From assembly GCA_016218215.1 (NCBI GenBank), contig JACREM010000041.1, positions 1 through 62,805 of the forward strand: 62,805 bases of DNA, written 5' to 3'. The position numbers and the translations under genes are program-made. Positions 1 to 62,805 of the stretch are shown here, in pieces (within the stretch, counting starts at the first letter, position 1; each line of letters opens with the position of its first letter). The DNA comes from Candidatus Gottesmanbacteria bacterium. GTDB lineage: Bacteria; Patescibacteriota; Microgenomatia; UBA10105; UBA927. Under the pieces are notes generated by a model. The model saw only the letters and a program-made list of their open reading frames with translations, ran no database searches and was not told the origin of the DNA.

Positions 1-105
1 GATAACAAAATATGTGAAGGAACAAGGACGAGAAAAAGAATACAAAAAGATGCACGTCGCGCAAATAACGATGTTTTAACAAAGAGCCTGTCGGGAGCAC
101 AATAG
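1..105 (+). CDS. 3' end of an unidentified CDS entering from upstream
   Basis: Frame +1 is open from the window edge to TAG at 103-105. The tail is basic (..TRTRKRIQKDARRANND..). No family recognised. Confidence 0.3.
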   Translation, partial: DNKICEGTRTRKRIQKDARRANNDVLTKSLSGAQ

Positions 106-130
106 ATACCCCGATGGCTCTGCCTCGGGG
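83..130. terminator. Hairpin-rich spacer between convergent gene ends (possible bidirectional terminator)
   Basis: AGAGCC(83-88)/GGCTCT(116-121) encloses TCGGG/CCCGA. A second pairing is CCCCGA(109-114)/TCGGGG(125-130). There is no clean T-tract. Confidence 0.35.
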
Positions 131-139
131 AGTGTCATT

Positions 140-1336
140 TTATAAGGTATTTTTAATAGCTTCTTCGATGAGATAATTTGTGTCGAATTTTTTTGCTAGT
201 TTGAGCGCATTTCTTCTATATGTTGAATATAGTTTTTCATTTGTAAGCAATTTAATAATTGAATCTGAAATATTTTTGATTTGGTATTCAACCATAAATC
301 CTGCGTGATGAAATTGAATAGTTTCTGCAATCGGTGGGACGTTTGTAATTACAACAGGAAGTCCACAACCCAAATAAAGTTTTGGCTTTCCTGGATCGGT
401 AAAATATGTGTAGCTATCTGGTGTGGGGGTGTAGGGCGCAAGTCCGATTGCTGAAGCACAAAGAATTTTTTCTAAGTCATCATGATTCTTTATAAACCCT
501 AGAAATTGTACATACTTTGCAAGCTGAAGGCTTTTTACTAATGCTTTGAGTGTATTTTCATATTCACCTTTTCCTATAATGAGAAGTTGAACATCAGTAA
601 TTCTATTTATTATATATGGAAGTGCTTTTATCATGAGTTGAAGCCCTTGTTTTTCTAAAAGATGACCTGCGAAAACTAGTTGATGCCGATTGATTTTTGA
701 AATTGGGAGTGGATGAATTCGAGATAAATTGGCTCCCATTGGTAACATAACCTGAGGCGCTATTCTAGTGATGCCATATTTTTTCCGCATCTCCGTCATT
801 TTAGGAGAAAGCACCCAAAGCGCATCAGAATACATGCATGCAACTTTGTCGACTAGATGATATAGAAAATTCAAAGGCTTGCTCTCAAATCGTACCGGAA
901 CATAATCAATTGAATAAAAGATGAGTTTGCTAATTTTTCCGAGCAAACGAAAAGGCATTACTGAGACAGTGTTGAGGCTGTCAAGAGCAATGCAAGCTGT
1001 AAATGATATGTGAGATTGCAATATGTATTTGGCACTAATCCAGATGTCTGCAATGTAAAAAATTATTTCGTGATAGCACCTTATTGGTGTAAAGTATTGG
1101 CTTATTAATTTACCGTTTTGGTAAATTCTCATCGAGGATCGTTTGTCATCGGCGTATGGAAATGGATGCTCTATATAAACGATTTTGTTCACCTTTTTTA
1201 AAAGAAAATCTCTGACTTCTTGAGCTGGCCCGCCACCAGATATTGTCCGGGTGTAGTAGTGTGAAATAATAAGTACACTTGAGTTTTGTAATAAATTCAT
1301 ACGATTAATGATAGCTACAATACGCTTTTCATTCAA
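140..1336 (-). CDS. GT4-type (GT-B fold) glycosyltransferase
   Basis: 398 aa ORF. The C-terminal domain is typical of the family (LLIIGKGEYE.., GLAPY.., GKPKLYLGCGLPVVITNVPPIAE). The internal Met at MNLLQNSSVLIISHYY (start about 1300) is an alternative start. Confidence 0.8.
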   Translation of the reverse strand: MNEKRIVAIINRMNLLQNSSVLIISHYYTRTISGGGPAQEVRDFLLKKVNKIVYIEHPFPYADDKRSSMRIYQNGKLISQYFTPIRCYHEIIFYIADIWISAKYILQSHISFTACIALDSLNTVSVMPFRLLGKISKLIFYSIDYVPVRFESKPLNFLYHLVDKVACMYSDALWVLSPKMTEMRKKYGITRIAPQVMLPMGANLSRIHPLPISKINRHQLVFAGHLLEKQGLQLMIKALPYIINRITDVQLLIIGKGEYENTLKALVKSLQLAKYVQFLGFIKNHDDLEKILCASAIGLAPYTPTPDSYTYFTDPGKPKLYLGCGLPVVITNVPPIAETIQFHHAGFMVEYQIKNISDSIIKLLTNEKLYSTYRRNALKLAKKFDTNYLIEEAIKNTL

Positions 1337-1362
1337 TGAGCGTGTTGATATAATAATCAGGA

Positions 1363-3051
1363 ATGAAATTATTTCAAAAAGATTCTATATTTCAGTGTAT
1401 TGTTTTTTTGTTCATCACTTTTGTTGTGCTAGCTACTTATCATGGAGTTTTCTTTACTTTTTTTCAGCAAGATGAATGGCAAAATTATGGACATCATTTA
1501 CTGAAAGGCGCAGGAGTACTATTTGACACAGATCGTGGCCAAAATCTCCTCAAACTTTTTTTTGCAGAAGGACGGGTACTATCAGAAGTGATGTATCTAC
1601 TTCTTTATGGTATAAGCAGGTTTTCAGTTGTTCCAATATTTATTTTTAGCATTTTCGTACAAGTAATTAATTCATATTTAGTATTTATATTAGGAAAAAA
1701 TATCTCGAAATCTTTATTTTTTGGGATAATTGCATCGTTATTTTTTGCAGTAAATAGTGTGTCTAGCCAAGCTGTGACTTGGGCGGCTGCCGTAGGAACT
1801 TTGCCTGCAGCAACATTCTTGCTTTTTTCGTTGTTGTTGTATGTTGAGTATCTTGAAGGCGGAAATACGCGAAAGCGTAATTTTTCTTATTTTCTTGGTA
1901 TTCTCTCTCTATTTTTTAAAGAAACAGGTTTATTTATTTTCGTATTATACCCATTGCTATATCTTCTTTGGGGAAAAGTTAAAAAGATACAAGATATTTT
2001 TCTCGTACATGCACCACTACTTTTGTATGGTATAGCACTTGTCTTGTTTCGAATGTACGAATTGCTTTCGGCACCAAAATCTGCCGCTGGGTTTGTGGGT
2101 CCAGATAGTGGAGGGTTCATTTTGCCAATGTTGTATCACAGTATAGTTAATCCAATGATTTCTCTTATTCAGATGTTTATTCCTCCACTTGATATATATG
2201 CATTCATTCCAACTATTGTTCGGAGCGAATACAGGATGCTTGTTGGTTCCCCGATGTTTGATCTGGTAGGGCAAAGTGCTGTGACAGACGTTGTTTCCCT
2301 CGCCGGGAGCATGATTGTGCTCTTTATTTTGGGCGGTATGCTTTTAGCAGAAAAGAATGAAAATTACGCAAAGAAAACTTTAACTTTTGGATTATTGCTT
2401 TTTTGGCTGAGTTTCCTGCCTTATGCTGTCTTGCATAAAGAATTTTCCTATATGTCATCACGGTATTATTATGTTGGAGCGATCGGTGCTGCTATAGTAT
2501 TTGGGTACCTTGTTGATTGGTTTTTGTGTAGGGTTCATTTTATTGGAAAATCATTCATTTTTGGTTTGGTTGGAATATTTTTAGTGCATCAGATGCAATC
2601 AATTCAAAATGATATTAGACCTCAGATTGTACTTGCCAATGAGAGGAAAAATTATCTGAATGAAATTAAGAGAGTTCATCCGAAGCTGGAAAATAAAACC
2701 ATATTTTATATTACGAGTGATAAAAAATTTCTTGGAGAAATTACGTATCCGTTTCAGAATGGATTGGGATACATATTAGAAGTTCAGTATTATAATACCG
2801 GCAAGATACCAAGAAGTTTCTTAGCGACGGATTTTCTTTGGGATTTGGGAAGTGAGGGATTTAGGGATGAGAACGGTTCTATCTTTGGTTATTTTGAACA
2901 TCTGGATCTGATTGGAGCGGCCGTAAAAGAAGGAAAAATTTCTCCACAAATAGTGTATAGCTATATTTATAATAGTAAAACTCATACAATGAGTGATATC
3001 TCGCTTTCAGTAAGAGAACAGCTTGCCACGCTGAGCGGAAGCTTGCAATGA
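1363..3051 (+). CDS. Polytopic membrane protein, GT-C/PMT-like glycosyltransferase candidate
   Basis: 562 aa with about 10 or more hydrophobic helices and an acidic motif in the first loop (FFQQDEWQNYGHH). A soluble domain of about 150 aa lies at the C-terminus. Function assigned from architecture only. Confidence 0.55.
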   Translation: MKLFQKDSIFQCIVFLFITFVVLATYHGVFFTFFQQDEWQNYGHHLLKGAGVLFDTDRGQNLLKLFFAEGRVLSEVMYLLLYGISRFSVVPIFIFSIFVQVINSYLVFILGKNISKSLFFGIIASLFFAVNSVSSQAVTWAAAVGTLPAATFLLFSLLLYVEYLEGGNTRKRNFSYFLGILSLFFKETGLFIFVLYPLLYLLWGKVKKIQDIFLVHAPLLLYGIALVLFRMYELLSAPKSAAGFVGPDSGGFILPMLYHSIVNPMISLIQMFIPPLDIYAFIPTIVRSEYRMLVGSPMFDLVGQSAVTDVVSLAGSMIVLFILGGMLLAEKNENYAKKTLTFGLLLFWLSFLPYAVLHKEFSYMSSRYYYVGAIGAAIVFGYLVDWFLCRVHFIGKSFIFGLVGIFLVHQMQSIQNDIRPQIVLANERKNYLNEIKRVHPKLENKTIFYITSDKKFLGEITYPFQNGLGYILEVQYYNTGKIPRSFLATDFLWDLGSEGFRDENGSIFGYFEHLDLIGAAVKEGKISPQIVYSYIYNSKTHTMSDISLSVREQLATLSGSLQ

Positions 3052-6000
3052 AACGAATACATTCCATAGTCGAAATACTCTTTATCTTTTTTTGTAGTCT
3101 GACACCACTTCTTTGGCTACGAAATGGTGAGATAATTTTGGGACATGATAGCGGGTTTCGTTTAGATCCATTTCAATATCTTCATACGCTTTGGTATTCG
3201 TGGAATCCAAACTCAGGATTTGGAGTGGATGTAAATAATTATTCCGGATTTCTTATTGCTCAATTTCCTGAAGCGTTTTTTTCTCATGTATTTGGCTCTT
3301 TGAACGCTGGTCAGACGATGAGTTTTATTTTTTGGTTTTTTACCATAGGTATATCAATGTTTATATTGATGAGAAATTTTTTTACTGAAAAAAAGTATTG
3401 GTCGATACGAATTCTCGCTAGTATTTTTTACATGTATAATTTTTATCTTCTTCAGGGATGGTTTATATCAGAAAGAGCTAAATTTTCTCTTTTTGCAGCA
3501 TTACCGCTTTTATTTCTTATTTTCTGGAAAATGCTTTCACATAAATGGGGGATCTTACAAGGTAGTATTTTGATTGCTCTTACGCTATTTTTTCTTAATG
3601 GTGGAGGATCCCCTCCGTTATATGGAGGAATTCTAGTTGCGCTCGGAATATTATTTGCATATTTTATAGTGCTTTCTATTATAAAAAGAAATTTTATTGA
3701 GATAATTTATGTATTACGCTGTGTTTTATCTATTGGAGTCGCAACTGTATGTATAAATGCATATTGGGTATTACCTCAACTTTATTTCGCATTTAATCAG
3801 TATGCTTCTCAGCTTTCATCTTCCGGGGGAATTGCAGGAATACTTTCGTGGGAGGAGGCTGTAAATAGATATGCAAGTTTAATAAATTTACTTCGATTGC
3901 AAGGTATACCTGATTGGTATGAAAATCCAATGCATCCATATTCTGGTATATTTTTAACTTCACCAATTCTCATTATCGCGAGTTTCATCCCGAGTGCAAT
4001 TATGCTTTATGTTCTTATGAAAAAAACGTTAAGAGAGAAATTAAAAGATCAAAGAGTATTTTTATTTGTCTGTTTCATGGTTTTTTTGATTGGACTTGTT
4101 ATGACAGCAGGTTCTCATAGACCATTCGGCTTTATATACATTTTTCTTTTGAAATATTTGCCTGGATTTGCCATATTTCGTTCAGCATTTTATAAATTTG
4201 GACCTTCGTATTGGTTTTCTGCTGTTATATTATTTAGTGTTTCATTTTATTTATTTATTTCTCAAGTAATTAAAAATAATTTATATCAAAAAATAGCTCT
4301 GAGTTTTGTTATTATTGGTGTACTTCTATATCATTTTCCGTATTTTACGGGTACTTTTTTTCTTTGGAATAAGCCATTTTCAACTAAAATAGTTTTGCCC
4401 CAATATGTAAAAAACATGTTTCAGTATTTAAATAGTACATACCTGACTCAGGATAATCATATTTTAATTCTGCCACCACTCGATACTGCATACTATGCTG
4501 ATAGTTATAGTTGGGGTTTCTGGAGCCTAGATTTACTTGCTCGGTTAAGCTTACGTTCTTCGGTCATTGCAAATGATTCCAAAGGACCACTTGTTGCTGC
4601 CCTCTATGACGCTGCTTTGCGAAATAGGAATGATATTTTCGAAGCAATAGCCGGAAGGCTCGGGATAGACAAGATTTTATGGAGAAATGATATATTATAT
4701 TCCGATAAAAAATCTGACAGCAGGAACTTTTCATATATTCGAGATTCAATATTAAAAAGTACAGCATTTTATAATGAAAAGACTTTTGGTGAATGGTTCC
4801 TTTATTCTACAAATAAATTATTAAATTCAAATAATATAGTGAGTGTTGAGCCTCTGATTTATAGAGCAGATATTTATAATTCTGATATTTCATATTTTTT
4901 TAATGCAAATGGCGTTTTGGAATACCCATTTGTTTTTAGTAGTGATTTACATAAGAATATTACAGAGCAAAATTTAGGCACTTTTATAAAAGGAAATGTG
5001 CTTCAAGCTGAGTGCATGTTCTGTGGGTATGAGGGGGCTAAGAATAAAGATGTGATATTTATTGATCAGTATGCAAGATTTTTACCTAGCTCTCCATTCT
5101 ATACTTTTATTCGACAAAAAGAGACAAAATTATTATCAAGCGTGCAAGGCATTCCAGAAGCATTGGTGGATGCGGATCTCGGTCTTGCTACAAAACGAAT
5201 AGTTGAGTTATCCGGAGTCATAAATCAAGAGGGTAGGGATAATATAGAGCTTTTATCTCGTGATATCGTTATGCGTTTTAAGGAAAGAATAGATGATGCA
5301 TTTTTACAAATTGAAAAATTAGGAGATGTGAAGAAAAATATATATAAGGTAAAAATCAATTTGTATATTCGTTATTTTATCAAATATATTGCTGAGATTG
5401 AAAAAAAGAATATATTACCTGGTAATTTTATCTCTTCATTCTATGAATATTTGCGAAATGCAACAGAAAAATTATCTTTGGAAACATGGATAAGTGATGG
5501 AAATGGTCATGATAGGTATTTTCTTACGATACCGACAAAAGGTTTGTATCACTTTTTAATTTCGAATTATAATAAAAGTTTAAATTCGATAAAAATAGAT
5601 AATGAAACTATACTTGATTATTCCCAGGTCGATTTGTCAGAAGGTATTCATAAAATAGAATTGACATATGAACCAATAAATGAAATTGCGGAGAATGTTG
5701 GTGCCACAGAGAAAATATTTTTAACCTACCACAACAAAAAATCTTATATTCTACCAGCTTTGTCATCTTTAGATAATTATGAGTTGCAATTTCAATATAA
5801 GATTTCTCAAGGTCGAAGTATTTATGTTGCACTTTACCAAAACAATGATTCACTCGATAAATCTGGCAATATAAAGCGCGCAGTATACTCAGAACTTGAG
5901 GATGACGGAAAATGGCATTCAGCAAATTTTGTAATTCAACCTAATTTTGGCGTATCAACTGGGGAAGTAGTATTCTTTACTGCGAATACTTCAAATGATT

Positions 6001-6485
6001 TAAATGCATTAGAAGTAGAAAATTTGACTGTTAGAAACATTTCCCCATCTAGAATTTTTGTGGTCCGAGAAAATGAAAAAGTTCCAGTTGAGATGCCTAG
6101 TATTAATGTAAAAAGAAATAATTCGGCTATATACACCGTGAAGGTAGATGAAGCAAAACATCCGTATATTTTAAATTTTAAGCAAACTTTTAATCAAGGA
6201 TGGAAAGCATTTGTAATACCGTCTGGAGATACTGAAAAATATGAGAATGCATGGCAGAGATTTAAGTTATTATTTCAATCCCCTGTCGAAGAAACACAAC
6301 ATTTCTCGATAGACGGATATACAAATGCTTGGATTATAAAAAATACTGGTTCATACACAGTACTTCTCGTATATTGGCCACATATGCTATTTCTTGTATC
6401 AGTTGTATGTTCTGTTATTTCGATTTTATTGACTTGCTTAGTAGTGTTAAAGATTATTAGAGAAAAGGGCAAATCACATGAATAG
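3048..6485 (+). CDS. Giant GT-C-like membrane glycosyltransferase (AftD/DUF3367- or YfhO-like architecture)
   Basis: 1145 aa. The N-terminus reads GHDSGFRLDPFQYLHTLWYSWNPNSGFG and is followed by about 12 TM helices. A soluble region of about 650 aa and a single C-terminal TM anchor (LFLVSVVCSVISILLTCLVVL) follow. ATGA overlap with the upstream gene. Confidence 0.6.
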   Translation: MKRIHSIVEILFIFFCSLTPLLWLRNGEIILGHDSGFRLDPFQYLHTLWYSWNPNSGFGVDVNNYSGFLIAQFPEAFFSHVFGSLNAGQTMSFIFWFFTIGISMFILMRNFFTEKKYWSIRILASIFYMYNFYLLQGWFISERAKFSLFAALPLLFLIFWKMLSHKWGILQGSILIALTLFFLNGGGSPPLYGGILVALGILFAYFIVLSIIKRNFIEIIYVLRCVLSIGVATVCINAYWVLPQLYFAFNQYASQLSSSGGIAGILSWEEAVNRYASLINLLRLQGIPDWYENPMHPYSGIFLTSPILIIASFIPSAIMLYVLMKKTLREKLKDQRVFLFVCFMVFLIGLVMTAGSHRPFGFIYIFLLKYLPGFAIFRSAFYKFGPSYWFSAVILFSVSFYLFISQVIKNNLYQKIALSFVIIGVLLYHFPYFTGTFFLWNKPFSTKIVLPQYVKNMFQYLNSTYLTQDNHILILPPLDTAYYADSYSWGFWSLDLLARLSLRSSVIANDSKGPLVAALYDAALRNRNDIFEAIAGRLGIDKILWRNDILYSDKKSDSRNFSYIRDSILKSTAFYNEKTFGEWFLYSTNKLLNSNNIVSVEPLIYRADIYNSDISYFFNANGVLEYPFVFSSDLHKNITEQNLGTFIKGNVLQAECMFCGYEGAKNKDVIFIDQYARFLPSSPFYTFIRQKETKLLSSVQGIPEALVDADLGLATKRIVELSGVINQEGRDNIELLSRDIVMRFKERIDDAFLQIEKLGDVKKNIYKVKINLYIRYFIKYIAEIEKKNILPGNFISSFYEYLRNATEKLSLETWISDGNGHDRYFLTIPTKGLYHFLISNYNKSLNSIKIDNETILDYSQVDLSEGIHKIELTYEPINEIAENVGATEKIFLTYHNKKSYILPALSSLDNYELQFQYKISQGRSIYVALYQNNDSLDKSGNIKRAVYSELEDDGKWHSANFVIQPNFGVSTGEVVFFTANTSNDLNALEVENLTVRNISPSRIFVVRENEKVPVEMPSINVKRNNSAIYTVKVDEAKHPYILNFKQTFNQGWKAFVIPSGDTEKYENAWQRFKLLFQSPVEETQHFSIDGYTNAWIIKNTGSYTVLLVYWPHMLFLVSVVCSVISILLTCLVVLKIIREKGKSHE

Positions 6486-6840
6486 GATGCAAATTCAGTG
6501 TATGGAATTTGTTGCAAAAAATGGTTCAAAATTAATTGTATTTACTCTCGCTGTAGTTTTGCTAATATTCCTAGAGAAGTTTCCCTATTTAAACATTCTA
6601 TTGTCTTATCCTTTTACCTGGAATCTATTTGTAATCCTTTTTTTCTTGTTAGTTGTACTTTTTAAGCCCACAGAGTCTTTTTCCTTTTTTTCTTCTTTGG
6701 TATTTTTATGTTTTTCAGCTATATTTTCTATTTTTCGAAAAGATATGGCTGCTCAAGGAGTCGGAAATATCGCTGTGTATTTATTGATATTTGGATTTTT
6801 ACAAATAGTTCTTTTTAAGTTAAAAGTAAATCATGTATGA
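6478..6840 (+). CDS. Small 4-TM membrane protein
   Basis: 120 aa with four hydrophobic segments. It overlaps both neighbouring genes (8 nt and 4 nt), which implies co-translation with the flanking GT-C genes. Confidence 0.6.
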   Translation: MNRMQIQCMEFVAKNGSKLIVFTLAVVLLIFLEKFPYLNILLSYPFTWNLFVILFFLLVVLFKPTESFSFFSSLVFLCFSAIFSIFRKDMAAQGVGNIAVYLLIFGFLQIVLFKLKVNHV

Positions 6841-8867
6841 AAAAATTTATTGAGAAAATTCTTTTAACGAATAGATTTCAAGTGGTTATGTTTGTGTTTG
6901 TGATATTGTATATAGCATTAGTGTTTCGCGGTTGGTTTTCTTTTTCACTTCATGTATCTGGCGACTTTTTATATAAGTTTCCTGAGGCGGTAAAGGATTT
7001 TCCATTGTTTCCTTCACTTTGGAATTCAATCATAGCCGGGGGACTCGGTGGAAATGCAAGTTTTCTTCTGGGACTAGAGTCCTGGTACTTAGCATCTGCA
7101 AAGATATTTGGTTTTTTTGGTCTCGGATGGGAGTGGGTAGAAAAGATAATCTGGTTCTATCCATTTCTGTTTATTTCATTTTTAGGCAGTTTTTTCCTTG
7201 GGAAAAGGATCCTTCATTCAAGTATTTGGGCTCTCATTTCATCTGTGATTTATTGTACGAATACATATGTCCTCATGATCTCAGGGGGAGGCCAGATTGG
7301 CGTACTGCTTTCAGTTGCTCTTGCTCCATGGGTACTTGATCGATCCTTGGCATTACTCGACCACCTTAGTAGAAAGAATATTGTTTATCTTAGTATTGTG
7401 CTTGCTTTTCAAATGCTGTTTGATGCACGGATGGTGTTTGTTACGAGCATGGGGATTGCTTTATTATTCTTTTTTCAAATTTCATCAATTTCATGGCTTA
7501 AGGATCGATTGCTTTACCTTGGCATTTCATTTTTCTTTGCTTTCGGACTTCTCTCGTGGTGGCTTTTGCCTTTTGTTTTTTCTCCTCATGAAACTTTAAG
7601 TTCCATGGGATTATCGTCAGTATCTCTTTCTGCTGTGCGTTATTTCAGTTTCGCGCCATTTGAGCATGCAATCTCGCTTCTTCATCCCAATTGGCCGGAG
7701 AATATATTTGGCAAGATCCACTTTTTGCAGCCGGAATTTTTACTATTACCGTTTTTGGCATTTTTAAGTTTATCCTTCATACATAAGAGTGAAACGAAGA
7801 GATATTTATATATAGGTTTTGTCATAACAGCACTAGTAGGAGCGTTTTTAGCAAAAGGATCTCAGCCTCCGTTTGGGAATATATATGAATATTTATATAT
7901 GCATGTTCCGGGTTTTAGTTTGTTCCGTGACCCGACTAAATTTTTATTGCTTGTAGCACTTTCGTATTCAGTTTTGATTCCGTACACGCTTCAGAGATTT
8001 GCTGAAATTATTAAAACTAAATATGGAAACAAAAAAGAGAGAACCGTAGTTGGTATTCTGATCTTGTTTTTTATTTTTCTCTGGGGCACAGTGCATAGAG
8101 AAATTTTTACTCCGGGGCTTGGTGGGACTTTTCAGGAGCACGGAGTAAATATAGAATACACTCAGCTGAAAGATTTTTTGTTAAAAGATAAAGAATTTGG
8201 ACGAATGCTTTGGGTGCCAACAACCCATAAATTAGGGTTTTCTTCAGGTTTACATCCATCAATATCCGCTATGGATGTATTGAAAAGTACAAATTCCGCT
8301 GAATTATTTGACAGACTACAGAATTCAGAAACGCTACGAAAACTTGAAGAATGGGCAGTGTCATATATCGTGGTTCCTGAGGATACGAGTGCCGAGATAT
8401 TCGCGACAGACCGAAGGTATGACGACAAAAAATATCAAGAAGCACTTAGGGCCATGGAGATTGTTCCTGGATTCCATGTTGCTGCGCAGTTAGGGAAAAT
8501 TGTAGTTTTCCAATCTAACTTGCCGGTTCGGCACGTGTGGATTATCGGTGATGGAAATATTTCTGTTTCTGCCGAGTATAAAAAATTATCGAATACTTCT
8601 TACATTTTGGACAAACCCATCGGAATAACGTTGACTGCACTCTATTTGTCAGAAAGATATGATCCGGGATGGGTAGCGCGGATAGGTGATTTGCGTATCG
8701 CTTCGACGAAGACAGATACCAATATTAATATGTTTAACATCCCAGATGGAGCATCAGATTCAATTCTGATTGAATACGAGCCGCAAAAATATGTAATTGC
8801 GGGAATGATTTTGTCGATTCTGACCGGATGTGCCATGGCGGTGTATTTTTTCAATAGAAAATTATGA
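6837..8867 (+). CDS. GT-C-like polytopic membrane glycosyltransferase candidate
   Basis: 676 aa. It has an N-terminal multi-TM domain, a soluble C-terminal domain and a terminal TM anchor (VIAGMILSILTGCAMAVYFF). The layout matches the 3048-6485 protein. Confidence 0.6.
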   Translation: MKKFIEKILLTNRFQVVMFVFVILYIALVFRGWFSFSLHVSGDFLYKFPEAVKDFPLFPSLWNSIIAGGLGGNASFLLGLESWYLASAKIFGFFGLGWEWVEKIIWFYPFLFISFLGSFFLGKRILHSSIWALISSVIYCTNTYVLMISGGGQIGVLLSVALAPWVLDRSLALLDHLSRKNIVYLSIVLAFQMLFDARMVFVTSMGIALLFFFQISSISWLKDRLLYLGISFFFAFGLLSWWLLPFVFSPHETLSSMGLSSVSLSAVRYFSFAPFEHAISLLHPNWPENIFGKIHFLQPEFLLLPFLAFLSLSFIHKSETKRYLYIGFVITALVGAFLAKGSQPPFGNIYEYLYMHVPGFSLFRDPTKFLLLVALSYSVLIPYTLQRFAEIIKTKYGNKKERTVVGILILFFIFLWGTVHREIFTPGLGGTFQEHGVNIEYTQLKDFLLKDKEFGRMLWVPTTHKLGFSSGLHPSISAMDVLKSTNSAELFDRLQNSETLRKLEEWAVSYIVVPEDTSAEIFATDRRYDDKKYQEALRAMEIVPGFHVAAQLGKIVVFQSNLPVRHVWIIGDGNISVSAEYKKLSNTSYILDKPIGITLTALYLSERYDPGWVARIGDLRIASTKTDTNINMFNIPDGASDSILIEYEPQKYVIAGMILSILTGCAMAVYFFNRKL

Positions 8868-8985
8868 AAAAAAGTTCTCATTACCGGTTCAGCAGGACTT
8901 ATAGGCAGTGAAGCGGTGCGATATTACTGTCAAAAAGGATTCGAAGTACATGGTATAGACAATAACATGCGAGCTTATTTTTTTA
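8864..8985 (+). pseudogene. Frameshifted, truncated 5' fragment of the NAD-dependent epimerase gene (paralogous to 10394-10520)
   Basis: 8874-8984 translates to [37 protein letters not shown], against [37 protein letters not shown] in the intact gene. The ATG at 8864 is out of frame because of an A7 run (8867-8873). Homology ends at about 8984. Confidence 0.8.
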
Positions 8986-9004
8986 GGTACGTAATAAATA
9001 GTAT

Positions 9005-9033
9005 TTGATAAAATGATTCCAACGGAATATACT
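9005..9033 (+). promoter_or_regulatory. Sigma70-like promoter for abiEi/abiEii
   Basis: TTGATA (9005-9010), a 17-nt spacer, then TATACT (9028-9033), 38 nt upstream of the abiEi ATG. Confidence 0.45.
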
Positions 9034-9043
9034 CATTACAGTA

Positions 9044-9063
9044 ATTACCTATATTTAGGTAAT
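9044..9063 (+). promoter_or_regulatory. Perfect 8-bp inverted repeat, candidate AbiEi operator
   Basis: ATTACCTA-tatt-TAGGTAAT lies between the -10 element and the abiEi start codon. Confidence 0.45.
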
Positions 9064-9070
9064 AAATGAA

Positions 9071-9667
9071 ATGAAAACATCACTTTTAGCCATCAGAGAC
9101 ACTTTGTTAGCGAAACATCTCCCGATATTTTCAGCGCGGGAGTTTGGAGCGCTGCTTTCTTTATCGAACAGACAAACGCTATATTATCTCCAAAAAGGTG
9201 CTGAGAATGGATTGTTTATTCAAGCTAAACGTGGGATATATTACCTTAAGACTGATCCGCCTTCTGAGTTGGAAATTGCTAATCAGCTCTACCGCCCTTC
9301 ATATATTTCATTTGAATTTGCGCTTGCCTACTACAATCTTTTACCTGAAATGGTCTATACCATAACTTCAGCTACTACTAAGCCTACCCGGGAATATACG
9401 GTTGAAACAAAAATCTTTCGTTATACCACTATTAAACTTAGTGCATATACAGGATATGAAATGAAAGTAGCTAATCATAAACGATTTTTTATTGCTGAAC
9501 CGGAAAAAGCTATTGTCGATTATCTGTATGCGGTTTCTCTCGGGAGACGGGCATTATCAGAACGTCTTGACCTGTCTACTGTTGATATAAAAAAGATAAA
9601 AATATATACAACGCTTTTCGCCAGTAAATCTTTGAATGCTTTAGTAACCAAAGTATTTCAAAAATAA
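9071..9667 (+). CDS. abiEi: Type IV toxin-antitoxin / abortive infection antitoxin, AbiEi family
   Basis: 198 aa. It has an N-terminal wHTH-like region (FSAREFGALLSLSNRQTLYYLQKGAENGLFIQAKRGIYY) and the family-typical SFEFALAYYNLLPE. It sits 3 nt upstream of an AbiEii gene. Confidence 0.8.
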   Translation: MKTSLLAIRDTLLAKHLPIFSAREFGALLSLSNRQTLYYLQKGAENGLFIQAKRGIYYLKTDPPSELEIANQLYRPSYISFEFALAYYNLLPEMVYTITSATTKPTREYTVETKIFRYTTIKLSAYTGYEMKVANHKRFFIAEPEKAIVDYLYAVSLGRRALSERLDLSTVDIKKIKIYTTLFASKSLNALVTKVFQK

Positions 9668-9669
9668 TT

Positions 9670-10389
9670 ATGCTTAGTCCATTATATTTACAACAACTTG
9701 CTACCAAATATCAAACGCCGGACATAAATATTTGTCGGGAATATGGACAACATGTACTCTTAAGCTATCTTTATCAAAGATCGGAAGCAAAAGATCTGTA
9801 TTTTAAAGGAGGAACAGCACTCCGGTTGCTTTACAGAAGCACTCGTTTTTCTGAAGATTTAGATTTCGATACTGTCGTACATACTAGCGGGATTTGGGAA
9901 AATGTATTGCAGGATACTCTTGTAGATGTCTCTCGCGAAGGCATAGAGACAGACATAAAAGAGAGTAAAACTACCAGTGGTGGTTATCTTTGTATTGTAA
10001 TATTGAGAAATATTGGTCAGCCTATCACTATTCACTTAGAAATATCATTTCGGAAAGATATAGTGCTAGGAGAGATATTTACCGTCGAAAATGATTTTGT
10101 TTCTGTTTATCCGGTAAAAAGTTTACCTACCAAAAATTTAATTGAAGGTAAATTTCATGCACTATTTGATCGTCAGAAGGCTCGTGATTTTTATGATATA
10201 TATTTTTTGTTACGGGCAAATCTGCTAACCCCCGGCCAAAAAAAACAGTTATATAAAGTGAAACAATTACTTTCCAAAACAACATTGAGTTTTGACAGAG
10301 AGCTATCATTGTTTCTTCCAAAGAGCCAGGTTTTGATTATCCGGGACTTTCGTAATACTTTGTTACGGGAGATTGAACGAAACATTTAA
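9670..10389 (+). CDS. abiEii: Nucleotidyltransferase toxin, AbiEii/AbiGii family
   Basis: 239 aa with the signature [24 protein letters not shown] and the C-terminal motif [11 protein letters not shown]. Confidence 0.85.
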
Positions 10390-10393
10390 CACT

Positions 10394-11443
10394 ATGAAAC
10401 GAAAAAAAGTCCTTATTACTGGATCTGCCGGGCTGATCGGATCGGAAGCCGTACGATTTTATTGTGATAAAGGTTCCGAAGTTCACGGTATAGACAATAA
10501 CATGCGAGCGTATTTTTTCGGCGCAGACGGAGACACCGGTTGGAATAAAAAAAAGCTAATCAAAGATTACAAAAATTATATTCATCATCAGATTGATATA
10601 CGCGACGAAAAAAAGATAGATGATATTTTTAAATCTATACGCTTTGATCTCATCATTCATGCCGCCGCTCAACCATCACATGATTGGGCTGCAAAGGAGC
10701 CGATGACTGATTTTACCATTAATGCCGTAGCGACTCTTCTGCTTCTTGAAAAAACAAGAACGTATGCTAAAGATGCGGTGTTTATTTTTACGTCAACGAA
10801 TAAAGTGTACGGGGATAATCCAAATCTCCTGCCGCTCATAGAAGAAGCAACACGGTACGAATTACCAAAGAGTCATCCGATGTATAAGGGCATAGATGAG
10901 AGTATGAGTCTCGACCATACGACACATAGCATTTTTGGTGTTTCTAAGGCGTCAGCAGATCTCATGGTACAGGAGTACGGCAGGTATTTTGGTCTTTATA
11001 CCGGTGTTTTCCGAGGCGGATGTCTCACAGGAAGTGCTCATTCGCCCTCAAAATTTCACGGTTTCCTTGCATATCTCGTGAAATGTATCCGTGAAGGTAT
11101 TCCATACACTATCATCGGATACAAAGGAAAACAGGTGCGGGATAATATCCATTCACATGATCTGATAACGGCTTTTGATGCGTTCTTTGAGAATCCAAAA
11201 AAAGGCGAGGTCTATAATATCGGCGGCTCCCGACATTCAAATATTTCCATGACCGAGGCTGTGAAGTGTGTTGAAGCGATACTCGGTAAAAAAGCAAAAG
11301 TGACATATATTGATACTCCCAGAGTAGGTGATCATATGTGGTACGTTTCAGACACCGGAAAATTTCAAAGGCATTATCCCAAATGGAAATATGAATATGA
11401 TATCGAGAAAATTCTCCAGGATTTGTGCAAAGGATACAGGTAA
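10394..11443 (+). CDS. NAD-dependent sugar epimerase (SDR; CDP-paratose/tyvelose 2-epimerase-like)
   Basis: Rossmann motif [10 protein letters not shown], then STNKVYGD and the catalytic YxxxK (FGVSKASAD). Overall layout resembles CDP-tyvelose 2-epimerase. I placed the start at [10 protein letters not shown], 4 nt after the abiEii stop, rather than at the ORF-track ATG 10373. Confidence 0.7.
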
Positions 11444-11455
11444 TACTATAAGTAT

Positions 11456-12244
11456 ATGAAAACAATCATTTTGTGTGGTGGAATAGGATATAGATTAAAA
11501 GAAGAGACAGAATTTAAGCCAAAGCCCATGGTTCAAATCGGCAATAAGCCGATACTCTGGCATATCATGAAAATCTATGCACACTTTGGGTATAACGAAT
11601 TTATTATTGCGCTCGGATACAAAGGTGATGATATAAAAGAATATTTTTTGAATCAAAAATATTTTACTCATGATTTTACACTTTTGACGAAAAGCGGAGT
11701 GACGAAAATTCATAAGGAAAATGATAATGGCAAGGGAGTGGATGAATTTAAAATTACATTTGTTGATACGGGTCGCGATACGCTTCCGGGAGAACGAATT
11801 TTACGACTTCAGGAGTATATTCCAAAGACCGATAAAAGTTTTATGGTGACGTATGGCGACGGAGTCAGCAACATAGACATTCGGAAACTTGTCGTGTTTC
11901 ACAACAAACAAAAAACTATAGGAACTGTAACCGGTGTACATCCGAGGAGCAAATACGGTCTCATATCTTTAAATACGAAAACACATATCATAGATGGGTT
12001 TACCGAGAAACCGGTGTTAAATGAGTGGGTAAATGGGGGATTTATGGTATTTAGAAAAGAATTTTTTTCATACCTTAGAAAAGGAGAGATGGAGCATGAA
12101 GCAATACGTCGTCTTATAGCGATAAAACAGCTATCTTTGTATATTCATACCGGTTTTTGGCATGCGATGGATACGTATGTCGATGTGGAAAACCTTAATA
12201 AATACTGGCATGAAAAACCGGAATGGAAGATATGGAAAGACTGA
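11456..12244 (+). CDS. rfbF: Glucose-1-phosphate cytidylyltransferase
   Basis: MKTIILCGGIGYRLKEETEFKPKPMVQIGNKPILWHIMKIYAHFGYNEFIIALGYKG closely parallels the Salmonella RfbF N-terminus. Confidence 0.9.
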   Translation: MKTIILCGGIGYRLKEETEFKPKPMVQIGNKPILWHIMKIYAHFGYNEFIIALGYKGDDIKEYFLNQKYFTHDFTLLTKSGVTKIHKENDNGKGVDEFKITFVDTGRDTLPGERILRLQEYIPKTDKSFMVTYGDGVSNIDIRKLVVFHNKQKTIGTVTGVHPRSKYGLISLNTKTHIIDGFTEKPVLNEWVNGGFMVFRKEFFSYLRKGEMEHEAIRRLIAIKQLSLYIHTGFWHAMDTYVDVENLNKYWHEKPEWKIWKD

Positions 12245-13200
12245 AAAACGTCAGGGTGCTTGTTACCGGAGGATCAGGATTCATAGGGGGATACGTAGTT
12301 AAAAAATTACTTTCAAAAGGTTACAAAGTAAGTGTTATAGATATCAATATCCATAGTTCTTCAGTATTTTTTCTTGAGAAATTAAAATCACAGGTGAAGT
12401 TTACTAATTTAGACATACGCGACAGACCGAAGGTTTTTCGATTTTTTTCAAAATATAAATTTGACTATGTCATCCATCTCGCCGCCGAGCCAATCGTTGA
12501 ACGTGGATATGATGATCCTCTCAAGACATTTGAAACAAATATCATGGGAACAGCAAATGTGCTCGAGGGCTTACGAAGATCGTCTCCTAAGACTGGAGTT
12601 ATTGTGGCTTCTTCTGATAAAGCGTACGGAAAGACTCAAGATAAAACGTATACAGAGAAGTCTCCGCTCGTAGGCGATCACCCGTATGATGTATCAAAAT
12701 CCTGTACGGACCTCATTGCCCAGACATATGCCAAGACCTACGGTATGCCGATCGTGGTGACGAGATTTGGAAACGTCTACGGTGGAGGGGATGTACATCT
12801 CGATCGGATTATCCCCGGTATATGCATGGCAATCATAGATAAGAAGAAATTAAACGTACGAAGTGATGGGACGTATGTCCGTGATTATATATATGTCGAA
12901 GATGTCGCGGATGGATACATATTTTTACTCAAAAATATAGATAAAGCGGCGGGGCAGGTATATAATTTTTCTTCCGACGATAATTTTTCCGTCGTTGATT
13001 TAATACATAAAGCGTCGGAGTATTTAGGAGAAAAAATTTCATATAATATATTAAATTCTGCAAAGAATGAAATACCATATCAACATCTGGATTATTCAAA
13101 AATTCGAACATTAGGATGGAAGCCAAAGCATACATTAAAAGTCGGACTGGAAAAAACACTTTCCTGGTATAAAAAATTTTATAAAGCCGGATTAAATTAG
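12223..13200 (+). CDS. rfbG: CDP-glucose 4,6-dehydratase-like SDR
   Basis: VTGGSGFIGG, ASSDKAYG and YDVSKSC (YxxxK) are present. GNVYGGGDVHLDRIIPG matches the RfbG motif GNVIGGGDWALDRIVPD. The start could be 12223 or 12232. Confidence 0.7.
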   Translation: MEDMERLKNVRVLVTGGSGFIGGYVVKKLLSKGYKVSVIDINIHSSSVFFLEKLKSQVKFTNLDIRDRPKVFRFFSKYKFDYVIHLAAEPIVERGYDDPLKTFETNIMGTANVLEGLRRSSPKTGVIVASSDKAYGKTQDKTYTEKSPLVGDHPYDVSKSCTDLIAQTYAKTYGMPIVVTRFGNVYGGGDVHLDRIIPGICMAIIDKKKLNVRSDGTYVRDYIYVEDVADGYIFLLKNIDKAAGQVYNFSSDDNFSVVDLIHKASEYLGEKISYNILNSAKNEIPYQHLDYSKIRTLGWKPKHTLKVGLEKTLSWYKKFYKAGLN

Positions 13201-13210
13201 GAGGTATAGT

Positions 13211-14341
13211 ATGAAACAGAAGAAAAAATTTTCTCCCAAAGAGCTCATCCTCACCGCGGGTCCCTCTGTGTCGGAAAAAGAAGTGAGGTATGTGACGGAT
13301 GCCGTGAAGCATGGATGGAATAACCATTATAGAGATTATATAGAGAAATTTGAGAGCGCTTTTGCAAAATATATCGGCGTGAAATACGCGCTTTCATTAT
13401 CCAGCGGCACAGCTGCTCTTCATCTGGCTGCAATAGGGTGCGACATCGGGCCAGGTGATGAAGTGATTGTACCCGAAATTACTTTTGTCGCTTCAGCAAA
13501 TGTGGTGAAATACGTGGGTGCAACACCTGTTTTCGTTGATATTGAATCCGATACCTGGTGCATGGATCCGGTGAGCTTGAGAAAAGCGATAACTAAAAAA
13601 ACAAAAGCCATCATGCCTGTCCATATCTACGGACATCCGGCAAACATGATCGAGATCAACAAAATAGCCAAAGAATTCAAGCTGAAAGTTATTGAGGACG
13701 CGTGCCCGTCCATAGGCGCAGAGGTAAACGGCAAGAAAACAGGTGCATTAAGTGACGTCGGATGTTTTAGTTTTCAGGGTGCAAAAGCTGTGGTGACCGG
13801 AGAGGGCGGGATGCTTGTAACTGATGACAGATATATCTATGAAAAAGCCAGAGACTACGGAAATCATGCTAAGGATCACACCAAAGCTATGTGGCATACA
13901 GACATAGGCTACATGTACAGAATGACGAATATGCAGGCGGCATTTGGGCTTGCCCAGATAGAGCGGGTGGGAACGATGGTAGAGAAAAAAAGGAAGATTT
14001 TTAGTTGGTATAAGGAATTTTTAGATGGAGTGCACGGAATTACACTGAATACTGAAAAGCCATGGGCAAAAAATGAATACTGGATGTCCTCGATAGTTCT
14101 TGATAAGAGCGTACGAATAACCAGAGATGATATGATGGTGGAATTGAAAAAGAGGAATATTGATACTCGTCCATTTTTCTATCCCATCAGCATGCTGCCG
14201 ATGTATTCATCGGTCAAGGTGAATAATCCCGTCGCTTACTATGTAGGCCCACATGGGATCAATCTTCCGAGTGGACATAATCTGACTCGTGAACAAGTGA
14301 GATATGTGAGTTTGGCTGTAAAGGAGCTAATTCGGAAGTAA
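13211..14341 (+). CDS. DegT/DnrJ/EryC1/StrS family PLP-dependent sugar aminotransferase
   Basis: 376 aa with GTAALHLA, VIVPEITFVASAN and the FSFQGAKAVVTGEGG Schiff-base lysine context. A GGAGG Shine-Dalgarno sequence lies upstream. Confidence 0.85.
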   Translation: MKQKKKFSPKELILTAGPSVSEKEVRYVTDAVKHGWNNHYRDYIEKFESAFAKYIGVKYALSLSSGTAALHLAAIGCDIGPGDEVIVPEITFVASANVVKYVGATPVFVDIESDTWCMDPVSLRKAITKKTKAIMPVHIYGHPANMIEINKIAKEFKLKVIEDACPSIGAEVNGKKTGALSDVGCFSFQGAKAVVTGEGGMLVTDDRYIYEKARDYGNHAKDHTKAMWHTDIGYMYRMTNMQAAFGLAQIERVGTMVEKKRKIFSWYKEFLDGVHGITLNTEKPWAKNEYWMSSIVLDKSVRITRDDMMVELKKRNIDTRPFFYPISMLPMYSSVKVNNPVAYYVGPHGINLPSGHNLTREQVRYVSLAVKELIRK

Positions 14342-14348
14342 ATATTGC

Positions 14349-14406
14349 TGTCATCCCCGACCTGATCGGGGATCCAGACTGGATTCCCGCGTTCGCGGGA
14401 ATGACA
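14349..14406. repeat. Intergenic double-hairpin palindromic element (REP-like)
   Basis: ATCCCCGA-cctga-TCGGGGAT (14353-14373) and ATTCCCGC-gttc-GCGGGAAT (14383-14402) are closed by TGTCAT/ATGACA (14349-14354 / 14401-14406). Confidence 0.55.
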
Positions 14407-14423
14407 ATTGCATTTGGTTTTTT

Positions 14424-15101
14424 ATGAAAGAATCAATGGTTAAGCGCGAAAAAAGAATAGAAACATTACTCCATGATATAAAGCATGCAAATTCAGGTGA
14501 TGAGTATGCTCTTCAATTTTCGGTAGACGCAAAAAAATATCGACTCATACCCATAACATACAAAGATCAAGAGTCACGAAATGCAGTAATACTACTTACA
14601 GCATGGAGAAAGAAAAATGATTGGTGGTTTCCGTCGCAGTTTAAAGTGACGTACGAGGGTACGAAGAGATGGCTTACTTCACAGCTTCTAGAAAAAAAAG
14701 GGAGAGTATTATTTTTTCTTGAAGATGAGAAGCGAAATAAAATTGGTCACTTGGGGCTTTATTCTTTTGATTTCAAGCATAACTCGTGTGAGATAGATAA
14801 TGTGATACGCGGAGAAGAAAGTGCTCCCGGGGTTATGACGGATGCACTCAATACTCTCATGCAGTGGACGTATGACGTGTTAAAAATTAAGACCATGTAT
14901 CTTCGGGTTTTTAGTGACAACGAGCGGGCGATAAAATTATACAGACGGTGTAACTTTGTAGATGATGATTTAATTCCACTAGTGAAGGAGGTTCGAGATG
15001 ACGGCACGTATTGGATTGAAGATTCAAAAATGAAAGCTAAGCCTGAGAGAAGTTTTCTCAAAATGAGGCATGTGCCAAAAAAGTTGAAAGACACAAGATG
15101 A
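14424..15101 (+). CDS. GNAT family N-acetyltransferase
   Basis: 225 aa. The acetyl-CoA-binding region reads RGEESAPGVMTDALNTLMQW..LRVFSDNERAIKLYRRCNF. Confidence 0.75.
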   Translation: MKESMVKREKRIETLLHDIKHANSGDEYALQFSVDAKKYRLIPITYKDQESRNAVILLTAWRKKNDWWFPSQFKVTYEGTKRWLTSQLLEKKGRVLFFLEDEKRNKIGHLGLYSFDFKHNSCEIDNVIRGEESAPGVMTDALNTLMQWTYDVLKIKTMYLRVFSDNERAIKLYRRCNFVDDDLIPLVKEVRDDGTYWIEDSKMKAKPERSFLKMRHVPKKLKDTR

Positions 15102-15919
15102 AAGATATAGGCCAACTTAAACAAATAGCAAGAGAAGTGAGAAAAAATATACTCACAATGAGTGCGAGAGCAAAAAGTGCACACATGGGAGGAGCCCTTT
15201 CCGTCGTTGAAATTCTCGTGACTTTGTACTATCAGATTATGAAAAATAACCCCAAAAATCCGGAAGATCCCAAGCGCGACAGACTGATATTAAGCAAGGC
15301 ACACGATGCTAAGGCGCTTTTTGCTGTACTCGCAGAGTGTGGATATTTTGATAAAAAAATTCTCGAAGGATATGAAATGGATGGCGGAATTCTCGCCGGA
15401 CACTCTGTGCGTCATGCAGTGCCCGGAGTGGAGGCGTCAGCCGGAGCATTGGGTCACGGGCTGTCAATCGCGACAGGCGTTGCCCTCGCCGGCAAAAAAT
15501 CGGGTCAGAAATATAAAACATATGCGATTCTCTCTGACGGTGAGTGCGACGAGGGGTCTATCTGGGAAGCAGCTCTATTTGCCGGTCATCATGCACTGGA
15601 AAATCTCGTCGTTGTTATTGACCATAACAAACTTCAAGGGTATGGATATACGAAAGATGTTCTCAATTTAGAGCCATTTGCCGAAAAGTGGGAGAGTTTT
15701 GGCTTTGGAGTAAAAGAAGTAGAGGGACATGATATGAAAAAGCTTTCATCGGTATTTAGTAAAACCCCGTTTAAAAAACACAAACCAAGTGTCGTCATCG
15801 CACATACCATAAAGGGACTAGGGGGGATGAAACAGCACATCGGACAGATTTCTTCCCAATATAAACCACCGACGCAGGATGAGCTTGCAGATTTACTCAT
15901 AGAATTGGAGAAGTCATGA
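15098..15919 (+). CDS. Transketolase, N-terminal (ThDP/PP-binding) subunit
   Basis: GHSVRHAVPGVEASAGALGHGLSIATG and LSDGECDEGSIWEAALFAGHHALENLVVVIDHNKLQ are present. ATGA overlap on both sides. Confidence 0.85.
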   Translation: MKDIGQLKQIAREVRKNILTMSARAKSAHMGGALSVVEILVTLYYQIMKNNPKNPEDPKRDRLILSKAHDAKALFAVLAECGYFDKKILEGYEMDGGILAGHSVRHAVPGVEASAGALGHGLSIATGVALAGKKSGQKYKTYAILSDGECDEGSIWEAALFAGHHALENLVVVIDHNKLQGYGYTKDVLNLEPFAEKWESFGFGVKEVEGHDMKKLSSVFSKTPFKKHKPSVVIAHTIKGLGGMKQHIGQISSQYKPPTQDELADLLIELEKS

Positions 15920-16845
15920 GAAATACGTTTGCAAAAGTGCTACTTGAGGAGGCAAAGAAAAATAAGAAGGTTATTTTTCTGACAGGAGATCTTGGTTTCT
16001 CTGTGTTTGAGGATTTCCAGAAGGAGTGCCCGGATCAGTTTATAAACGCGGGTGTAGCTGAACAGAACATGACGGGTGTGGCAGCCGGGCTTGCCATGGA
16101 AGGCATGATTCCCATCATCTATTCCATCATCCCATTTGTGACGATGAGAAATTTTGAACAGATACGAAATGATATCTGTTATCAGAATTTGAATGTAAAG
16201 ATTGTTGCAGTTGGTGCTGGTTTTTCGTACGGACCATACGGACATACCCACCATGGACTTGAAGATATTGGAATCATGAGAACGCTCCCGGGGTTGACAA
16301 TTCTTGCTCCCGGGGACCCTACAGAGGCACGGCTTGCAACTGAAGCGATGTTTAAATATGTAGGGCCTACGTATCTTCGACTTGGAAAGGGCGGAGAGCC
16401 AATTGTTCATGAGGCTGAGCCTCTGTTTACCATAGGAAAAGCAATTGAACTTTCCAAAGGACGCGATATTACAATTGTGACCACTTCAAATATGCTCTCC
16501 CGGGGCAATGAAGTGAGGTTAGATTTGGAGACAAAAGGGTATTCGGTCGGACTTGTCAGCATGCATACGATAAAACCTTTAGATGTGTCGTTCATTCTGA
16601 GATTATCCAATTCCTGCAGGGCGATTTTTACCATAGAGGAGCATAGTATTATAGGAGGACTTGGGAGCAGTGTCGCCGAGGTGTTAGCGGAACAGAATAA
16701 TACAGTAATTTTTAAGAGGTTCGGAGTTTCTGATAGGTTTACGAAAGTGAATGGATCCCGGACGTATCTACAAAAAGCAAATGGGCTTAATACTGAGACT
16801 CTTTCAGAGTCTATGATACATATTATGAAAAAGAAAAAGATATGA
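15916..16845 (+). CDS. Transketolase, C-terminal (pyrimidine-binding) subunit
   Basis: FINAGVAEQNMTGVAAGLAMEG and HHGLEDIGIMRTLPGLTILAPGD are present. It is paired with the N-terminal subunit gene. Confidence 0.85.
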   Translation: MRNTFAKVLLEEAKKNKKVIFLTGDLGFSVFEDFQKECPDQFINAGVAEQNMTGVAAGLAMEGMIPIIYSIIPFVTMRNFEQIRNDICYQNLNVKIVAVGAGFSYGPYGHTHHGLEDIGIMRTLPGLTILAPGDPTEARLATEAMFKYVGPTYLRLGKGGEPIVHEAEPLFTIGKAIELSKGRDITIVTTSNMLSRGNEVRLDLETKGYSVGLVSMHTIKPLDVSFILRLSNSCRAIFTIEEHSIIGGLGSSVAEVLAEQNNTVIFKRFGVSDRFTKVNGSRTYLQKANGLNTETLSESMIHIMKKKKI

Positions 16846-18143
16846 GAGATGTTTCGCTTGAAACTTTTATAAAAAAGTATTACCGCTCGCATTTTCGTTT
16901 GAAAAAATTTGAACCCGGTGTGACACCTGTTCCCGTGTCGGGAAAAGTTTTTGATGATAGAGAATTACTGTTTGGAACTCAAGCAGTACTAGACGGATGG
17001 TGGACAGAAGGGGAGTTTGCAGAGAAGTTTGAAAAAGATTTTTCTATGGTTGTGGGCGCAAGATATGTGAGTCTCGTAAATTCCGGCTCATCAGCGAATT
17101 TGATTGCTTTTTCAGCTTTGACATCGACCGTTTTTGGTGAGAGGGCTCTCAAACCCGGGGATGAGGTCATAACAGTTGCGACAGGTTTTCCAACGACGGT
17201 AAATCCGATCATTCAGAATCGTTGTATTCCTGTATTTATTGACAATGATATTGCGACGAAAAATGCAACGATTGACGGCATAAAAAAAGCGCTTTCAAAA
17301 AAAACAAAAGCCATCATGCTTGCTCATACTCTCGGAAATCCATTGCCGTTGGATGAGATATTAGCTTTAGTGAAAGAGAAAAGACTTTGGTTTATAGAAG
17401 ACTGCTGCGATGCTCTTGGATCTACCTATAAGGGGAAACACGTGGGTACATTTGGAGATATAGCGACGTTTTCTTTTTACCCTGCACACCAGATTACCAT
17501 GGGCGAAGGGGGCGCCGTAGTAGCTCAGAAGCCACTATTACACAAAGCGATCCGTCAGTTCCGTGATTGGGGTCGCGACTGTTGGTGCGACACGGGAAAA
17601 GATGATACATGTCACAGACGATTTAAGTGGCAGCTTGGTGATCTTCCCATGGGGTACGATCATAAATATATCTATTCTCAGATCGGCTACAACGTAAAGC
17701 TGACCGATATGCAAGTTGCGATTGGGCTCGCTCAACTTGGAAAACTTCCCGGATTTATCAAGAAACGGAAGAGTAACTTTGGCAAACTCTATACAGGATT
17801 ATTAAAGTACTCAAGGTTTCTAACATTTTCGACTGCGGAAAATGGATCGGATCCTTGCTGGTTTGGTTTTGCAATAGTCGTGAACAAAAACGCCCCGTTT
17901 TTTAAACTAGATCTGGTTCAGTATCTGGAGTCGAAAAAAATAGGAACAAGAAGTTTATTTGCAGGTAATTTATTAAAGCATCCTGCGTATAAAGGAAGAA
18001 CTGACATACGTCTTTCCGGAGCTCTGACAAATTCTGACGTACTTATGGAGAATGGCTTTTGGATAGGTGTGTATCCTGGCATCTCAGAGGAGATGATACG
18101 GTATATTCTCCGTACATTCGATATGTTTATGAAACAATGGTAA
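16842..18143 (+). CDS. rfbH: CDP-6-deoxy-4-hexulose 3-dehydrase (E1, RfbH/DdhC type; PMP and [2Fe-2S])
   Basis: 433 aa aminotransferase fold. His replaces the PLP lysine (FSFYPAHQIT). The exact C-X57-C-X1-C-X7-C spacing is present (EDCC..57 aa..DCWCDTGKDDTCHRRF). Confidence 0.85.
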   Translation: MRDVSLETFIKKYYRSHFRLKKFEPGVTPVPVSGKVFDDRELLFGTQAVLDGWWTEGEFAEKFEKDFSMVVGARYVSLVNSGSSANLIAFSALTSTVFGERALKPGDEVITVATGFPTTVNPIIQNRCIPVFIDNDIATKNATIDGIKKALSKKTKAIMLAHTLGNPLPLDEILALVKEKRLWFIEDCCDALGSTYKGKHVGTFGDIATFSFYPAHQITMGEGGAVVAQKPLLHKAIRQFRDWGRDCWCDTGKDDTCHRRFKWQLGDLPMGYDHKYIYSQIGYNVKLTDMQVAIGLAQLGKLPGFIKKRKSNFGKLYTGLLKYSRFLTFSTAENGSDPCWFGFAIVVNKNAPFFKLDLVQYLESKKIGTRSLFAGNLLKHPAYKGRTDIRLSGALTNSDVLMENGFWIGVYPGISEEMIRYILRTFDMFMKQW

Positions 18144-18152
18144 AATGGTTTC

Positions 18153-19097
18153 ATGGATCCTCAAAGAACGGTTCTTGTCACGGGTGGTGCAGGGTTTATC
18201 GGTTCCCACCTTTGCGACGAACTTCTTGCCCAGAAGTATTCAGTTATTTGTTTTGATAGCCTCATAACGGGTGCAAAAAGTAATATCTCCAAGGCACTTA
18301 CAAACCCCAATTTTAGATTTATCGAGTGTGACGTGACACAGGAGTTACCGAAATTGCCAAAATTATCTTACATCTTTCATCTCGCCTCGCCTGCTTCGGT
18401 CATAGATTATCAGGCACATCCTGAAGAGACGGCGCTCGTAAACTCCATGGGTACAATCGAAATGTTAAAGCTCGCACAGGAACACCAGGCACGGTTTTTG
18501 TTTACGTCAACCTCTGAAATATACGGAGATCCATTAGAACATCCTCAGAAAGAAACGTATTGGGGAAATGTAAACACGGTTGGTGTCAGGTCTTGTTATG
18601 ATGAGTCAAAAAGATTTGGTGAAACGATGACCGATCTTTATGTGGGTAAATATGGGATTGATGGTCGGATAGTTCGAATATTTAATACATACGGACCACG
18701 AATGAGGAAGACAGACGGACGCGTCATATCAAACCTAGTCAATCAGGCTCTCGAGGGAAAACCGCTCACTGTCTATGGAGACGGATTACAGACACGCTCT
18801 TTTTGTTTTGTCTCTGACCTTGTGGATGGGATCATGAAGATGATGGTTACAGACGGACTATCCGGGGAGGTGGTAAATCTCGGAAATCCGGAAGAGTATA
18901 CCACTCTTGATTTAGCTCGAAAAGTACTGTCGATGACCGGCTCTTCTTCGACTATAGTTTTTTACCCGCTCCCCAAAGATGATCCAAAGATGCGGTGCCC
19001 TGATATATCAAAGGCGATACAATTACTCGGATGGAAACCGACGGTAACACTCGAAGAAGGACTTGGGAAAACAATTGAATATTACAAAACCGTATAA
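18153..19097 (+). CDS. uxs: UDP-glucuronate decarboxylase (UDP-xylose synthase)
   Basis: VTGGAGFIGSHLCD, TSTSEIYGDPLEHPQKETYWGNVN, CYDESKR, RIFNTYGPRM and DGRVISNLV are all present. Confidence 0.85.
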   Translation: MDPQRTVLVTGGAGFIGSHLCDELLAQKYSVICFDSLITGAKSNISKALTNPNFRFIECDVTQELPKLPKLSYIFHLASPASVIDYQAHPEETALVNSMGTIEMLKLAQEHQARFLFTSTSEIYGDPLEHPQKETYWGNVNTVGVRSCYDESKRFGETMTDLYVGKYGIDGRIVRIFNTYGPRMRKTDGRVISNLVNQALEGKPLTVYGDGLQTRSFCFVSDLVDGIMKMMVTDGLSGEVVNLGNPEEYTTLDLARKVLSMTGSSSTIVFYPLPKDDPKMRCPDISKAIQLLGWKPTVTLEEGLGKTIEYYKTV

Positions 19098-19116
19098 ATT
19101 TTTATTATTGCATGCC

Positions 19117-19359
19117 ATGAAACCACAGGATATTATATTTTTTATCATATTTTTTGGCCTCATTTCACAGAGAAAATTTGAGTGGCTTGCTGTACTTGGA
19201 CTATTTTGTATTGTGCTCAGTATCCCGCTTTTTTCTCTATGGATTTTTTTCACTGCTGAAAGACTTACGTGGTACGCGGCTCTTTGTATCGCGGTTTCTG
19301 CAATACATCTACTCATTTCACTCAGACACAATGAATATTTGGAGAGGAAGGATATATGA
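19117..19359 (+). CDS. Small membrane protein (about 80 aa)
   Basis: Start trimmed to MKPQDIIFFIIFFGL, after the uxs stop. Two or three hydrophobic helices. ATGA-coupled to galE. No family recognised. Confidence 0.4.
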   Translation: MKPQDIIFFIIFFGLISQRKFEWLAVLGLFCIVLSIPLFSLWIFFTAERLTWYAALCIAVSAIHLLISLRHNEYLERKDI

Positions 19360-20339
19360 AGTTCCTCATCACCGGCGGGGCAGGATATATAGGATCTATC
19401 ACGAATTCGGTTCTTCAAAAAGCCGGACATGAAACAGTAATTTATGACAGAGTCGCATGCCGGAAGAGTAAGGTAGGGGTTCAAACGGAGAGTATAGTAG
19501 GCGATCTCCGTGATCTGTCAGCGATACAAAAAGTATTTAAAACCCATACATTTGATGCGGTCATCCACTTTGCAGCATCTGCGCTTGCGGGTGAATCTAT
19601 GCTTCGTCCACACGAGTATTTTGAAAACAATATTCTCGGCGGATTAAATCTTCTGGAGGCCATGAAGGATAGTGCATGTAAAAATTTTATATTTTCATCG
19701 ACCTGTGCTGTCTATGGATATCCGACAAAGACTCCCGTGACGGAAGATGAAACGATAAAGCCTGTGTCAGTGTACGGAGCGTCCAAGAGGATGTTTGAGG
19801 AGATATTGGCGTGGTATGAAACGTTGTATGGCATCAAGATAGGAATCCTGAGGTACTTTAATGCATCGGGCGCAGCACTTGACGGATCACTCGGTGAACT
19901 TCATGTCCCGGAGACGCACATAATCCCGATCGCGCTTGACGTGGCACTTGGGAAACAGAAAGAATTTTCTCTCTATGGCAATGATTATGAAACAAAGGAT
20001 GGTACATGTGTGCGGGATTATATCCATGTCTTGGATCTCGCAGACGCGCATATACTCGCGGCTTCGCATCTTCGGTCCGGAGGAGCATCATTTACCGTGA
20101 ACTTAGGAGTCGGCAGGGGATATTCGAATCTTGAAATATTATCCATGATAGAAAAAGTCACCCTTAAAAATATTCCATACAAGATACTTCCCCGGCGTGC
20201 CGGTGACCCGGCAAAGATTTTTGCCGATAATACAAAGGCGAAAGAGTTTCTTGGATGGACGCCAAAATATTCGGATCTGGAAACGATCATTTCTTCAGCA
20301 TGGAAATGGCATTCCTTCTTACGGAAGGAAGGATCATGA
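19356..20339 (+). CDS. galE: UDP-glucose 4-epimerase
   Basis: ITGGAGYIGS, SSTCAVYG, YGASKRMFEEIL, RYFNASGA and VRDYIHVLDLADAH are present. Confidence 0.85.
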   Translation: MKFLITGGAGYIGSITNSVLQKAGHETVIYDRVACRKSKVGVQTESIVGDLRDLSAIQKVFKTHTFDAVIHFAASALAGESMLRPHEYFENNILGGLNLLEAMKDSACKNFIFSSTCAVYGYPTKTPVTEDETIKPVSVYGASKRMFEEILAWYETLYGIKIGILRYFNASGAALDGSLGELHVPETHIIPIALDVALGKQKEFSLYGNDYETKDGTCVRDYIHVLDLADAHILAASHLRSGGASFTVNLGVGRGYSNLEILSMIEKVTLKNIPYKILPRRAGDPAKIFADNTKAKEFLGWTPKYSDLETIISSAWKWHSFLRKEGS

Positions 20340-20884
20340 AAATCGGCATAGACATAAGTCAGATAGTTCATGAAGGCACAGGAGTTTCACGATACGTGAG
20401 AGAATTAGTCAGATCACTCCTTGCCATGGATACGAAAAATGAGTATGTTCTTTTTGGCTCGTCACTTCGGAAAAGAGAATCCTTGCATGCCTTTTTTAGA
20501 ACCCTTGGAACGAATGCACGAATCCGGCTCGTCGTTATCCCTTTGCCGCCGACGCTTTTAGATTTTCTTTGGAATGTATTGCATATTCTTCCTATAGAAT
20601 TTTTTATTGGAAAAGTCGACATATTCTGGAGTAGCGACTGGACACAGCCGCCGCTCTTGAGAGCGAGAGGTATTACGACCATACACGACGTGTCTTTCTT
20701 GCGGTATCCTGAAAGTTTTTCTGAGAATATTGTCTCAGTACAAAAGAGGCGACTAAGACATGCGATACGTGAATGTCAGACGATATTGTGTGATTCTCTG
20801 GCGACAAAAGATGACGTGAGCTCATTTTTTTCGCTCGCTCAAGACCGGTTGCAGGTGATATATCCGGGGATAACAACAGTATGA
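20336..20884 (+). CDS. GT4 N-terminal-domain-only protein (truncated glycosyltransferase, possible remnant)
   Basis: 182 aa starting at MKIGIDISQIVHEGTGVSRYVRELV. It ends at the interdomain linker ([10 protein letters not shown]). There is no C-terminal catalytic domain. ATGA overlaps on both sides. Confidence 0.6.
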   Translation: MKIGIDISQIVHEGTGVSRYVRELVRSLLAMDTKNEYVLFGSSLRKRESLHAFFRTLGTNARIRLVVIPLPPTLLDFLWNVLHILPIEFFIGKVDIFWSSDWTQPPLLRARGITTIHDVSFLRYPESFSENIVSVQKRRLRHAIRECQTILCDSLATKDDVSSFFSLAQDRLQVIYPGITTV

Positions 20885-22035
20885 TCATCGCCATAGACGG
20901 ATATGAAGCTAACCATCTAAATAGGGTCGGAATAGGGCGGTATGCGTTTGAAATTTTAAAGCATCTGTATGAGATAGAAGAGAAACGGTTAGAGAGAAAT
21001 GAGTATCGCATCTACCTCCCTTCTGTTCCACTTTCGGATCTACCCAAGGAAACATCGTGGTGGAAATACCGCGTCATACATCCGCGAAAATTTTGGACAT
21101 TCATAGCTTTTCCTCTGGCACTCACTTCTGATATGCCAAGGGCTCACGTCGTCTTTTCTCCGACGCATTATGCCCCGCGATTTGTAACTCTTCCGAGAGT
21201 CATCTCCATCATGGATCTGTCGTATCTCCGGTATCCGGAACTTTTTCGTCCAAGAGACTTATTTAAACTTACCCAGTGGACAAAATATAGTGCAGTAAGC
21301 GCAAAAGCGATATGCACCATCAGTGAATTTAGCCGTCATGATATACTGCATGAGTACCGGGTTGATCCTGCTGCGGTAGTCGTAACGTATCCCGGTATAT
21401 CATTTTCAAGCACAAAAAATATGGATACAAAGTCTTCAGATATCGATGTGATTGCTCTTCCAAAGAAATATATACTGAGCGTAGGCACGCTTCAGCCACG
21501 GAAAAATTATGTACGTCTCATTGACGCTTTTTCGCGACTAAAAACATCTCATGTGAAAGAATATTCCGACGTTTCTCTGCTGATAGTCGGGAAAAAAGGA
21601 TGGCTGTATGACGAGATACTTCATAGTCCCAAAAAGTACGGAGTAGAGTCGTCTGTCCGCTTTTTGGATTTTGTGGAAGACTCTGATCTTCCATCTCTTT
21701 ATAAAAAGGCTCTCTGTTTCGTGCTTCCAAGTCTGTATGAAGGGTTTGGTCTTCCCATACTTGAGGCTATGGCGTATGCATGTCCCGTGGTGGTAAGTAA
21801 CGTATCGAGTCTGCCTGAGATAGCCCTAGGCGCGGGTGTGTATGTAGAGCCTGAAAACATTCAGAGTATTGTCGATGGCATACACAAAGCTATAGTTGAG
21901 AAACAGTTCGATGAAGGGAAAAAACGTATCAAGACTGGTCTTGCACAAGTGAAGAAATTTTCCTGGGAGAATGCAGCCAAAAAAACTCTTGAAATACTCG
22001 AAAAAGTCGGTCAGAAAGGGAAGACACATGAATAG
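20881..22035 (+). CDS. GT4 glycosyltransferase
   Basis: 384 aa, full two-domain protein with [32 protein letters not shown] (EX7E region). Confidence 0.85.
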
Positions 22036-22630
22036 ATGGATTATAGATTTCTGGGTGTATCTGGCCACTCTCACGGGGTATATCCCAAGTCATACGATAC
22101 GGCTTTTTTTGTATCAGAATTTTTTCCGTATCAAAATAGGAAAAGATTCGTCCGTACACTGGCGCGCGCGGTTTAATCTTCCATCTGGGATCGCGATCGG
22201 ACGCAATACCATCATCGGCAACGATGCATTTCTTGATGGCCGGTTTGTCCGAGAGTGGGCTTCCGGTGAGTCGAAGATTTCGGGATATATTAGAGACTTT
22301 TTACATCCGAAGTGTCGTCCGCTTCGGATCGGAAATAATGTCTCAATAGCAGGAGAGGTACGGATATTTACCATGGAACATGATATAGATAGTTCTGATT
22401 TTAAAGAACAGGCGGGAGAAGTCATAATAGATGACTACGTCGTTATCGGGACGAGAGTTATAATTCTTCCCGGTGTGCATGTAGGAAAAGGTGCTGTGAT
22501 TGCCTCCGGAGCAGTCGTCACAAAAGACGTAGAACCATATGCCGTGGTCGGGGGAGTTCCGGCAAAATTGATAAAAACACGATTTAAGGATCTTCGGTAT
22601 ACGCTCAAATTTTCCCGTTTATTCCAGTAA
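22028..22630 (+). CDS. Hexapeptide-repeat (LbH) O-acetyltransferase
   Basis: Start trimmed to MNRWIIDFW (8-nt overlap). LbH repeats are present ([14 protein letters not shown].., [42 protein letters not shown]). Confidence 0.8.
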
Positions 22631-22643
22631 ATACGTATTTATC

Positions 22644-23507
22644 ATGGATCTAAGCATTATTATTCCGAATTTTAATACAAAAAATCTTCTCACAAAGTGT
22701 CTTACATCTATCGAAACTTCGCTTTCTGCGGCTTTAATACGGTATGAAATTATTGTTATTGATAATGGGTCGAAGGATGGGTCTATTGCACTGATAAAAA
22801 GAAGCTTTCCTCATGTCGTTTTAATACAGAATAAAACGAATGTGGGGTACGGAAAGTCAAATAATGTAGGCATAAAAAGAGCAAAAGGTGAGTGTGTATT
22901 GCTTTTAAATTCGGATATTGAAGTGTTGGACTCAGCTATAAAAACCCTATACTCTTCTATACAAACGTCGAAGGACATTTTTTTAGGTGGACGGTTGTTA
23001 AATCCTGATTATTCTCCTCAGTCATCCTGTGGACCCATGTATACACTTCCCGTCGTTTTCACGATGCTATTCCTTAAGGGAGATGTGCTTGGAATTACTC
23101 GGGGCTCTCCTTCGAGAATTTCAAAAGTCGATTGGATATCCGGAGCATGTCTTATGGGCCGAAAGACAGATTTTATACAGATTGGTCTTTTTGATGAAAA
23201 GATTTTTATGTATATGGACGAGATTGATTTTCTCTATCGGGCAAAGCAAAAAGGGTATACGATAGTATATAATCCAGATGCCCGATTTATCCATGTGGGA
23301 GCTGCGAGCAGCGGGACAAAAAAAACGCCGATTCTCAATATCTATACGGGACTTTTATATTTTTACTCAAAACACCGTTCTCAATCAGAGCTTAGTGTTT
23401 TAAAGGTGTTGTTGCGTATAAAAGCTCGGATGGTAATAGTGATTTGTAATCTCATTGGCCGAAAGGAAATAGTTTCAATATATGAAAAAGCTCTGGCTCT
23501 GGTGTAA
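22644..23507 (+). CDS. GT2 family glycosyltransferase
   Basis: LSIIIPNFN, VIDNGSKDGS, LLLNSDIEV and GACLMGRK..FDEKIFMYMDEIDFLYRAKQKGY are present. Confidence 0.85.
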   Translation: MDLSIIIPNFNTKNLLTKCLTSIETSLSAALIRYEIIVIDNGSKDGSIALIKRSFPHVVLIQNKTNVGYGKSNNVGIKRAKGECVLLLNSDIEVLDSAIKTLYSSIQTSKDIFLGGRLLNPDYSPQSSCGPMYTLPVVFTMLFLKGDVLGITRGSPSRISKVDWISGACLMGRKTDFIQIGLFDEKIFMYMDEIDFLYRAKQKGYTIVYNPDARFIHVGAASSGTKKTPILNIYTGLLYFYSKHRSQSELSVLKVLLRIKARMVIVICNLIGRKEIVSIYEKALALV

Positions 23508-26500
23508 AGAAAATATTTTGTTTATAAGCAGTATTGTTTTGCTTATTTTCATTCCGTTGTATCCGAAGTTTCCTTTACTGGATATAAAAAATACATGGGT
23601 GTATGTGCGGATAGAAGATTTTCTGGTGCTGGCAGTACTTTTCATATGGGGTCTACTTGCCCTCAAACATCGTATTAGCCTCAAAACTCCGATCACGATT
23701 CCTATATTTCTCTTTTGGCTCTCCGGTGCCATAGCGACACTGCATGGGATATTACTTATATTTCCAACACTCCAGGTGGCCTATCCGAACGTAGCGTTTT
23801 TAAGCTTTCTCCGTCGTATGGAGTATATTTCCATGTTTTTTGTGGCATACGCTTCAGTCAAGGAAAAGAAGTATCTGGGTGTGTTGGTTCTCGCGATAGT
23901 TTTTACGCTTCTCTCAGTCTCTCTCTATGGCATCGGACAAATATATGTGGGTTTCCCGGCATTTCTGACCATGAACGAAGAGTATGCCAAAGGACTTGCT
24001 ATCCATCTGTCGAGGTTATCCCGGATATCTTCGACGTTTAGCGGGCATTATGATCTTGCTGCATATCTTGTACTCATACTGCCTATTATCGCGAGCATGA
24101 TTTTTGGTTTCCGGAATTTATTTGTACGGGTGTTTTTGGTCTTCAGTGCGGTACTCGGGTTTATCGCACTTTTTATGACCGTATCCCGGATATCGTTTTT
24201 TGCGCTATTTGTGTCGTTTGGCTTGGTACTTTTTATGCACAAGAAAAAATTCGTATTATATTCTATCCCGGTGGTGGTGGTGCTTGCTCTTTTATTTTTA
24301 AGTCTTTCTCCGAAGGTGTTTGAGCGGTTTAGCAATACGATAAAAGCGATAGATGTCGTAGTCGACGCGAAAACCGGGGATCCTATCGGACATACCAAAA
24401 CCGTACCAAGAAGCTACTTTGTCGATAAAACCGTTAAGCAACAATACACTCAATCAATAAAAAATATCTACGGGTATGCAAGCGCGTCTGCAATGCTCAT
24501 AGTACACGAAGCTGAATTACCCGAGAAGGTAACGTTACTTCTTGAACCCAGTTCACCGACCGGAGAAGATTTGCCCCAGGGTACGGGCTATATAAATCTG
24601 TCGCTTTCACCAATACTTCAAAAGCTCGATACGTTTTTGTATGAACCAAAGCCAAGAGTAGCGACTACGTCGGCAGAGGTATTTGTCATAAATGGAAATT
24701 TTCTTGTGAAGAAAGTATTTACGTATGATCTCTCGTTTACCACCCGGTTTCAGGGCGAATGGCCGAAGGCAATGGAAGCATTTTCTAAAAATATTCTTTT
24801 CGGGAGCGGGTATGGGTCGATAGGACTTGCGGTAGACAATAGCTATCTTCGGATGTTAGCCGAGGTTGGGCTTCTGGGTTTTTTCTCGTTTTTCTCAATT
24901 TTTATCATAGTCGGAGTCTACATAAAAAAGATTTTGCCTGATGTTGATTCCAGACTTCTTCGAAGTGTTGTCATCGGTTTTACCGCAGGGCTCGTTGGCC
25001 TTGCAATCAATGCGCTATTTATAGACGTATTTGAGGCGTCTAAGGTCGCATTTGTCACATGGATATTCCTTGGATTTATCTTGGGTTTACTAAGACTCTA
25101 TGAGCGAAAACCGGTACATATCTCTAAAGAGTTTTTACATGTATTGGTCTCGACTCCAGCGATAGTCGTATATATCGCACTTACCGCATTTCTTCTTTAC
25201 TCTCCTATGACACATAATTATTTTGTGGGAGATGATTTTACCTGGTTTCGGTGGGCTTCCGACTGTAGTGTAAAAACCGCATCAGGATCATGTCCGGTTG
25301 ATGCAAAGACGATTGTGCGGTATTTTACCGAGTCGAATGGATTTTTCTACAGACCGGGATCGAAGGTGTATTTTCTTCTCATGTATTCTCTTTTTTGGCT
25401 CAATCAATCTGCATATCATATAGTCTCTCTCATGCTGCATGGGGTAGTGGCCATACTTGTATTTTTTCTTTCTAAAAAATTATTGAAAAATATATATTTT
25501 GCCCTCTCAGCAGGTATATTATTTTTACTACTTAACGGAAATGCAGAGGCGGTGTACTGGGTCAGTGCGACCGGGTTTCTATTTAGTGCTGTCTTTTCGC
25601 TCTTGGGACTTTTAAGTTTTATATCGTTTGAAGAAAATAAAGAACGTAGGTTTGTCGTATTTTCAGTGATGTTTATATTGCTCTCTACGTTTTTTCACGA
25701 AGTCGGTATAGTGACTCCAATTCTCATACTGCTTTACCGGAGTATATATAGTCCGGGTGAATCTATGCGTAGACTTTGGACTGATAAAATATCAAAGTTG
25801 TTGTTTTTGCCGGTTCCGGTATATTTGTCTATGCGCTACATATCCCAGAGTCATTGGCTTTCTGGTGACTATAGCTATAATCTGTTGCGGCTGCCTCTAA
25901 ACGTCGCCGGAAATAGTTTTGGATATCTGATGCTCACTGTTTTTGGTCCTATCTCTGAGCCTTTGTATCAGATTATCCGGACAGGGTTAAAAGCGCATGT
26001 CATCATTGCCGCGATTATCATAGTATCGGCATCTGTCGTCGGTGTATGGTTTGTCCGGAAATACAGTCACATTTTAGAAAAACAGGACAGGCTCACCATA
26101 CATTTTGGCATACTCTTTTTTGTAGTTTCGCTCCTGCCGTTTTTAGGTCTTGGAAATATGTCATCCCGGTATAGTTATCTCTCGACTATCGGCGTGATTT
26201 TTATACTCATAATAATTGCTAAATATCTCTTTAAGTCTTTACTATATAACGGAAAAATGATTGCAGGCTTTGGTACGGCGGTAGCAATATCTGCATTTGT
26301 GCTTTTTCAGATCATCCAGCAGCAGCAGATAACGTCGGACTGGTATGAGGCGGGAAAAAGAACGCATGCATTTATCGTTTCCATGGGAGGATCGTATGAA
26401 AACGGATGGGCAAGCATGCCTATGGAGCTTCATTTTGTGAATGTTCCGATACGGCATGGCGGTGCATGGGTGTTTCCTGTAGGCATGCCTGATGCATTGT

Positions 26501-26658
26501 GGCTTTTGTATCGAAATCCAAAACTACGGATATTTGCCTGGCCGTCTTTATCACAGGCTTTTGACGCTGTGATGGCAGGCTCTGATACCCAAAAGGTATT
26601 TGAATTTGAGGAAAAAGGAAGTGTGGTTGAACGCATAAAACCGCAGACGATACAATGA
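23482..26658 (+). CDS. Fusion protein: O-antigen ligase/polymerase (Wzy_C-like) domain plus a second GT-C-like multi-TM module
   Basis: 1058 aa. The N-terminal half carries Wzy_C-like features (SRLSRISSTFSGHYDLAAY.., FMTVSRISFFAL, FGSGYGSIGLAVDNSYLRMLAEVGLLGF). The C-terminal half has another 10 or more TM helices opening with YFVGDDFTWFRW. Confidence 0.65.
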   Translation: MKKLWLWCKENILFISSIVLLIFIPLYPKFPLLDIKNTWVYVRIEDFLVLAVLFIWGLLALKHRISLKTPITIPIFLFWLSGAIATLHGILLIFPTLQVAYPNVAFLSFLRRMEYISMFFVAYASVKEKKYLGVLVLAIVFTLLSVSLYGIGQIYVGFPAFLTMNEEYAKGLAIHLSRLSRISSTFSGHYDLAAYLVLILPIIASMIFGFRNLFVRVFLVFSAVLGFIALFMTVSRISFFALFVSFGLVLFMHKKKFVLYSIPVVVVLALLFLSLSPKVFERFSNTIKAIDVVVDAKTGDPIGHTKTVPRSYFVDKTVKQQYTQSIKNIYGYASASAMLIVHEAELPEKVTLLLEPSSPTGEDLPQGTGYINLSLSPILQKLDTFLYEPKPRVATTSAEVFVINGNFLVKKVFTYDLSFTTRFQGEWPKAMEAFSKNILFGSGYGSIGLAVDNSYLRMLAEVGLLGFFSFFSIFIIVGVYIKKILPDVDSRLLRSVVIGFTAGLVGLAINALFIDVFEASKVAFVTWIFLGFILGLLRLYERKPVHISKEFLHVLVSTPAIVVYIALTAFLLYSPMTHNYFVGDDFTWFRWASDCSVKTASGSCPVDAKTIVRYFTESNGFFYRPGSKVYFLLMYSLFWLNQSAYHIVSLMLHGVVAILVFFLSKKLLKNIYFALSAGILFLLLNGNAEAVYWVSATGFLFSAVFSLLGLLSFISFEENKERRFVVFSVMFILLSTFFHEVGIVTPILILLYRSIYSPGESMRRLWTDKISKLLFLPVPVYLSMRYISQSHWLSGDYSYNLLRLPLNVAGNSFGYLMLTVFGPISEPLYQIIRTGLKAHVIIAAIIIVSASVVGVWFVRKYSHILEKQDRLTIHFGILFFVVSLLPFLGLGNMSSRYSYLSTIGVIFILIIIAKYLFKSLLYNGKMIAGFGTAVAISAFVLFQIIQQQQITSDWYEAGKRTHAFIVSMGGSYENGWASMPMELHFVNVPIRHGGAWVFPVGMPDALWLLYRNPKLRIFAWPSLSQAFDAVMAGSDTQKVFEFEEKGSVVERIKPQTIQ

Positions 26659-28103
26659 AAAAGTTAACGGTGTTTTTACTTTTAGCTCTCGTGATCCTTG
26701 ATATTGGGGTTCGTTTGTATCATGTAACAAGCCCTGTCGCAGACTGGCATAGTTGGCGGCAATCAGACACTGCGGCAGTCGCCAGAAATTTTATCAAACG
26801 GGGATTTGATCCGTTTCGGCCACGCTATGATGATCTATCAAACATACAATCAGGAAAAGATAATCCACAAGGGTATCGCATGGTGGAATTCCCGCTGTAC
26901 CAGACAATAGGTTTTGGACTGTGGAAAATTTTCCCCAAATTGTCGATTGAAGAATCTCTTAGGATAGTGAGTATTTTTTCTTCAGTAGTGAGTGTGGTAA
27001 CGTTATTTTATATTGCATCCGTTATCCGTTCTCCCGTAGTTGGATTTTTTTCTGCTCTGACTTTTGCACTCCTGCCATACAATGTGTACTTCGGGAGGGT
27101 GATTTTGCCTGAATCATTTATGGTTTCACTTGTTCTTGTATCCATCGCTGTTGGTTTATATGCATCAATATCTCGTGGCAGTGCAAAATATGTTTTGTTT
27201 TTCGTCTCAGCGCTCTGTTCTGCCTTGGCATTTTTGGTAAAGCCGACTGCCGGTTTTTTTCTTTTACCGCTTCTCCCCATATTTATAGCCGGATTCGGAG
27301 TTTCTTTTGAAAGTATCGTACTTGCGCTTTTGTATATAACTGTTTCGATCGTTCCACTTCTCCTTTGGAGAAAATGGATACTTCAATTTCCTGAAGGTAT
27401 TCCCGTTTTTGAGTGGCTTTTTAACGGAAATGGGATTCGATTTACCCCGGCGTGGTTACGATGGATATTTTCTGAAAGAATTGCTCAACTTATACTTGGC
27501 TCTTGGGGCTTGGTATTTCTTTGCCTTGGAATGCTTGGCAGTAAAAACAGGAGAGAGGCGTGGTTTATCTTTCTTTGGATAGCGGGTGTACTCGGATACG
27601 TAGCGATTGTCGCTACCGGCAACGTCCAGCATGATTATTATCAGGTGCCTTTGATACCAGTCATAAGTTATCTTGTTGGAAGAGGGATGCTTATTTTGTG
27701 GAGAGTTGCAGAAAAGGAGCGTATTGCAGGGGTTATTATAATAGGGTGCGTATATGTGCTTATGGTTACCATACCCTGGTATACCATGAAGACGTATTAT
27801 TGGATAAATCGTCAGGCGATCGTTGACGCTGGATCGTTTGCCGATAGGGTGTTGCCAAAAGACGCGAAAGTTATAGCGCCGTACAACGGAGATACGACGT
27901 TTTTGTATCAGACAAACAGACCAGGCTGGCCACTCGGATTTGATATTGCCCAAAAAATAAAATTCGGAGCCACTCATTACGTGACTGTTTCTCCGACGGA
28001 TTTGGATCTTGAGACTCGCGATCTTACCAATATGTATACAGTAGTTGAGCGAAATGAGCAGTTTGCCATTATTGATCTTACTAAACCTCGAAAGGCGCCA
28101 TGA
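26655..28103 (+). CDS. GT39/ArnT-like (GT-C) membrane glycosyltransferase
   Basis: 482 aa. The first-loop motif DWHSWRQSDTAAVARNF is followed by about 11 TM helices and a small soluble C-terminal domain. Confidence 0.7.
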   Translation: MKKLTVFLLLALVILDIGVRLYHVTSPVADWHSWRQSDTAAVARNFIKRGFDPFRPRYDDLSNIQSGKDNPQGYRMVEFPLYQTIGFGLWKIFPKLSIEESLRIVSIFSSVVSVVTLFYIASVIRSPVVGFFSALTFALLPYNVYFGRVILPESFMVSLVLVSIAVGLYASISRGSAKYVLFFVSALCSALAFLVKPTAGFFLLPLLPIFIAGFGVSFESIVLALLYITVSIVPLLLWRKWILQFPEGIPVFEWLFNGNGIRFTPAWLRWIFSERIAQLILGSWGLVFLCLGMLGSKNRREAWFIFLWIAGVLGYVAIVATGNVQHDYYQVPLIPVISYLVGRGMLILWRVAEKERIAGVIIIGCVYVLMVTIPWYTMKTYYWINRQAIVDAGSFADRVLPKDAKVIAPYNGDTTFLYQTNRPGWPLGFDIAQKIKFGATHYVTVSPTDLDLETRDLTNMYTVVERNEQFAIIDLTKPRKAP

Positions 28104-29281
28104 ATATATTGGTAGTCAGTGCAGTATTGCCGTTTCCGTTATATTCCGGAGGACAGATTCGATTGTATAATTTACTCCGGATTCTTTCTTCTGAACATAC
28201 TATTCATCTGGTCTCGTATATTCGGGATGAGAGCGAAAAAGCATATCTTTCCGAGCTTTCTTTTTGTGCATCGGTTCGAACGATAAAACGCGGCAGGGCA
28301 TGGCAAGGATCGTACGTACTAAAAACGTGTTTTAGTCAATATCCGTTTCTTTACGAGACATATACTGCAAGAGAAGCTTACGGTCAGATTCAGGAAGTAT
28401 TGAATACAAATCATATTGACTTAATTCACATAGAGCCTTCGTATGTCGGTCTCGGGATTCCAAAGACTACGCTACCAGTTATAGCAGTAGAACATAATAT
28501 TGAGCATGAAATATATATGCAATTCGTACATAAGGTACGATTCCCTTGGCTTCGTTGGCTTTTGAAATTTGATATTAAGAAAATGATTCATGCTGAAGAG
28601 ACAACCTGGAAATCCGTTGCTGGCGTAGTTGCGGTTTCGGAGGATAACAAATCCTATATTGAGAGAAAAGCTTTGGGAACACCGGTATATCTTGTGCGAA
28701 ATGGGGTAGATCTGCAAAAATTTTTATATCAGGACGAAAAAAAGAAACAGGTTCAACCTGTATTTTTATATGTTGGTAATTTTGCATGGATGGAAAATCA
28801 GGATGCGGTTTCATATTTAGTGTCAAAGCTTTGGCCTCATATACTTGCTCACTATCCCGGAGCCACTCTTCGAATTGTTGGCAAATCTATGTCAAACGCT
28901 TTGTCTCAAAAGATAAAAGGCACGAATGTTAAGATTCTCTCTGATGTTGAAAATATTCAAGAGGAATTGGATACTGCGACAATTATGCTTGCGCCTATAA
29001 GAATTGGTGGCGGAACAAAATATAAAATACTTGAATCTATGGCTTGCGGACTTCCGGTTGTAACAACAACGCTTGGTTCTGAAGGGATACATGCCCGTCA
29101 CGGAGTGCATTTGTATTGCGCAGACAGTCTTGATGAAACATTGTTTGCCATACATGCACTTCTTGGAAGTACCCGCGTATATAATACGATAAGAAAACAG
29201 GCTCGAAAACTTATCGAATCACGGTATTCCTGGGAGATGATTGCAAAAGATTTGGACTTTGCCTGGAAAAATACGCGATGA
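28100..29281 (+). CDS. GT4 glycosyltransferase
   Basis: 393 aa with MLAPIRIGGGTKYKILESMACGLPVVTTTLGSEG. Confidence 0.85.
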   Translation: MNILVVSAVLPFPLYSGGQIRLYNLLRILSSEHTIHLVSYIRDESEKAYLSELSFCASVRTIKRGRAWQGSYVLKTCFSQYPFLYETYTAREAYGQIQEVLNTNHIDLIHIEPSYVGLGIPKTTLPVIAVEHNIEHEIYMQFVHKVRFPWLRWLLKFDIKKMIHAEETTWKSVAGVVAVSEDNKSYIERKALGTPVYLVRNGVDLQKFLYQDEKKKQVQPVFLYVGNFAWMENQDAVSYLVSKLWPHILAHYPGATLRIVGKSMSNALSQKIKGTNVKILSDVENIQEELDTATIMLAPIRIGGGTKYKILESMACGLPVVTTTLGSEGIHARHGVHLYCADSLDETLFAIHALLGSTRVYNTIRKQARKLIESRYSWEMIAKDLDFAWKNTR

Positions 29282-30153
29282 AAGATATACAAGTTTCTAT
29301 CATTATTGTGAGTTTTAATACGAAGGAATTGCTGAAGGGCTGTCTTCATTCTATTGAAGCGTCACAGTGTCCGACTGATGCATGGGAAATTATTGTTGTC
29401 GATAATGCATCAACTGATGGATCGGCACAGTATCTCAAAAAAAAGAATCACGTTGTTTCTGTATTTAATGATACAAACGTAGGATTTTCCCGGGCGAATA
29501 ATCAGGGAATTTCGAAAGCGCACGGCAGATATGTGTTGTTTTTGAATTCTGATACAGAACTTTTGCCAAATAGCCTTCAGGTACTTTTGGCCTATATGGA
29601 TACATATCGTCGCGTGGGCGTTGTAACGTGTCGCGTGGAACTAGCAAACGGTGCCATAGATCCTGCATGTCATAGAGGTTTTCCGACTCCGTGGGCAGCC
29701 TTCACATATTTTTTTGGCTTAGAACGGCTTTTTCCCCGTTCGATTTATTTTTCTTCGTATCATCTTGGGTACAAAGATATGCAAACCATTCATGAAATAG
29801 ATGCACCAACTGGAGCTTTTTTTCTGACTCGAAGCGAAATCCTTCATACGCTGCATGGTTTTGATGAGGAATATTTTATGTATGGAGAAGATTTAGACCT
29901 TGCCTATCGAATTAAGAAGGCTGGTTGGCCAATTGTATATTATCCAAAAGTGTCGATATTGCACAGGAAAAAACAAAGCGGGAGAAGTGGAAAAAATGGA
30001 GAAATTAAAAAGCGTACTGATATCTATTTTTATGATACTATGAAAATTTTTTATAAAAAGTATTTTATGAAGGCATACCCCTTTTTTGTTACACGATTTA
30101 TCTTTATGATTTTATCTTTTAGGATCTGGATTATAAAAACGATCGGATGGTGA
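29278..30153 (+). CDS. GT2 family glycosyltransferase
   Basis: VSIIIVSFN, VVDNASTDGS, LFLNSDTEL and GAFFLTRSE..FDEEYFMYGEDLDLAYRIKKAGW are present. The C-terminus is hydrophobic. Confidence 0.85.
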   Translation: MKDIQVSIIIVSFNTKELLKGCLHSIEASQCPTDAWEIIVVDNASTDGSAQYLKKKNHVVSVFNDTNVGFSRANNQGISKAHGRYVLFLNSDTELLPNSLQVLLAYMDTYRRVGVVTCRVELANGAIDPACHRGFPTPWAAFTYFFGLERLFPRSIYFSSYHLGYKDMQTIHEIDAPTGAFFLTRSEILHTLHGFDEEYFMYGEDLDLAYRIKKAGWPIVYYPKVSILHRKKQSGRSGKNGEIKKRTDIYFYDTMKIFYKKYFMKAYPFFVTRFIFMILSFRIWIIKTIGW

Positions 30154-30156
30154 TAT

Positions 30157-31287
30157 ATGAAAATTGGCATCGATGCACGGCTTTATAGTGAAACGGGAGT
30201 TGGACGATATATTGCAAATATTATATCGCAATTACAGCAGATTGATCATGAGAATGAATACGTCGTGTATATGGGACGACGTGAAGCGGTCCTTTGTAAA
30301 ATCGTAAACGAAAAATTTATTATTCATCAGATTGAAGTTCCCTGGCATACCATACGGGAACAGATCATTATGCCCTGGTATTTTATTCGGGATGGAGTTG
30401 ATCTTGTCCATGCGCCGTATTTTACAATTCCTATATTTTTTCCCAAAAAAATCATAGTTACGGTTCATGACCTGATACTTTCTCATTTTACTACCGGAAA
30501 AGCGTCTACTCTGCCATTTTATTATTACGCGTTAAAAAGAATCGGGTATGAAGCGCTTATGAGATTCGGTTTGTTTAGAGCGTCGAAAATTATCGCAGTT
30601 TCTCATTCTACTGCACGGGATATTGAAAAAACATACGGGTATTCACATAAAATTCTTACCATTCCTGAAGGAATAGATCATATGACAAGGCTTAAGTTCG
30701 AACTGCCGAACATCAAAAATATCGCAAGTCATACAATAAAGAATTTTATTAAGTCTCCGTATATTCTCTATGTTGGAAATGCTTACCCCCATAAAAATCT
30801 TGAAATTCTTTTACAAAGTTTTTCTGAAGTGGTAAAAAGACAACACAAAACTGTATATTTAGCACTTGTTGGAAAGAATGACTATTTTTATAGTCATCTT
30901 CAAAAAAGCATTGATGATCGAGGGCTATCTGACCGGGTGAAGATATTTCATGACGCTTCAGATGAAGACCTCTCGATACTTTATGAGCATGCAGTCGTTA
31001 CAGCTTCTTTGTCGCTTTCCGAAGGCTTTGGTTTTCCGGTTCTTGAAGCTTTGGTTATGGGGTCTCGAATACTCTGTTCTGATATAGCTGTTTTTCATGA
31101 AGTGGCGGGGTCGTTACCTATATATGTTGATCCAAAAAACATCGGCATGATTGCCCAAGAAATGATGACATGTATGAGAGACACCGTGTATAAGGTTCCT
31201 TCAGAATCTGATATTTCTCTCCTTGTAAAGTCGTATAAATGGAAGGATGCTGCTTCTCAAACAAAAATCGCGTATGGTCTTGCGTAA
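30157..31287 (+). CDS. GT4 glycosyltransferase
   Basis: 376 aa with MKIGIDARLYSETGVGRYI and LSLSEGFGFPVLEALVMGSRILCSDIAVFHEV. Confidence 0.85.
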   Translation: MKIGIDARLYSETGVGRYIANIISQLQQIDHENEYVVYMGRREAVLCKIVNEKFIIHQIEVPWHTIREQIIMPWYFIRDGVDLVHAPYFTIPIFFPKKIIVTVHDLILSHFTTGKASTLPFYYYALKRIGYEALMRFGLFRASKIIAVSHSTARDIEKTYGYSHKILTIPEGIDHMTRLKFELPNIKNIASHTIKNFIKSPYILYVGNAYPHKNLEILLQSFSEVVKRQHKTVYLALVGKNDYFYSHLQKSIDDRGLSDRVKIFHDASDEDLSILYEHAVVTASLSLSEGFGFPVLEALVMGSRILCSDIAVFHEVAGSLPIYVDPKNIGMIAQEMMTCMRDTVYKVPSESDISLLVKSYKWKDAASQTKIAYGLA

Positions 31288-31296
31288 CGAAATCGT

Positions 31297-32436
31297 ATGA
31301 AAGTCGCGATTGTGTATGATCGAATGAATAAAGTCGGGGGAGCGGAGAGGATTTTAGTAAATCTTCATGCCATCTTTCCCGATGCTCCATTTTACACCTC
31401 GGTATTTGACCCGTCGGGCGCGGCGTGGTCAGCAGGTTTTCGAGTAATTCCAAGTTTTCTTCAAAAGATTTCGTTTGCTAGGAAAAATCATGAATTTTTT
31501 CCGTGGGTGACTCCTCTGGCGTTTGAAAATTTCTCTTTTAACTCATTTGATGTTGTTATAAGTGTGACGTCTGCGGAGGCAAAATCAGTCATTACAAAAC
31601 CAGAAACGCTTCATATTTGTTATTGCCTGACACCAACGAGGTATCTTTGGAGCGGGGTCAAAGAGTATGCAACTCATTCATCTTCTGGCGGTCTAGCCCG
31701 CATTGCGTCATGGTTTTTGAGAGTTTTTCTTAGATCGCTTCGAATGTGGGATAAAAGAGCATCATTTCGTCCTGACGCGTGGATTGCAATATCTGCTCTT
31801 GTAAAAAAAAGAATTGAATCATATTATTCAAAGCATGTTTTTTCTATTGTCTATCCTCCTGTTGATGACATGTTTTTCCAGAGTCCACTGCCGATGGCAA
31901 AAGGAGAATATTTTCTTATTGTATCTAGACTCGTTTCATACAAGCGAATTGATATTGTTATCAAAGCCTGTAATGTGCTTCGGAAAAAGCTTATTGTTGT
32001 GGGAGACGGCAGGGAGAAACGATACCTAAAAAAGCTTGCAGGAAGAACAGTGCAATTTATTGATAGATATCTGACAGATGTAGAGTTACTTTCATATTAT
32101 AGAGCCTGTTCGGCTTTTCTATTTGCAGGAGTAGAGGATTTTGGTCTTGTTGCGGCAGAGGCTCAGGCGGTAGGCAAACCGGTGATTGCATATAGTAAAA
32201 GCGGCATTTCGGAAATTATAGACGATCGTAAAACTGGAATATTGTTTCATGAACAATCCGTGCAAAGTCTTGTTGACGCGATGCGGCAATTTGATACAAT
32301 GAATTTTTCATCAAAGGATTGTCGGGCCCAGGTTCTAGCATTTAGAAGCATGATATTTAAGAAAAAATTTCTTTCTACGGTGAAAGACGTATATAATACT
32401 TATATGAAGAACATAAGAGAAGGGAATACTCTATGA
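31297..32436 (+). CDS. GT4 glycosyltransferase
   Basis: 379 aa with FLIVSRLVSYKRIDIVIKA and FAGVEDFGLVAAEAQAVGKPVIAYSKSG. Confidence 0.85.
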   Translation: MKVAIVYDRMNKVGGAERILVNLHAIFPDAPFYTSVFDPSGAAWSAGFRVIPSFLQKISFARKNHEFFPWVTPLAFENFSFNSFDVVISVTSAEAKSVITKPETLHICYCLTPTRYLWSGVKEYATHSSSGGLARIASWFLRVFLRSLRMWDKRASFRPDAWIAISALVKKRIESYYSKHVFSIVYPPVDDMFFQSPLPMAKGEYFLIVSRLVSYKRIDIVIKACNVLRKKLIVVGDGREKRYLKKLAGRTVQFIDRYLTDVELLSYYRACSAFLFAGVEDFGLVAAEAQAVGKPVIAYSKSGISEIIDDRKTGILFHEQSVQSLVDAMRQFDTMNFSSKDCRAQVLAFRSMIFKKKFLSTVKDVYNTYMKNIREGNTL

Positions 32437-33515
32437 AAGCAGTAATATTTGCAGGAGGAGTCGGAAGCAGACTTTGGCCATTATCCCGCAAAAAATCACC
32501 AAAGCAATTTGAAAAAATTATCGGTGAGCACTCCACGCTTCAATTAGCAGCAAATAGGCTACAGCCTGATTTTTCTTGGAAAGATGTCTATGTGTCTACT
32601 GGTACGAGCTATGTTCCGCTCGTACAAAAACAACTTGACTTACTCCCTCCCGACCATGTCATCGGAGAACCTCAGATGAGAGATGTAGGCCCAGCGGTCG
32701 GACTTGTGACAGCAATTTTGACAAAAGAATCTCCACATGAGCCAATGGTTATTTTATGGAGCGATCATCTGGTAAAAAAAGAGGCATTGTTTCGCTCTAT
32801 ACTGCAATCAGCAGGCGATCTGGTAAAAAAAGATCCAAAAAAAATTATCTTTGTATCTCAAAAGCCCAGATTTGCCAGTGAAAATCTAGGCTGGATCGAG
32901 TACGGGAAAGAAATTGCGAATCATGAAGGTATATCATTCCATTCATTTGTAGACTTTCAATATCGCCCGGATAAAAAAACGGCAGAAGCGTATTTTGCGA
33001 GCGGTCATCATGCATGGAATTTGGGATATTTTGTTACAACGCCAGGATTTCTGTGGGAGCAGTATAAACGATTCGTTCCAAATGTTTACGAGGGATTATC
33101 TCGTATTCGTGACGCGTGGAGGACGGATAAGTATGAGGAAGTACTAAACAGTGTTTATCCGACGTTTGAAAAAATTCATTTTGACAACGCGATTCTTGAA
33201 AAACTTGATCCGTCTCAGGCTCTGGTTGTATCTGAAAATATAGAGTGGAGTGATATAGGAGCATGGGAAGCGCTAAAGGAAGCGCTACAGGAAGCGAGTG
33301 ATAAAAATGTAACGAACGGGAACGTACTTTTAGAGACAACGAATGATTCGCTCGTGTATAACTACACGGATCAGATGGTTGTTGGCATTGATCTTGACCA
33401 GATGCTCGTTGTCAATACCGGTGACGTTGTTTTAGTGTGTAAAAAATCGTCTGTTCCAAAGATTAAAAAATTTGTTGAATCTCTTTCGGGCACCGAACAC
33501 GAACATCTGACATAA
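32433..33515 (+). CDS. manC: Mannose-1-phosphate guanylyltransferase-like nucleotidyltransferase
   Basis: MKAVIFAGGVGSRLWPLSRKKSPKQF and GEPQMRDVGPAVGL are present. At 360 aa it has no C-terminal isomerase domain. Confidence 0.8.
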   Translation: MKAVIFAGGVGSRLWPLSRKKSPKQFEKIIGEHSTLQLAANRLQPDFSWKDVYVSTGTSYVPLVQKQLDLLPPDHVIGEPQMRDVGPAVGLVTAILTKESPHEPMVILWSDHLVKKEALFRSILQSAGDLVKKDPKKIIFVSQKPRFASENLGWIEYGKEIANHEGISFHSFVDFQYRPDKKTAEAYFASGHHAWNLGYFVTTPGFLWEQYKRFVPNVYEGLSRIRDAWRTDKYEEVLNSVYPTFEKIHFDNAILEKLDPSQALVVSENIEWSDIGAWEALKEALQEASDKNVTNGNVLLETTNDSLVYNYTDQMVVGIDLDQMLVVNTGDVVLVCKKSSVPKIKKFVESLSGTEHEHLT

Positions 33516-33524
33516 ATTCCGATT

Positions 33525-34163
33525 ATGGTATATATATTACTTAAGCGGGCAATTGATATCTGTGGTAGCCTTATTCTCTGGATTATTTTTTTCCCGGTTT
33601 GTTTGGTTACTGCTGTAGCCATAAAGCTCGATAGCCCAGGTCCAATTTTAGCAGATACTCCGGATAGGGTTGGGAAAGAAGGGAGACTGTTTAAGCTGTT
33701 TAAGTTTCGATCAATGATTGTAAATGCACACGAAACTCTTCGGACGAACCCAAAATTTTCAAAACTTTATAGTGAATACAAGAAAAATAGTTATAAATTA
33801 AAAGAGGATCCTCGCGTGACCCGCATAGGACGGTTTATTAGAAAACATTCCATTGATGAGATACCACAGTTGTTAAATGTGCTTCGTGGAGAGATGAGTC
33901 TGGTTGGCCCGCGTCCGTATTATCCTGATGAGCTTGTTGATCAACAAAGAAAGTATCCTCATACGCAGGAACTTGTGAAAGTCGTATTGTCTGCAAAACC
34001 GGGGATTACAGGTCATTGGCAGGTGTCTGGACGAAGCGAAGTAAATTTTGACAAGCGTATAAAAATGGACGCGGACTATGTAAAGAAGCGTTCGATTGTT
34101 TTAGATATTACCATTTTATTTAAAAGTCCGTGGGCAATGATTTCCGGTAAGGGCGCTGTTTGA
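33525..34163 (+). CDS. Polyprenyl-phosphate sugar-1-phosphate transferase (small monotopic PGT, WbaP/PglC-like)
   Basis: [37 protein letters not shown] and [21 protein letters not shown] are present. Confidence 0.9.
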
Positions 34164-36181
34164 CAATGCTCTCTTCTTTCGAGACAATACTAGTCATGCC
34201 AGATACTATGCAGGTAACACAAGTCCCTATGCAGGAACACACGCCTTCTGCTATTCCAAATAAACCTAAGAACCTCATTTTGCGCCGTATTGGTGTCATA
34301 TCTCTAATTCTTTTAGTAATTATTCTTATAGTTTTTGGTATTTTTGCAGTGACGCTCATGCCATTAAAAGATGTCTATGCAAAAACCCAGGAGGTTATGG
34401 TCGTCGGAAAGGAAGTCGGGGTGGCGCTAAAATCTCAAAATCTCGACCAGATGAAAGAAAAACTTGCTGCCACCCGTGTCAAGATGAAAGAGCTCGAGAC
34501 TACGTATGGCCGAGTCACGGGTCTTTCGAGTGTGCCTTTTCTTGGACTGTATATCCAAGATGGATCACATGCTATAAAAGCTGGATTTGCCGGTCTGGAT
34601 GCTTTAGAAAATGCAGTATTGGCGCTTGAGCCTCATGCAGATTTATTGGGTTTGAAAGGGAAAAGCAAATTTGTACAAGGGACAGCTGACGATCGCATTC
34701 AGACAGCCGTAAAAACCATGAACGCACTGCTTCCAAAAGTAACCGCAATTGCAGAAAACGTAAAAGTGCTTCAAAAAGAACTTGTTGCAATTGACCCGTC
34801 AAGGTACCCGGAAAATGTAAAAGGCCTTGCGGTTCAAAGTCAGATTCAGTCAACAAAGGATGTCATCGATAATGCGGCGACACTTTTTGTCAACGCTCAG
34901 CCTTTTCTCATGAATTTGCCAAAGCTGCTCGGAGAACCAACTGAAAAACGATATTTAGTATTATTTCAAAATGACAAGGAGCTGCGACCTACAGGCGGTT
35001 TCTTAACCGCATATGCGCAGTTTCGTCTGGTTCACGGGAAAATGATACTAGAAAAAGCGGATGATATATACAAACTTGATGCTTCCTTAAAAAAAGAGTT
35101 TAAAGCGCCGCGTGAGATTCTCACGTTTCACAAAGGCGTGTATACACTTCATATACGAGACAGTAATCTTTCTCCTGACTTTAAGCTTTCTATGCAGCAG
35201 TTTGAGGAAATGTATAATACCGCCTCAGGAAAAGAAAAAATTGATGGAATTTGGGCTGTCGATACGCACGTACTTGTAGAAGCATTGAAAATTTTAGGTC
35301 CTATGTACTTGAGTGGAAAAGAGTTTAGCGCTGATAATGACAAACGATGCGATTGTCCGAAAGCAGTATACGAATTGGAAGACTATTCAACCCGTCCAGT
35401 TGGATATGTGCGAGAAGATAGAAAGGACGTTATAGGAATACTTCTACGAGATCTTTTACAAAAAGCTCTTGGAGTTTCACCTTCACAATACTGGGGGAGG
35501 CTGTTTCAGATGCTCTTTTCAGAGATAAATCAAAAACATGTACTTGCGTATTTTAAGGATTCGGCAGTTCAGAAATCCGTTGAAAGTTTTAATCTCGCCG
35601 GTCGGATTATGACTTCTACAGAAAGTGCAGCGCTATTAAAATATCAGGAAGGAACATGGGACTATTTGCATGTAAATAACAGCAATATGGCTGGTGCTAA
35701 GTCTAATTTATTCGTTTCTGAAAAAATCACGAAGGATACGACTGTTGAATCTAATGGTGCTTTGACAACGAGATTGACAGTCGAATACAAAAATCCCTTC
35801 AAAGGATCGGATTGCGGCCTTGAAAGCGGAGGACTCTGTCTCAATGCGCCGCTTCGAAATTGGGTGAGGGTGTATGTTCCAAGGGGAAGTAAACTCGTCG
35901 AGAGTAAAGGGACGCAATCACCCAAAGATGGAAAACCTGTTTTGATGGATACGTATGATAGTCTTGATAAAACTGTATTTGAAGGATTTTTGGTCGTCAA
36001 TCCCCTGGGTACGGCTCGGCTTGATGTGACGTACACATCAACGGTTAAAGACTCAGTAAACGGGTATAAACTTCTCATTCAAAAACAACCTGGCACTGAT
36101 AAACAGGAATATATTCTCAAGCTTAACGGAAAAGATCGGAAGAAATTTGAGCTTCTCTCTGATACTGAAGTTCAACTTTAA
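34160..36181 (+). CDS. DUF4012-type membrane-anchored extracytoplasmic protein
   Basis: 673 aa with a single N-terminal TM helix. The family-typical core is LFQNDKELRPTGGFLTAYAQFRLVHGKM. ATGA-coupled to the PGT gene. Confidence 0.7.
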   Translation: MTMLSSFETILVMPDTMQVTQVPMQEHTPSAIPNKPKNLILRRIGVISLILLVIILIVFGIFAVTLMPLKDVYAKTQEVMVVGKEVGVALKSQNLDQMKEKLAATRVKMKELETTYGRVTGLSSVPFLGLYIQDGSHAIKAGFAGLDALENAVLALEPHADLLGLKGKSKFVQGTADDRIQTAVKTMNALLPKVTAIAENVKVLQKELVAIDPSRYPENVKGLAVQSQIQSTKDVIDNAATLFVNAQPFLMNLPKLLGEPTEKRYLVLFQNDKELRPTGGFLTAYAQFRLVHGKMILEKADDIYKLDASLKKEFKAPREILTFHKGVYTLHIRDSNLSPDFKLSMQQFEEMYNTASGKEKIDGIWAVDTHVLVEALKILGPMYLSGKEFSADNDKRCDCPKAVYELEDYSTRPVGYVREDRKDVIGILLRDLLQKALGVSPSQYWGRLFQMLFSEINQKHVLAYFKDSAVQKSVESFNLAGRIMTSTESAALLKYQEGTWDYLHVNNSNMAGAKSNLFVSEKITKDTTVESNGALTTRLTVEYKNPFKGSDCGLESGGLCLNAPLRNWVRVYVPRGSKLVESKGTQSPKDGKPVLMDTYDSLDKTVFEGFLVVNPLGTARLDVTYTSTVKDSVNGYKLLIQKQPGTDKQEYILKLNGKDRKKFELLSDTEVQL

Positions 36182-36187
36182 AGCATC

Positions 36188-36751
36188 ATGAGATCACAGC
36201 GAATGTATAGGGCTGAAGGCGTGATAATTCATCGGAAGATTTACGGTGAAGCTGATAGATTTCTGACTATATTCACAAAACATCAGGGGAAGATTCGAGT
36301 CCTGGCAAAAGGAATCCGAAAAATTACCAGTAAACGTGCTCCACATCTGGATACACTAAGCATTGTATCTATGATTGTGTATGCCGGGAAAAGCGTTGAT
36401 ATTGTTGGAGAATGTGCTCGATTTGGGAAGCAGTTTTCATTTTCAGACGATCTGGTTAAAGTAAGTTTTTCCTATTATGTGTGTGAGCTTGTTGATGCAC
36501 TTACAGCATTAAATATTGCAAATGAAAATCAATATTTTATGTTTGTTCGTACTCTTCAAAAAATAGAGCGTGCTACTTCTCGAAGTGAATTATATCAAAT
36601 TGTGTATGAGTTCGCGCTGTCACTTCTCATAGCCCTTGGGTTTTTGCCGGGATCGTCTGAGGTTCAAAAAGAGACGATAAATCAGTTCATAGAGTCAATT
36701 ATCGAGCGAAGGCTTAAGACCGTACGACTCTTGACAAGTTTTGCAAACTGA
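36188..36751 (+). CDS. recO: DNA repair protein RecO (short form)
   Basis: The N-terminal OB fold reads YRAEGVIIHRKIYGEADRFLTIFTKHQGKIRVLAKGIRKITSKRAPHLD. It is only 187 aa. Confidence 0.75.
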   Translation: MRSQRMYRAEGVIIHRKIYGEADRFLTIFTKHQGKIRVLAKGIRKITSKRAPHLDTLSIVSMIVYAGKSVDIVGECARFGKQFSFSDDLVKVSFSYYVCELVDALTALNIANENQYFMFVRTLQKIERATSRSELYQIVYEFALSLLIALGFLPGSSEVQKETINQFIESIIERRLKTVRLLTSFAN

Positions 36752-36760
36752 GGGTACACT
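36731..36760 (+). promoter_or_regulatory. Sigma70-like promoter for the glyS leader
   Basis: TTGACA (36731-36736), an 18-nt spacer, then TACACT (36755-36760). It lies in the last codons of recO. Confidence 0.5.
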
Positions 36761-36899
36761 AGAGAAAGAAGGCGAAGATCTCATGGCACGAGGGAGCCAA
36801 AATGAAAAATTGAGGTGCTTCTTAAAGAAAGAAGAAGAAGGGTGGAACCGTCCTACGAATATAGGATCCCTGACACAATTATTGTGGAGGGGATTTTTT
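36761..36899 (+). promoter_or_regulatory. T-box leader (tRNA-Gly-sensing transcription attenuator), compact Stem I
   Basis: AGAGA box at 36761-36765. The T-box core is AAGGGUGGAACCGUCC (36838-36853). The antiterminator is GGG(36840-42)/CCC(36868-70), a 7-nt bulge UGGAACC (36843-49) and GUCCU/AGGAU (36850-54/36863-67). It competes with the terminator at 36866-36899. Gly codons GGC/GGU lie in the upstream stem region. Confidence 0.65.
36866..36899 (+). terminator. Intrinsic terminator of the T-box leader
   Basis: The stem is AUCCC..CACAA (36866-78) paired with UUGUG..GGGAU (36882-94). A U-run follows to 36899. Its 5' arm overlaps the antiterminator 3' arm. Confidence 0.7.
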
Positions 36900-36915
36900 G
36901 TAGGATTTTTTATTT

Positions 36916-38310
36916 ATGACAACACTTGATACAATCGTCAGTTTATGTAAGAGACGGGGGTTTGTATATCCCAATTCAGAAATTTATGGTGGGATAGCCG
37001 GGTTTTACGACATGGGCCCGATGGGACATCTTTTGCGTCAGAATATGAAAAAACTCTTTTGGGAGTTCATGCTGGTTGATCATGAAAATATTTTTCCGAT
37101 CGATGGGACAATTATTACACATCCAAAGGTGTGGGAGGCATCCGGGCATGTAGGGAGCTTTGCAGATGCAATGGTTGAATCTACTGGCGGACATGCAGGC
37201 AACAAAAGATATCGCGCTGACCATCTGATAGAAGAAATGTACTCCGAAGCTGAGCTAAGGTCTGCTGATTTAGCTGCAAAAAAAGAAGGAATGAGTAGCA
37301 TTGAGGCTTATTCAATATTATTAAAAGGGAAAAAAGCACCAGATGGAGGAATTTTGGGGGAAGTCAAAAAATTCAGCCTCATGGTTGAGACTTCGCTCGG
37401 TGTTGTGGAGGGCGATAAAAAAAGTGCATATCTCAAAGGAGAGGCATGCCAGACTATTTATCTTGATTATCAGAATGTGCTCGACAGCATGCATCCAAAG
37501 ATACCATTCGGGATTGCTCAGATAGGAAAAGCATTTCGCAATGAAGTGGCGAACCCTCAGTTTATGTTAAGACTCAAAGAGTTTGAGCAGTGGGATATGC
37601 AGTTTTTTGTCAATCCAAAAGAAATGGATACATGGTATGAATATTGGAAAGAGCAGAGAATGAATTGGTATAAATCCATATTTAACGATAAAGAGAACTT
37701 GAGATTTAGACAGCATAGAGATGATGAATTGGCTCATTATGCCAAAAAGGCTTTTGACATAGAGTATAAGACACCGTCAGGATGGAAAGAAGGAGAAGGA
37801 ATACATTGGAGGGGGGATTGGGACCTGTCGCGTCACGGGAAATACAGTGGTCATGATTTTACGTATACAGATGCAGAGACTGGAGAAAAGTTTATTCCCT
37901 GGATCGTGGAAACTTCGGGGGGAGTAGATCGCACATTTCTATTTTTATTGCTCGATGCATACAAAGAGGATGGAGATCGTGTTTTTCTAAAACTTCATCC
38001 CAAATTGTCACCATATACTGTGGCTGTATTTCCATTGGTTCGAAACAAGCCGGATATCACTGTAAAGGCGAAAGACGTGTATAAACATTTGAAGTTAGAT
38101 TTGAAAATGTCCACCGCGTGGGATGACCGAGGGAATATTGGGAAGAGATATTATGCCCAGGATGAGATAGGAACACCCTGGTGTATTACAATAGACTATA
38201 CAACGCTTGAAGATAATACGGTTACACTACGAGATCGCGATACGGCAACTCAGATTCGTTTGCCTATAGATAAAATTCGTGAATATGTATTTACACGTAT
38301 GCAGGTTTAG
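36916..38310 (+). CDS. glyS: Glycine--tRNA ligase (dimeric class II GlyRS)
   Basis: CKRRGFVYPNSEIYGGIAGFYDMGPMG, GKAFRNE, ETSGGVDR and the anticodon-binding C-terminus are present. Confidence 0.92.
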   Translation: MTTLDTIVSLCKRRGFVYPNSEIYGGIAGFYDMGPMGHLLRQNMKKLFWEFMLVDHENIFPIDGTIITHPKVWEASGHVGSFADAMVESTGGHAGNKRYRADHLIEEMYSEAELRSADLAAKKEGMSSIEAYSILLKGKKAPDGGILGEVKKFSLMVETSLGVVEGDKKSAYLKGEACQTIYLDYQNVLDSMHPKIPFGIAQIGKAFRNEVANPQFMLRLKEFEQWDMQFFVNPKEMDTWYEYWKEQRMNWYKSIFNDKENLRFRQHRDDELAHYAKKAFDIEYKTPSGWKEGEGIHWRGDWDLSRHGKYSGHDFTYTDAETGEKFIPWIVETSGGVDRTFLFLLLDAYKEDGDRVFLKLHPKLSPYTVAVFPLVRNKPDITVKAKDVYKHLKLDLKMSTAWDDRGNIGKRYYAQDEIGTPWCITIDYTTLEDNTVTLRDRDTATQIRLPIDKIREYVFTRMQV

Positions 38311-38330
38311 GTACAAAGGAGGACATAATT

Positions 38331-38807
38331 ATGAATAAAAAAATGATGATTATAGTTGGCGCGGCACTCGCCCTTGTAATTTTTGTTGTTATTTTAGTTG
38401 TGAATATTGCAAAGAGCATGAGCGTAAAACCGTCAAAGCAGGCAGCAAGTCAGGATGAGATCGATCTGACGTTACCCACGGCTGATTCGTCAATACTCGT
38501 AAATGCTACTTCGAGTAAAACCAAAGATAATACTGTCGTATTGACCGCAAGCGGACTTGCAGGTAAAGTGAGTCTGGTTGCCTATGAAATGACGTACGAA
38601 AGCGGCGGGCTTGTGAAGGGAGTAAATTCCGGCAGTAAGCCAATTGAAACCATGGGAAAAGATAGTTTTGAGCGTGAGGTGTATCTTGGCACGTGTTCCA
38701 AAAATGTCTGCAAGCCGGACGGCGGAGTAAACAAAATTTCAGTTGTTATGGAATTTACTGACGGGAATGGAAAAAAGAGCCAATTTTCAAAAGATTTTCC
38801 TCTCTAG
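38331..38807 (+). CDS. Membrane-anchored extracytoplasmic protein, unknown function
   Basis: 158 aa with an N-terminal TM helix (MMIIVGAALALVIFVVILVV) and a Ser/Thr/Gly-rich beta-type domain. An AAGGAGG Shine-Dalgarno sequence lies upstream. Confidence 0.6.
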   Translation: MNKKMMIIVGAALALVIFVVILVVNIAKSMSVKPSKQAASQDEIDLTLPTADSSILVNATSSKTKDNTVVLTASGLAGKVSLVAYEMTYESGGLVKGVNSGSKPIETMGKDSFEREVYLGTCSKNVCKPDGGVNKISVVMEFTDGNGKKSQFSKDFPL

Positions 38808-38923
38808 GTATTGGGTCGTTGGTTGACCTCCTCTGATTTTTATATATTCTTTTTGTCTGATGTGATTTTTCGCGCATTATTCTCGTATTGATGGCTAAGC
38901 CCTCAATATTGTCTTGCTCCCTC

Positions 38924-38951
38924 TTGACACATACCAAAAAATGGTTAATTA
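38924..38951 (+). promoter_or_regulatory. dcw (mraZ) promoter candidate
   Basis: TTGACA (38924-38929), a 16-nt spacer, then TAATTA (38946-38951). Confidence 0.45.
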
Positions 38952-38983
38952 TGGATATTAATGGGAAGAAGTGGTAAAAATGA
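38941..38983 (+). promoter_or_regulatory. 10-bp-phased TGG(G) direct repeats, candidate MraZ operator
   Basis: aTGGttaatt aTGGatatta aTGGGaagaa gTGGtaaaaa TGA. The repeats sit at 38942, 38952, 38962 and 38972, with a degenerate one at 38981. They overlap the -10 element and end 4 nt before the mraZ ATG. Confidence 0.55.
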
Positions 38984-38986
38984 ATC

Positions 38987-39391
38987 ATGAAGGTGTTCCT
39001 TGGGGAATATGACCATAGCATCGATGAGCGCGGCCGCATAACATTGCCGCGCAAGATTCGATTTGAAATAAACGACCATGAATTAATACTTTCTCGCGGG
39101 TTTGATAGCTGCATCTTTGGGTTTGACCGAGAGCGATGGGAGAGGGAGTCAGAAAAACAACTCGAAACGCCTATTACAGAAGAAAAGGGAAGAAGTTTAC
39201 GCCGATACATGTTTTCTGCTGCGGAAAAGGTAGAGATTGATAAGCTTGGTCGAATATTGATGCCTACCCACCTTAAGGAATACGCTTCAATTGAAAAAGA
39301 GGTAATCATCATCGGAGCAGGGGACCATTTTGAAATTTGGGATAAAGAGAAGTGGGAGAAGTACTCGATGGAGATGGATGCGCATGGATAA
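38987..39391 (+). CDS. mraZ: Transcriptional regulator MraZ
   Basis: FLGEYDHSIDERGRITLPRKIR and a second SpoVT/AbrB-like half with DKLGRILMPTHLKEY. Confidence 0.9.
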   Translation: MKVFLGEYDHSIDERGRITLPRKIRFEINDHELILSRGFDSCIFGFDRERWERESEKQLETPITEEKGRSLRRYMFSAAEKVEIDKLGRILMPTHLKEYASIEKEVIIIGAGDHFEIWDKEKWEKYSMEMDAHG

Positions 39392-40247
39392 GTTCCATAT
39401 TTCCATCATGTCGGAGGAGATCGTAGCTGCGCTTTGTATTGTAAAAGATAGATGGTACGTCGATGCGACTGTAGGAAGTGGGGGACATACCGAGGCGATT
39501 GCACGATCCGGCGGGAGGGTGTTGGGACTTGATGTCGACCCTGATGCAATTGAATACGCGAAAAAGAGATTAGCCGGTATGGAGGGGGTCATATTGCAAC
39601 ATCGTTCATATGCAGAATTGGAAAGGGCGGTAAAGGAGGCCGGGATAGAGCGAGTAGATGGTATAGTTTTTGATCTTGGAGTGTCAAGTTTTCAATTGGA
39701 TACTCCTGCGAGAGGGTTTAGTTATCGATTTGAGGACGCGCCTTTAGACATGAGATTTGGAGATATCAAAAAGAAGACAGCAGAAGAAGTATTGTCGCAG
39801 GCAAATGAAGAGGAGTTATATGAAATTATTGCAACGTATGGTGAAGAAGAGCGTGCTCGGTCAATTGCTCATGCTCTTGTCCGCGCCCGTAAGATAAAAA
39901 AGATTGTCAGTGTTTCAGACTTAAATAGTGCCTTAATCACTATTGGAGGAACCGGACATGATCATTTTCGAATGTTGTCACGAGTGTATCAGGCGTTACG
40001 CATTGTGGTAAACGATGAAATGAGGCAGTTGCAGAATGGATTACTGGAGGCCGAAAAAGCACTAGGTTCGGGAGGAAAGTTAATAGTGTTAACGTTTCAT
40101 TCTATTGAGGATAGGGTGGTAAAGCGATTTATGCTTTCTCACGCTTTTACTGTTTTGACAAAAAAACCAATAATGCCGTCGAAACATGAGCTTTATGAAA
40201 ACTCTCGAGCAAGAAGCGTGAAGATGAGGATCGCAGAAAAACTATGA
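39384..40247 (+). CDS. rsmH: 16S rRNA (cytosine1402-N4)-methyltransferase RsmH/MraW
   Basis: DATVGSGGHTEAI, FDLGVSSFQLD and TFHSIEDRVVKRF are present. Start trimmed to MDKFHISIM (8-nt overlap with mraZ). Confidence 0.9.
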   Translation: MDKFHISIMSEEIVAALCIVKDRWYVDATVGSGGHTEAIARSGGRVLGLDVDPDAIEYAKKRLAGMEGVILQHRSYAELERAVKEAGIERVDGIVFDLGVSSFQLDTPARGFSYRFEDAPLDMRFGDIKKKTAEEVLSQANEEELYEIIATYGEEERARSIAHALVRARKIKKIVSVSDLNSALITIGGTGHDHFRMLSRVYQALRIVVNDEMRQLQNGLLEAEKALGSGGKLIVLTFHSIEDRVVKRFMLSHAFTVLTKKPIMPSKHELYENSRARSVKMRIAEKL

Positions 40248-40549
40248 ATCGATTCGCATACATAGTAAAACCAGCATTTTTTGTGTCATGTTTTTTTGTG
40301 TTTTTTCTTGTGGTAATCGAGATTGTCGCCGCGAACTCGATGGTTACACTTGGAAAAGAAGTAAAGTCAATAAATGACAAGCTTGATGTGGTTTTGTATG
40401 AAAATGAAGCACTTGAGAAAAAAATAGCTTCTGCTTCATCTATAGCATCAATTGAGGTTCGTGCACGGGAGTTTGGATTTGCAGAACGGATTAAAACTGT
40501 ACATATCGGACAACAATCACTTACCGCAAAACTTCCCGGTATTCGATAG
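40244..40549 (+). CDS. ftsL: FtsL-like cell division protein
   Basis: 101 aa with one TM helix, a coiled coil and IASIEVRAREFGF. It occupies the canonical position between rsmH and ftsI. Confidence 0.6.
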   Translation: MNRFAYIVKPAFFVSCFFVFFLVVIEIVAANSMVTLGKEVKSINDKLDVVLYENEALEKKIASASSIASIEVRAREFGFAERIKTVHIGQQSLTAKLPGIR

Positions 40550-40552
40550 TCT

Positions 40553-42232
40553 ATGAGTCGAATTTCAACGGTTTTCCTCTTTTTTTGTTTTATTTTTGTA
40601 CTCGTTTTATCTCGATTATATTACTGGCAGATTGTAGCTCGTGACGCACTTCAGGCAGAGGCAGACTCACAGCATTATTTTAAATTTTCCCTCCCAGCTG
40701 TTCGTGGTGAAATTCGTTCGTGGGATGCGACTCCACTCGTAATGAATGATCAGGTGTATCTGGTCTATGCAGAGCCAAAAAATATTGAAAATTTAGGCTT
40801 TTTTGCAAAAAGCATATCGGAAATATTGTCCGTAGACATGGCAACTCTTCTGACTAAAATATCAGATAATAAAACACTTTGGGTTCCCTTGAAGCATAAA
40901 GTGGGTGAAGACATAGTATCAAAACTTAAAACATTAAAGATGAAAGGCTTAGGGTATGAACGTGAGTCTCATCGGTACTATCCTGAGTCATCAATGTCTG
41001 CCCATATTTTGGGGTTTGTCGGTTCAGACGAAAATGGGAATGATAAAGGGTATTTTGGACTTGAGGGGTATTATAATCGAGAGCTTCGTGGTAAAAACGG
41101 GAGTTTACTTCAAGAAAAAGACGTTCGTGGTGCTCCAATATTAGTTGGAGATGTAACAAGAATTGATCCAGAAAATGGCCGAACGCTTGTGCTGTATCTA
41201 GATCGTATTGTTCAACATATAATTGAGAAAAAATTACTCGATGGAATAGAAAAATATGGAGCAAAAGAAGGCTCTATTGTCATTATGGATCCAAAAATTG
41301 GTGGCATAATCGCATCTGCATCGTTTCCGTCATACGACCCATCGAACTATACAGCATTTGATAAGGGGGTATACAAAAATCCTGTCGTCGGAAGTAGTTA
41401 TGAGCCTGGATCAACGTTTAAGTCGCTTGTTATGGCAGCTGGTATAGAGGAAGGTGCGGTAACCCCTATGACAACGATGGATGAAAGTGGCCCTGTGCGG
41501 GTAGGTGAGTATGCTATTCGGACATGGAACAACGAATATCACGGGAAAATTACCATGACACAGATATTAGAACGATCCTCAAATGTTGGGATGGTGTATG
41601 TTGGGGAAAAACTTGGAAAAGATAAACTTTTACAATATATACACGATTTTGGATTCGGACAGGCAACAGGAGTGGATCTGGAAGATGAAAGTAGCCCTGA
41701 ACTTCGCGAGTCATCAAAGTGGGGAGATATTGATCTTGCTACAGCATCATTTGGTCAGGGAATCGCTGTCACACCTCTACAGATGGTTCGAGCAGTGGCT
41801 GCACTCGCTAATGGAGGTATGCTTATGGAGCCTCATGTTGTACGTGAAATGAGAGACTTACGCGGGAATGTGTTTCCTGTCCCTGTAAACAAGATTCGAA
41901 GAGTAGTAAGCGAGCGCACGGCTAAACAGGTGACAGAGATGTTGGTGTCATCTGTAGACAATGGGGAAGCTAAATGGGCAAAGCCAAAAGGATATAGGAT
42001 AGCAGGAAAAACCGGTACTGCTCAGATTCCTGTTGCGGGCCACTATGATGCAACGAAGACCATTGCATCGTTTGTTGGATATGCTCCAGCAGATGATCCA
42101 AAATTTGTGATGCTTGTGCTCTTGAGTGAACCTTCTTCATCACAGTGGGGATCTGAGACCGCAGCACCGTTGTTTTTTTCGATAGCAAAAGAGTTGTTTT
42201 TGCACTACAATATAGCGCCAATCGGCTTCTAG
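40553..42232 (+). CDS. ftsI: Class B penicillin-binding protein (FtsI/PBP transpeptidase)
   Basis: N-terminal TM helix, dimerisation domain and the SXXK (GSTFKS), SXN (RSSNVG) and KTG (GKTGTAQ) motifs. Confidence 0.9.
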   Translation: MSRISTVFLFFCFIFVLVLSRLYYWQIVARDALQAEADSQHYFKFSLPAVRGEIRSWDATPLVMNDQVYLVYAEPKNIENLGFFAKSISEILSVDMATLLTKISDNKTLWVPLKHKVGEDIVSKLKTLKMKGLGYERESHRYYPESSMSAHILGFVGSDENGNDKGYFGLEGYYNRELRGKNGSLLQEKDVRGAPILVGDVTRIDPENGRTLVLYLDRIVQHIIEKKLLDGIEKYGAKEGSIVIMDPKIGGIIASASFPSYDPSNYTAFDKGVYKNPVVGSSYEPGSTFKSLVMAAGIEEGAVTPMTTMDESGPVRVGEYAIRTWNNEYHGKITMTQILERSSNVGMVYVGEKLGKDKLLQYIHDFGFGQATGVDLEDESSPELRESSKWGDIDLATASFGQGIAVTPLQMVRAVAALANGGMLMEPHVVREMRDLRGNVFPVPVNKIRRVVSERTAKQVTEMLVSSVDNGEAKWAKPKGYRIAGKTGTAQIPVAGHYDATKTIASFVGYAPADDPKFVMLVLLSEPSSSQWGSETAAPLFFSIAKELFLHYNIAPIGF

Positions 42233-42271
42233 TAGCGCTCTGGTAGATCGTTTTCATGGTATAATACAGGG

Positions 42272-43444
42272 ATGATACGGATGATCAAAAATTGGTATCA
42301 TTTCATGCGGGCTGTAGCTTCGATACTGTATTTTCGGTTTCCAGACAGGAATCTCGTTGTCATTGGAGTTACTGGTACAGACGGGAAAACGACAACCACA
42401 ACCCTTATTTATCACATATTGCGATCCTTAGGGGTGAAAACCTCGATGATAACATCTGTTCATGCGGTCATTGCCGGAAAGGAGTATGACACGGGGTTTC
42501 ATGTGACATCTCCGGATTCGTACTACATTCAAAAATATCTTCGAGAGGCAATTGATCACGGTGATACGCATTTTGTCCTTGAGGTCACATCTCATGGATT
42601 GGCTCAGCACAGATTTTTCGGTGTTCGATTTTCTGTCGGCGTACTGACAAATATTACTCACGAACATCTCGATTGGCATAGGTCGTTTGATGAGTATATG
42701 AGAACAAAATTTACTCTTTTACGACGATCAGCCATAGCAGTATTAAATCGAGATGAAACAGATGTATATACAAAAGCAGTAGCAAGTATGGGAAACAAGA
42801 AAATAGTAACGTATGCCATACGAAGAGATGCAATGATGACAACGAATAACACGCCGTTTCAAACGTTACTTCCGGGAGAATTCAATCAATACAATAGCTT
42901 AGCTGCAATTTCAGCACTATATGCTCTGGGTTTTCCTATGAAAAAGATTGTCCGAGCTGTTTCAACATTTCAGGGAGTTGTAGGAAGAATGGAAGTACTG
43001 AAAGTTCGCCCGTTTCGTATCATCGTAGATTTTGCTCATACCCCAAATGCTATAGAGCAGGTAGGGAAAACCGTACGGGCGCAAACAAAAGGAAAACTTA
43101 TCCATGTATTTGGTTCAGCAGGCCTTCGGGACGCGTCTAAACGCCCTATGATGGGAAAAAATTCGTCCCAATTTGCTGATGTTATTGTTTTAACAGAAGA
43201 AGATTATCGTACAGAGAATGTACAAGATATCATGACTTCTATTCGAAAGGGGATTTCGATTGATACCCCAACATACCAGTATGAAAATAGGTACGATGCT
43301 ATCGAATTCGCGCTGTCTATCGCAAAGCCCGGGGACACAGTGCTTGTAACAGGGAAAGGACATGAGAAAAGTCTTTGCCGCGGAACAGTTGAGATTCCAT
43401 GGAGCGATCAGGAAACAATACAACAGATATTGAAAAAGATTTGA
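42272..43444 (+). CDS. murE: Mur ligase, MurE-like, lacking the N-terminal UDP-binding domain
   Basis: The P-loop GVTGTDGKTTTT is already at residues 33-44. DFAHTPNA and GSAGLRDASKRPMMG..VLTEEDYRTEN are present. The protein is only 390 aa. Confidence 0.75.
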   Translation: MIRMIKNWYHFMRAVASILYFRFPDRNLVVIGVTGTDGKTTTTTLIYHILRSLGVKTSMITSVHAVIAGKEYDTGFHVTSPDSYYIQKYLREAIDHGDTHFVLEVTSHGLAQHRFFGVRFSVGVLTNITHEHLDWHRSFDEYMRTKFTLLRRSAIAVLNRDETDVYTKAVASMGNKKIVTYAIRRDAMMTTNNTPFQTLLPGEFNQYNSLAAISALYALGFPMKKIVRAVSTFQGVVGRMEVLKVRPFRIIVDFAHTPNAIEQVGKTVRAQTKGKLIHVFGSAGLRDASKRPMMGKNSSQFADVIVLTEEDYRTENVQDIMTSIRKGISIDTPTYQYENRYDAIEFALSIAKPGDTVLVTGKGHEKSLCRGTVEIPWSDQETIQQILKKI

Positions 43445-43448
43445 AACA

Positions 43449-44213
43449 TTGGGGTCAATATTCATGAATGATATACAAAAAAAATACTATTATACTTCGC
43501 CGTTATTTGCACAATATAACGAGGTTTTTCATGGGACAACAACGAAGCAGTATGGTCCAATAAAGAGAGATGCATCCACAATAGAATATCTTTGCGGTGT
43601 TTTTGGTCGCAAAAAACAAGACTTTATTACCGGACAACAAACACATGGAAATACGGTATTGGAAGTGAATTCAACGCATAGAGGAGTTGTGGCGCCATCC
43701 ACTGACGGATTAGTATTGCATGTAAATGATAAGAGTCAGTCAAAAAAATTGTTTATAGGTGTATTTACAGCGGATTGTGTCCCTGTTTTTTTCTACGATC
43801 CAAAGAATTCTCTCGTTGGTATCTGTCATGCAGGATGGAAAGGGGTTATCGGAAAAATCGTGAAGAACATGGTAAAACAATGTATAAAATGCGGCAGCAA
43901 CCCGGGCAATCTTCGGGTTTGCTTGGGTCCTCACATACGTTCGTGCAGTTACTCTGTTGCCATAGAACGAGCAAGACTGTTTGAGGAGACGTATGGAAAA
44001 GATTCAGGTGTTGTCGCGGTGCATGACTCAAAGCATTTTATAAATCTTTCAGAAGCAATTTCCCTTGATCTAAAAGCAAGCGGCGTGAATCCTCGGCATA
44101 TAGATCATGACTGCTCACCGTGCACTTATTGCGATAGCGAAATGTTTTATTCGTATAGAAGACGAATCGGTGAAGAAATGCATGAGATGATAAGTTTTAT
44201 TGGTATTCATTAA
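43449..44213 (+). CDS. pgeF: YfiH/PgeF (DUF152) family protein, peptidoglycan editing factor / laccase-domain protein
   Basis: FTADCVPVFFYD, CHAGWKG and GPHIRSCSY are present. The start could be 43449 or 43464. Confidence 0.8.
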   Translation: MGSIFMNDIQKKYYYTSPLFAQYNEVFHGTTTKQYGPIKRDASTIEYLCGVFGRKKQDFITGQQTHGNTVLEVNSTHRGVVAPSTDGLVLHVNDKSQSKKLFIGVFTADCVPVFFYDPKNSLVGICHAGWKGVIGKIVKNMVKQCIKCGSNPGNLRVCLGPHIRSCSYSVAIERARLFEETYGKDSGVVAVHDSKHFINLSEAISLDLKASGVNPRHIDHDCSPCTYCDSEMFYSYRRRIGEEMHEMISFIGIH

Positions 44214-44214
44214 A

Positions 44215-45645
44215 ATGATCGATATCGAAAAGGCTCAAGACGTATATTTTGTTGGAATAAAAGGTGTTGCAATGACAGCACTTGCTTTATATCTTCGAGC
44301 TAAGGGTGTTCGTGTGTCCGGATCGGATGTGAAAGACCGATTTCCGACGGATGAGATGCTTTTAAAATTTCACATACCGGTTCTTGAGGGTTTTACGTCC
44401 GAACACATTGATTCATTAAAAAAAATAGATCTTTTGATTTATACAGGAGCTCATGATGGTCAAAATAACTCGGAAGTTTTGGAAGCACAAAGACTTGGTA
44501 TTCCTATTCTCCCGCACGGAAAAGCACTCGGTTTATGCATGGAATCTTCAAAGCAGATATCTGTCGGGGGATCTCACGGCAAGACAACGACGAGTGCCAT
44601 GATTGCGACTGTTCTTTCGTTGGCTAAAAAAAGTCCATCATATGCGATTGGGTGCGGGGAGATATTTCCACTGAATGCTCCGGGAACATACGGAAAAGGG
44701 GAATGGTTCGTTGCCGAAGCAGATGAATATGCGACTGATCCTAAATACGATAAAACACCGCGTTTTCTTTTTCAGCACCCTGATATATTTGCTGTGACAA
44801 ATATCGATTACGACCACCCTGATATATACGCCGATATAGCTTCGGTACAGAAGGCATTCGTGTCGATGAAATCAAATCTTCGCGGTCTCTCTACTCTTGT
44901 TGTAAACGCAGATGATCCCAAAAGCGTATGTCTACGGCAGGATCAAAATGGAACAATCGTTACCTTTGGAACAGGTGTTGGAAGTGACTATCAAATTCTG
45001 GACACAACATTTTTAGAGGGTGAGACAGAGTTTATGCTCCTATGCCCCGAGGGAACGAAGCACATGTTTCGATTAAAGATTCCCGGAATTCACAATGTAC
45101 TCAATGCAGTATGTGCGGTTGCAGTATTGCGTCTATGCGGCCTAACCTGGAAAGAGATCTATCAAGGATTATTGAAGTTTCATGGAACAAAACGGCGTTT
45201 TGAATATATTGGAAGCATTGGAAAATGTATTTTTTACGATGATTATGCCCATCACCCAAACGAGATACTTGCGACTCTTTCCGGTGCTCGGAAGTGGTAC
45301 CCTGATAGAAAGATCTATTGTATTTTTCAAGCTCATACTTATACAAGAACAAAAGCATTGCTTTCTCAATTTGCGAGGGCTTTTTCTGATGCGGATTCAC
45401 TCGTTTTGGTCGATATTTACGCATCAGCACGAGAAATACAAAACGATGGTATGACAGGAGAAATATTAGCAAGAGAATGCAAGAAACATCATAAAGATGT
45501 GCATTTTGTGCGAAATGAAAACGGGGTGCTTTCATTTCTTTCTACGATTTCAGATGAAAAAGCTGTTTTTATTTTTATGGGAGCTGGAGATATATATCTT
45601 TGGGGACGTCGTATACTCGATGCATTAAAAGACCAAGTGAAATAA
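44215..45645 (+). CDS. murC: UDP-N-acetylmuramate--L-alanine ligase
   Basis: YFVGIKGVAMTALALYLRAKGVRVSGSD, GGSHGKTTTS and DDYAHHPNE are present. Start trimmed to MIDIEKA. Confidence 0.9.
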   Translation: MIDIEKAQDVYFVGIKGVAMTALALYLRAKGVRVSGSDVKDRFPTDEMLLKFHIPVLEGFTSEHIDSLKKIDLLIYTGAHDGQNNSEVLEAQRLGIPILPHGKALGLCMESSKQISVGGSHGKTTTSAMIATVLSLAKKSPSYAIGCGEIFPLNAPGTYGKGEWFVAEADEYATDPKYDKTPRFLFQHPDIFAVTNIDYDHPDIYADIASVQKAFVSMKSNLRGLSTLVVNADDPKSVCLRQDQNGTIVTFGTGVGSDYQILDTTFLEGETEFMLLCPEGTKHMFRLKIPGIHNVLNAVCAVAVLRLCGLTWKEIYQGLLKFHGTKRRFEYIGSIGKCIFYDDYAHHPNEILATLSGARKWYPDRKIYCIFQAHTYTRTKALLSQFARAFSDADSLVLVDIYASAREIQNDGMTGEILARECKKHHKDVHFVRNENGVLSFLSTISDEKAVFIFMGAGDIYLWGRRILDALKDQVK

Positions 45646-45650
45646 ATATT

Positions 45651-46634
45651 ATGATGGCTGAAGCATACCAGACCTTTGTTGAGAAATTTCCAGGCTTAGT
45701 GAAAAAAGATGTTTTGCTGGCGCCATATACGACCTTTAAGATCGGCGGACCGGCTGACTTACTTGTCGAAGCGAGAAACAGAGAGGAACTTGTCGCCTTT
45801 GTTTTAAGCGCAAGAGATATGAATATTCCAATCACATTTCTTGGCGGCGGATCAAATCTTCTCATTGGAGACAGAGGGATACGAGGTCTTGTTGTACGGA
45901 ATTTGACTCAGAAGATTGTAATTATGGGCATGAAAGGTGCAATGAATGAACTCAAAACATCGGGTACGGTGTATGTAGAGGCAGATAGCGGGGTTCCGAT
46001 AAATAAATTTGTCCGATATACCGTCGAAGAGGGATTGTCCGGACTTGAAATGCATCTTGGGCTTCCGGGTAGTGTGGGCGGGGCAGTCTATATGAATTCA
46101 AAATGGACGAATCCTGTCGGGTACGTTGGTGATGCGGTGTATCAAGCGAGCATATTAACGAATTCAGGTGAAGTAAAGACAGTCCCAAAACGGTATTTTC
46201 AGTTTGCGTATGACATGAGTATTCTTCAAAAAACACATGAATTGGTGCTTAGTGTCGTATTTACGTTAAAAAAAGAATCGAAAGAATTGCTTTGGAAACA
46301 AGCAAATGAAAGTATAGCCCATAGGCGAGCGACTCAGCCGCAAGGAGTATTCACAGCAGGGTGCATATTTCAAAACCTCTCGGAGTCTGACGCACTCACA
46401 TTTGCAACACCAGGCCACAGTCGATCTGCGGGGTACCTCATAGACTCGGCGGGATTTAAAGGAAAACAGATAGGCGGCGCAGTGGTATCAAGCGTCCATG
46501 CAAATTTCATCGTGAATATGGGCAAAGCCAGCGCATCTGACGTGCTACAATTAATTTCCATGATAAAAGAGAAGGTACACTCGCAATTTGGAGTGACACT
46601 AAAAGAGGAAATTCAACATATGGGGGAATTTTAA
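45651..46634 (+). CDS. murB: UDP-N-acetylenolpyruvoylglucosamine reductase
   Basis: TTFKIGGPADLLVEA, LGGGSNLL and GLPGSVGGAVYMN are present. Start trimmed to MMAEAYQ. Confidence 0.9.
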   Translation: MMAEAYQTFVEKFPGLVKKDVLLAPYTTFKIGGPADLLVEARNREELVAFVLSARDMNIPITFLGGGSNLLIGDRGIRGLVVRNLTQKIVIMGMKGAMNELKTSGTVYVEADSGVPINKFVRYTVEEGLSGLEMHLGLPGSVGGAVYMNSKWTNPVGYVGDAVYQASILTNSGEVKTVPKRYFQFAYDMSILQKTHELVLSVVFTLKKESKELLWKQANESIAHRRATQPQGVFTAGCIFQNLSESDALTFATPGHSRSAGYLIDSAGFKGKQIGGAVVSSVHANFIVNMGKASASDVLQLISMIKEKVHSQFGVTLKEEIQHMGEF

Positions 46635-46637
46635 TTT

Positions 46638-47969
46638 ATGCAAACGTTTGAAATTACTGGGGGTACGCCACTATTGGGGACGATAGAGGTTGGTGGTGCA
46701 AAGAATGTCGCATTGAAGCTTTTGGTTGCAAGCTTGCTTACTGATGACGAGCTTATTATCCACAATGTGCCCAAGCTACGCGATGTCCTTTTTATGCTTG
46801 ATGTGCTAAAAAGTCTTGGTGTTAAAGAGTCTTTTGTTGGAAATACCGTGAGAATTCAGGGAGGGGCAAATGTAGCCACCACAGTGCCCCTAGAGGTTGG
46901 GGCTCGCCTTCGGACATCTTCTATGGTACTCGGCCCTATGCTTGCCCGTTTTGGCGAAGCAAAGCTTCCAAACCCCGGGGGTTGTCGTATCGGCGCGAGG
47001 CCTATAGACCGGCATATTGAGGGCTTAAAGAAGATGGGTGCTACTATTTCTTATCACTCTGATGACGGTTATTTTTACGGTGTTGCAAAAAAACTTACTG
47101 GCGCAGACATTACGTTTGAAAAGAACACTCATACGGGCACAGAAACATTAATTCTGGCTGCAGTTCTTGCTTCAGGGAAAACTATTCTTCGTAACGCAGC
47201 GAGTGAAGTAGAGGTAGACGATCTCATAGGATTTTTGAATTCCATGGGCGCAAGAATACAAAGAACAGCAGAGAATGAGATTACTATCGATGGCGTCGAA
47301 TCCCTGCATGGATCGGAATATACAGTGATGCCAGATAGAAACGAAGAAGTTACGTTTGCAATTGCTGCAGTTGTGACAAAAGGAGATCTTACTATAAAAA
47401 ATTCTCAGAGGAATAATTTAGAATCATTTATTCAGAAATTTTCTCAGGTTGGTGGCGGTATCGAAGAAATAGATGATAAAACGACACGGTATTACTATAA
47501 AGAACCCCTAAAGGCAAGTGACATAATGACCCAGAGGTATCCGGGATTCATGACCGATTGGCAAGCACCCTGGGCTCTTCTCATGACCCAGTCAGAAGGC
47601 GTTTCAACACTCCATGAAACAGTGTTTGAAAGTAGATTTTCATACGTATCAGAATTAAAAAAGATGGGTGCAGTGATAGAATTTTATACCCCGAAGGTCG
47701 CAGATCCTGAAAAGTTTTATAATTTTAACTGGGATGATAAAGTAGAAGGATATTTTCAGGGCATACGTATAACAGGTCCTACAGCTCTTCATAATGCAGT
47801 ACTTTCCATTGACGATTTGCGCGCGGGTGCCACGCTTGTGTTGGCGGCACTTTCTGCAAACGGTCAGAGCTATGTGCATGGTGTGGAGCAGGTTGATCGC
47901 GGATATGAAAAAATTGAAAAAAGATTGTCTCGTGTCGGTGCCCACATTAAACGCATCGAGGAGGAGTAA
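46638..47969 (+). CDS. murA: UDP-N-acetylglucosamine 1-carboxyvinyltransferase
   Basis: GGAKNVALKLLVASLL and the active-site loop PNPGGCRIGARPIDRHI are present. Confidence 0.92.
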   Translation: MQTFEITGGTPLLGTIEVGGAKNVALKLLVASLLTDDELIIHNVPKLRDVLFMLDVLKSLGVKESFVGNTVRIQGGANVATTVPLEVGARLRTSSMVLGPMLARFGEAKLPNPGGCRIGARPIDRHIEGLKKMGATISYHSDDGYFYGVAKKLTGADITFEKNTHTGTETLILAAVLASGKTILRNAASEVEVDDLIGFLNSMGARIQRTAENEITIDGVESLHGSEYTVMPDRNEEVTFAIAAVVTKGDLTIKNSQRNNLESFIQKFSQVGGGIEEIDDKTTRYYYKEPLKASDIMTQRYPGFMTDWQAPWALLMTQSEGVSTLHETVFESRFSYVSELKKMGAVIEFYTPKVADPEKFYNFNWDDKVEGYFQGIRITGPTALHNAVLSIDDLRAGATLVLAALSANGQSYVHGVEQVDRGYEKIEKRLSRVGAHIKRIEEE

Positions 47970-47973
47970 TAGT

Positions 47974-49287
47974 ATGAAAAATAATGTTACATGTGTTGTT
48001 CTTGCTGGTGGAGAGGGAAAACGGTTTTGGCCGCTTTTAACAAATAAAGTGCTATTTCCCTTTTTTGGGAAACCTTTGTTTGATTATTCCGTAAGAGATG
48101 TTTTGCCAAAAGAAGTAGACAATGTTGTCATCGTAGCACGTCCCTCAACAAAAGTTGTATATGAGTCTCTGACGTTGCCCGTGAAACATTCAGTAGTCGT
48201 ACAAGAACAGCCTCTCGGCATGGCAGATGCGCTTCTCCAGTCAAAAGAGTTTCTCCCAAAACACACACCAATTTTGATAGCCATAGCAGACGACGTCGCT
48301 GATCCTTTGCTTTTCTCTGAACTGTTAAAGACAGCTGCGAAAAAAAATGCATTTGGCGTAATTCCCGGGTGGAAAGTCGAAACATATCATGATTTAGGAT
48401 ATCTCGTTTTGGACGGAGAGCGTGTCACATCGATAGTGGAAAAACCCAGTGAAGGGAATGAACCAAGCTCGTATGTGTATATTTCCGGACAGTATATATC
48501 TGACTGCACCATATTATTTGATCAAATTGAAAAAATTTCTAGTGAAAAGGATGATGTTTTTGAGAAGGCAGTTTCTCGCCTCATGGAGAAAAATTTGTTT
48601 GTCATGCATCCATATTCAGGTAGCGATGCGACGCTTAAGCTTCCTTGGCATGTGCTTGATGTCATGGACCAGTTATTTTTACGCGTAAAATCTCATAGAG
48701 GGAAAAACGTTGTTATTAAATCAAACGTAGTCATTGAGGGAGAAGTTTACATAGACGATGACGTGAAGATTTATGAAAATACGAAAATTGTAGGTCCGGC
48801 ATACATTGGTCGAGGGACGATTGTCGGAAACAACAATATGATCCGTCACAGTCACATTGGAGCTGGATGCGTGACCGGATTTAATACGGATATAACCCGA
48901 AGTTATGTAGGAGATTCCTGCTGGTTTCACATGAATTACATAGGGGACAGTGTCCTTGAAAGTGAGATAACGCTCGGTGGAGGTGCGATGCTTGCTAATT
49001 TACGTCTTGATGACGGAGAGATTCGATCGGAAGTAAAAGGTGAAATGAAAAAGACACAAAAAAATAAACTTGGAAGCATCATTGGAAGAGGAGTTCGGAT
49101 CGGCGCAAATACAACGATTATGCCGGGGATAAAAATCGGCAAGGGCACGCTTATTTCTTCTGGACTTGTTATAGATCGTGATATCCCTGACGGGTCGTTT
49201 GTAAAAGGAATCACCAACTATACAATCGTATCGAATAAAGACGCCGTTCATCCTCTCTCCCGGGATGAATTTAAAAAGAAACTGTAA
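47974..49287 (+). CDS. GlmU-like bifunctional sugar-1-phosphate nucleotidyltransferase / LbH acyltransferase
   Basis: Start trimmed to MKNNVTCVVLAGGEGKRFWPL. The C-terminus holds hexapeptide repeats (IGRGTIVGNNNMIRHSHIGAG.., IGANTTIMPGIKIGKGTLISSG). Confidence 0.7.
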   Translation: MKNNVTCVVLAGGEGKRFWPLLTNKVLFPFFGKPLFDYSVRDVLPKEVDNVVIVARPSTKVVYESLTLPVKHSVVVQEQPLGMADALLQSKEFLPKHTPILIAIADDVADPLLFSELLKTAAKKNAFGVIPGWKVETYHDLGYLVLDGERVTSIVEKPSEGNEPSSYVYISGQYISDCTILFDQIEKISSEKDDVFEKAVSRLMEKNLFVMHPYSGSDATLKLPWHVLDVMDQLFLRVKSHRGKNVVIKSNVVIEGEVYIDDDVKIYENTKIVGPAYIGRGTIVGNNNMIRHSHIGAGCVTGFNTDITRSYVGDSCWFHMNYIGDSVLESEITLGGGAMLANLRLDDGEIRSEVKGEMKKTQKNKLGSIIGRGVRIGANTTIMPGIKIGKGTLISSGLVIDRDIPDGSFVKGITNYTIVSNKDAVHPLSRDEFKKKL

Positions 49288-49292
49288 TTATT

Positions 49293-50009
49293 ATGAAGAG
49301 AGATATTATTATTCTCCATGGGTGGGGGCTTGATGGTTCCCGTTTCACTCCGTTAAAAACAGAACTTGAAAAACGTGGAGCGAGAGTATGGGCACCGGAT
49401 TTTCCTGGCTTTGGTTCGGCAAAAAATCCACAAGCACCCTATCATCTTTTTGAGTATGCGATGTTTTTACGAGATTTTATGAAAAAATATAAGATACAAA
49501 ATCCCGGTTTTATCGGCCATTCCTTTGGAGGAAGAGTAGCACTCAAGTATGATTTTCTCTTTCCAAAAAGCGTGCGTTGGATAGTGCTCACTGGTACACC
49601 AGGGTTTCGATCGTCTTCATCGCTTAAGGTGAGTTTGGGTATTGCAATTGTAAAATTGGGTAAATATTTTGTTTCATTACCTCTCATGAAAAACTTTAAG
49701 AACTCAATAACTCAGAGCTATTATTCTTTTATAGGTGTTCAAGGGTATGGTCGTGCTCAAGGGACAATGAAAGACACATTTAAATATATTGTTTCTGAGC
49801 CACTTGAATCATATATGAAATCGCTTTCAGTCCCGTGTTTACTTCTTTGGGGTGAACTTGACACCCTCGTTCCAACCCAAATAGCGGTGAGAATGCATAA
49901 CGCTATACCAAATTCTACTGTATCTATTATTCGTGGATTTGGCCACTCAGTGCCATATACAAGTCCGTATGATTTTGTGAGGCTCATGAAGCAACATAAT
50001 TTTATATGA
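49293..50009 (+). CDS. Alpha/beta-fold hydrolase
   Basis: HGWG, the nucleophile elbow GHSFGG, Asp in GELDTLVP and His in GFGHSV. Confidence 0.75.
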   Translation: MKRDIIILHGWGLDGSRFTPLKTELEKRGARVWAPDFPGFGSAKNPQAPYHLFEYAMFLRDFMKKYKIQNPGFIGHSFGGRVALKYDFLFPKSVRWIVLTGTPGFRSSSSLKVSLGIAIVKLGKYFVSLPLMKNFKNSITQSYYSFIGVQGYGRAQGTMKDTFKYIVSEPLESYMKSLSVPCLLLWGELDTLVPTQIAVRMHNAIPNSTVSIIRGFGHSVPYTSPYDFVRLMKQHNFI

Positions 50010-51481
50010 ATATTGCTATTACTATCGTCGCTTTCTTCTGGGCGCTTCGAATTTTAAGAAATATTCTTTCTTATGCACAACTTTGGTATGTAAAAGAGTA
50101 TCGGCTGGATCGGATGCTTATTCATCTTCGTACTGATCAAGGGAAGCGGATATTTAATCCAAGTTTCAGGAGACCTCCAATTTCACCTAAGTCAGTTGTA
50201 CTTGTTGGTGTGACTTTTATTGCTTTTAGTGTTTTTGTGTATTCATTTTCTGCGCCGATTTTTTTGTCTTTATTAATAACCGATTTATTGCTTTTTCCAT
50301 GTATGGGTTTTTTTGTGTTCATCCTCAATATGCCAACGTTTATGTATCATTCACTCCTTATTTCTCTTGCGGTATCAAAATTACGATCACACGGAAAAAT
50401 GGTCTGTATCGGTATCACCGGAAGTTATGGAAAAACTTCGACAAAAGAGTATCTCGCTACAATTTTGGAACAGTCCGATACCGTACTCAAAACCGCGGCA
50501 AGTAAAAATTCTCCGATTGCAATAGCAGAGCTCGTTTTACACAATTTGAAACCATCTCATAGAATTTTTATAGTAGAAATGGGAGCGTACAAAGAAGGAG
50601 AAATTGCACAAATGTGCCGTATGGTGCTTCCTGAAATAGGTATTGTTACTGCGATAAATGAGCAGCATCAGGATTTGTTTGGAAATATAGAGACAACCAT
50701 GAAGGCAAAATATGAACTCATTTCATCACTCTCTGGTAAAAAAATTGCCATCATGAATGCGGATAACCCGTATGTATTTGCGATGGCAGAGCAGGCAAAA
50801 AAAGATGGAGTAGATGTGTGGTGTTATACGAAGGATGTGAAGAAAAAATTTTCCTTCGGGCATGTGTTTTATATTCGCAATATTCATGAGAGTGTTGATA
50901 AATTACGATTTACGATTCTATACAAGAAAAAATCATACGATGTGTCAGCACCCGTGATTGGTGCATTTCAGGCACAAAATATTACCGCTGCAATTGCTGG
51001 AAGTATCGCAGGTGGAATGGAAATAATTGATGCTGTAGAGGCGTGCAACAGTCTTCAGTCTGTGCCAAAGATGATGCAGAAGCTGGACGGTATACATGGG
51101 TCTATATATATAAATGATACATTTAACAATAATCCCGATGCGGCATGTGCCGCTCTTGAATATTTACGGATAGGAGAAGAACGTAAAATTCTCGTCTTTC
51201 AGCCGATGATTGAGCTAGGATCGTTTTCGCAAGTCGCACATGAGCGGGTCGGAAAACTTGCAGGAGAAGTGTGTGATGAAATACTTCTGACAAATACAAA
51301 TTTTCGTACACCGTTTTTACAAGGCGTCAAATTGAGCGGAGGCAATGCACGCGTTTTTGTATTAGATTCAAATAAAGCTCAAAAATTCTTGAGAAATTAT
51401 CTGCACGCGGGAGACATGGTGTTATTTAAAGGCAAAGAAGCCCAATCAGTGATTACGCTACTTGAAGAAAAATCTTTATGA
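50006..51481 (+). CDS. murF: MurF-like Mur ligase with an N-terminal multi-TM domain
   Basis: Residues 1-125 contain about four hydrophobic helices. These are followed by GITGSYGKTSTKEY, VEMGAYKEGEI and INDTFNNNPDAA. Confidence 0.8.
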   Translation: MNIAITIVAFFWALRILRNILSYAQLWYVKEYRLDRMLIHLRTDQGKRIFNPSFRRPPISPKSVVLVGVTFIAFSVFVYSFSAPIFLSLLITDLLLFPCMGFFVFILNMPTFMYHSLLISLAVSKLRSHGKMVCIGITGSYGKTSTKEYLATILEQSDTVLKTAASKNSPIAIAELVLHNLKPSHRIFIVEMGAYKEGEIAQMCRMVLPEIGIVTAINEQHQDLFGNIETTMKAKYELISSLSGKKIAIMNADNPYVFAMAEQAKKDGVDVWCYTKDVKKKFSFGHVFYIRNIHESVDKLRFTILYKKKSYDVSAPVIGAFQAQNITAAIAGSIAGGMEIIDAVEACNSLQSVPKMMQKLDGIHGSIYINDTFNNNPDAACAALEYLRIGEERKILVFQPMIELGSFSQVAHERVGKLAGEVCDEILLTNTNFRTPFLQGVKLSGGNARVFVLDSNKAQKFLRNYLHAGDMVLFKGKEAQSVITLLEEKSL

Positions 51482-52704
51482 TATTTTCACCAATCACGTG
51501 TTCTCTGTCGCCAAATACTGAGATATCAGACGTATGGACAGCGTGTAAGACGCTTTTTATGCCGTGGAAATGGATGACAGGTGGCGAGATTACGAAAGTT
51601 GAGTCTTGGTTTCATACAAGATACCCATTATATGTTAGCCTTTCCACTAACAGCGGAAGAAGTGCTCTGTACCTACTTTTACAATCATTTGGAATAGGAG
51701 AGGGAGATGAGGTTATCGTTCAATCTTTTACCTGCGTCGCTTTGCCAAATGCAGTGCTTTGGACCGGAGCGACTCCTGTATATGCGGATATTGATACACG
51801 GTTTAATATAGATCCTTTGTCGATTGAAAAACATATTCATCCGCAAACAAAGGCGATCATCATTCAGAATACGTTTGGCATACCAGCACAGTATGAAAAA
51901 ATTGCAGAGATTGCAAAGAAACAGAACATTCTCTGTATAGAAGATTGTGCTCATAGCCTGGGTGGTCGATATGAATCTGGTGCTTTAATAGGCGGGGTTG
52001 GGGATGCAAGTTTTTTTAGTTTTGGGAGAGATAAGATTATTTCAAGTGTTTTTGGCGGGGTCGGAAGCATACACAAAAAACATACAAAAGCGGTGGCAAG
52101 ATTTATATCGTTACATAGTAAACTACAATTTCCAAACCCAATCTGGGTATTTCAGCAAATTTTTCATCCAATTGCGTTTTCGTTCATATTGCCTTTGTAT
52201 TCATTGGGAATTGGAAAAGCATTGCTTTTTCTCCTTCAAAAATTGAAATTGCTTTCGTTTCCTGTATATAAAGAGGAAAAGGAGGGAAAAAGACCGACTG
52301 ATTTTCCTAAAAAATATCCAAACGCGCTGGCTCAAATGCTTATTCCTCAACTTAAAAAATTAGAGAGATATACTGCCCAAAGAACTGTAATCTCTGGGTA
52401 TTATAAAAAATCATTAGGCTCCTCATTTTCTCCGATGGATCTCGTGACTGGTTCAGTATTTTTACGGTATCCGGTTCTTTCTCAAAAAAGGGATGAGATT
52501 ATTTCAAAAGCAAAATCACAAGGGATACTCCTTGGGACGTGGTACAGTAATATTCTTGATCCCAAGGGTACGAATTTCCACAATTTGTATTATACAAAGG
52601 GTTCATGTCCAAAATCAGAGAGGTGTGCATCCCTTATCCTTAATCTTCCGACGCGAATATCACTTGCTGATGCAAAGAAAGTAGTTGCATCTTTACAACA
52701 ATGA
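51478..52704 (+). CDS. DegT/DnrJ/EryC1/StrS family aminotransferase-fold protein with a hydrophobic insert
   Basis: NSGRSALYLLL, VIVQSFTCVALPNAV and FFSFGRDKIISSVFGG are present. The insert reads IWVFQQIFHPIAFSFILPLYSLGIGKALLFLLQKL. ATGA overlaps on both sides. Confidence 0.75.
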   Translation: MIFSPITCSLSPNTEISDVWTACKTLFMPWKWMTGGEITKVESWFHTRYPLYVSLSTNSGRSALYLLLQSFGIGEGDEVIVQSFTCVALPNAVLWTGATPVYADIDTRFNIDPLSIEKHIHPQTKAIIIQNTFGIPAQYEKIAEIAKKQNILCIEDCAHSLGGRYESGALIGGVGDASFFSFGRDKIISSVFGGVGSIHKKHTKAVARFISLHSKLQFPNPIWVFQQIFHPIAFSFILPLYSLGIGKALLFLLQKLKLLSFPVYKEEKEGKRPTDFPKKYPNALAQMLIPQLKKLERYTAQRTVISGYYKKSLGSSFSPMDLVTGSVFLRYPVLSQKRDEIISKAKSQGILLGTWYSNILDPKGTNFHNLYYTKGSCPKSERCASLILNLPTRISLADAKKVVASLQQ

Positions 52705-53714
52705 AAAAAATACATATTCAATCAATAATAGATAAATCAACGTGGGATGAATTTATGATGCGATTTGGAAAAGCATCGCTTTTCCAAAGTTTTGAATGGG
52801 GCGAAGTAGAGGCACGTATGGGTATTCCATTATCTCGTCATGGATTATTCGAGGGAAATACTCTTGTAGGGGTATTTCAGATCGCAGTTATGAAATCCCG
52901 CCGAGGCATATTCCTCCATGTCCGGCATGGGCCTGTTTTATCCAGTCAATCTGAGGATTACTGGGACACATTTATATCGTATATGAAGGATATGGGAAAA
53001 AGAGAGAATGCTTACTTTTTCCGGGTAAACCCAATGATTTTTGATTCGGAGGAACAGAGGAAAATGCTCAGAGATCTAGGGTTTCGTCCGTCACCCATAC
53101 ATGCCATGGACGCAGAGTATTGTTTGGTCCTTGATATCACGAAAAGCGAGGAAGAATTGCTCTCCTCTATGAGAAAAACCACACGATATGAAATCCGAAA
53201 AGCAGACTCTCTTGGCGTCAAAGTATCTCACTATGTAGATAAAAGACACTTAGATCATTTTTTTGATCTGTACAAAAAAACTGCGCTTCGCCATGAGTTT
53301 GTACCTCATAGCGGTATACGCGAAGAATTTGATGTTTTTGTGAGAGACGGGAAGGCGGTGTATATAGAAGCGCAGTACGGAAGTGAAATTCTTGCCGGAG
53401 CGATTATCCTTTTTTATATGGGACAGGCGATTTATCACCATGGAGCATCAATTCCCTCTAAAATTCCTGCTGCCTACGCCATACAATGGGCCGCGATAAG
53501 AGAAGCAAAAAAAAGAGAATGTACTCGGTATAATTTTTGGGGTATAGCACCGGAAGATAAAAAAAATCATCCATGGAGAGGAATTACTGGGTTTAAATAC
53601 GGATTTGGCGGAGTTCCTGAATCGTACATGCACGCTCATGATTTCCCGTTGGATATTCGGTACTCAATTTCATATCTTATTGAAACAGTAAGGCGTATAA
53701 AAAAAGGATATTAA
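52701..53714 (+). CDS. FemAB/FemX family aminoacyl-tRNA-dependent peptidoglycan peptidyltransferase
   Basis: ASLFQSFEWGEV, MRKTTRYEIRKADSLG, YHHGAS, RYNFWGI and GITGFKYGFGG are present. Confidence 0.85.
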   Translation: MKKIHIQSIIDKSTWDEFMMRFGKASLFQSFEWGEVEARMGIPLSRHGLFEGNTLVGVFQIAVMKSRRGIFLHVRHGPVLSSQSEDYWDTFISYMKDMGKRENAYFFRVNPMIFDSEEQRKMLRDLGFRPSPIHAMDAEYCLVLDITKSEEELLSSMRKTTRYEIRKADSLGVKVSHYVDKRHLDHFFDLYKKTALRHEFVPHSGIREEFDVFVRDGKAVYIEAQYGSEILAGAIILFYMGQAIYHHGASIPSKIPAAYAIQWAAIREAKKRECTRYNFWGIAPEDKKNHPWRGITGFKYGFGGVPESYMHAHDFPLDIRYSISYLIETVRRIKKGY

Positions 53715-53732
53715 GAGTTAGTGGTATAATCA

Positions 53733-54113
53733 ATGGTACGCATGAAAGAACTATTACGTACGCATCATATTTCGTTTAAAAATGCGTTTGCCGGTGTCTT
53801 GTGGTCATTTAGGACTCAGCCAAATTTTCGGATTCATGCACTTTTATCTGCCTTTGTGCTTTTTGCGGCAAGTTTTTTCCAAATTGAAAAAATAGAGTAC
53901 GTAGTATTACTCTTTGCAATCGTCCTTGGGTTTACGAGCGAGATGCTCAATACTTCAGTTGAATCCATGACAGATCTCATATCGACTGAGTGGAAAAAAG
54001 AAGCAAAAATAGCAAAAGACGTTGCTGCGGGCATGATGCTTTTTACGGCGTTTGGAACCGCTGCCATAGCAGTCATTATTTTTTATCCATATATTGCGAA
54101 ACTTTTTATCTAG
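53733..54113 (+). CDS. dgkA: Diacylglycerol/undecaprenol kinase (DgkA family)
   Basis: SFKNAFAGV..FRIH, SEMLNTSVESMTDL and AKDVAAGMML are present. Three TM helices. Confidence 0.85.
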   Translation: MVRMKELLRTHHISFKNAFAGVLWSFRTQPNFRIHALLSAFVLFAASFFQIEKIEYVVLLFAIVLGFTSEMLNTSVESMTDLISTEWKKEAKIAKDVAAGMMLFTAFGTAAIAVIIFYPYIAKLFI

Positions 54114-54118
54114 ACTGT

Positions 54119-55171
54119 ATGACGGAACTTCTTGGGATATTATTATTTTCTTGGCTTATTCATAGCATCCTCTATGTCCCATTTATCCGAACCTTATATT
54201 CTCTCAAGCTTCAGAGATTAGAGCAAAAGACACGCGATGCGTTTGACAAGCGTACGCCGATTTTTGACAAACTTCATCAACACAAAGCTGGTACCCCTGT
54301 AGGCGGAGGGTTACTTATTATCCTTGTGACAACTGTTCTCGTCCCATTCATTCTCCTTCTTATGAAGTATTTTTGGTTTCCGATCACTTCGGTATTTCCT
54401 CTTTTTTCGGAGATAAAAGTAGTGCTTTTTGCTTTTCTCTCGTTTGGATTATTAGGCCTCGTAGATGATATGAAAAAAACGTTCGCCTGGAACGGGGCAT
54501 CAGGGATCTTTGGACTTCGACTCCGGCATAAACTGATTTTAGAGATCATTCTTGCTGTCGTTCTCTCATTTTGGATGGTATATGAGTTAAAAATTGATAT
54601 CTTTTATCTTCCGTTTTTTGGTGTATTTCGGATGGGGTGGTTTTATATCCCGTTTGCTGCATTTGTAATTATAGCGTTTGCCAATGCGTTTAACATTACA
54701 GATGGTTTGGATGGGTTATCATCGGGAGTGCTTACGGTTGCATTGGTTGCATTCTGGTTTATCTCAGCTACCATTCTCGATACTCCGCTCTCTATATTCT
54801 TAGCAATTTGGATAGGTGGCCTTGTTTCTTTTTTGTATTTTAATGTGGCCCCGGCTCGTATATTTTTAGGTGACGTGGGGGCACTATCGTTCGGAGCGAC
54901 CTTTGCAGTGGTGGGCCTTATGCTTGGGAAAGCCCCTGCTCTTGTTGTCATCGGCGGAATTTTTGTCGTTGAAGTTTTATCATCTCTTCTTCAGCTGTTG
55001 TCTAAAAAATATCTGGGAAGAAAACTATTTGTGGTTGCACCATTTCATCTCTGGCTTCAGTATAAAGGATGGCCGGAAACAAAAATTGTCATGCGATTTT
55101 GGATTATCGGAATTATTCTGGCAATTTTTGGACTATGGTTAGCGCTTCTAACCAAGCAGACAACTTTGTAA
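54119..55171 (+). CDS. mraY: Phospho-N-acetylmuramoyl-pentapeptide transferase
   Basis: KAGTPVGGG, GLVDD, AFNITDGLDGLSSG and IFLGDVGALSFGA are present. Start trimmed to MTELLGILL. Confidence 0.92.
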   Translation: MTELLGILLFSWLIHSILYVPFIRTLYSLKLQRLEQKTRDAFDKRTPIFDKLHQHKAGTPVGGGLLIILVTTVLVPFILLLMKYFWFPITSVFPLFSEIKVVLFAFLSFGLLGLVDDMKKTFAWNGASGIFGLRLRHKLILEIILAVVLSFWMVYELKIDIFYLPFFGVFRMGWFYIPFAAFVIIAFANAFNITDGLDGLSSGVLTVALVAFWFISATILDTPLSIFLAIWIGGLVSFLYFNVAPARIFLGDVGALSFGATFAVVGLMLGKAPALVVIGGIFVVEVLSSLLQLLSKKYLGRKLFVVAPFHLWLQYKGWPETKIVMRFWIIGIILAIFGLWLALLTKQTTL

Positions 55172-55177
55172 TCTTCT

Positions 55178-55972
55178 ATGACTGATGCGCCCATAGGAAT
55201 TTTTGACTCTGGATCTGGGGGCCTATCTATATATGAAACTTTAGAGCGGGAGCTGTCAAACGAGTCGTATATATATATCGGTGATCATGCAAATCTTCCG
55301 TACGCAAATAAAAAAGCAGAAGAGATTCATAGTCGCGTATTTCGTTTAATAGAGTTTTTTCTTGCGCGAAACGTAAAAGCAATTGTTATAGCATGCAATA
55401 CCGCCACTGTTGCAGGCATTGAGCTTTATCGGTCTCGTTTTCCACGAGTTCCCATTCTGGGTGTTGTTCCTGTAGTAAAAACAGCAGCAGAAGTGACTAA
55501 ATCGAATAAGATATTAGTATTGTCTACTCCATTTACGACTGCAAGTGAATATCAAAAAAAATTAATAGCGTCTTTTGCAACAGATAAACAGGTATATTCT
55601 GTCGGTTGTCCAGAGCTCGTTCCTCTCATTGAAAAAGGTATAATATCTGGGCATGAGGTTAAATTGGCATTACAAAATACGATAGAACCGTACTTAGAAA
55701 AAGGAGCAGATGTCATTGTTCTCGGATGTACTCATTATCCATTTCTCTTGCCCACGATACGTGATATTCTTAAAAAGAAAGATGTACTGGTATTAGATTC
55801 AAGCGGGGCAGTAATGCGTCAGTTGAAACGAGTGTTGTTTCATAACGGCATAGAAGCAAAGACTCAGCATGGTACGAGTGAGTTTTTTACAACCGGAGAA
55901 GCGGAAACAATTTCTAAGGTATCATCTTTTCTTTTGAAGAAAGAGATACATTTTAATTATGTCAATGTATAA
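55178..55972 (+). CDS. murI: Glutamate racemase
   Basis: IGIFDSGSGGLS, IACNTATV and LGCTHYPFL are present. Confidence 0.9.
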   Translation: MTDAPIGIFDSGSGGLSIYETLERELSNESYIYIGDHANLPYANKKAEEIHSRVFRLIEFFLARNVKAIVIACNTATVAGIELYRSRFPRVPILGVVPVVKTAAEVTKSNKILVLSTPFTTASEYQKKLIASFATDKQVYSVGCPELVPLIEKGIISGHEVKLALQNTIEPYLEKGADVIVLGCTHYPFLLPTIRDILKKKDVLVLDSSGAVMRQLKRVLFHNGIEAKTQHGTSEFFTTGEAETISKVSSFLLKKEIHFNYVNV

Positions 55973-57347
55973 AAATAAAAAGATCGCAATTATCGGAATT
56001 TCTGTAGAAGGAATAGATGCGGTAAAATATTTTGCTTCAATCGGGATTCACGTAGATTGTCTAGACAGAAGAAATGAAGATTCATTAAAAGATACGCTTG
56101 ATGTTATAAAAAACCTTAAGAACGTAGATTCGTTTCGCTTTGGGGAGTCATATCTAAAAAATCTTTCTTCATACGACATTATCGTTCGGACTCCGGGAAT
56201 GCTTCTGAGAGCTTTGGAGCTTGAAAAGGCAAAAAATAGTGGGTGTCAAATAACAAGCATGACAAAACTTTTTCTCGATATATGCCCGGCTTCTACCATT
56301 GGTGTCACTGGAACAAAAGGAAAAGGAACAACAAGCACACTTATTGCATCAATATTAAAAGAGGACGGGAAAAATGTATACCTTGGAGGTAACGTCGGGA
56401 CGCCGCTTTTATCCCGAGTGCAAGAGATGAAGTCAACAGACTGGGTAGTGCTTGAAATGTCTTCATTTCAACTTGAAGATCTTCACAAAAGCCCCCATAT
56501 TGCGGTCGTGCTCCGTGTTACTCAGGATCATCTCCAAAATACAGACCCTAATGCGTCAAACTTTCATGAAACGCGAGATGCGTATGTTCAAGCAAAGACA
56601 CAAATTGTGAGATTTCAGAAAAAAGATGATTTCGCGATTTTTTGTAAAGACGACAAAACGAGTGCTTCGTTTGCATCTTTTACCTCTGGAAAAGTTTTGC
56701 ATTATGGAAGACTCACTCGAGCAGATTCGTATGTTCGTGATGAGTCTACTGTTGTGTTGCAAACGGAAAATAGAGAAATTGATATTTGCACACTGGACGC
56801 GATACACCTACGGGGAGCTCATAATTTAGAAAATATCGCAGCCGCAACACTCGCTGGGTACGTAGCGCATGTAACTGTTGATGTAATTATTCGTGCTGTT
56901 AAAAAGTTTAAGCCTCTTGAACATCGACTTGAGTTTGTACGAAAGGTACATGGAGTGACGTATTATAATGATTCATTTTCCACAGTGCCCGAACCAACAA
57001 TCGCAGCGCTTCAGTCTTTTCAAGAGCCGATAGTCCTTATCATAGGCGGAACAGATAAAGGCTCAGATTTTACTACACTAGGCCAAATACTCATGAATCG
57101 ATCTATTCGAGGTATTATCGTTATCGGGGCAATCACCAAAAAAATTTGCACAGTATTTAAAAAATCTGGATACGAGGGGTCGCTCGTTACAGGATTAGCC
57201 ACAATGCATGAGATAGTGAATCGTGCATCAACGCTTGCTCAGAATGGTGATGTGGTGTTGCTCTCTCCGGCATGTGCTTCATTTGATATGTTTAAGAATT
57301 ATAAACAGCGGGGAATTCTTTTTAAAAATGAAGTTTCTCTTCTTTAG
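55959..57347 (+). CDS. murD: UDP-N-acetylmuramoylalanine--D-glutamate ligase
   Basis: GVTGTKGKGTTST, HNLENIAAA, NDSFSTVPE and SPACASFDMFKNYKQRG are present. Confidence 0.9.
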   Translation: MSMYKNKKIAIIGISVEGIDAVKYFASIGIHVDCLDRRNEDSLKDTLDVIKNLKNVDSFRFGESYLKNLSSYDIIVRTPGMLLRALELEKAKNSGCQITSMTKLFLDICPASTIGVTGTKGKGTTSTLIASILKEDGKNVYLGGNVGTPLLSRVQEMKSTDWVVLEMSSFQLEDLHKSPHIAVVLRVTQDHLQNTDPNASNFHETRDAYVQAKTQIVRFQKKDDFAIFCKDDKTSASFASFTSGKVLHYGRLTRADSYVRDESTVVLQTENREIDICTLDAIHLRGAHNLENIAAATLAGYVAHVTVDVIIRAVKKFKPLEHRLEFVRKVHGVTYYNDSFSTVPEPTIAALQSFQEPIVLIIGGTDKGSDFTTLGQILMNRSIRGIIVIGAITKKICTVFKKSGYEGSLVTGLATMHEIVNRASTLAQNGDVVLLSPACASFDMFKNYKQRGILFKNEVSLL

Positions 57348-58467
57348 GTTACACATATCTTTACCTCACAGATTGAATTTTGGCAGAGGAAACACGAAAG
57401 CGTCTGTTGATGTGCCATTTCTTGTCATGGTTATCGCGCTTTCACTCTTTGGAGTGCTCATGGTGTATAACTCTTCAGTGGCTCTCGCGATCCGGGATTT
57501 TTCTGATCCGCTTTACTACGTAAAGGAACAGGTGAAATGGCTCGTGTTGGGATTTATGAGTTTATATGTATGTTCGCTCGTCCGCTATACTCTCTGGCGG
57601 GAAATAGCAGTGCCGATGCTTTTGATCACTCTTGCGCTTTTATTTGCTGTGTTTCTTCCGGGAATTGGCGTGAGTGCTTTAGGTGCGCATAGGTGGATAC
57701 GGCTTGGATTTACGGTATTTCAGCCGGCGGAACTGGCGAAATTATCACTCATTTTTTATCTCTCAGCGTGGTTTACCTCGAGGGAAAATAGCAGGCTCAC
57801 GTCTTTTTTGACTCTTCTGGGACTCGTAGTGGGTCTCGTCGTTTTGGAGCCGGATTTAGGTACAGCCATGATTATCACCTCTGTCGGGGTATGTATGTAT
57901 TTTCTCTCCGGTTCCCCACTAAAACATTTTGCAATTTTAGTGCCAAGCCTGATTGCGGGAATTTTGATTCTTGCGGTCATTTCTCCATACAGGTTTGAGC
58001 GCCTTACTTCATTTCTTCATCCGGAAAAAGATCCTCTCGGTTCTTCGTATCAGATGCGCCAATCACTTATCGCGTTTGGAAGCGGGGGTTTAACTGGCAT
58101 TGGACTTGGAAAATCTCGGCAAAAATATGAATATCTACCGGAGGCAAATACCGACTCAATATTTGCAATCATTGGTGAGGAGCTCGGATTTATCGGTACA
58201 TCTTCTGTGGTATGTTTTTATCTCTTGCTCCTGTGGCGGGCATTTGCTCTAGCCCGTAGGGCACCGGATGCATTTAGTAGGCTTGTAGCAGTTGGCATCG
58301 CTTCTTGGATTGGGATACAGACATCGCTTAATTTTTCAGCATTAGTTGCCTTGGTGCCGCTGACAGGCATACCGCTTCCCCTTGTGTCATACGGGGGCTC
58401 AAGCCTGATAGTATTGCTCTCTGGGATTGGCATTCTGTTAAATATCAGTAGATATCGTAAAATATAG
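57328..58467 (+). CDS. ftsW: SEDS family peptidoglycan glycosyltransferase FtsW
   Basis: LEPDLGTAMII, QSLIAFGSGGLTGIGLG, YLPEANTDSIFAIIGEELGFIG and PLPLVSYGGSS are present. Start trimmed to MKFLFFRL (20-nt overlap with murD). Confidence 0.88.
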   Translation: MKFLFFRLHISLPHRLNFGRGNTKASVDVPFLVMVIALSLFGVLMVYNSSVALAIRDFSDPLYYVKEQVKWLVLGFMSLYVCSLVRYTLWREIAVPMLLITLALLFAVFLPGIGVSALGAHRWIRLGFTVFQPAELAKLSLIFYLSAWFTSRENSRLTSFLTLLGLVVGLVVLEPDLGTAMIITSVGVCMYFLSGSPLKHFAILVPSLIAGILILAVISPYRFERLTSFLHPEKDPLGSSYQMRQSLIAFGSGGLTGIGLGKSRQKYEYLPEANTDSIFAIIGEELGFIGTSSVVCFYLLLLWRAFALARRAPDAFSRLVAVGIASWIGIQTSLNFSALVALVPLTGIPLPLVSYGGSSLIVLLSGIGILLNISRYRKI

Positions 58468-58470
58468 AGT

Positions 58471-59580
58471 ATGAAGGTATGTATTACTGGCGGACATCTC
58501 TCTCCTGCACTCGCGACAGCAGCAGAGCTACAAATACGGCATCCAGATTGGAAGATTATCTGGATAGGGAGAACAAAGGCCCTTGCCGGCGATCGCGAGG
58601 TTTCAACCGAGTCGCTTAAAGTAAAGGAACTAGGAATTCCATTTTTTCCTCTTACGACAGGAAGATTAAACCGTACGTTTTCTCTTGAGACCCTGCTCTC
58701 GGTTTTGTATATTCCACTCGGGTTTTTTGAAGCTTTGCGATTGGTCTTACGGGAGTCTCCGTCGATAATCGTTTCCTTCGGAGGATATCTCGCGCTTCCG
58801 GTTGTTGTCGCCGGTGGTATTTGCCGCATACCAGTCGTGACGCACGAACAAACGAGAGTACCTGGACTAGCAAATAAAATTATCGCCGTCTTTGCAGATA
58901 CAATCTGCGTAAGTTTCCCCGAAATGACACAAGATTTTTGGAAAAAGAAAGTGATATGTACTGGATTACCGCTTCGAAAAGAGTTATTTGTCAAAAACAA
59001 TAAGATGCTGCCATTTTCGCGGAACAAAAAGCCGCTTTTGTATATAGGAGGCGGGACGACCGGATCGGTAAGCATGAATGCATTATTTTTTAGCTGTCTT
59101 ACACTTCTTCTGAAAGATTTTCAGATTGTGCATCAGACAGGAAGCCAATCATACGAATCTGCAATGGGACTTAAAAACACGCTATCTACGGTAGATAAAG
59201 ATTCGTATATCCCCCTAAAATATCTTGGTCCCGAAGTGCTGAAGTCGGTATATGTAGAGAGTTCTCTTTACATTGGAAGATCAGGTGCAAATACAGTATA
59301 CGAGCTTGCGGTATTTGGAAAGCCATCGATTTTTATCCCTCTTCCCTGGTCTTCTGGGGGTGAACAGCAGGCAAACGCCGAGTTTCTTGCATTACACGGC
59401 GGTGCGCTTGTGTTAGAACAGCAGTCTCTTGAGTCTTTAGAGATTCCCAAAATAGTTCGTACATTTTATACGAAAATTTCTCAATGGAAAGAAAAGATGA
59501 AAAATGTACGTCTCATGTTTCCCGTAGATGGGGCCATAAGACTTGCCGATGTGATTGATGGAGCAGTAAGTACAAAATGA
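58471..59580 (+). CDS. murG: Undecaprenyldiphospho-muramoylpentapeptide beta-N-acetylglucosaminyltransferase
   Basis: ITGGHLSPALA, IGGGTTGS and GRSGANTVYELAVFGKPSIFIPLPWSSGGEQQANAEFL are present. Confidence 0.9.
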   Translation: MKVCITGGHLSPALATAAELQIRHPDWKIIWIGRTKALAGDREVSTESLKVKELGIPFFPLTTGRLNRTFSLETLLSVLYIPLGFFEALRLVLRESPSIIVSFGGYLALPVVVAGGICRIPVVTHEQTRVPGLANKIIAVFADTICVSFPEMTQDFWKKKVICTGLPLRKELFVKNNKMLPFSRNKKPLLYIGGGTTGSVSMNALFFSCLTLLLKDFQIVHQTGSQSYESAMGLKNTLSTVDKDSYIPLKYLGPEVLKSVYVESSLYIGRSGANTVYELAVFGKPSIFIPLPWSSGGEQQANAEFLALHGGALVLEQQSLESLEIPKIVRTFYTKISQWKEKMKNVRLMFPVDGAIRLADVIDGAVSTK

Positions 59581-59590
59581 ATTCATTCTT

Positions 59591-60280
59591 ATGCGTACAA
59601 CACGAGTCCATGGAGTGGTAAAGTCAGTGCTTTTTTGTATCATTGCGATACTTTTCTCTATAGGCGGGACATGTGCTCTTTTTTACGGATTTAGGATTCA
59701 AAACATTTATATAGAAGGCGACCATGTCACGTTTGACATAGATCAGTCCAAGGTTACACGGAATTTATTATTTTTTCCAAGTGAAAAAGTGAGGCAGTCG
59801 CTTCTTCTCGCATTTCCGATCGTGAAAGATATCGAGATTCAAAAAATGTATCCGTCTACGCTCAAATTTATAGTGACCCAGCGTCTGCCACTCGCCCGAC
59901 TCGTAACGCATGATCAGTCTTTTGTTCTTGATGAAGATGGGTATGCAATCGGGACGCCGGATGAAAAAACGAAAACGCTTGTTCCGCTCTATTTTGACGT
60001 ACCTATGCAAGAAGTGGGTGAAAAAGTGAAAAGTGACCCGGTACAAAGGGCTCTTCATATTTTTCGGGAATTTCCGAAAGAGTACCCGATTATAAAAATA
60101 GAATCTATAGAAAAGCAGTCTATACGCGTAGTTATCTCACAATCAGATATATTTTTTCCTCAAGAAGGGGATGTTGTAGAGCATATACGTACTTTACAAA
60201 CTTTGTTAGCGGGGTTTAGAATAAAAGGAGCAATGCCCGCGCATATAGATCTTCGGTTTGGAAAACCAATCGTGCGGTAA
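59591..60280 (+). CDS. ftsQ: FtsQ/DivIB-like cell division protein
   Basis: 229 aa with an N-terminal TM helix and a POTRA-like segment (IQNIYIEGDHVT..). It occupies the canonical position between murG and ftsA. Confidence 0.6.
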   Translation: MRTTRVHGVVKSVLFCIIAILFSIGGTCALFYGFRIQNIYIEGDHVTFDIDQSKVTRNLLFFPSEKVRQSLLLAFPIVKDIEIQKMYPSTLKFIVTQRLPLARLVTHDQSFVLDEDGYAIGTPDEKTKTLVPLYFDVPMQEVGEKVKSDPVQRALHIFREFPKEYPIIKIESIEKQSIRVVISQSDIFFPQEGDVVEHIRTLQTLLAGFRIKGAMPAHIDLRFGKPIVR

Positions 60281-60292
60281 TTTTAGTATCAT

Positions 60293-61591
60293 ATGGCCCG
60301 CGACAATATCATCTCGAGTATTGATATCGGAACGTCCAAAATTACGACACTTGTTGCGTCTATTGACGAAGAAGGGATTGCACATATTCTTGGGGTATCT
60401 ACCGTACCAAGCAGGGGACTGAGAAAAGGTCAGGTTGTCAATATTGACGAAGCGACGTCTGCAATTTCAAGTTCTATAGACGCAGCTGAGCGAATGAGCG
60501 GATCGTCTGTGGGGCGAGCGGTGATCTCTATAGGCGGAAGCCATATAGCGTCACTTAACTCTCACGGCGTGGTGGCTGTATCTGATCCTGAAAAAGAGAT
60601 AACGGAGAGCGATCTTCATAGGGTCATAGATGCGGCCAAAGCCGTATCTTTGCCATCTTCCCGAGAGATACTGCATGTTCTTCCGCGTGGGTATATCGTG
60701 GATGGGCAAGAGGGCATTGTTGACCCTATCAGTATGACTGGGGTCAGACTTGAGGTGGATACACACCTCGTCACTGGTGGTGCGACTGCTATACGAAATT
60801 TGTATAAATGTGTTGAGGAGCTCGGGGTTGAGATCGTGTCCGTTGCGTTTAGCGGTTATGCGTCGTCATTTGCATGTCTTTCGGATACAGAAAAAGAGCT
60901 TGGAGTGGTACTTGTAGACATAGGCGGAGGGACGACAGATGTCGCTATTTTTGTAGAAGGCGCGCTCTCATATTCTTCGGTGATACCTGTCGGAGCGATA
61001 AATATTTCAAAAGATCTGGCCGCGGGATTACGTGTGTCTCTTGAGAGTGCCGAGAAAATTAAGCTTTTCCTAGGGCGTACGCCAAAGCTTCCGGTAATGT
61101 CACCTGATCATGACGAAAAAAGCAGAAGAAGAAATTTACTGCTGGATGATCTTGATATTTCAAGCCTCATGCTTCCAGAAGAGATACGAAGCGTATCGCA
61201 AAAAACATTGGTAGAAGGGATCATAAAACCAAGACTTAACGAAATATTTACCATGGTAGGTCTTGAGATAAAGCGAAGTGGTTTTGGCGGGTTGACACCA
61301 TCGGGTGTTGTGATAACCGGAGGCGGCGCGATGACAGTAGGAGCCGTAGACTGTGCAAAAAAGAACCTTGTCATGCCGGTTCGGATTGGGACCCCGCTTC
61401 ACATTACTGGACTTATAGATGAGATTCTGACTCCTGCATTTTGTACAAGCGTTGGGTTGCTTTTGTATAGCGTAAAAGACAAAGAGAGTGAATCTGAATC
61501 CCGATTTGGAGGATTTAAAAAATTCGGAGGTATTCAAATAAAAGGACTTGCAGGGAAGGTAGTGGATTTGGTAAAGTCATTATTGCCCTAG
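60293..61591 (+). CDS. ftsA: Cell division protein FtsA
   Basis: SIDIGTSKITTLVA, VLVDIGGGTTDVAIF and VVITGGGA (actin fold) are present. Confidence 0.92.
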   Translation: MARDNIISSIDIGTSKITTLVASIDEEGIAHILGVSTVPSRGLRKGQVVNIDEATSAISSSIDAAERMSGSSVGRAVISIGGSHIASLNSHGVVAVSDPEKEITESDLHRVIDAAKAVSLPSSREILHVLPRGYIVDGQEGIVDPISMTGVRLEVDTHLVTGGATAIRNLYKCVEELGVEIVSVAFSGYASSFACLSDTEKELGVVLVDIGGGTTDVAIFVEGALSYSSVIPVGAINISKDLAAGLRVSLESAEKIKLFLGRTPKLPVMSPDHDEKSRRRNLLLDDLDISSLMLPEEIRSVSQKTLVEGIIKPRLNEIFTMVGLEIKRSGFGGLTPSGVVITGGGAMTVGAVDCAKKNLVMPVRIGTPLHITGLIDEILTPAFCTSVGLLLYSVKDKESESESRFGGFKKFGGIQIKGLAGKVVDLVKSLLP

Positions 61592-61657
61592 TGTGTTATT
61601 TTCTTCAGATATCGCTGCAAGAAACTTGCATCGATCCGCCCCTGAGAGAAGAGTGTT

Positions 61658-62805
61658 ATGCTTATAAAACCTGACGTTGCGAGATTTGCAAAAATAAAAG
61701 TAGTTGGTATAGGCGGTGGCGGGTGTAATGCAATAAACTCCATGGTGACGCTTAACCAGATAGCGGGAGTAGATTTTCTTGGAGTAAACACAGATGCTCA
61801 GGCACTTCTTGCGTGTCTTGCTCAAACTAAAATCCAGATTGGTGAGACGCTCACAAGAGGACTTGGTGCTGGCGGAAACCCGGAGATTGGAGCTCAGGCG
61901 GCGGAAGAATCCCAGGAAAAAATAAAAGAGTATCTGCGAGATGCGGACATGGTGTTTCTGACCTGCGGCGAAGGTGGAGGGACTGGGACCGGCGCTACTC
62001 CTATTATCGCGAAAATTGCCAAAGACCTCGGTGCGCTGACTGTCGCGGTCGTAACTAAACCATTTCAATTTGAAGGGGCAAGGCGGATGGTAAATGCTGA
62101 TGAGGGGATCATGAATCTAAAAGATAAGGTTGATACCCTTATTGTGATTCCAAATCAACGACTTTTGGAAGTGATAGACAAAAAAATGACTCTTCTTGAA
62201 GCTTTTCGGGTTGCAGATTCAGTGTTAAGCCAGGGAGTGCAAGGAATTTCCAATCTTATAACTCTTCCTGGACTAATAAATGTAGATTTTGCAGATGTTC
62301 GGGCGATTATGACGAACGCCGGATCGGCGCTTATGGGCATAGGTACAGGCGTTGGCGAAAATCGGGCCGCCACGGCGGCTAGAACCGCGATAGGCTCTGC
62401 GCTTCTGGAGGTATCTATAGAGGGGGCAAAAGGCGTGCTTTTTAGTATCACCGGCGGGTCTGACATGACCATGTCAGAGGTAGATGAAGCGGCAAAGATG
62501 ATCGCCTCTGCAGTGGATCCTGATGCAAATATTATCTTTGGCGCAAGTATAGACGAGTCACTTGTAGATCAGATTCGTATAACCGTGATTGCGACGGGAT
62601 TTGATGAAGCGAAAAAACGTCTTCGTGAATTAACTGGTCGAACTATCTATGGGACGATGCAGGAGTCTACTACACGTCAAGGCGGAGTGTCTCAGGGGGC
62701 AACATTTCGTAGCTCAAGCTCTCCATCAGTGATACAGCAGACAGTTCAGCCGATTGCGCCCTCAGACGAGGTACCTCCAGAAGAGGACGAATTCGATATC
62801 CCCGC
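61658..62805 (+). CDS. ftsZ: Cell division protein FtsZ (3' end beyond the window)
   Basis: This gene is not in the ORF track because no stop codon lies within the window. My own translation gives [30 protein letters not shown].., then [18 protein letters not shown], then [11 protein letters not shown]. The frame stays open to 62805. Confidence 0.95.

Follow-up and report, generated by a model that had tools for sequence, protein, structure and literature searches.

A conserved trio of hydrolase, DegT-like enzyme and FemX, often next to a membrane-anchored MurF, suggests an undescribed step of wall-precursor synthesis in CPR bacteria

INTRODUCTION

The described systems that come closest to the genes discussed here are found in several corners of biochemistry. 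The FemX/MurM-type branching enzymes of the Firmicutes belong to the FemABX family of aminoacyl-tRNA-dependent transferases. The FemX of Weissella viridescens works on UDP-MurNAc-pentapeptide and that of S. aureus on lipid II; we know of no PLP-dependent or hydrolase partners of these enzymes of the kind reported below. MurT, of the Mur-ligase family, is without the N-terminal domain that binds UDP and acts on a precursor bound to the membrane. In DhpH, from the dehydrophos pathway, the PLP chemistry of the N-terminal domain and a tRNA-dependent acylation act in sequence on one small molecule. The domain responsible for the second of these, DhpH-C, is FemX-like and Leu-tRNA-dependent (PMC12945691).

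Here we examine a locus from Candidatus Gottesmanbacteria, an ultra-small member of the CPR/Patescibacteria. The window, by which we mean the whole analysed stretch of 62,805 nucleotides, carries the dcw cluster. In an original prediction, a six-gene block between murA and mraY was read as a non-canonical insertion that modifies the peptidoglycan precursor. We found no description of such a module in the searchable literature.

RESULTS

The gene block and its boundaries

Six plus-strand ORFs are present at 47974-54113, between murA and mraY (Table 1). ORF calls, Pfam and NCBIfam profiles, which were used for all domain calls, and the sequence itself bear out the coordinates, the domain content and the three ATGA overlaps, read at 50006, 51478 and 52701. 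The overlaps had been taken to imply stoichiometric co-translation, which was an overstatement. Four-base overlaps are commonplace in the window, where 11 of the 14 found among plus-strand ORFs lie outside the module, and in relatives they are only partly conserved (abH/murF in 22 of 41, murF/degT in 22 of 70 and degT/femX in 4 of 43). The framing as a six-gene insertion that takes over the classical murF site was also too broad: murF itself sits in its own classical position and encodes the pathway's own ligase, and the genes for GlmU and DgkA have ordinary supply roles. What is unusual is the remaining core of three genes (the trio), which encode a cytoplasmic hydrolase, a divergent DegT-fold PLP-dependent enzyme and FemX.

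Table 1. Features of the murA-mraY region, with positions in the window
Feature	Position	Strand	Basis
murA, upstream boundary of the block	46638..47969	+	ORF of 443 aa
GlmU-like bifunctional sugar-1-phosphate nucleotidyltransferase/acetyltransferase	47974..49287	+	NTP_transferase + Hexapep/LbH
abH, cytoplasmic alpha/beta-fold serine hydrolase, first core member	49293..50009	+	Abhydrolase_1, 91 bits
MurF-type D-Ala-D-Ala-adding ligase without canonical N-terminal domain	50006..51481	+	Mur_ligase_M + Mur_ligase_C
MurF N-terminal membrane region, aa 1-128, about three TM helices and conserved KEYRxDR loop	50006..50389	+	
Divergent DegT-fold PLP-dependent enzyme, centre of the core	51478..52704	+	DegT_DnrJ_EryC1
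Helical insertion specific to the DegT-like subfamily, about aa 215-278, W..QQ..HP motif	52120..52311	+	
FemX-type (FemABX family) aminoacyl-tRNA-dependent transferase	52701..53714	+	FemAB, 123 bits
DgkA-family lipid kinase	53733..54113	+	DAGK_prokar, 98 bits
mraY, downstream boundary	54119..55171	+	Glycos_transf_4, 107 bits

The supply genes are readily accounted for. The GlmU-like protein is best matched by the archaeal-type bifunctional GlmU family (TIGR03992, Arch_glmU) at 225 bits, below the cut-off of 292. The glmU gene follows murA in at least 25 relatives, with glmS inserted beside it in the loci of 7, and it is an ordinary UDP-GlcNAc supply gene outside the unusual core. Kinases of the DgkA type give MraY undecaprenyl phosphate, as established in Gram-positives, and the DgkA of this locus is probably an undecaprenol kinase that feeds MraY, likewise outside the core; its gene separates femX from mraY in 33 relatives, and 12 others lack it at that site. 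At the upstream boundary, the murA orthologue of locus L002 carries an EPSP_synthase domain. A GlyRS gene lies near the Gottesmanbacteria cluster.

A membrane-anchored MurF

By sequence and model, the ligase reads as a genuine D-Ala-D-Ala-adding enzyme, in a CPR form whose N-terminal domain has given way to a three-helix membrane anchor. Its best family is murF (TIGR01143, 215 bits), matched over model positions 67-407 only, the ten best PDB matches to its model in Foldseek are MurF structures (rmsd 2.6 A over 383 columns), and an identical NCBI entry from Candidatus Gottesmanbacteria is annotated as MurF. The P-loop (G139-K143) is invariant in orthologues. The membrane anchoring that had been proposed earlier is supported by the 2-5 hydrophobic segments that almost every complete orthologue has ahead of its P-loop, including L084 and L090 of the Parcubacteria type, and by helices 2-29, 34-41, 61-80 and 85-128 that precede the ligase core in the AF2 model (pLDDT ~80-93). 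Residues K30, E31, Y32, R33, D35 and R36 of the loop are invariant in 35 sequences, and the membrane region is kept in both Microgenomates- and Parcubacteria-type members.

The trio

All 43 orthologues of the hydrolase abH that were compared keep the Ser77-Asp190-His218 triad and the HGWG motif unchanged. Neither a signal peptide nor a TM segment was detected in the protein, and a search for solved relatives returned none that is informative. In other CPR lineages its position is taken by a Transglut_core protein; four such sequences, inspected by eye, keep VDCGGF, MHAW and DPS motifs, which fit the Cys-His-Asp triad of that fold, and contain no TM segment.

The DegT-like protein matches the DegT_DnrJ_EryC1 profile at 178 bits, with a best stretch that covers profile positions 19-202 of 360 only. 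Its AF2 model (pLDDT 94) is closest to GDP-perosamine synthase (26% identity, TMq 0.75). Among 255 members of the subfamily, the PLP lysine K186 and D156 are conserved in 100% and S181 in 99%, and R61, Q82, C86, Q130, R302, Y309, R330 and W355 are conserved residues specific to the subfamily. The C-terminal domain is remodelled, and the helical insertion, with modelled helices at 221-240 and 245-255, is not alignable to the canonical paralogue; within it W223, Q227, H230, P231, Y241, G246, E267 and P273 are invariant (alignment A1). The insertion is hydrophobic in the Gottesmanbacteria protein and amphipathic in Parcubacteria-type members, therefore it is probably not a membrane anchor. The protein stands apart from surface-glycan aminotransferases. 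On the subfamily profile members score 450-650 bits, those from other CPR phyla 450-513, versus 105-133 for the window's two canonical DegT paralogues of the glycan cluster, which sit beside their own SDR dehydratases.

The best solved relatives of FemX are S. aureus FemX (6snr, E 2e-11) and the Weissella enzyme (7e-7), hereafter FemX_Wv. At 337 aa the protein is without the coiled-coil insertion of FemA/B. Residues K36 and R211 of FemX_Wv, which we take from the mutagenesis literature to be those that bind UDP-MurNAc-pentapeptide, align to E37 and S204, at only ~20% identity. The pair F298-K299 is invariant in orthologues and repeats the Phe-Lys pattern of F304-K305 in FemX_Wv, a match by motif, not by alignment, the phmmer alignment stopping at query residue 288. 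In FemX_Wv this is the catalytic pair (PMC12945691).

Conservation across the CPR

The gene arrangement recurs in ~90 independent loci and is therefore far beyond chance. In a synteny sample of 80 metagenomic relatives, Microgenomates-type loci have MurF immediately ahead of the DegT-like gene in 47 of the 54 that could be evaluated, and FemX follows directly, or with only an MBL-fold gene between, in 54 of 59. The order hydrolase-MurF(TM)-DegT-like-FemX is thus conserved in the Microgenomates, and the DegT-like/FemX pair extends across other CPR, e.g. as [hydrolase]-DegT-FemX in Uhrbacteria, Peregrinibacteria and other Patescibacteria. The idea that the module is hard-wired into the division cluster can be kept for Microgenomates-type genomes only. 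In Parcubacteria- and Peregrinibacteria-type genomes the trio, here with the transglutaminase-fold hydrolase, lies outside the dcw cluster, in surroundings that differ (mreBCD-PBP2, ClpB or DNA polymerase III). One clade (L002, L003, L026, L062 and L079) and many Parcubacteria-type loci have no murF beside the trio, so the coupling to MurF is frequent, not obligatory.

Outside the dcw cluster, SerRS is immediately upstream of the trio in 8 of 11 contexts (gaps of 1-40 nt in five) and LysRS is just upstream in three; the SerRS linkage is absent in the Microgenomates. Parcubacteria keep gene order unusually well, and CPR genomes conserve core-gene positions (PMC4508563). As SerRS is a housekeeping gene, its adjacency may therefore be inertia.

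The trio and its neighbour have also been fused, independently. The 150 best representatives at the 50% clustering level include eight fused proteins of three types; these fall into different 50% clusters, and two or more of them recur in several assemblies. Four join DegT to FemAB through differing linkers, including L093, a seamless 756-aa ORF at the DNA level. Three join MurF to DegT, one of them in a 90% cluster with 4 members and at least 9 contigs, and one joins Transglut_core to DegT.

DISCUSSION

These results suggest that synthesis of the wall precursor includes a step not yet described. The linkage is conserved and the DegT-like protein is distinct from surface-glycan aminotransferases, which makes an undescribed precursor-related function of the DegT-like protein and the hydrolase plausible; to this extent the original prediction stands. 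We favour, with a confidence somewhat above even, a membrane-tethered late step in which the stem peptide gains a modified branch in a tRNA-dependent way, with the trio acting on the product of MurF. MurF, tethered at the membrane beside MraY, would complete UDP-MurNAc-pentapeptide. FemX would then move an aminoacyl group from aminoacyl-tRNA onto the amine in the side chain of the third stem-peptide residue; that SerRS shares operons with the trio in Parcubacteria-type genomes hints at Ser-tRNA as the donor. The DegT-like enzyme may hold the same precursor through the nucleotide-sugar-binding scaffold of its family and then act through PLP on a free amino group; the most plausible target is the alpha-amino group of the residue that FemX has just attached, for epimerisation or transamination. 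That the hydrolase edits or trims the resulting product is a guess. The finished product would pass to MraY, the likely acceptor. To our knowledge, every characterised DegT-family enzyme acts on keto-/amino-sugars or inososes, not peptides, and an epimerase or peptide-amine function would be without precedent in the family.

Family precedent is what recommends an amino-sugar route, in which the DegT-like protein would produce a UDP-amino-sugar as an ordinary nucleotide-sugar aminotransferase, and the FemX-like enzyme would aminoacylate the sugar amine for a glycan strand or wall polymer. The closest structures (GDP-perosamine synthase, WbpE, ArnB and QdtB) fit this, as does the position of the DegT-like gene downstream of glmU in Microgenomates, and the FemX-like Orf11 acylates an amino-sugar amine when it converts streptothrisamine to glycylthricin (PMC12945691). 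However, none of ~100 module contexts contains a keto-sugar-forming enzyme, be it a 4,6-dehydratase or a sugar oxidoreductase, the window's real sugar pathway is that of the canonical DegTs beside SDR enzymes, and glmU is not nearby in Parcubacteria-type loci. The remodelled C-terminal domain and conserved insertion also speak against this route, and it leaves the repeated MurF fusion and adjacency unexplained. We therefore regard it as unlikely.

Slightly less likely again is that the PLP enzyme alters a residue while it is esterified to tRNA, as SelA, SepSecS and SepCysS do, e.g. turning Ser-tRNA into a non-canonical or D-aminoacyl donor for FemX, with the hydrolase deacylating the wrong species. 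Fold-type-I PLP enzymes that act on aminoacyl-tRNA exist (SelA, SepCysS), and the tight DegT-FemX pairing, fusions included, together with the SerRS and LysRS neighbours agrees with such a role. Against it, the MurF-DegT fusions point to a nucleotide precursor and not to tRNA, the SerRS linkage is missing in Microgenomates, and we know of no tRNA-binding member of the DegT family. The basic pI of the DegT-like protein is no guide here, since its canonical paralogues are just as basic.

The trio could also replace D-Ala-D-Ala ligase: FemX would form a tRNA-dependent dipeptide, the PLP enzyme would epimerise its N-terminal residue, and MurF, as neighbour or fusion partner, would receive the dipeptide directly. 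With an approximate DdlB query, the 1.05 Mb searched (the window and 92 loci, neighbourhoods only) yielded no Ddl-like ORF; all other precursor genes are present there (glmS, glmU, murA-G and murI, with alr in L088 and L092). The MurF-DegT fusions are in keeping with this supply role, and so are two gene orders: L088 reads DegT-FemAB-Alr-MurF-abH with an alanine-aminotransferase-like gene after it, and Alr comes after FemAB in L092. The alpha-amino-epsilon-caprolactam racemase, a fold-type-I PLP enzyme that racemises amino-acid amides, offers a chemical precedent. That said, the chemistry as proposed is without precedent, the trio is often far from murF, and Ddl/Van-type ligase homologues are reported to be abundant across CPR superphyla (PMC8651080); we consider a dipeptide supply very unlikely.

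Finally, CPR genomes do conserve core-gene positions (PMC4508563) and ATGA overlaps are ubiquitous in the window, but the eight fusions, a DegT-FemX pair that stays joined in unrelated surroundings and the strong constraint on catalytic residues leave us strongly disfavouring an ordinary FemX cross-bridge with the DegT-like gene and hydrolase as unrelated neighbours held by compact gene order.

Set beside the Firmicute FemX/MurM type, the CPR FemX shares the FemABX double-GNAT architecture, the size (337 versus 336 aa), a Phe-Lys motif resembling the catalytic pair and a place among wall-synthesis genes; it differs in being tied or fused to a DegT-fold PLP enzyme with a hydrolase upstream, and the precursor-binding residues of FemX_Wv are not visibly conserved in it. 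The MurT/GatD lipid II amidation complex turns up as a structural match to the model of the CPR MurF, but this MurF is closest to true MurF in sequence and fold, has TM helices of its own and is accompanied by no GatD-like glutaminase. VanT, the membrane-bound serine racemase of VanC-type clusters, likewise ties a PLP enzyme and a membrane anchor to the supply of MurF's terminal dipeptide, and the racemases beside the L088 trio match Alr and the VanT catalytic domain with about equal scores. However, VanT is of fold-type III and brings a TM domain of its own, whereas in the CPR it is MurF that carries the anchor, and the PLP enzyme, a DegT-like protein, is of fold-type I.

The DegT/DnrJ/EryC1/StrS nucleotide-sugar aminotransferases (GDP-perosamine synthase Per, ArnB, WbpE and PseC) have the fold and PLP-binding residues of the CPR protein. 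Identity to them is only 26-33%, recognisable by sequence in the N-terminal large domain only, and the CPR protein differs in its conserved insertion of ~60 aa, in its subfamily-specific invariant residues and in its partners, which are MurF and FemX in place of glycosyltransferases, with no partner dehydratase. DhpH, a secondary-metabolism enzyme whose substrate is a phosphonate amino acid, has no Mur ligase link, unlike the CPR trio, but its domains follow each other as they do in the DegT-FemAB fusions of the CPR, PLP first and FemX-like second.

Results

Gene content of the window

The gene order of the window is mraW, ftsI, murE, pgeF, murC, murB, murA, glmU, abH, murF, degT-like, femX, dgkA, mraY, murI, murD, ftsW, murG, ftsQ and ftsA, where abH is an alpha/beta hydrolase. 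The block of interest is thus bounded by murA upstream and mraY downstream, and ORF calls together with Pfam and NCBIfam searches confirm the coordinates and domains originally predicted for its six ORFs, all of which lie on the + strand.

Features of the window and example features of relative loci
Feature	Sequence	Coordinates	Strand	Match or remark
Large ORFs (562, 1145, 676, 1058 aa)	window	1363-8867 and 23482-26658
AbiEii-type nucleotidyltransferase toxin	window	9670-10389
ORF of 198 aa and AbiEii-type toxin	window	9071-10389
Surface-glycan cluster	window	10373-36181
Canonical DegT	window	13211-14341		PF01041 positions 3-359, 383 bits
Split transketolase pair	window	15098-16845
Canonical DegT	window	16842-18143
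Initiating transferase	window	33525-34163		Bac_transf
GlyRS	window	36916-38310		NF003211, 540 bits
MurE	window	42272-43444		TIGR01085, 373 bits
PgeF, peptidoglycan editing factor	window	43449-44213		Cu-oxidase_4
GlmU-like nucleotidyltransferase and hexapeptide acetyltransferase	window	47974-49287	+	archaeal-type GlmU TIGR03992, full length, 225 bits (under the cut-off of 292)
Alpha/beta hydrolase (abH)	window	49293-50009	+	Abhydrolase_1, 91 bits
Mur ligase, nearest family murF	window	50006-51481	+	TIGR01143, 215 bits (below the cut-off of 288.6), model positions 67-407 only
DegT/DnrJ/EryC1/StrS protein	window	51478-52704	+	PF01041, 177.8 bits
FemAB protein	window	52701-53714	+	PF02388, 123 bits
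DgkA	window	53733-54113	+	PF01219 DAGK_prokar, 98 bits
CvpA plus CAP domain	L006	11113-12183		inserted in module
GlmS	L025	5793-7643		inserted after glmU
Glyoxalase-II-like MBL-fold hydrolase	L002	9173-9745		between DegT and FemX
Class-IV aminotransferase	L063	6800-7720	-	upstream of module
PD-(D/E)XK nuclease	L017	2165-3016		inserted in module
DegT, FemAB, Alr, MurF, abH, alanine-aminotransferase-like gene	L088	10215-14670

In our judgement, GlmU, DgkA and MurF itself should not have been placed among the non-canonical genes. The GlmU-like protein has both a nucleotidyltransferase domain and a left-handed beta-helix acetyltransferase domain (PF00483, PF00132 and PF25084), and it can be read as a plain supply of UDP-GlcNAc, which fits the insertion of glmS after glmU in seven relative loci. 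The profile match of DgkA spans residues 17-117 and places it with the prokaryotic DgkA/undecaprenol kinases, proteins of about 120 aa with three transmembrane helices. For MurF, which has the central and C-terminal Mur ligase domains, TIGR01143 is the top NCBIfam match, and the best PDB matches of the ligase core, by sequence and by fold, are all MurF. The three ATGA overlaps are present in the sequence as described, namely at the hydrolase/murF, murF/degT and degT/femX junctions. The stoichiometric co-translation read into them is not borne out, and we rejected them as a sign of special coupling, since such overlaps are common across the window and poorly conserved, being only partly kept, at the module junctions of relatives.

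The window MurF is unusual in one respect. In canonical MurF an N-terminal domain of about 80-100 aa makes the contacts to the UDP-MurNAc moiety of the substrate. This domain is missing here: profile and structural matches begin at residue 125-134, and residues 1-128 comprise three long transmembrane helices and a conserved KEYRxDR loop. The membrane region is found in nearly all complete orthologues, including those of the Parcubacteria-type loci. MurE, whose assignment is clear, is also short, with only ~31 residues ahead of the P-loop, so that its UDP-binding N-terminal domain is gone; the short form occurs in 11 Gottesmanbacteria-like loci, and two others (L072, L076) keep about 108 residues. 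The window MurE carries an EDYR motif in place of the DNPR of E. coli MurE. A trimmed MurE and a membrane-anchored MurF raise the question, where do the last 'cytoplasmic' steps occur?

Some further features of the window deserve mention. The + strand carries almost every sizeable gene (1-62805), each 2-kb bin has a positive GC skew and cumulative skew is monotonic, a pattern reminiscent of the disparity in strand composition that was reported for a complete Microgenomates genome (PMC7143001). The pgeF gene, between murE and murC, keeps this position in most of the Microgenomates-type loci covering the region, and is absent from L061, L063, L069, L072 and L076. The 198-aa ORF ahead of the AbiEii-type toxin could be its antitoxin, and for the four large ORFs Pfam gives no match at E <= 1e-4 or 1e-5. 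The first 36 kb of the window contain a separate surface-glycan cluster with four SDR dehydratase/epimerases, a GNAT, a hexapeptide acetyltransferase, many glycosyltransferases, a DUF4012 protein, a split transketolase pair and an initiating transferase. Two canonical DegT genes lie beside SDR dehydratases in this cluster and provide an internal control for the features of a genuine sugar aminotransferase in this genome.

Conservation of the gene order

A metagenome profile search with an alignment of DegT-like homologues retrieved 80 loci at 42-55% identity, whereas a genome-contig search with a single DegT-like protein as query gave only one close locus. The ORFs of the 80 loci were labelled by phmmer, using the window proteins as queries. 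MurF lies directly upstream of the DegT-like gene in 47 of the 54 evaluable loci; in five of the 54, which form one clade without murF at this position, abH takes that place. Among the 120 MurF matches listed, none sat on a contig whose length corresponded to one from this clade. Downstream, FemX adjoins the DegT-like gene in 31/59 loci, follows a small MBL-fold gene in 23/59 and some other inserted gene in 3/59. The predicted linkage is therefore conserved, with FemX adjacent or one gene off. In 33 loci femX and mraY are separated by dgkA, which is not there in 12.

Other accessory genes inserted in the module of relatives are CvpA plus a CAP domain in nine loci, an MBL-fold hydrolase of glyoxalase-II-like type that separates DegT from FemX in about 25, and a PD-(D/E)XK nuclease in two. 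A class-IV aminotransferase, of D-amino-acid or branched-chain type, lies upstream on the opposite strand in three loci.

The subfamily reaches well beyond these relatives. All of the 150 best representatives of 50%-identity clusters score >395 bits over the full length and are 32-50% identical to the window protein, and a second search with a distant member added proteins named Uhrbacteria, Peregrinibacteria and 'Patescibacteria group'. The location in the dcw cluster holds for close relatives; in other CPR lineages it does not, and the DegT-like/FemX pair persists outside. In seven loci (L085, L086, L087, L089, L091, L092 and L093) a cytoplasmic transglutaminase-fold protein precedes the pair in abH's stead, and in L084, L090 and L065 it is preceded by abH and a MurF with N-terminal transmembrane helices.

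Fusion proteins account for eight of the 150 best representatives: four DegT-FemAB, three MurF-DegT and one Transglut_core-DegT. The eight fall in different 50% clusters, and the linkers of the DegT-FemAB fusions vary in length and sequence. One MurF-DegT fusion belongs to a 90% cluster of four members on at least nine contigs; another MurF-DegT fusion was seen on five contigs. A DegT-FemAB fusion checked in the DNA (L093) is a seamless ORF of 756 aa in the context SerRS, Tgase (the transglutaminase-fold protein), DegT, FemX and FtsQ, where relatives have two genes. As Rosetta-stone evidence of the classical kind, these fusions link the work of the PLP enzyme to that of both MurF and FemX.

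Aminoacyl-tRNA synthetases are frequent neighbours. SerRS immediately precedes the trio in 8 of 11 non-dcw contexts, often at 1-40 nt, with LysRS before SerRS in three, and in the window a GlyRS lies just upstream of mraW. These may hint at the donor used by FemX, or merely reflect conserved gene order. In L088, from a Parcubacteria-type genome, the MurF-like ligase is short (433 aa, no transmembrane segment, a weak Mur_ligase_M match), and the Alr (TIGR00492, 274 bits) scores about equally as a VanT serine racemase catalytic domain. The L088 genes may be a compact operon for a D-Ala or D-Ser branch. An Alr also follows FemAB in L092, an Ala_racemase by Pfam with 338 bits to the L088 protein. 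Because a bona fide Alr shares the operon in L088, and an Ala_racemase gene is present in L092, we disfavour an alanine-racemase role for the DegT-like protein and rejected it as the main idea.

Domains and active sites

The DegT-like protein has a fold-type-I PLP fold, which Foldseek matches to GDP-perosamine synthase, WbpE and ArnB at probability 1.00. Its AF2 model has a pLDDT of 94, and the nearest structure is GDP-perosamine synthase (26% identity, TMq 0.75). Among 255 members the Schiff-base lysine K186 (SFxxxK) and the PLP-N1 aspartate D156 are conserved in 100% and the phosphate-binding serine S181 in 99%; R61, Q82, C86, Q130, R302, Y309, R330 and W355 are conserved in the subfamily only. 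The best stretch of PF01041 covers profile positions 19-202 of 360, i.e. a full-length match including the C-terminal small domain fails, while the first canonical paralogue is matched almost end to end. With BLASTP, residues 3-215 align to that paralogue and the C-terminal half is unalignable. The protein is distinct from surface-glycan aminotransferases: a subfamily profile gives its members 450-650 bits, versus 105-133 for the window's canonical DegTs. The subfamily also conserves a helical insertion of ~60 residues (W..QQ..HP). A membrane hairpin or anchor was rejected for it, as the insertion's hydrophobic character in the window protein gives way to an amphipathic one in Parcubacteria-type members. 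Charge was likewise discarded as a hint of tRNA binding, since the canonical paralogues are equally basic (pI and net charge).

The hydrolase abH has a nucleophile elbow GHSFGG (GxSxG), and its Ser77-Asp190-His218 triad is invariant in 43 orthologues; its PDB relatives are generic esterases and give no functional lead. Four transglutaminase-fold proteins, read by eye, keep VDCGGF, MHAW and DPS motifs and have no transmembrane segment. These motifs are consistent with the Cys-His-Asp triad of the transglutaminase fold.

The FemX of the module, a protein of the FemAB/double-GNAT type, is the size of the Weissella viridescens enzyme (FemX_Wv), and finds solved relatives at E 1.9e-11 (6snr) and 7e-7 (the FemX_Wv entries). 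Residues K36 and R211 of FemX_Wv, which are reported to bind UDP-MurNAc-pentapeptide, fall on E37 and S204 in a weak phmmer alignment (~20% identity), with no visible conservation. An F298-K299 pair near the C-terminus is invariant in 59 orthologues. It resembles the catalytic Phe-Lys motif of FemX_Wv, F304-K305 (PMC12945691), by motif only, as the phmmer alignment covers query residues 15-288.

Discussion

In this work, we have shown that a trio of a cytoplasmic hydrolase, a DegT-like PLP enzyme and FemX is conserved across the CPR, and that it is often joined or fused to a membrane-anchored MurF. As judged from sequence, the catalytic residues of the hydrolase and the PLP enzyme are intact, and FemX keeps a candidate catalytic Phe-Lys pair. 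The trio may act on the product of MurF, a nucleotide-sugar, which is what the DegT scaffold is built to bind. FemX would add an aminoacyl branch from tRNA, for which synteny hints at Ser. The PLP enzyme could then epimerise or transaminate the branched precursor at a free amino group; such chemistry is suggested because MurF's product offers no free amines other than those of the residue-3 side chain and of any residue added by FemX. The hydrolase would edit, and the product would pass to MraY. On balance, we lean towards this general reading, in which the trio tailors MurF's product with a tRNA-derived branch and a PLP modification ahead of MraY; in any particular type of PLP reaction we have much lower confidence. 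A more specific version, which would be a two-enzyme chemistry with no known counterpart elsewhere, is offered tentatively: FemX attaches an L-aminoacyl branch from tRNA, the DegT-derived enzyme, coupled with or fused to FemX and the anchored MurF, turns it into a D- or otherwise modified residue on the precursor or the tRNA, and a dedicated hydrolase proofreads, throughout the CPR. Bolder still is the corollary that MurF, in which a membrane domain has taken the place of the UDP-binding one, would act with the trio on lipid-linked intermediates instead of UDP-linked ones.

The DegT-like protein could instead be a sugar aminotransferase, with FemX acylating the resulting sugar amine. The prior for the DegT family and the precedent of Orf11 (PMC12945691) speak for such an amino-sugar route, which we nevertheless consider unlikely: no keto-sugar-forming enzyme (SDR 4,6-dehydratase or sugar oxidoreductase) turned up among the 80 metagenomic loci or in L001-L003 and L084-L093, and the MurF fusions are unexplained. 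The same fusions tell against remodelling of aminoacyl-tRNA, in which the PLP enzyme would behave like SelA or SepCysS. This idea accounts for the SerRS linkage, and we hold it to be rather improbable.

Could the trio replace Ddl and supply the dipeptide? A phmmer search with E. coli DdlB (an approximate query sequence) found nothing in 1.05 Mb of cluster neighbourhoods, and Alr and MurF adjoin the pair in L088. A Parcubacteria core-gene table, of little help here, lists murF, without ddl, alr, COG0399 or COG2348. However, the sample consists of the neighbourhoods of the clusters, and Ddl/Van-type ligases are reported to be abundant in the CPR (PMC8651080), which leaves this a distinctly poor prospect. 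That the genes are unrelated and merely neighbours is hardly credible, being contradicted by the fusions and by the fact that the pair is retained in unrelated contexts.

A large part of bacterial diversity belongs to the CPR/Patescibacteria. The trio has been kept amid extreme genome reduction, and its retention, its thousands of homologues, the conserved catalytic residues and the repeated fusions argue that the step it performs in envelope synthesis is an important one. Should the stem-peptide branch or the aminoacyl-tRNA donor be what the PLP enzyme modifies, the DegT family would gain a new type of reaction, and there would be a new route to cross-bridges with modified or D-amino acids as well as a lineage-specific target or marker.

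Our full-text literature search found no description of the module and no report on CPR/Patescibacteria wall chemistry; the literature only notes murA-G, femX and mraY as present in Patescibacteria. The original prediction was thus right that the system is conserved and undescribed, and erred on GlmU, DgkA, MurF and the ATGA overlaps. What we rate as new is the putative tailoring of precursors by a FemX-type enzyme together with a hydrolase and an obligate PLP partner, in a membrane-tethered and CPR-specific setting.

Parts of this arrangement are familiar from known systems. The FemX/MurM branching enzymes of Firmicutes use tRNA in the manner proposed here, but have no known PLP partner. DhpH of dehydrophos biosynthesis, an enzyme of secondary metabolism, has its PLP domain ahead of a FemX-like one, the same order as in the fusions. 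The DegT sugar aminotransferases share the fold of the CPR enzyme and differ in their partners and in the C-terminal half. Finally, MurT/GatD offers a relative of the Mur ligases that lacks the N-terminal domain and acts at the membrane.

Follow-up and report, generated by a model that had tools for sequence, protein, structure and literature searches.

The locus analysed here raises the question of how a MurF ligase might work when the domain expected to hold its substrate appears to have been exchanged for membrane helices. MurF is an essential enzyme and an antibiotic target, and is described in textbooks as soluble and cytoplasmic. In canonical MurF, domain 1 carries the uridine-ribose pocket, as stated in PMC11569785 (citing Longenecker 2005). 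The window, a stretch of 62,805 nucleotides from a Candidatus Gottesmanbacteria bacterium (contig JACREM010000041.1, assembly GCA_016218215.1), contains an open reading frame that a sequence-only reading had described as a MurF in which this domain is replaced by about four transmembrane (TM) helices within residues 1–125. The features of this gene and its surroundings are collected in Table 1.

Table 1. Features of the membrane-type murF locus, in positions of the window.
Feature	Coordinates	Strand	Basis and remarks
EstV-like alpha/beta serine hydrolase	49293..50009	+	238 aa; Pfam Abhydrolase_1 1.3e-25
MurF-type ligase ORF (P0001), predicted to be membrane-anchored	50006..51481	+	491 aa; Pfam, NCBIfam, AlphaFold2, Foldseek
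Predicted TM helix 1, residues ~1-22	50006..50071	+	Kyte-Doolittle peak 3-21; AlphaFold2 helix 2-29; N-terminus predicted outside
Juxtamembrane motif LW-VKEYRxDRMxIHLxTxQG, residues 26-46, predicted cytoplasmic	50081..50143	+	Conservation, 67 sequences
Basic Pro-rich motif RRPPISPK, residues 55-62, just ahead of helix 2	50168..50191	+	P57, P61, K62 conserved
Predicted TM helix 2, residues 63-81	50192..50248	+	Kyte-Doolittle 2.19; AlphaFold2 helix 61-80
Predicted TM helix 3, residues 85-107	50258..50326	+	Kyte-Doolittle 2.39; first part of AlphaFold2 helix 85-128
Linker helix into ligase domain, residues 108-128, predicted cytoplasmic	50327..50389	+	Kyte-Doolittle <1.3; end of AlphaFold2 helix 85-128
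Mur ligase central ATP-binding domain	50414..50998	+	Pfam PF08245 2.7e-38; motifs compared with E. coli MurF 1gg4
Mur ligase C-terminal domain	51074..51436	+	Pfam PF02875 5.2e-10; alignment to 1gg4
DegT-like PLP enzyme, translationally coupled downstream	51478..52704	+	Pfam DegT_DnrJ_EryC1 4.9e-52, best stretch residues 31-214
FemAB-family transferase, translationally coupled downstream	52701..53714	+	Pfam FemAB 1.4e-35; weak NCBIfam FemX match
MraY, integral membrane, next pathway enzyme	54116..55171	+	Pfam Glycos_transf_4 9.2e-31; start uncertain, possibly 53990

The ORF is MurF-like both in sequence and in predicted fold, and its catalytic motifs are intact. A Pfam search identified Mur_ligase_M at residues 137–331 and Mur_ligase_C at residues 357–477, and returned no Mur_ligase N-domain. 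The top NCBIfam family is murF (TIGR01143), with 215.5 bits against at most 79 for MurD, MurE and MurC, a score that lies under the curated cut-off of 288.6. Residues 125–478 align to positions 67–407 of this model, leaving ∼66 N-terminal positions without a counterpart. In an alignment with E. coli MurF (1gg4), the P-loop, Mg-Glu, NxxH, KAK and DxxNxNP motifs are all matched; the central domain carries GITGSYGKTS (the P-loop), VEMGAY, NEQHQD and KAKYE, and the C-terminal domain NDTFNNNP, PMIELG and H412. The claim of MurF-like central and C-terminal domains is therefore borne out, and every peptide that had been quoted for the ORF is found in its translation. The AlphaFold2 model (pLDDT 93, pTM 0.89) agrees with this assignment. 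MurFs take the first nine places in its Foldseek ranking, beginning with 4qf5 (E 1.4e-26, TM-score normalised by target length 0.73), with 4cvk, 3zl8 and 1gg4 among the further MurF matches, and ∼380 of the 491 residues can be aligned to solved MurFs.

Two other identities were discarded. The MurT family NF045635 matches with only 17.6 bits (E 0.0014), and the genome possesses a separate MurT-like gene (contig C60, 242 bits). A membrane-anchored Mur-like amide ligase of the PgsB/CapB type was set aside as well, since no poly-gamma-glutamate synthase family is present among the 25 NCBIfam matches listed (E ≤1). The genome is 96.9% complete, and a family-model search found no second MurF elsewhere in it; the ORF is its sole MurF-like gene, next to MurC, MurD, MurE and the MurT-like ligase, and the Mur pathway encoded there is complete. 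With canonical MurF (TIGR01143, EC 6.3.2.10; 1gg4, 4qf5, 4cvm, 3zl8), it shares the central and C-terminal domains, their motifs and predicted fold, and a position ahead of mraY in the dcw cluster. Canonical MurF, however, has a soluble domain 1 where the ORF has a hydrophobic module.

That domain 1 is missing, with a hydrophobic module in its place, is confirmed by the unmatched positions 1–66 of TIGR01143 and by the lack of a Pfam N-domain. The topology of this module was derived from hydropathy, charge bias and the AlphaFold2 helices. Kyte-Doolittle values in 19-residue windows exceed the threshold of 1.6 at residues 3–21, 63–81 and 89–107, whereas residues 112–123, quoted earlier as a fourth hydrophobic segment, stay below 1.3. 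Helices are modelled at residues 2–29, 34–41 and 61–80, followed by a long one at 85–128. The loop formed by residues 23–62 contains nine K/R against three D/E, and the charge distribution fits the positive-inside rule. Residues 1–128 therefore most likely form three TM helices and a cytoplasmic linker helix, with the N-terminus facing out and the ligase facing the cytoplasm. A conserved hydrophobic membrane module is thus retained from the sequence-only reading, but its count of about four helices is not, as the windows and the modelled helices point to three plus a linker.

Conservation within the module peaks in the motif LW-VKEYRxDRMxIHLxTxQGK, which follows helix 1. Across 67 homologues of ∼50% identity, residues W27, K30, E31, Y32, R33, D35, R36, T43, F97, P110 and H115 are invariant; W12, R15 and N19 are conserved in helix 1, D93, F97 and P98 in helix 3, and P110, Y114, H115 and A122 in the linker helix. 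In the wide family, the top-conserved residues of the module are those predicted to be cytoplasmic, not intramembrane. A loose version of the motif after helix 1 is present in all 34 TM-type MurFs of the phylogenetic sample described below, versus 92 of 3848 background ORFs (2.4%). Apart from short fragments, every occurrence of the module starts at residue 1 of a ligase of 430–560 amino acids.

Among 401 sampled Patescibacteria genomes, 70 (∼17%) encode the module, always in frame with the ligase. Other sampled Patescibacteria have a canonical or an N-domain-less MurF, and a short N-domain-less MurF is found in most sampled genomes of the window's own class. A maximum likelihood tree was generated from 55 sequences, of which 25 from Patescibacteria and nine from Campylobacterota are of the TM type. 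The TM-type ligase domains of both phyla split from the canonical and short MurFs with a support of 100/100. The short MurFs of other Patescibacteria (∼390–445 amino acids) also lack domain 1 but, unlike the ORF, possess no membrane module; in the tree they fall with the canonical side (support 100/98), so that their loss of domain 1 was an independent one. A TM-type and a short MurF occur together in some Patescibacteria, and in these genomes the TM type may be a specialised paralogue. A search of the literature on MurF, transmembrane and Candidate Phyla Radiation/Patescibacteria found no account of the architecture in Patescibacteria.

In Campylobacterota, the architecture has been noted before. 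MurF of H. pylori is reported in PMC9448923, with reference to Blair et al. 2018, to have four N-terminal transmembrane domains, and PMC9507126 calls it essential; the statements on H. pylori follow papers (PMC9448923, PMC3741291) that cite Blair et al. 2018 and Ruiz et al. 2007. The gene described here is thus a further case of a barely characterised architecture, which lowers its novelty. In the H. pylori genome searched, the only MurF-family match is a protein of 493 amino acids that covers model positions 62–403, without domain 1. This protein (HP0740 type) resembles the ORF in its length of ∼490 residues, in a ligase region that begins at model position ∼62–67, and in a multi-helix hydrophobic N-terminus fused in frame to the ligase. 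Both belong to the same 100/100 clade of ligase domains, apart from canonical MurFs, and both display a loose motif Q/W-x-x-(E/H)-Y-x-x-x-R after helix 1 and a basic-Pro...T/S-P-K/R motif ahead of the last two helices; in the jackhmmer alignment, the Campylobacterota counterpart of RRPPISPK reads K-x-L-V-F-T-P-R-V. In contrast, the ligase domains are only 24% identical, and the H. pylori module has more helices. Direct comparisons of the H. pylori and Patescibacteria membrane modules by BLASTP, hhalign (single sequence and profile) and hmmsearch were negative or weak: hmmsearch detected no match, and hhalign gave 10% probability and covered the linker helix alone, which is also the sole N-terminal part that pairwise and profile comparisons align to H. 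pylori MurF. A Patescibacteria-only jackhmmer profile does reach Campylobacterota, at E-values of 2.5e-4 to 1e-3 versus 0.032 for the best background ORF, through intermediate sequences and over the C-terminal half of the module only, that is its last two helices.

The gene neighbourhood provides a second link between the two phyla. The stop codon of the EstV-like hydrolase overlaps the ATG of murF (ATGA), indicating translational coupling. The hydrolase carries a GHSFG nucleophile motif, and its top NCBIfam match is the EstV family lipase NF058580, at 84.5 bits, under the cut-off of 300. In H. pylori, an EstV carboxylesterase gene (328.6 bits on NF058580) likewise lies immediately upstream of murF and overlaps it, and the two hydrolases are 26% identical (E 2e-15). 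A homologue of the hydrolase is located directly upstream of TM-type murF in eight of 11 loci from Patescibacteria and in all 16 from Campylobacterota, and the arrangement of estV with membrane-type murF was observed in 61/61 sampled Campylobacterota genomes. The EstV-like hydrolase is a conserved partner gene of TM-type MurF. Further out, the two loci differ. In H. pylori, Ddl is found directly upstream of estV (ddl-estV-murF), whereas in the window an NTP-transferase gene occupies this place, and DegT-like and FemAB-like genes follow murF. The hydrolase, murF, DegT-like and FemAB-like genes overlap start to stop throughout, and are embedded in a dcw cluster with the order rsmH-ftsI-murE-...-murC-murB-murA-...-murF-...-mraY-murI-murD-ftsW-murG-ftsQAZ.

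Taken together, the ORF is probably the organism's own MurF in an integral-membrane form, performing the last cytoplasmic step of peptidoglycan precursor synthesis while anchored beside MraY. As I infer it, in topology, proximity to MraY, motif role and substrate alike, the module would consist of helix 1 with its N-terminus outside, a basic cytoplasmic loop with W-x-x-K-E-Y-R-x-D-R-x-x-x-H, helices 2 and 3, and a rigid linker helix, an order that would set the ATP-dependent ligase domains at the inner face of the membrane. The terminal dipeptide would then be added to UDP-MurNAc-tripeptide next to MraY, and the product would need little diffusion to reach that enzyme. The juxtamembrane motif may stand in for domain 1 by contacting the nucleotide end of the substrate; alternatively, it may dock the module onto the central domain. 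MurF and the EstV-like serine hydrolase would work as a conserved two-gene unit. Channelling of the product to MraY and an altered recognition of the substrate, both raised in the sequence-only reading, are plausible on this model.

The nature of the added unit is less certain. Neither Ddl nor Alr is detectable in the 96.9%-complete genome, which makes D-Ala-D-Ala addition uncertain: either the dipeptide is imported, or a different unit is added. In an unlikely explanation, but one with several observations in its favour, the MurF-lineage ligase would attach some other dipeptide or a single residue instead of D-Ala-D-Ala made by Ddl. In this reading, the unit would possibly be supplied or edited by the hydrolase, the DegT-like and the FemAB-like proteins, whose genes overlap with murF in an unbroken row, and the end of the stem peptide would differ. 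A sibling genome has weak Ddl-like ATP-grasp genes, and these were not found in the Gottesmanbacteria genome either. In the Patescibacteria sample, canonical Ddl is present in two of the 70 genomes with the KEYRxDR-type module, versus 120 of the 331 without it (Fisher p 4.5e-10, uncorrected for phylogeny). However, MurFs of the same clade adjoin a normal Ddl, both in H. pylori and in Patescibacteria of the L108/L115/L116 type. The cluster also encodes a classical FtsI-type DD-transpeptidase, an enzyme that needs a D-Ala-D-X donor end, and Patescibacteria that depend on a host could take up D-Ala or D-Ala-D-Ala. A broader version of the same thought is more doubtful: in Patescibacteria without Ddl and Alr, the hydrolase-MurF-DegT-like-FemAB-like row might complete the stem peptide in a way not described so far, through a non-canonical or differently made unit or through lipid-linked ligation, with KEYRxDR replacing the uridine pocket.

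Lipid-linked ligation leads to an explanation that I consider very improbable, in which the module binds the undecaprenyl-pyrophosphate end of its substrate, and lipid I or lipid II, not the UDP precursor, carries the stem peptide at its completion. MurT, a subunit of the lipid II isoglutaminyl synthase, provides the precedent: it is a Mur-family ligase that, like the ORF, has no N-terminal UDP-binding domain. Together with GatD it acts on lipid II at the membrane, although it is not itself an integral membrane protein. The loss of domain 1 and the conserved polar residues R15, N19 and D93 in or near the membrane are compatible with a lipid substrate, and MurE of the same genome also lacks its N-terminal domain. 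Yet this MurE, which acts before MurF, is soluble, and the best-conserved residues of the module fall on the cytoplasmic side. Moreover, soluble N-domain-less MurFs of ∼400 amino acids occur in many Patescibacteria, so that loss of domain 1 alone does not imply a lipid substrate, and MraY would need to accept a tripeptide precursor.

Finally, an annotation artefact, with the true start at the internal M132, directly ahead of the P-loop, and the hydrophobic N-terminus untranslated, can be dismissed despite the Met at that position and the N-domain-less MurFs of ∼400 amino acids in the same class: residues 1–130 are conserved as protein in thousands of homologues (coverage 98–100%), which argues that the region is translated and contradicts the downstream start named as a possible refutation in the sequence-only reading; the frame is open from 50006, with its ATG overlapping the upstream stop, and the module is in frame with the ligase in all 70 of the 401 genomes that encode it.

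An integral-membrane MurF therefore remains the preferred reading, at the strength given above. The uridine-ribose pocket of domain 1 is where known MurF inhibitors bind. A MurF lineage without this domain, and apparently built into the membrane, is used by Patescibacteria and Campylobacterota, including H. pylori; this bears on whether inhibitors directed at domain 1 would work on these bacteria. It also bears on how nucleotide substrates may be recognised without domain 1, and on the coupling of cytoplasmic and membrane steps in wall synthesis. Why an EstV-like partner is constant, and why Ddl and Alr are so often missing with the Patescibacteria form, are questions that can be tested.

The murF-type ORF probably encodes a genuine MurF-type ligase, anchored to the cytoplasmic side of the membrane by a module with three spans. 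Its middle and C-terminal domains are those of MurF, as the sequence-only reading had claimed, and every peptide quoted there is found in the ORF. Pfam identifies both domains and no N-terminal Mur ligase domain in the ORF, and the top NCBIfam family is murF TIGR01143 (215.5 bits, below the cut-off of 288.6), with model positions 67–407 matched by residues 125–478; the MurD, MurE and MurC models reach at most 79 bits. A position-by-position alignment to E. coli MurF (1gg4) places the P-loop, the VEMGAY glutamate, NEQHQD, KAKYE, NDTFNNNP and PMIELG...H, motifs by which the ligase looks catalytically intact. With 67 homologues as input, AlphaFold2 gave a high-confidence model (pLDDT 93, pTM 0.89). 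I compared it with the PDB using Foldseek, and the best nine matches are all MurF, among them 4qf5 (E 1.4e-26, TM-score normalised by target length 0.73), 4cvk, 4cvm, 3zl8 and 1gg4, in alignments of ∼380 columns that cover only the ligase part.

In place of domain 1, the soluble domain that holds the uridine-ribose pocket in canonical MurF, residues 1–128 form a membrane module. About four transmembrane helices had been proposed here; the hydrophobic module and the missing domain stand, and the number of spans is more likely three. Hydropathy windows exceed 1.6 at residues 3–21, 63–81 and 89–107, and the proposed fourth segment (residues 112–123) does not exceed this value. The predicted helices span residues 2–29, 34–41 and 61–80, followed by a single 44-residue helix (85–128). 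The loop 23–62 contains 9 K/R vs 3 D/E, and the turn 82–84 contains none of these, so that under the positive-inside rule the best reading puts the N-terminus outside the cell and has the chain cross the membrane three times before a cytoplasmic linker helix joins it to the ligase. In 67 sequences (∼50% identity), W27, K30, E31, Y32, R33, D35, R36, T43, F97, P110 and H115 are invariant, and conservation of the module is highest in the cytoplasmic stretch LW-VKEYRxDRMxIHLxTxQGK. Judged by this conservation, the module is more than a greasy anchor.

Features in the window and in the genome it belongs to (domain positions are residues of the murF ORF)
Feature	Position	Strand	Remarks
murE, 390 aa	42272-43444	+	TIGR01085 373 bits, model positions 69-471
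Cu-oxidase_4 (PF02578) gene	43449-44213	+	between murE and murC
GlmU-like NTP-transferase with left-handed beta-helix domain	47794-49287	+	start ambiguous; longest ORF starts at 47794 inside murA, Pfam match compatible with start at 47974
murF-type ORF, 491 residues	50006-51481	+	ORF translation
Mur ligase middle domain	residues 137-331		Pfam, 2.7e-38
Mur ligase C-terminal domain	residues 357-477		Pfam
DegT-like PLP enzyme, 408 residues	51478-52704	+	best Pfam stretch only residues 31-214
FemAB-family transferase	52701-53714	+	downstream of DegT-like gene
MurT-like Mur-family ligase, fifth Mur-family gene	G000:C60 (another contig of the same genome), L004:1345-2649	+	best hit lipid II isoglutaminyl synthase subunit, 242 bits, below cut-off

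The window carries a division and cell-wall gene cluster, in the order rsmH, ftsI, murE, the Cu-oxidase_4 gene (which may encode a peptidoglycan editing factor of the PgeF type), murC, murB, murA and the NTP-transferase gene; then an alpha/beta hydrolase, murF, the DegT-like, FemAB-like and diacylglycerol kinase genes; and then mraY, murI, murD, ftsW, murG and ftsQAZ. The DegT-like and FemAB-family genes are translationally coupled and lie immediately 3' of murF. MurE also lacks the N-terminal domain, which could not fit into the mere 40 nt between the ftsI stop and murE; domain 1 is therefore absent from both late Mur ligases encoded here. MurC and MurD retain theirs. The genome (1.27 Mb, 96.9% complete) contains no second MurF-like gene. 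Positions 1–8000 of the window have a G+C of 0.31–0.36, vs about 0.40–0.45 in the remainder, and contain large ORFs, e.g. 3048–6485 (1145 aa).

Over 5,000 homologues in the database align across 98–100% of the ORF length, and those that are named are Patescibacteria, many of them Gottesmanbacteria. The number of helices differs between relatives. A survey of the architecture was suggested along with the sequence-only reading. Among 401 genomes sampled from the phylum, a profile of the N-terminal module detected it in 70 (60 of 320 genera); this is a lower bound that hinges on profile sensitivity, as do all the phylum tallies. Full-length transmembrane-type MurF is present in all 61 sampled Campylobacterota genomes. 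In the 401-genome sample, the module is always in frame with the ligase, in open frames of about 400–670 aa, with the exception of two contig-end fragments. Searched by itself against 1.84 billion representative proteins, it was seen only at residue 1 of 430–560-aa proteins or in short fragments, and in no other domain context. The profile missed a subgroup (L108, L115 and L116, in genomes G228, G033 and G005) with the motifs FQL(L/E)(D/N)Y... and K.L.FTPK, intermediate between the type bearing the window protein's juxtamembrane motif (KEYRxDR type) and the Campylobacterota type. Other Patescibacteria MurFs are canonical full-length proteins or soluble short forms lacking the N-domain (about 390–445 aa), the latter in the majority of genomes sampled from the class that the window comes from. 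Some genomes encode both transmembrane-type and short MurF (L101 and L104 in G024; L106 and L105 in G348), and these fall in different clades of the ligase tree, which suggests that their functions can differ.

Helicobacter pylori MurF (493 aa) is similarly built: its N-terminal 170 or so residues are hydrophobic, and its match to the MurF model does not begin until position 62. Directly upstream, and overlapping murF, is an EstV-family esterase gene (328.6 bits, cut-off 300); EstV is described as a short-chain carboxylesterase in PMC3741291 (citing Ruiz et al. 2007). The best model for the window's hydrolase is likewise EstV-family, and the two align pairwise with an E of 2e-15. Of the transmembrane-type murF loci, 8 of 11 in Patescibacteria and 16 of 16 in Campylobacterota have this hydrolase as their immediate upstream neighbour. 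A maximum-likelihood tree of 55 ligase domains contains a 100/100 split that sets the transmembrane-type sequences (25 from Patescibacteria, 9 from Campylobacterota) apart from E. coli MurF, the canonical Patescibacteria proteins and the short forms. For the modules themselves, hhalign and direct HMM search between the window and H. pylori types saw just the linker helix. When the search was iterated from the window's module, Campylobacterota sequences scored E 2.5e-4 to 1e-3 while none of them was yet in the profile (best of 3,848 background ORFs, 0.032); the alignment spans no more than the last two helices, with the basic-Pro motif before them and the linker after them. A loose motif after transmembrane helix 1, [QW]-x(1-3)-[EDHN]-[YF]-x(2-4)-[RN], occurs in 34/34 transmembrane-type sequences vs 2.4% of background ORFs. 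These similarities hint that the two modules may be homologous.

The window's genome, at 96.9% completeness, has no detected Alr and no Ddl (top TIGR01205 match 22 bits, within a 1077-aa ATP-grasp ORF), and weak Ddl-like genes of a sibling genome are absent from it, yet its Mur pathway is otherwise complete, and MurI, FtsW, MurG and an FtsI-type transpeptidase are encoded too. Across the 401 genomes, Ddl above the family cut-off is found in 2 of 70 with the KEYRxDR-type module vs 120 of 331 without it (Fisher p 4.5e-10, with no phylogenetic correction). Unlike this genome, H. pylori retains Ddl, beside its hydrolase-murF pair, as do the Patescibacteria of the intermediate subgroup, where a normal Ddl is adjacent to murF in G228 and about 2 kb off in G005, and the Ddl genes of G033 are on a different contig from murF. 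The terminal unit added by the ligase could be a different one, produced with the help of the DegT-like and FemAB-like enzymes encoded nearby, though I consider this unlikely. Ligation on a lipid-linked precursor is more improbable still. An untranslated N-terminus with an internal Met start, which would have undone the sequence-only reading, is ruled out by the invariant N-terminal residues and the overlap of the upstream stop with the murF ATG (ATGA), and an annotation artefact can be dismissed with near certainty.

A literature search found no paper on this architecture in Patescibacteria. For H. pylori, one sentence in PMC9448923 (citing Blair et al. 2018) attributes four N-terminal transmembrane domains to MurF, with no mechanism attached to it. 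The window's MurF is of a kind already known but barely characterised. As a membrane-held MurF-type ligase it would act beside MraY, with the juxtamembrane motif either standing in for part of the uridine pocket that was lost or docking the module onto the ligase, and the EstV-like hydrolase would be its obligate partner.
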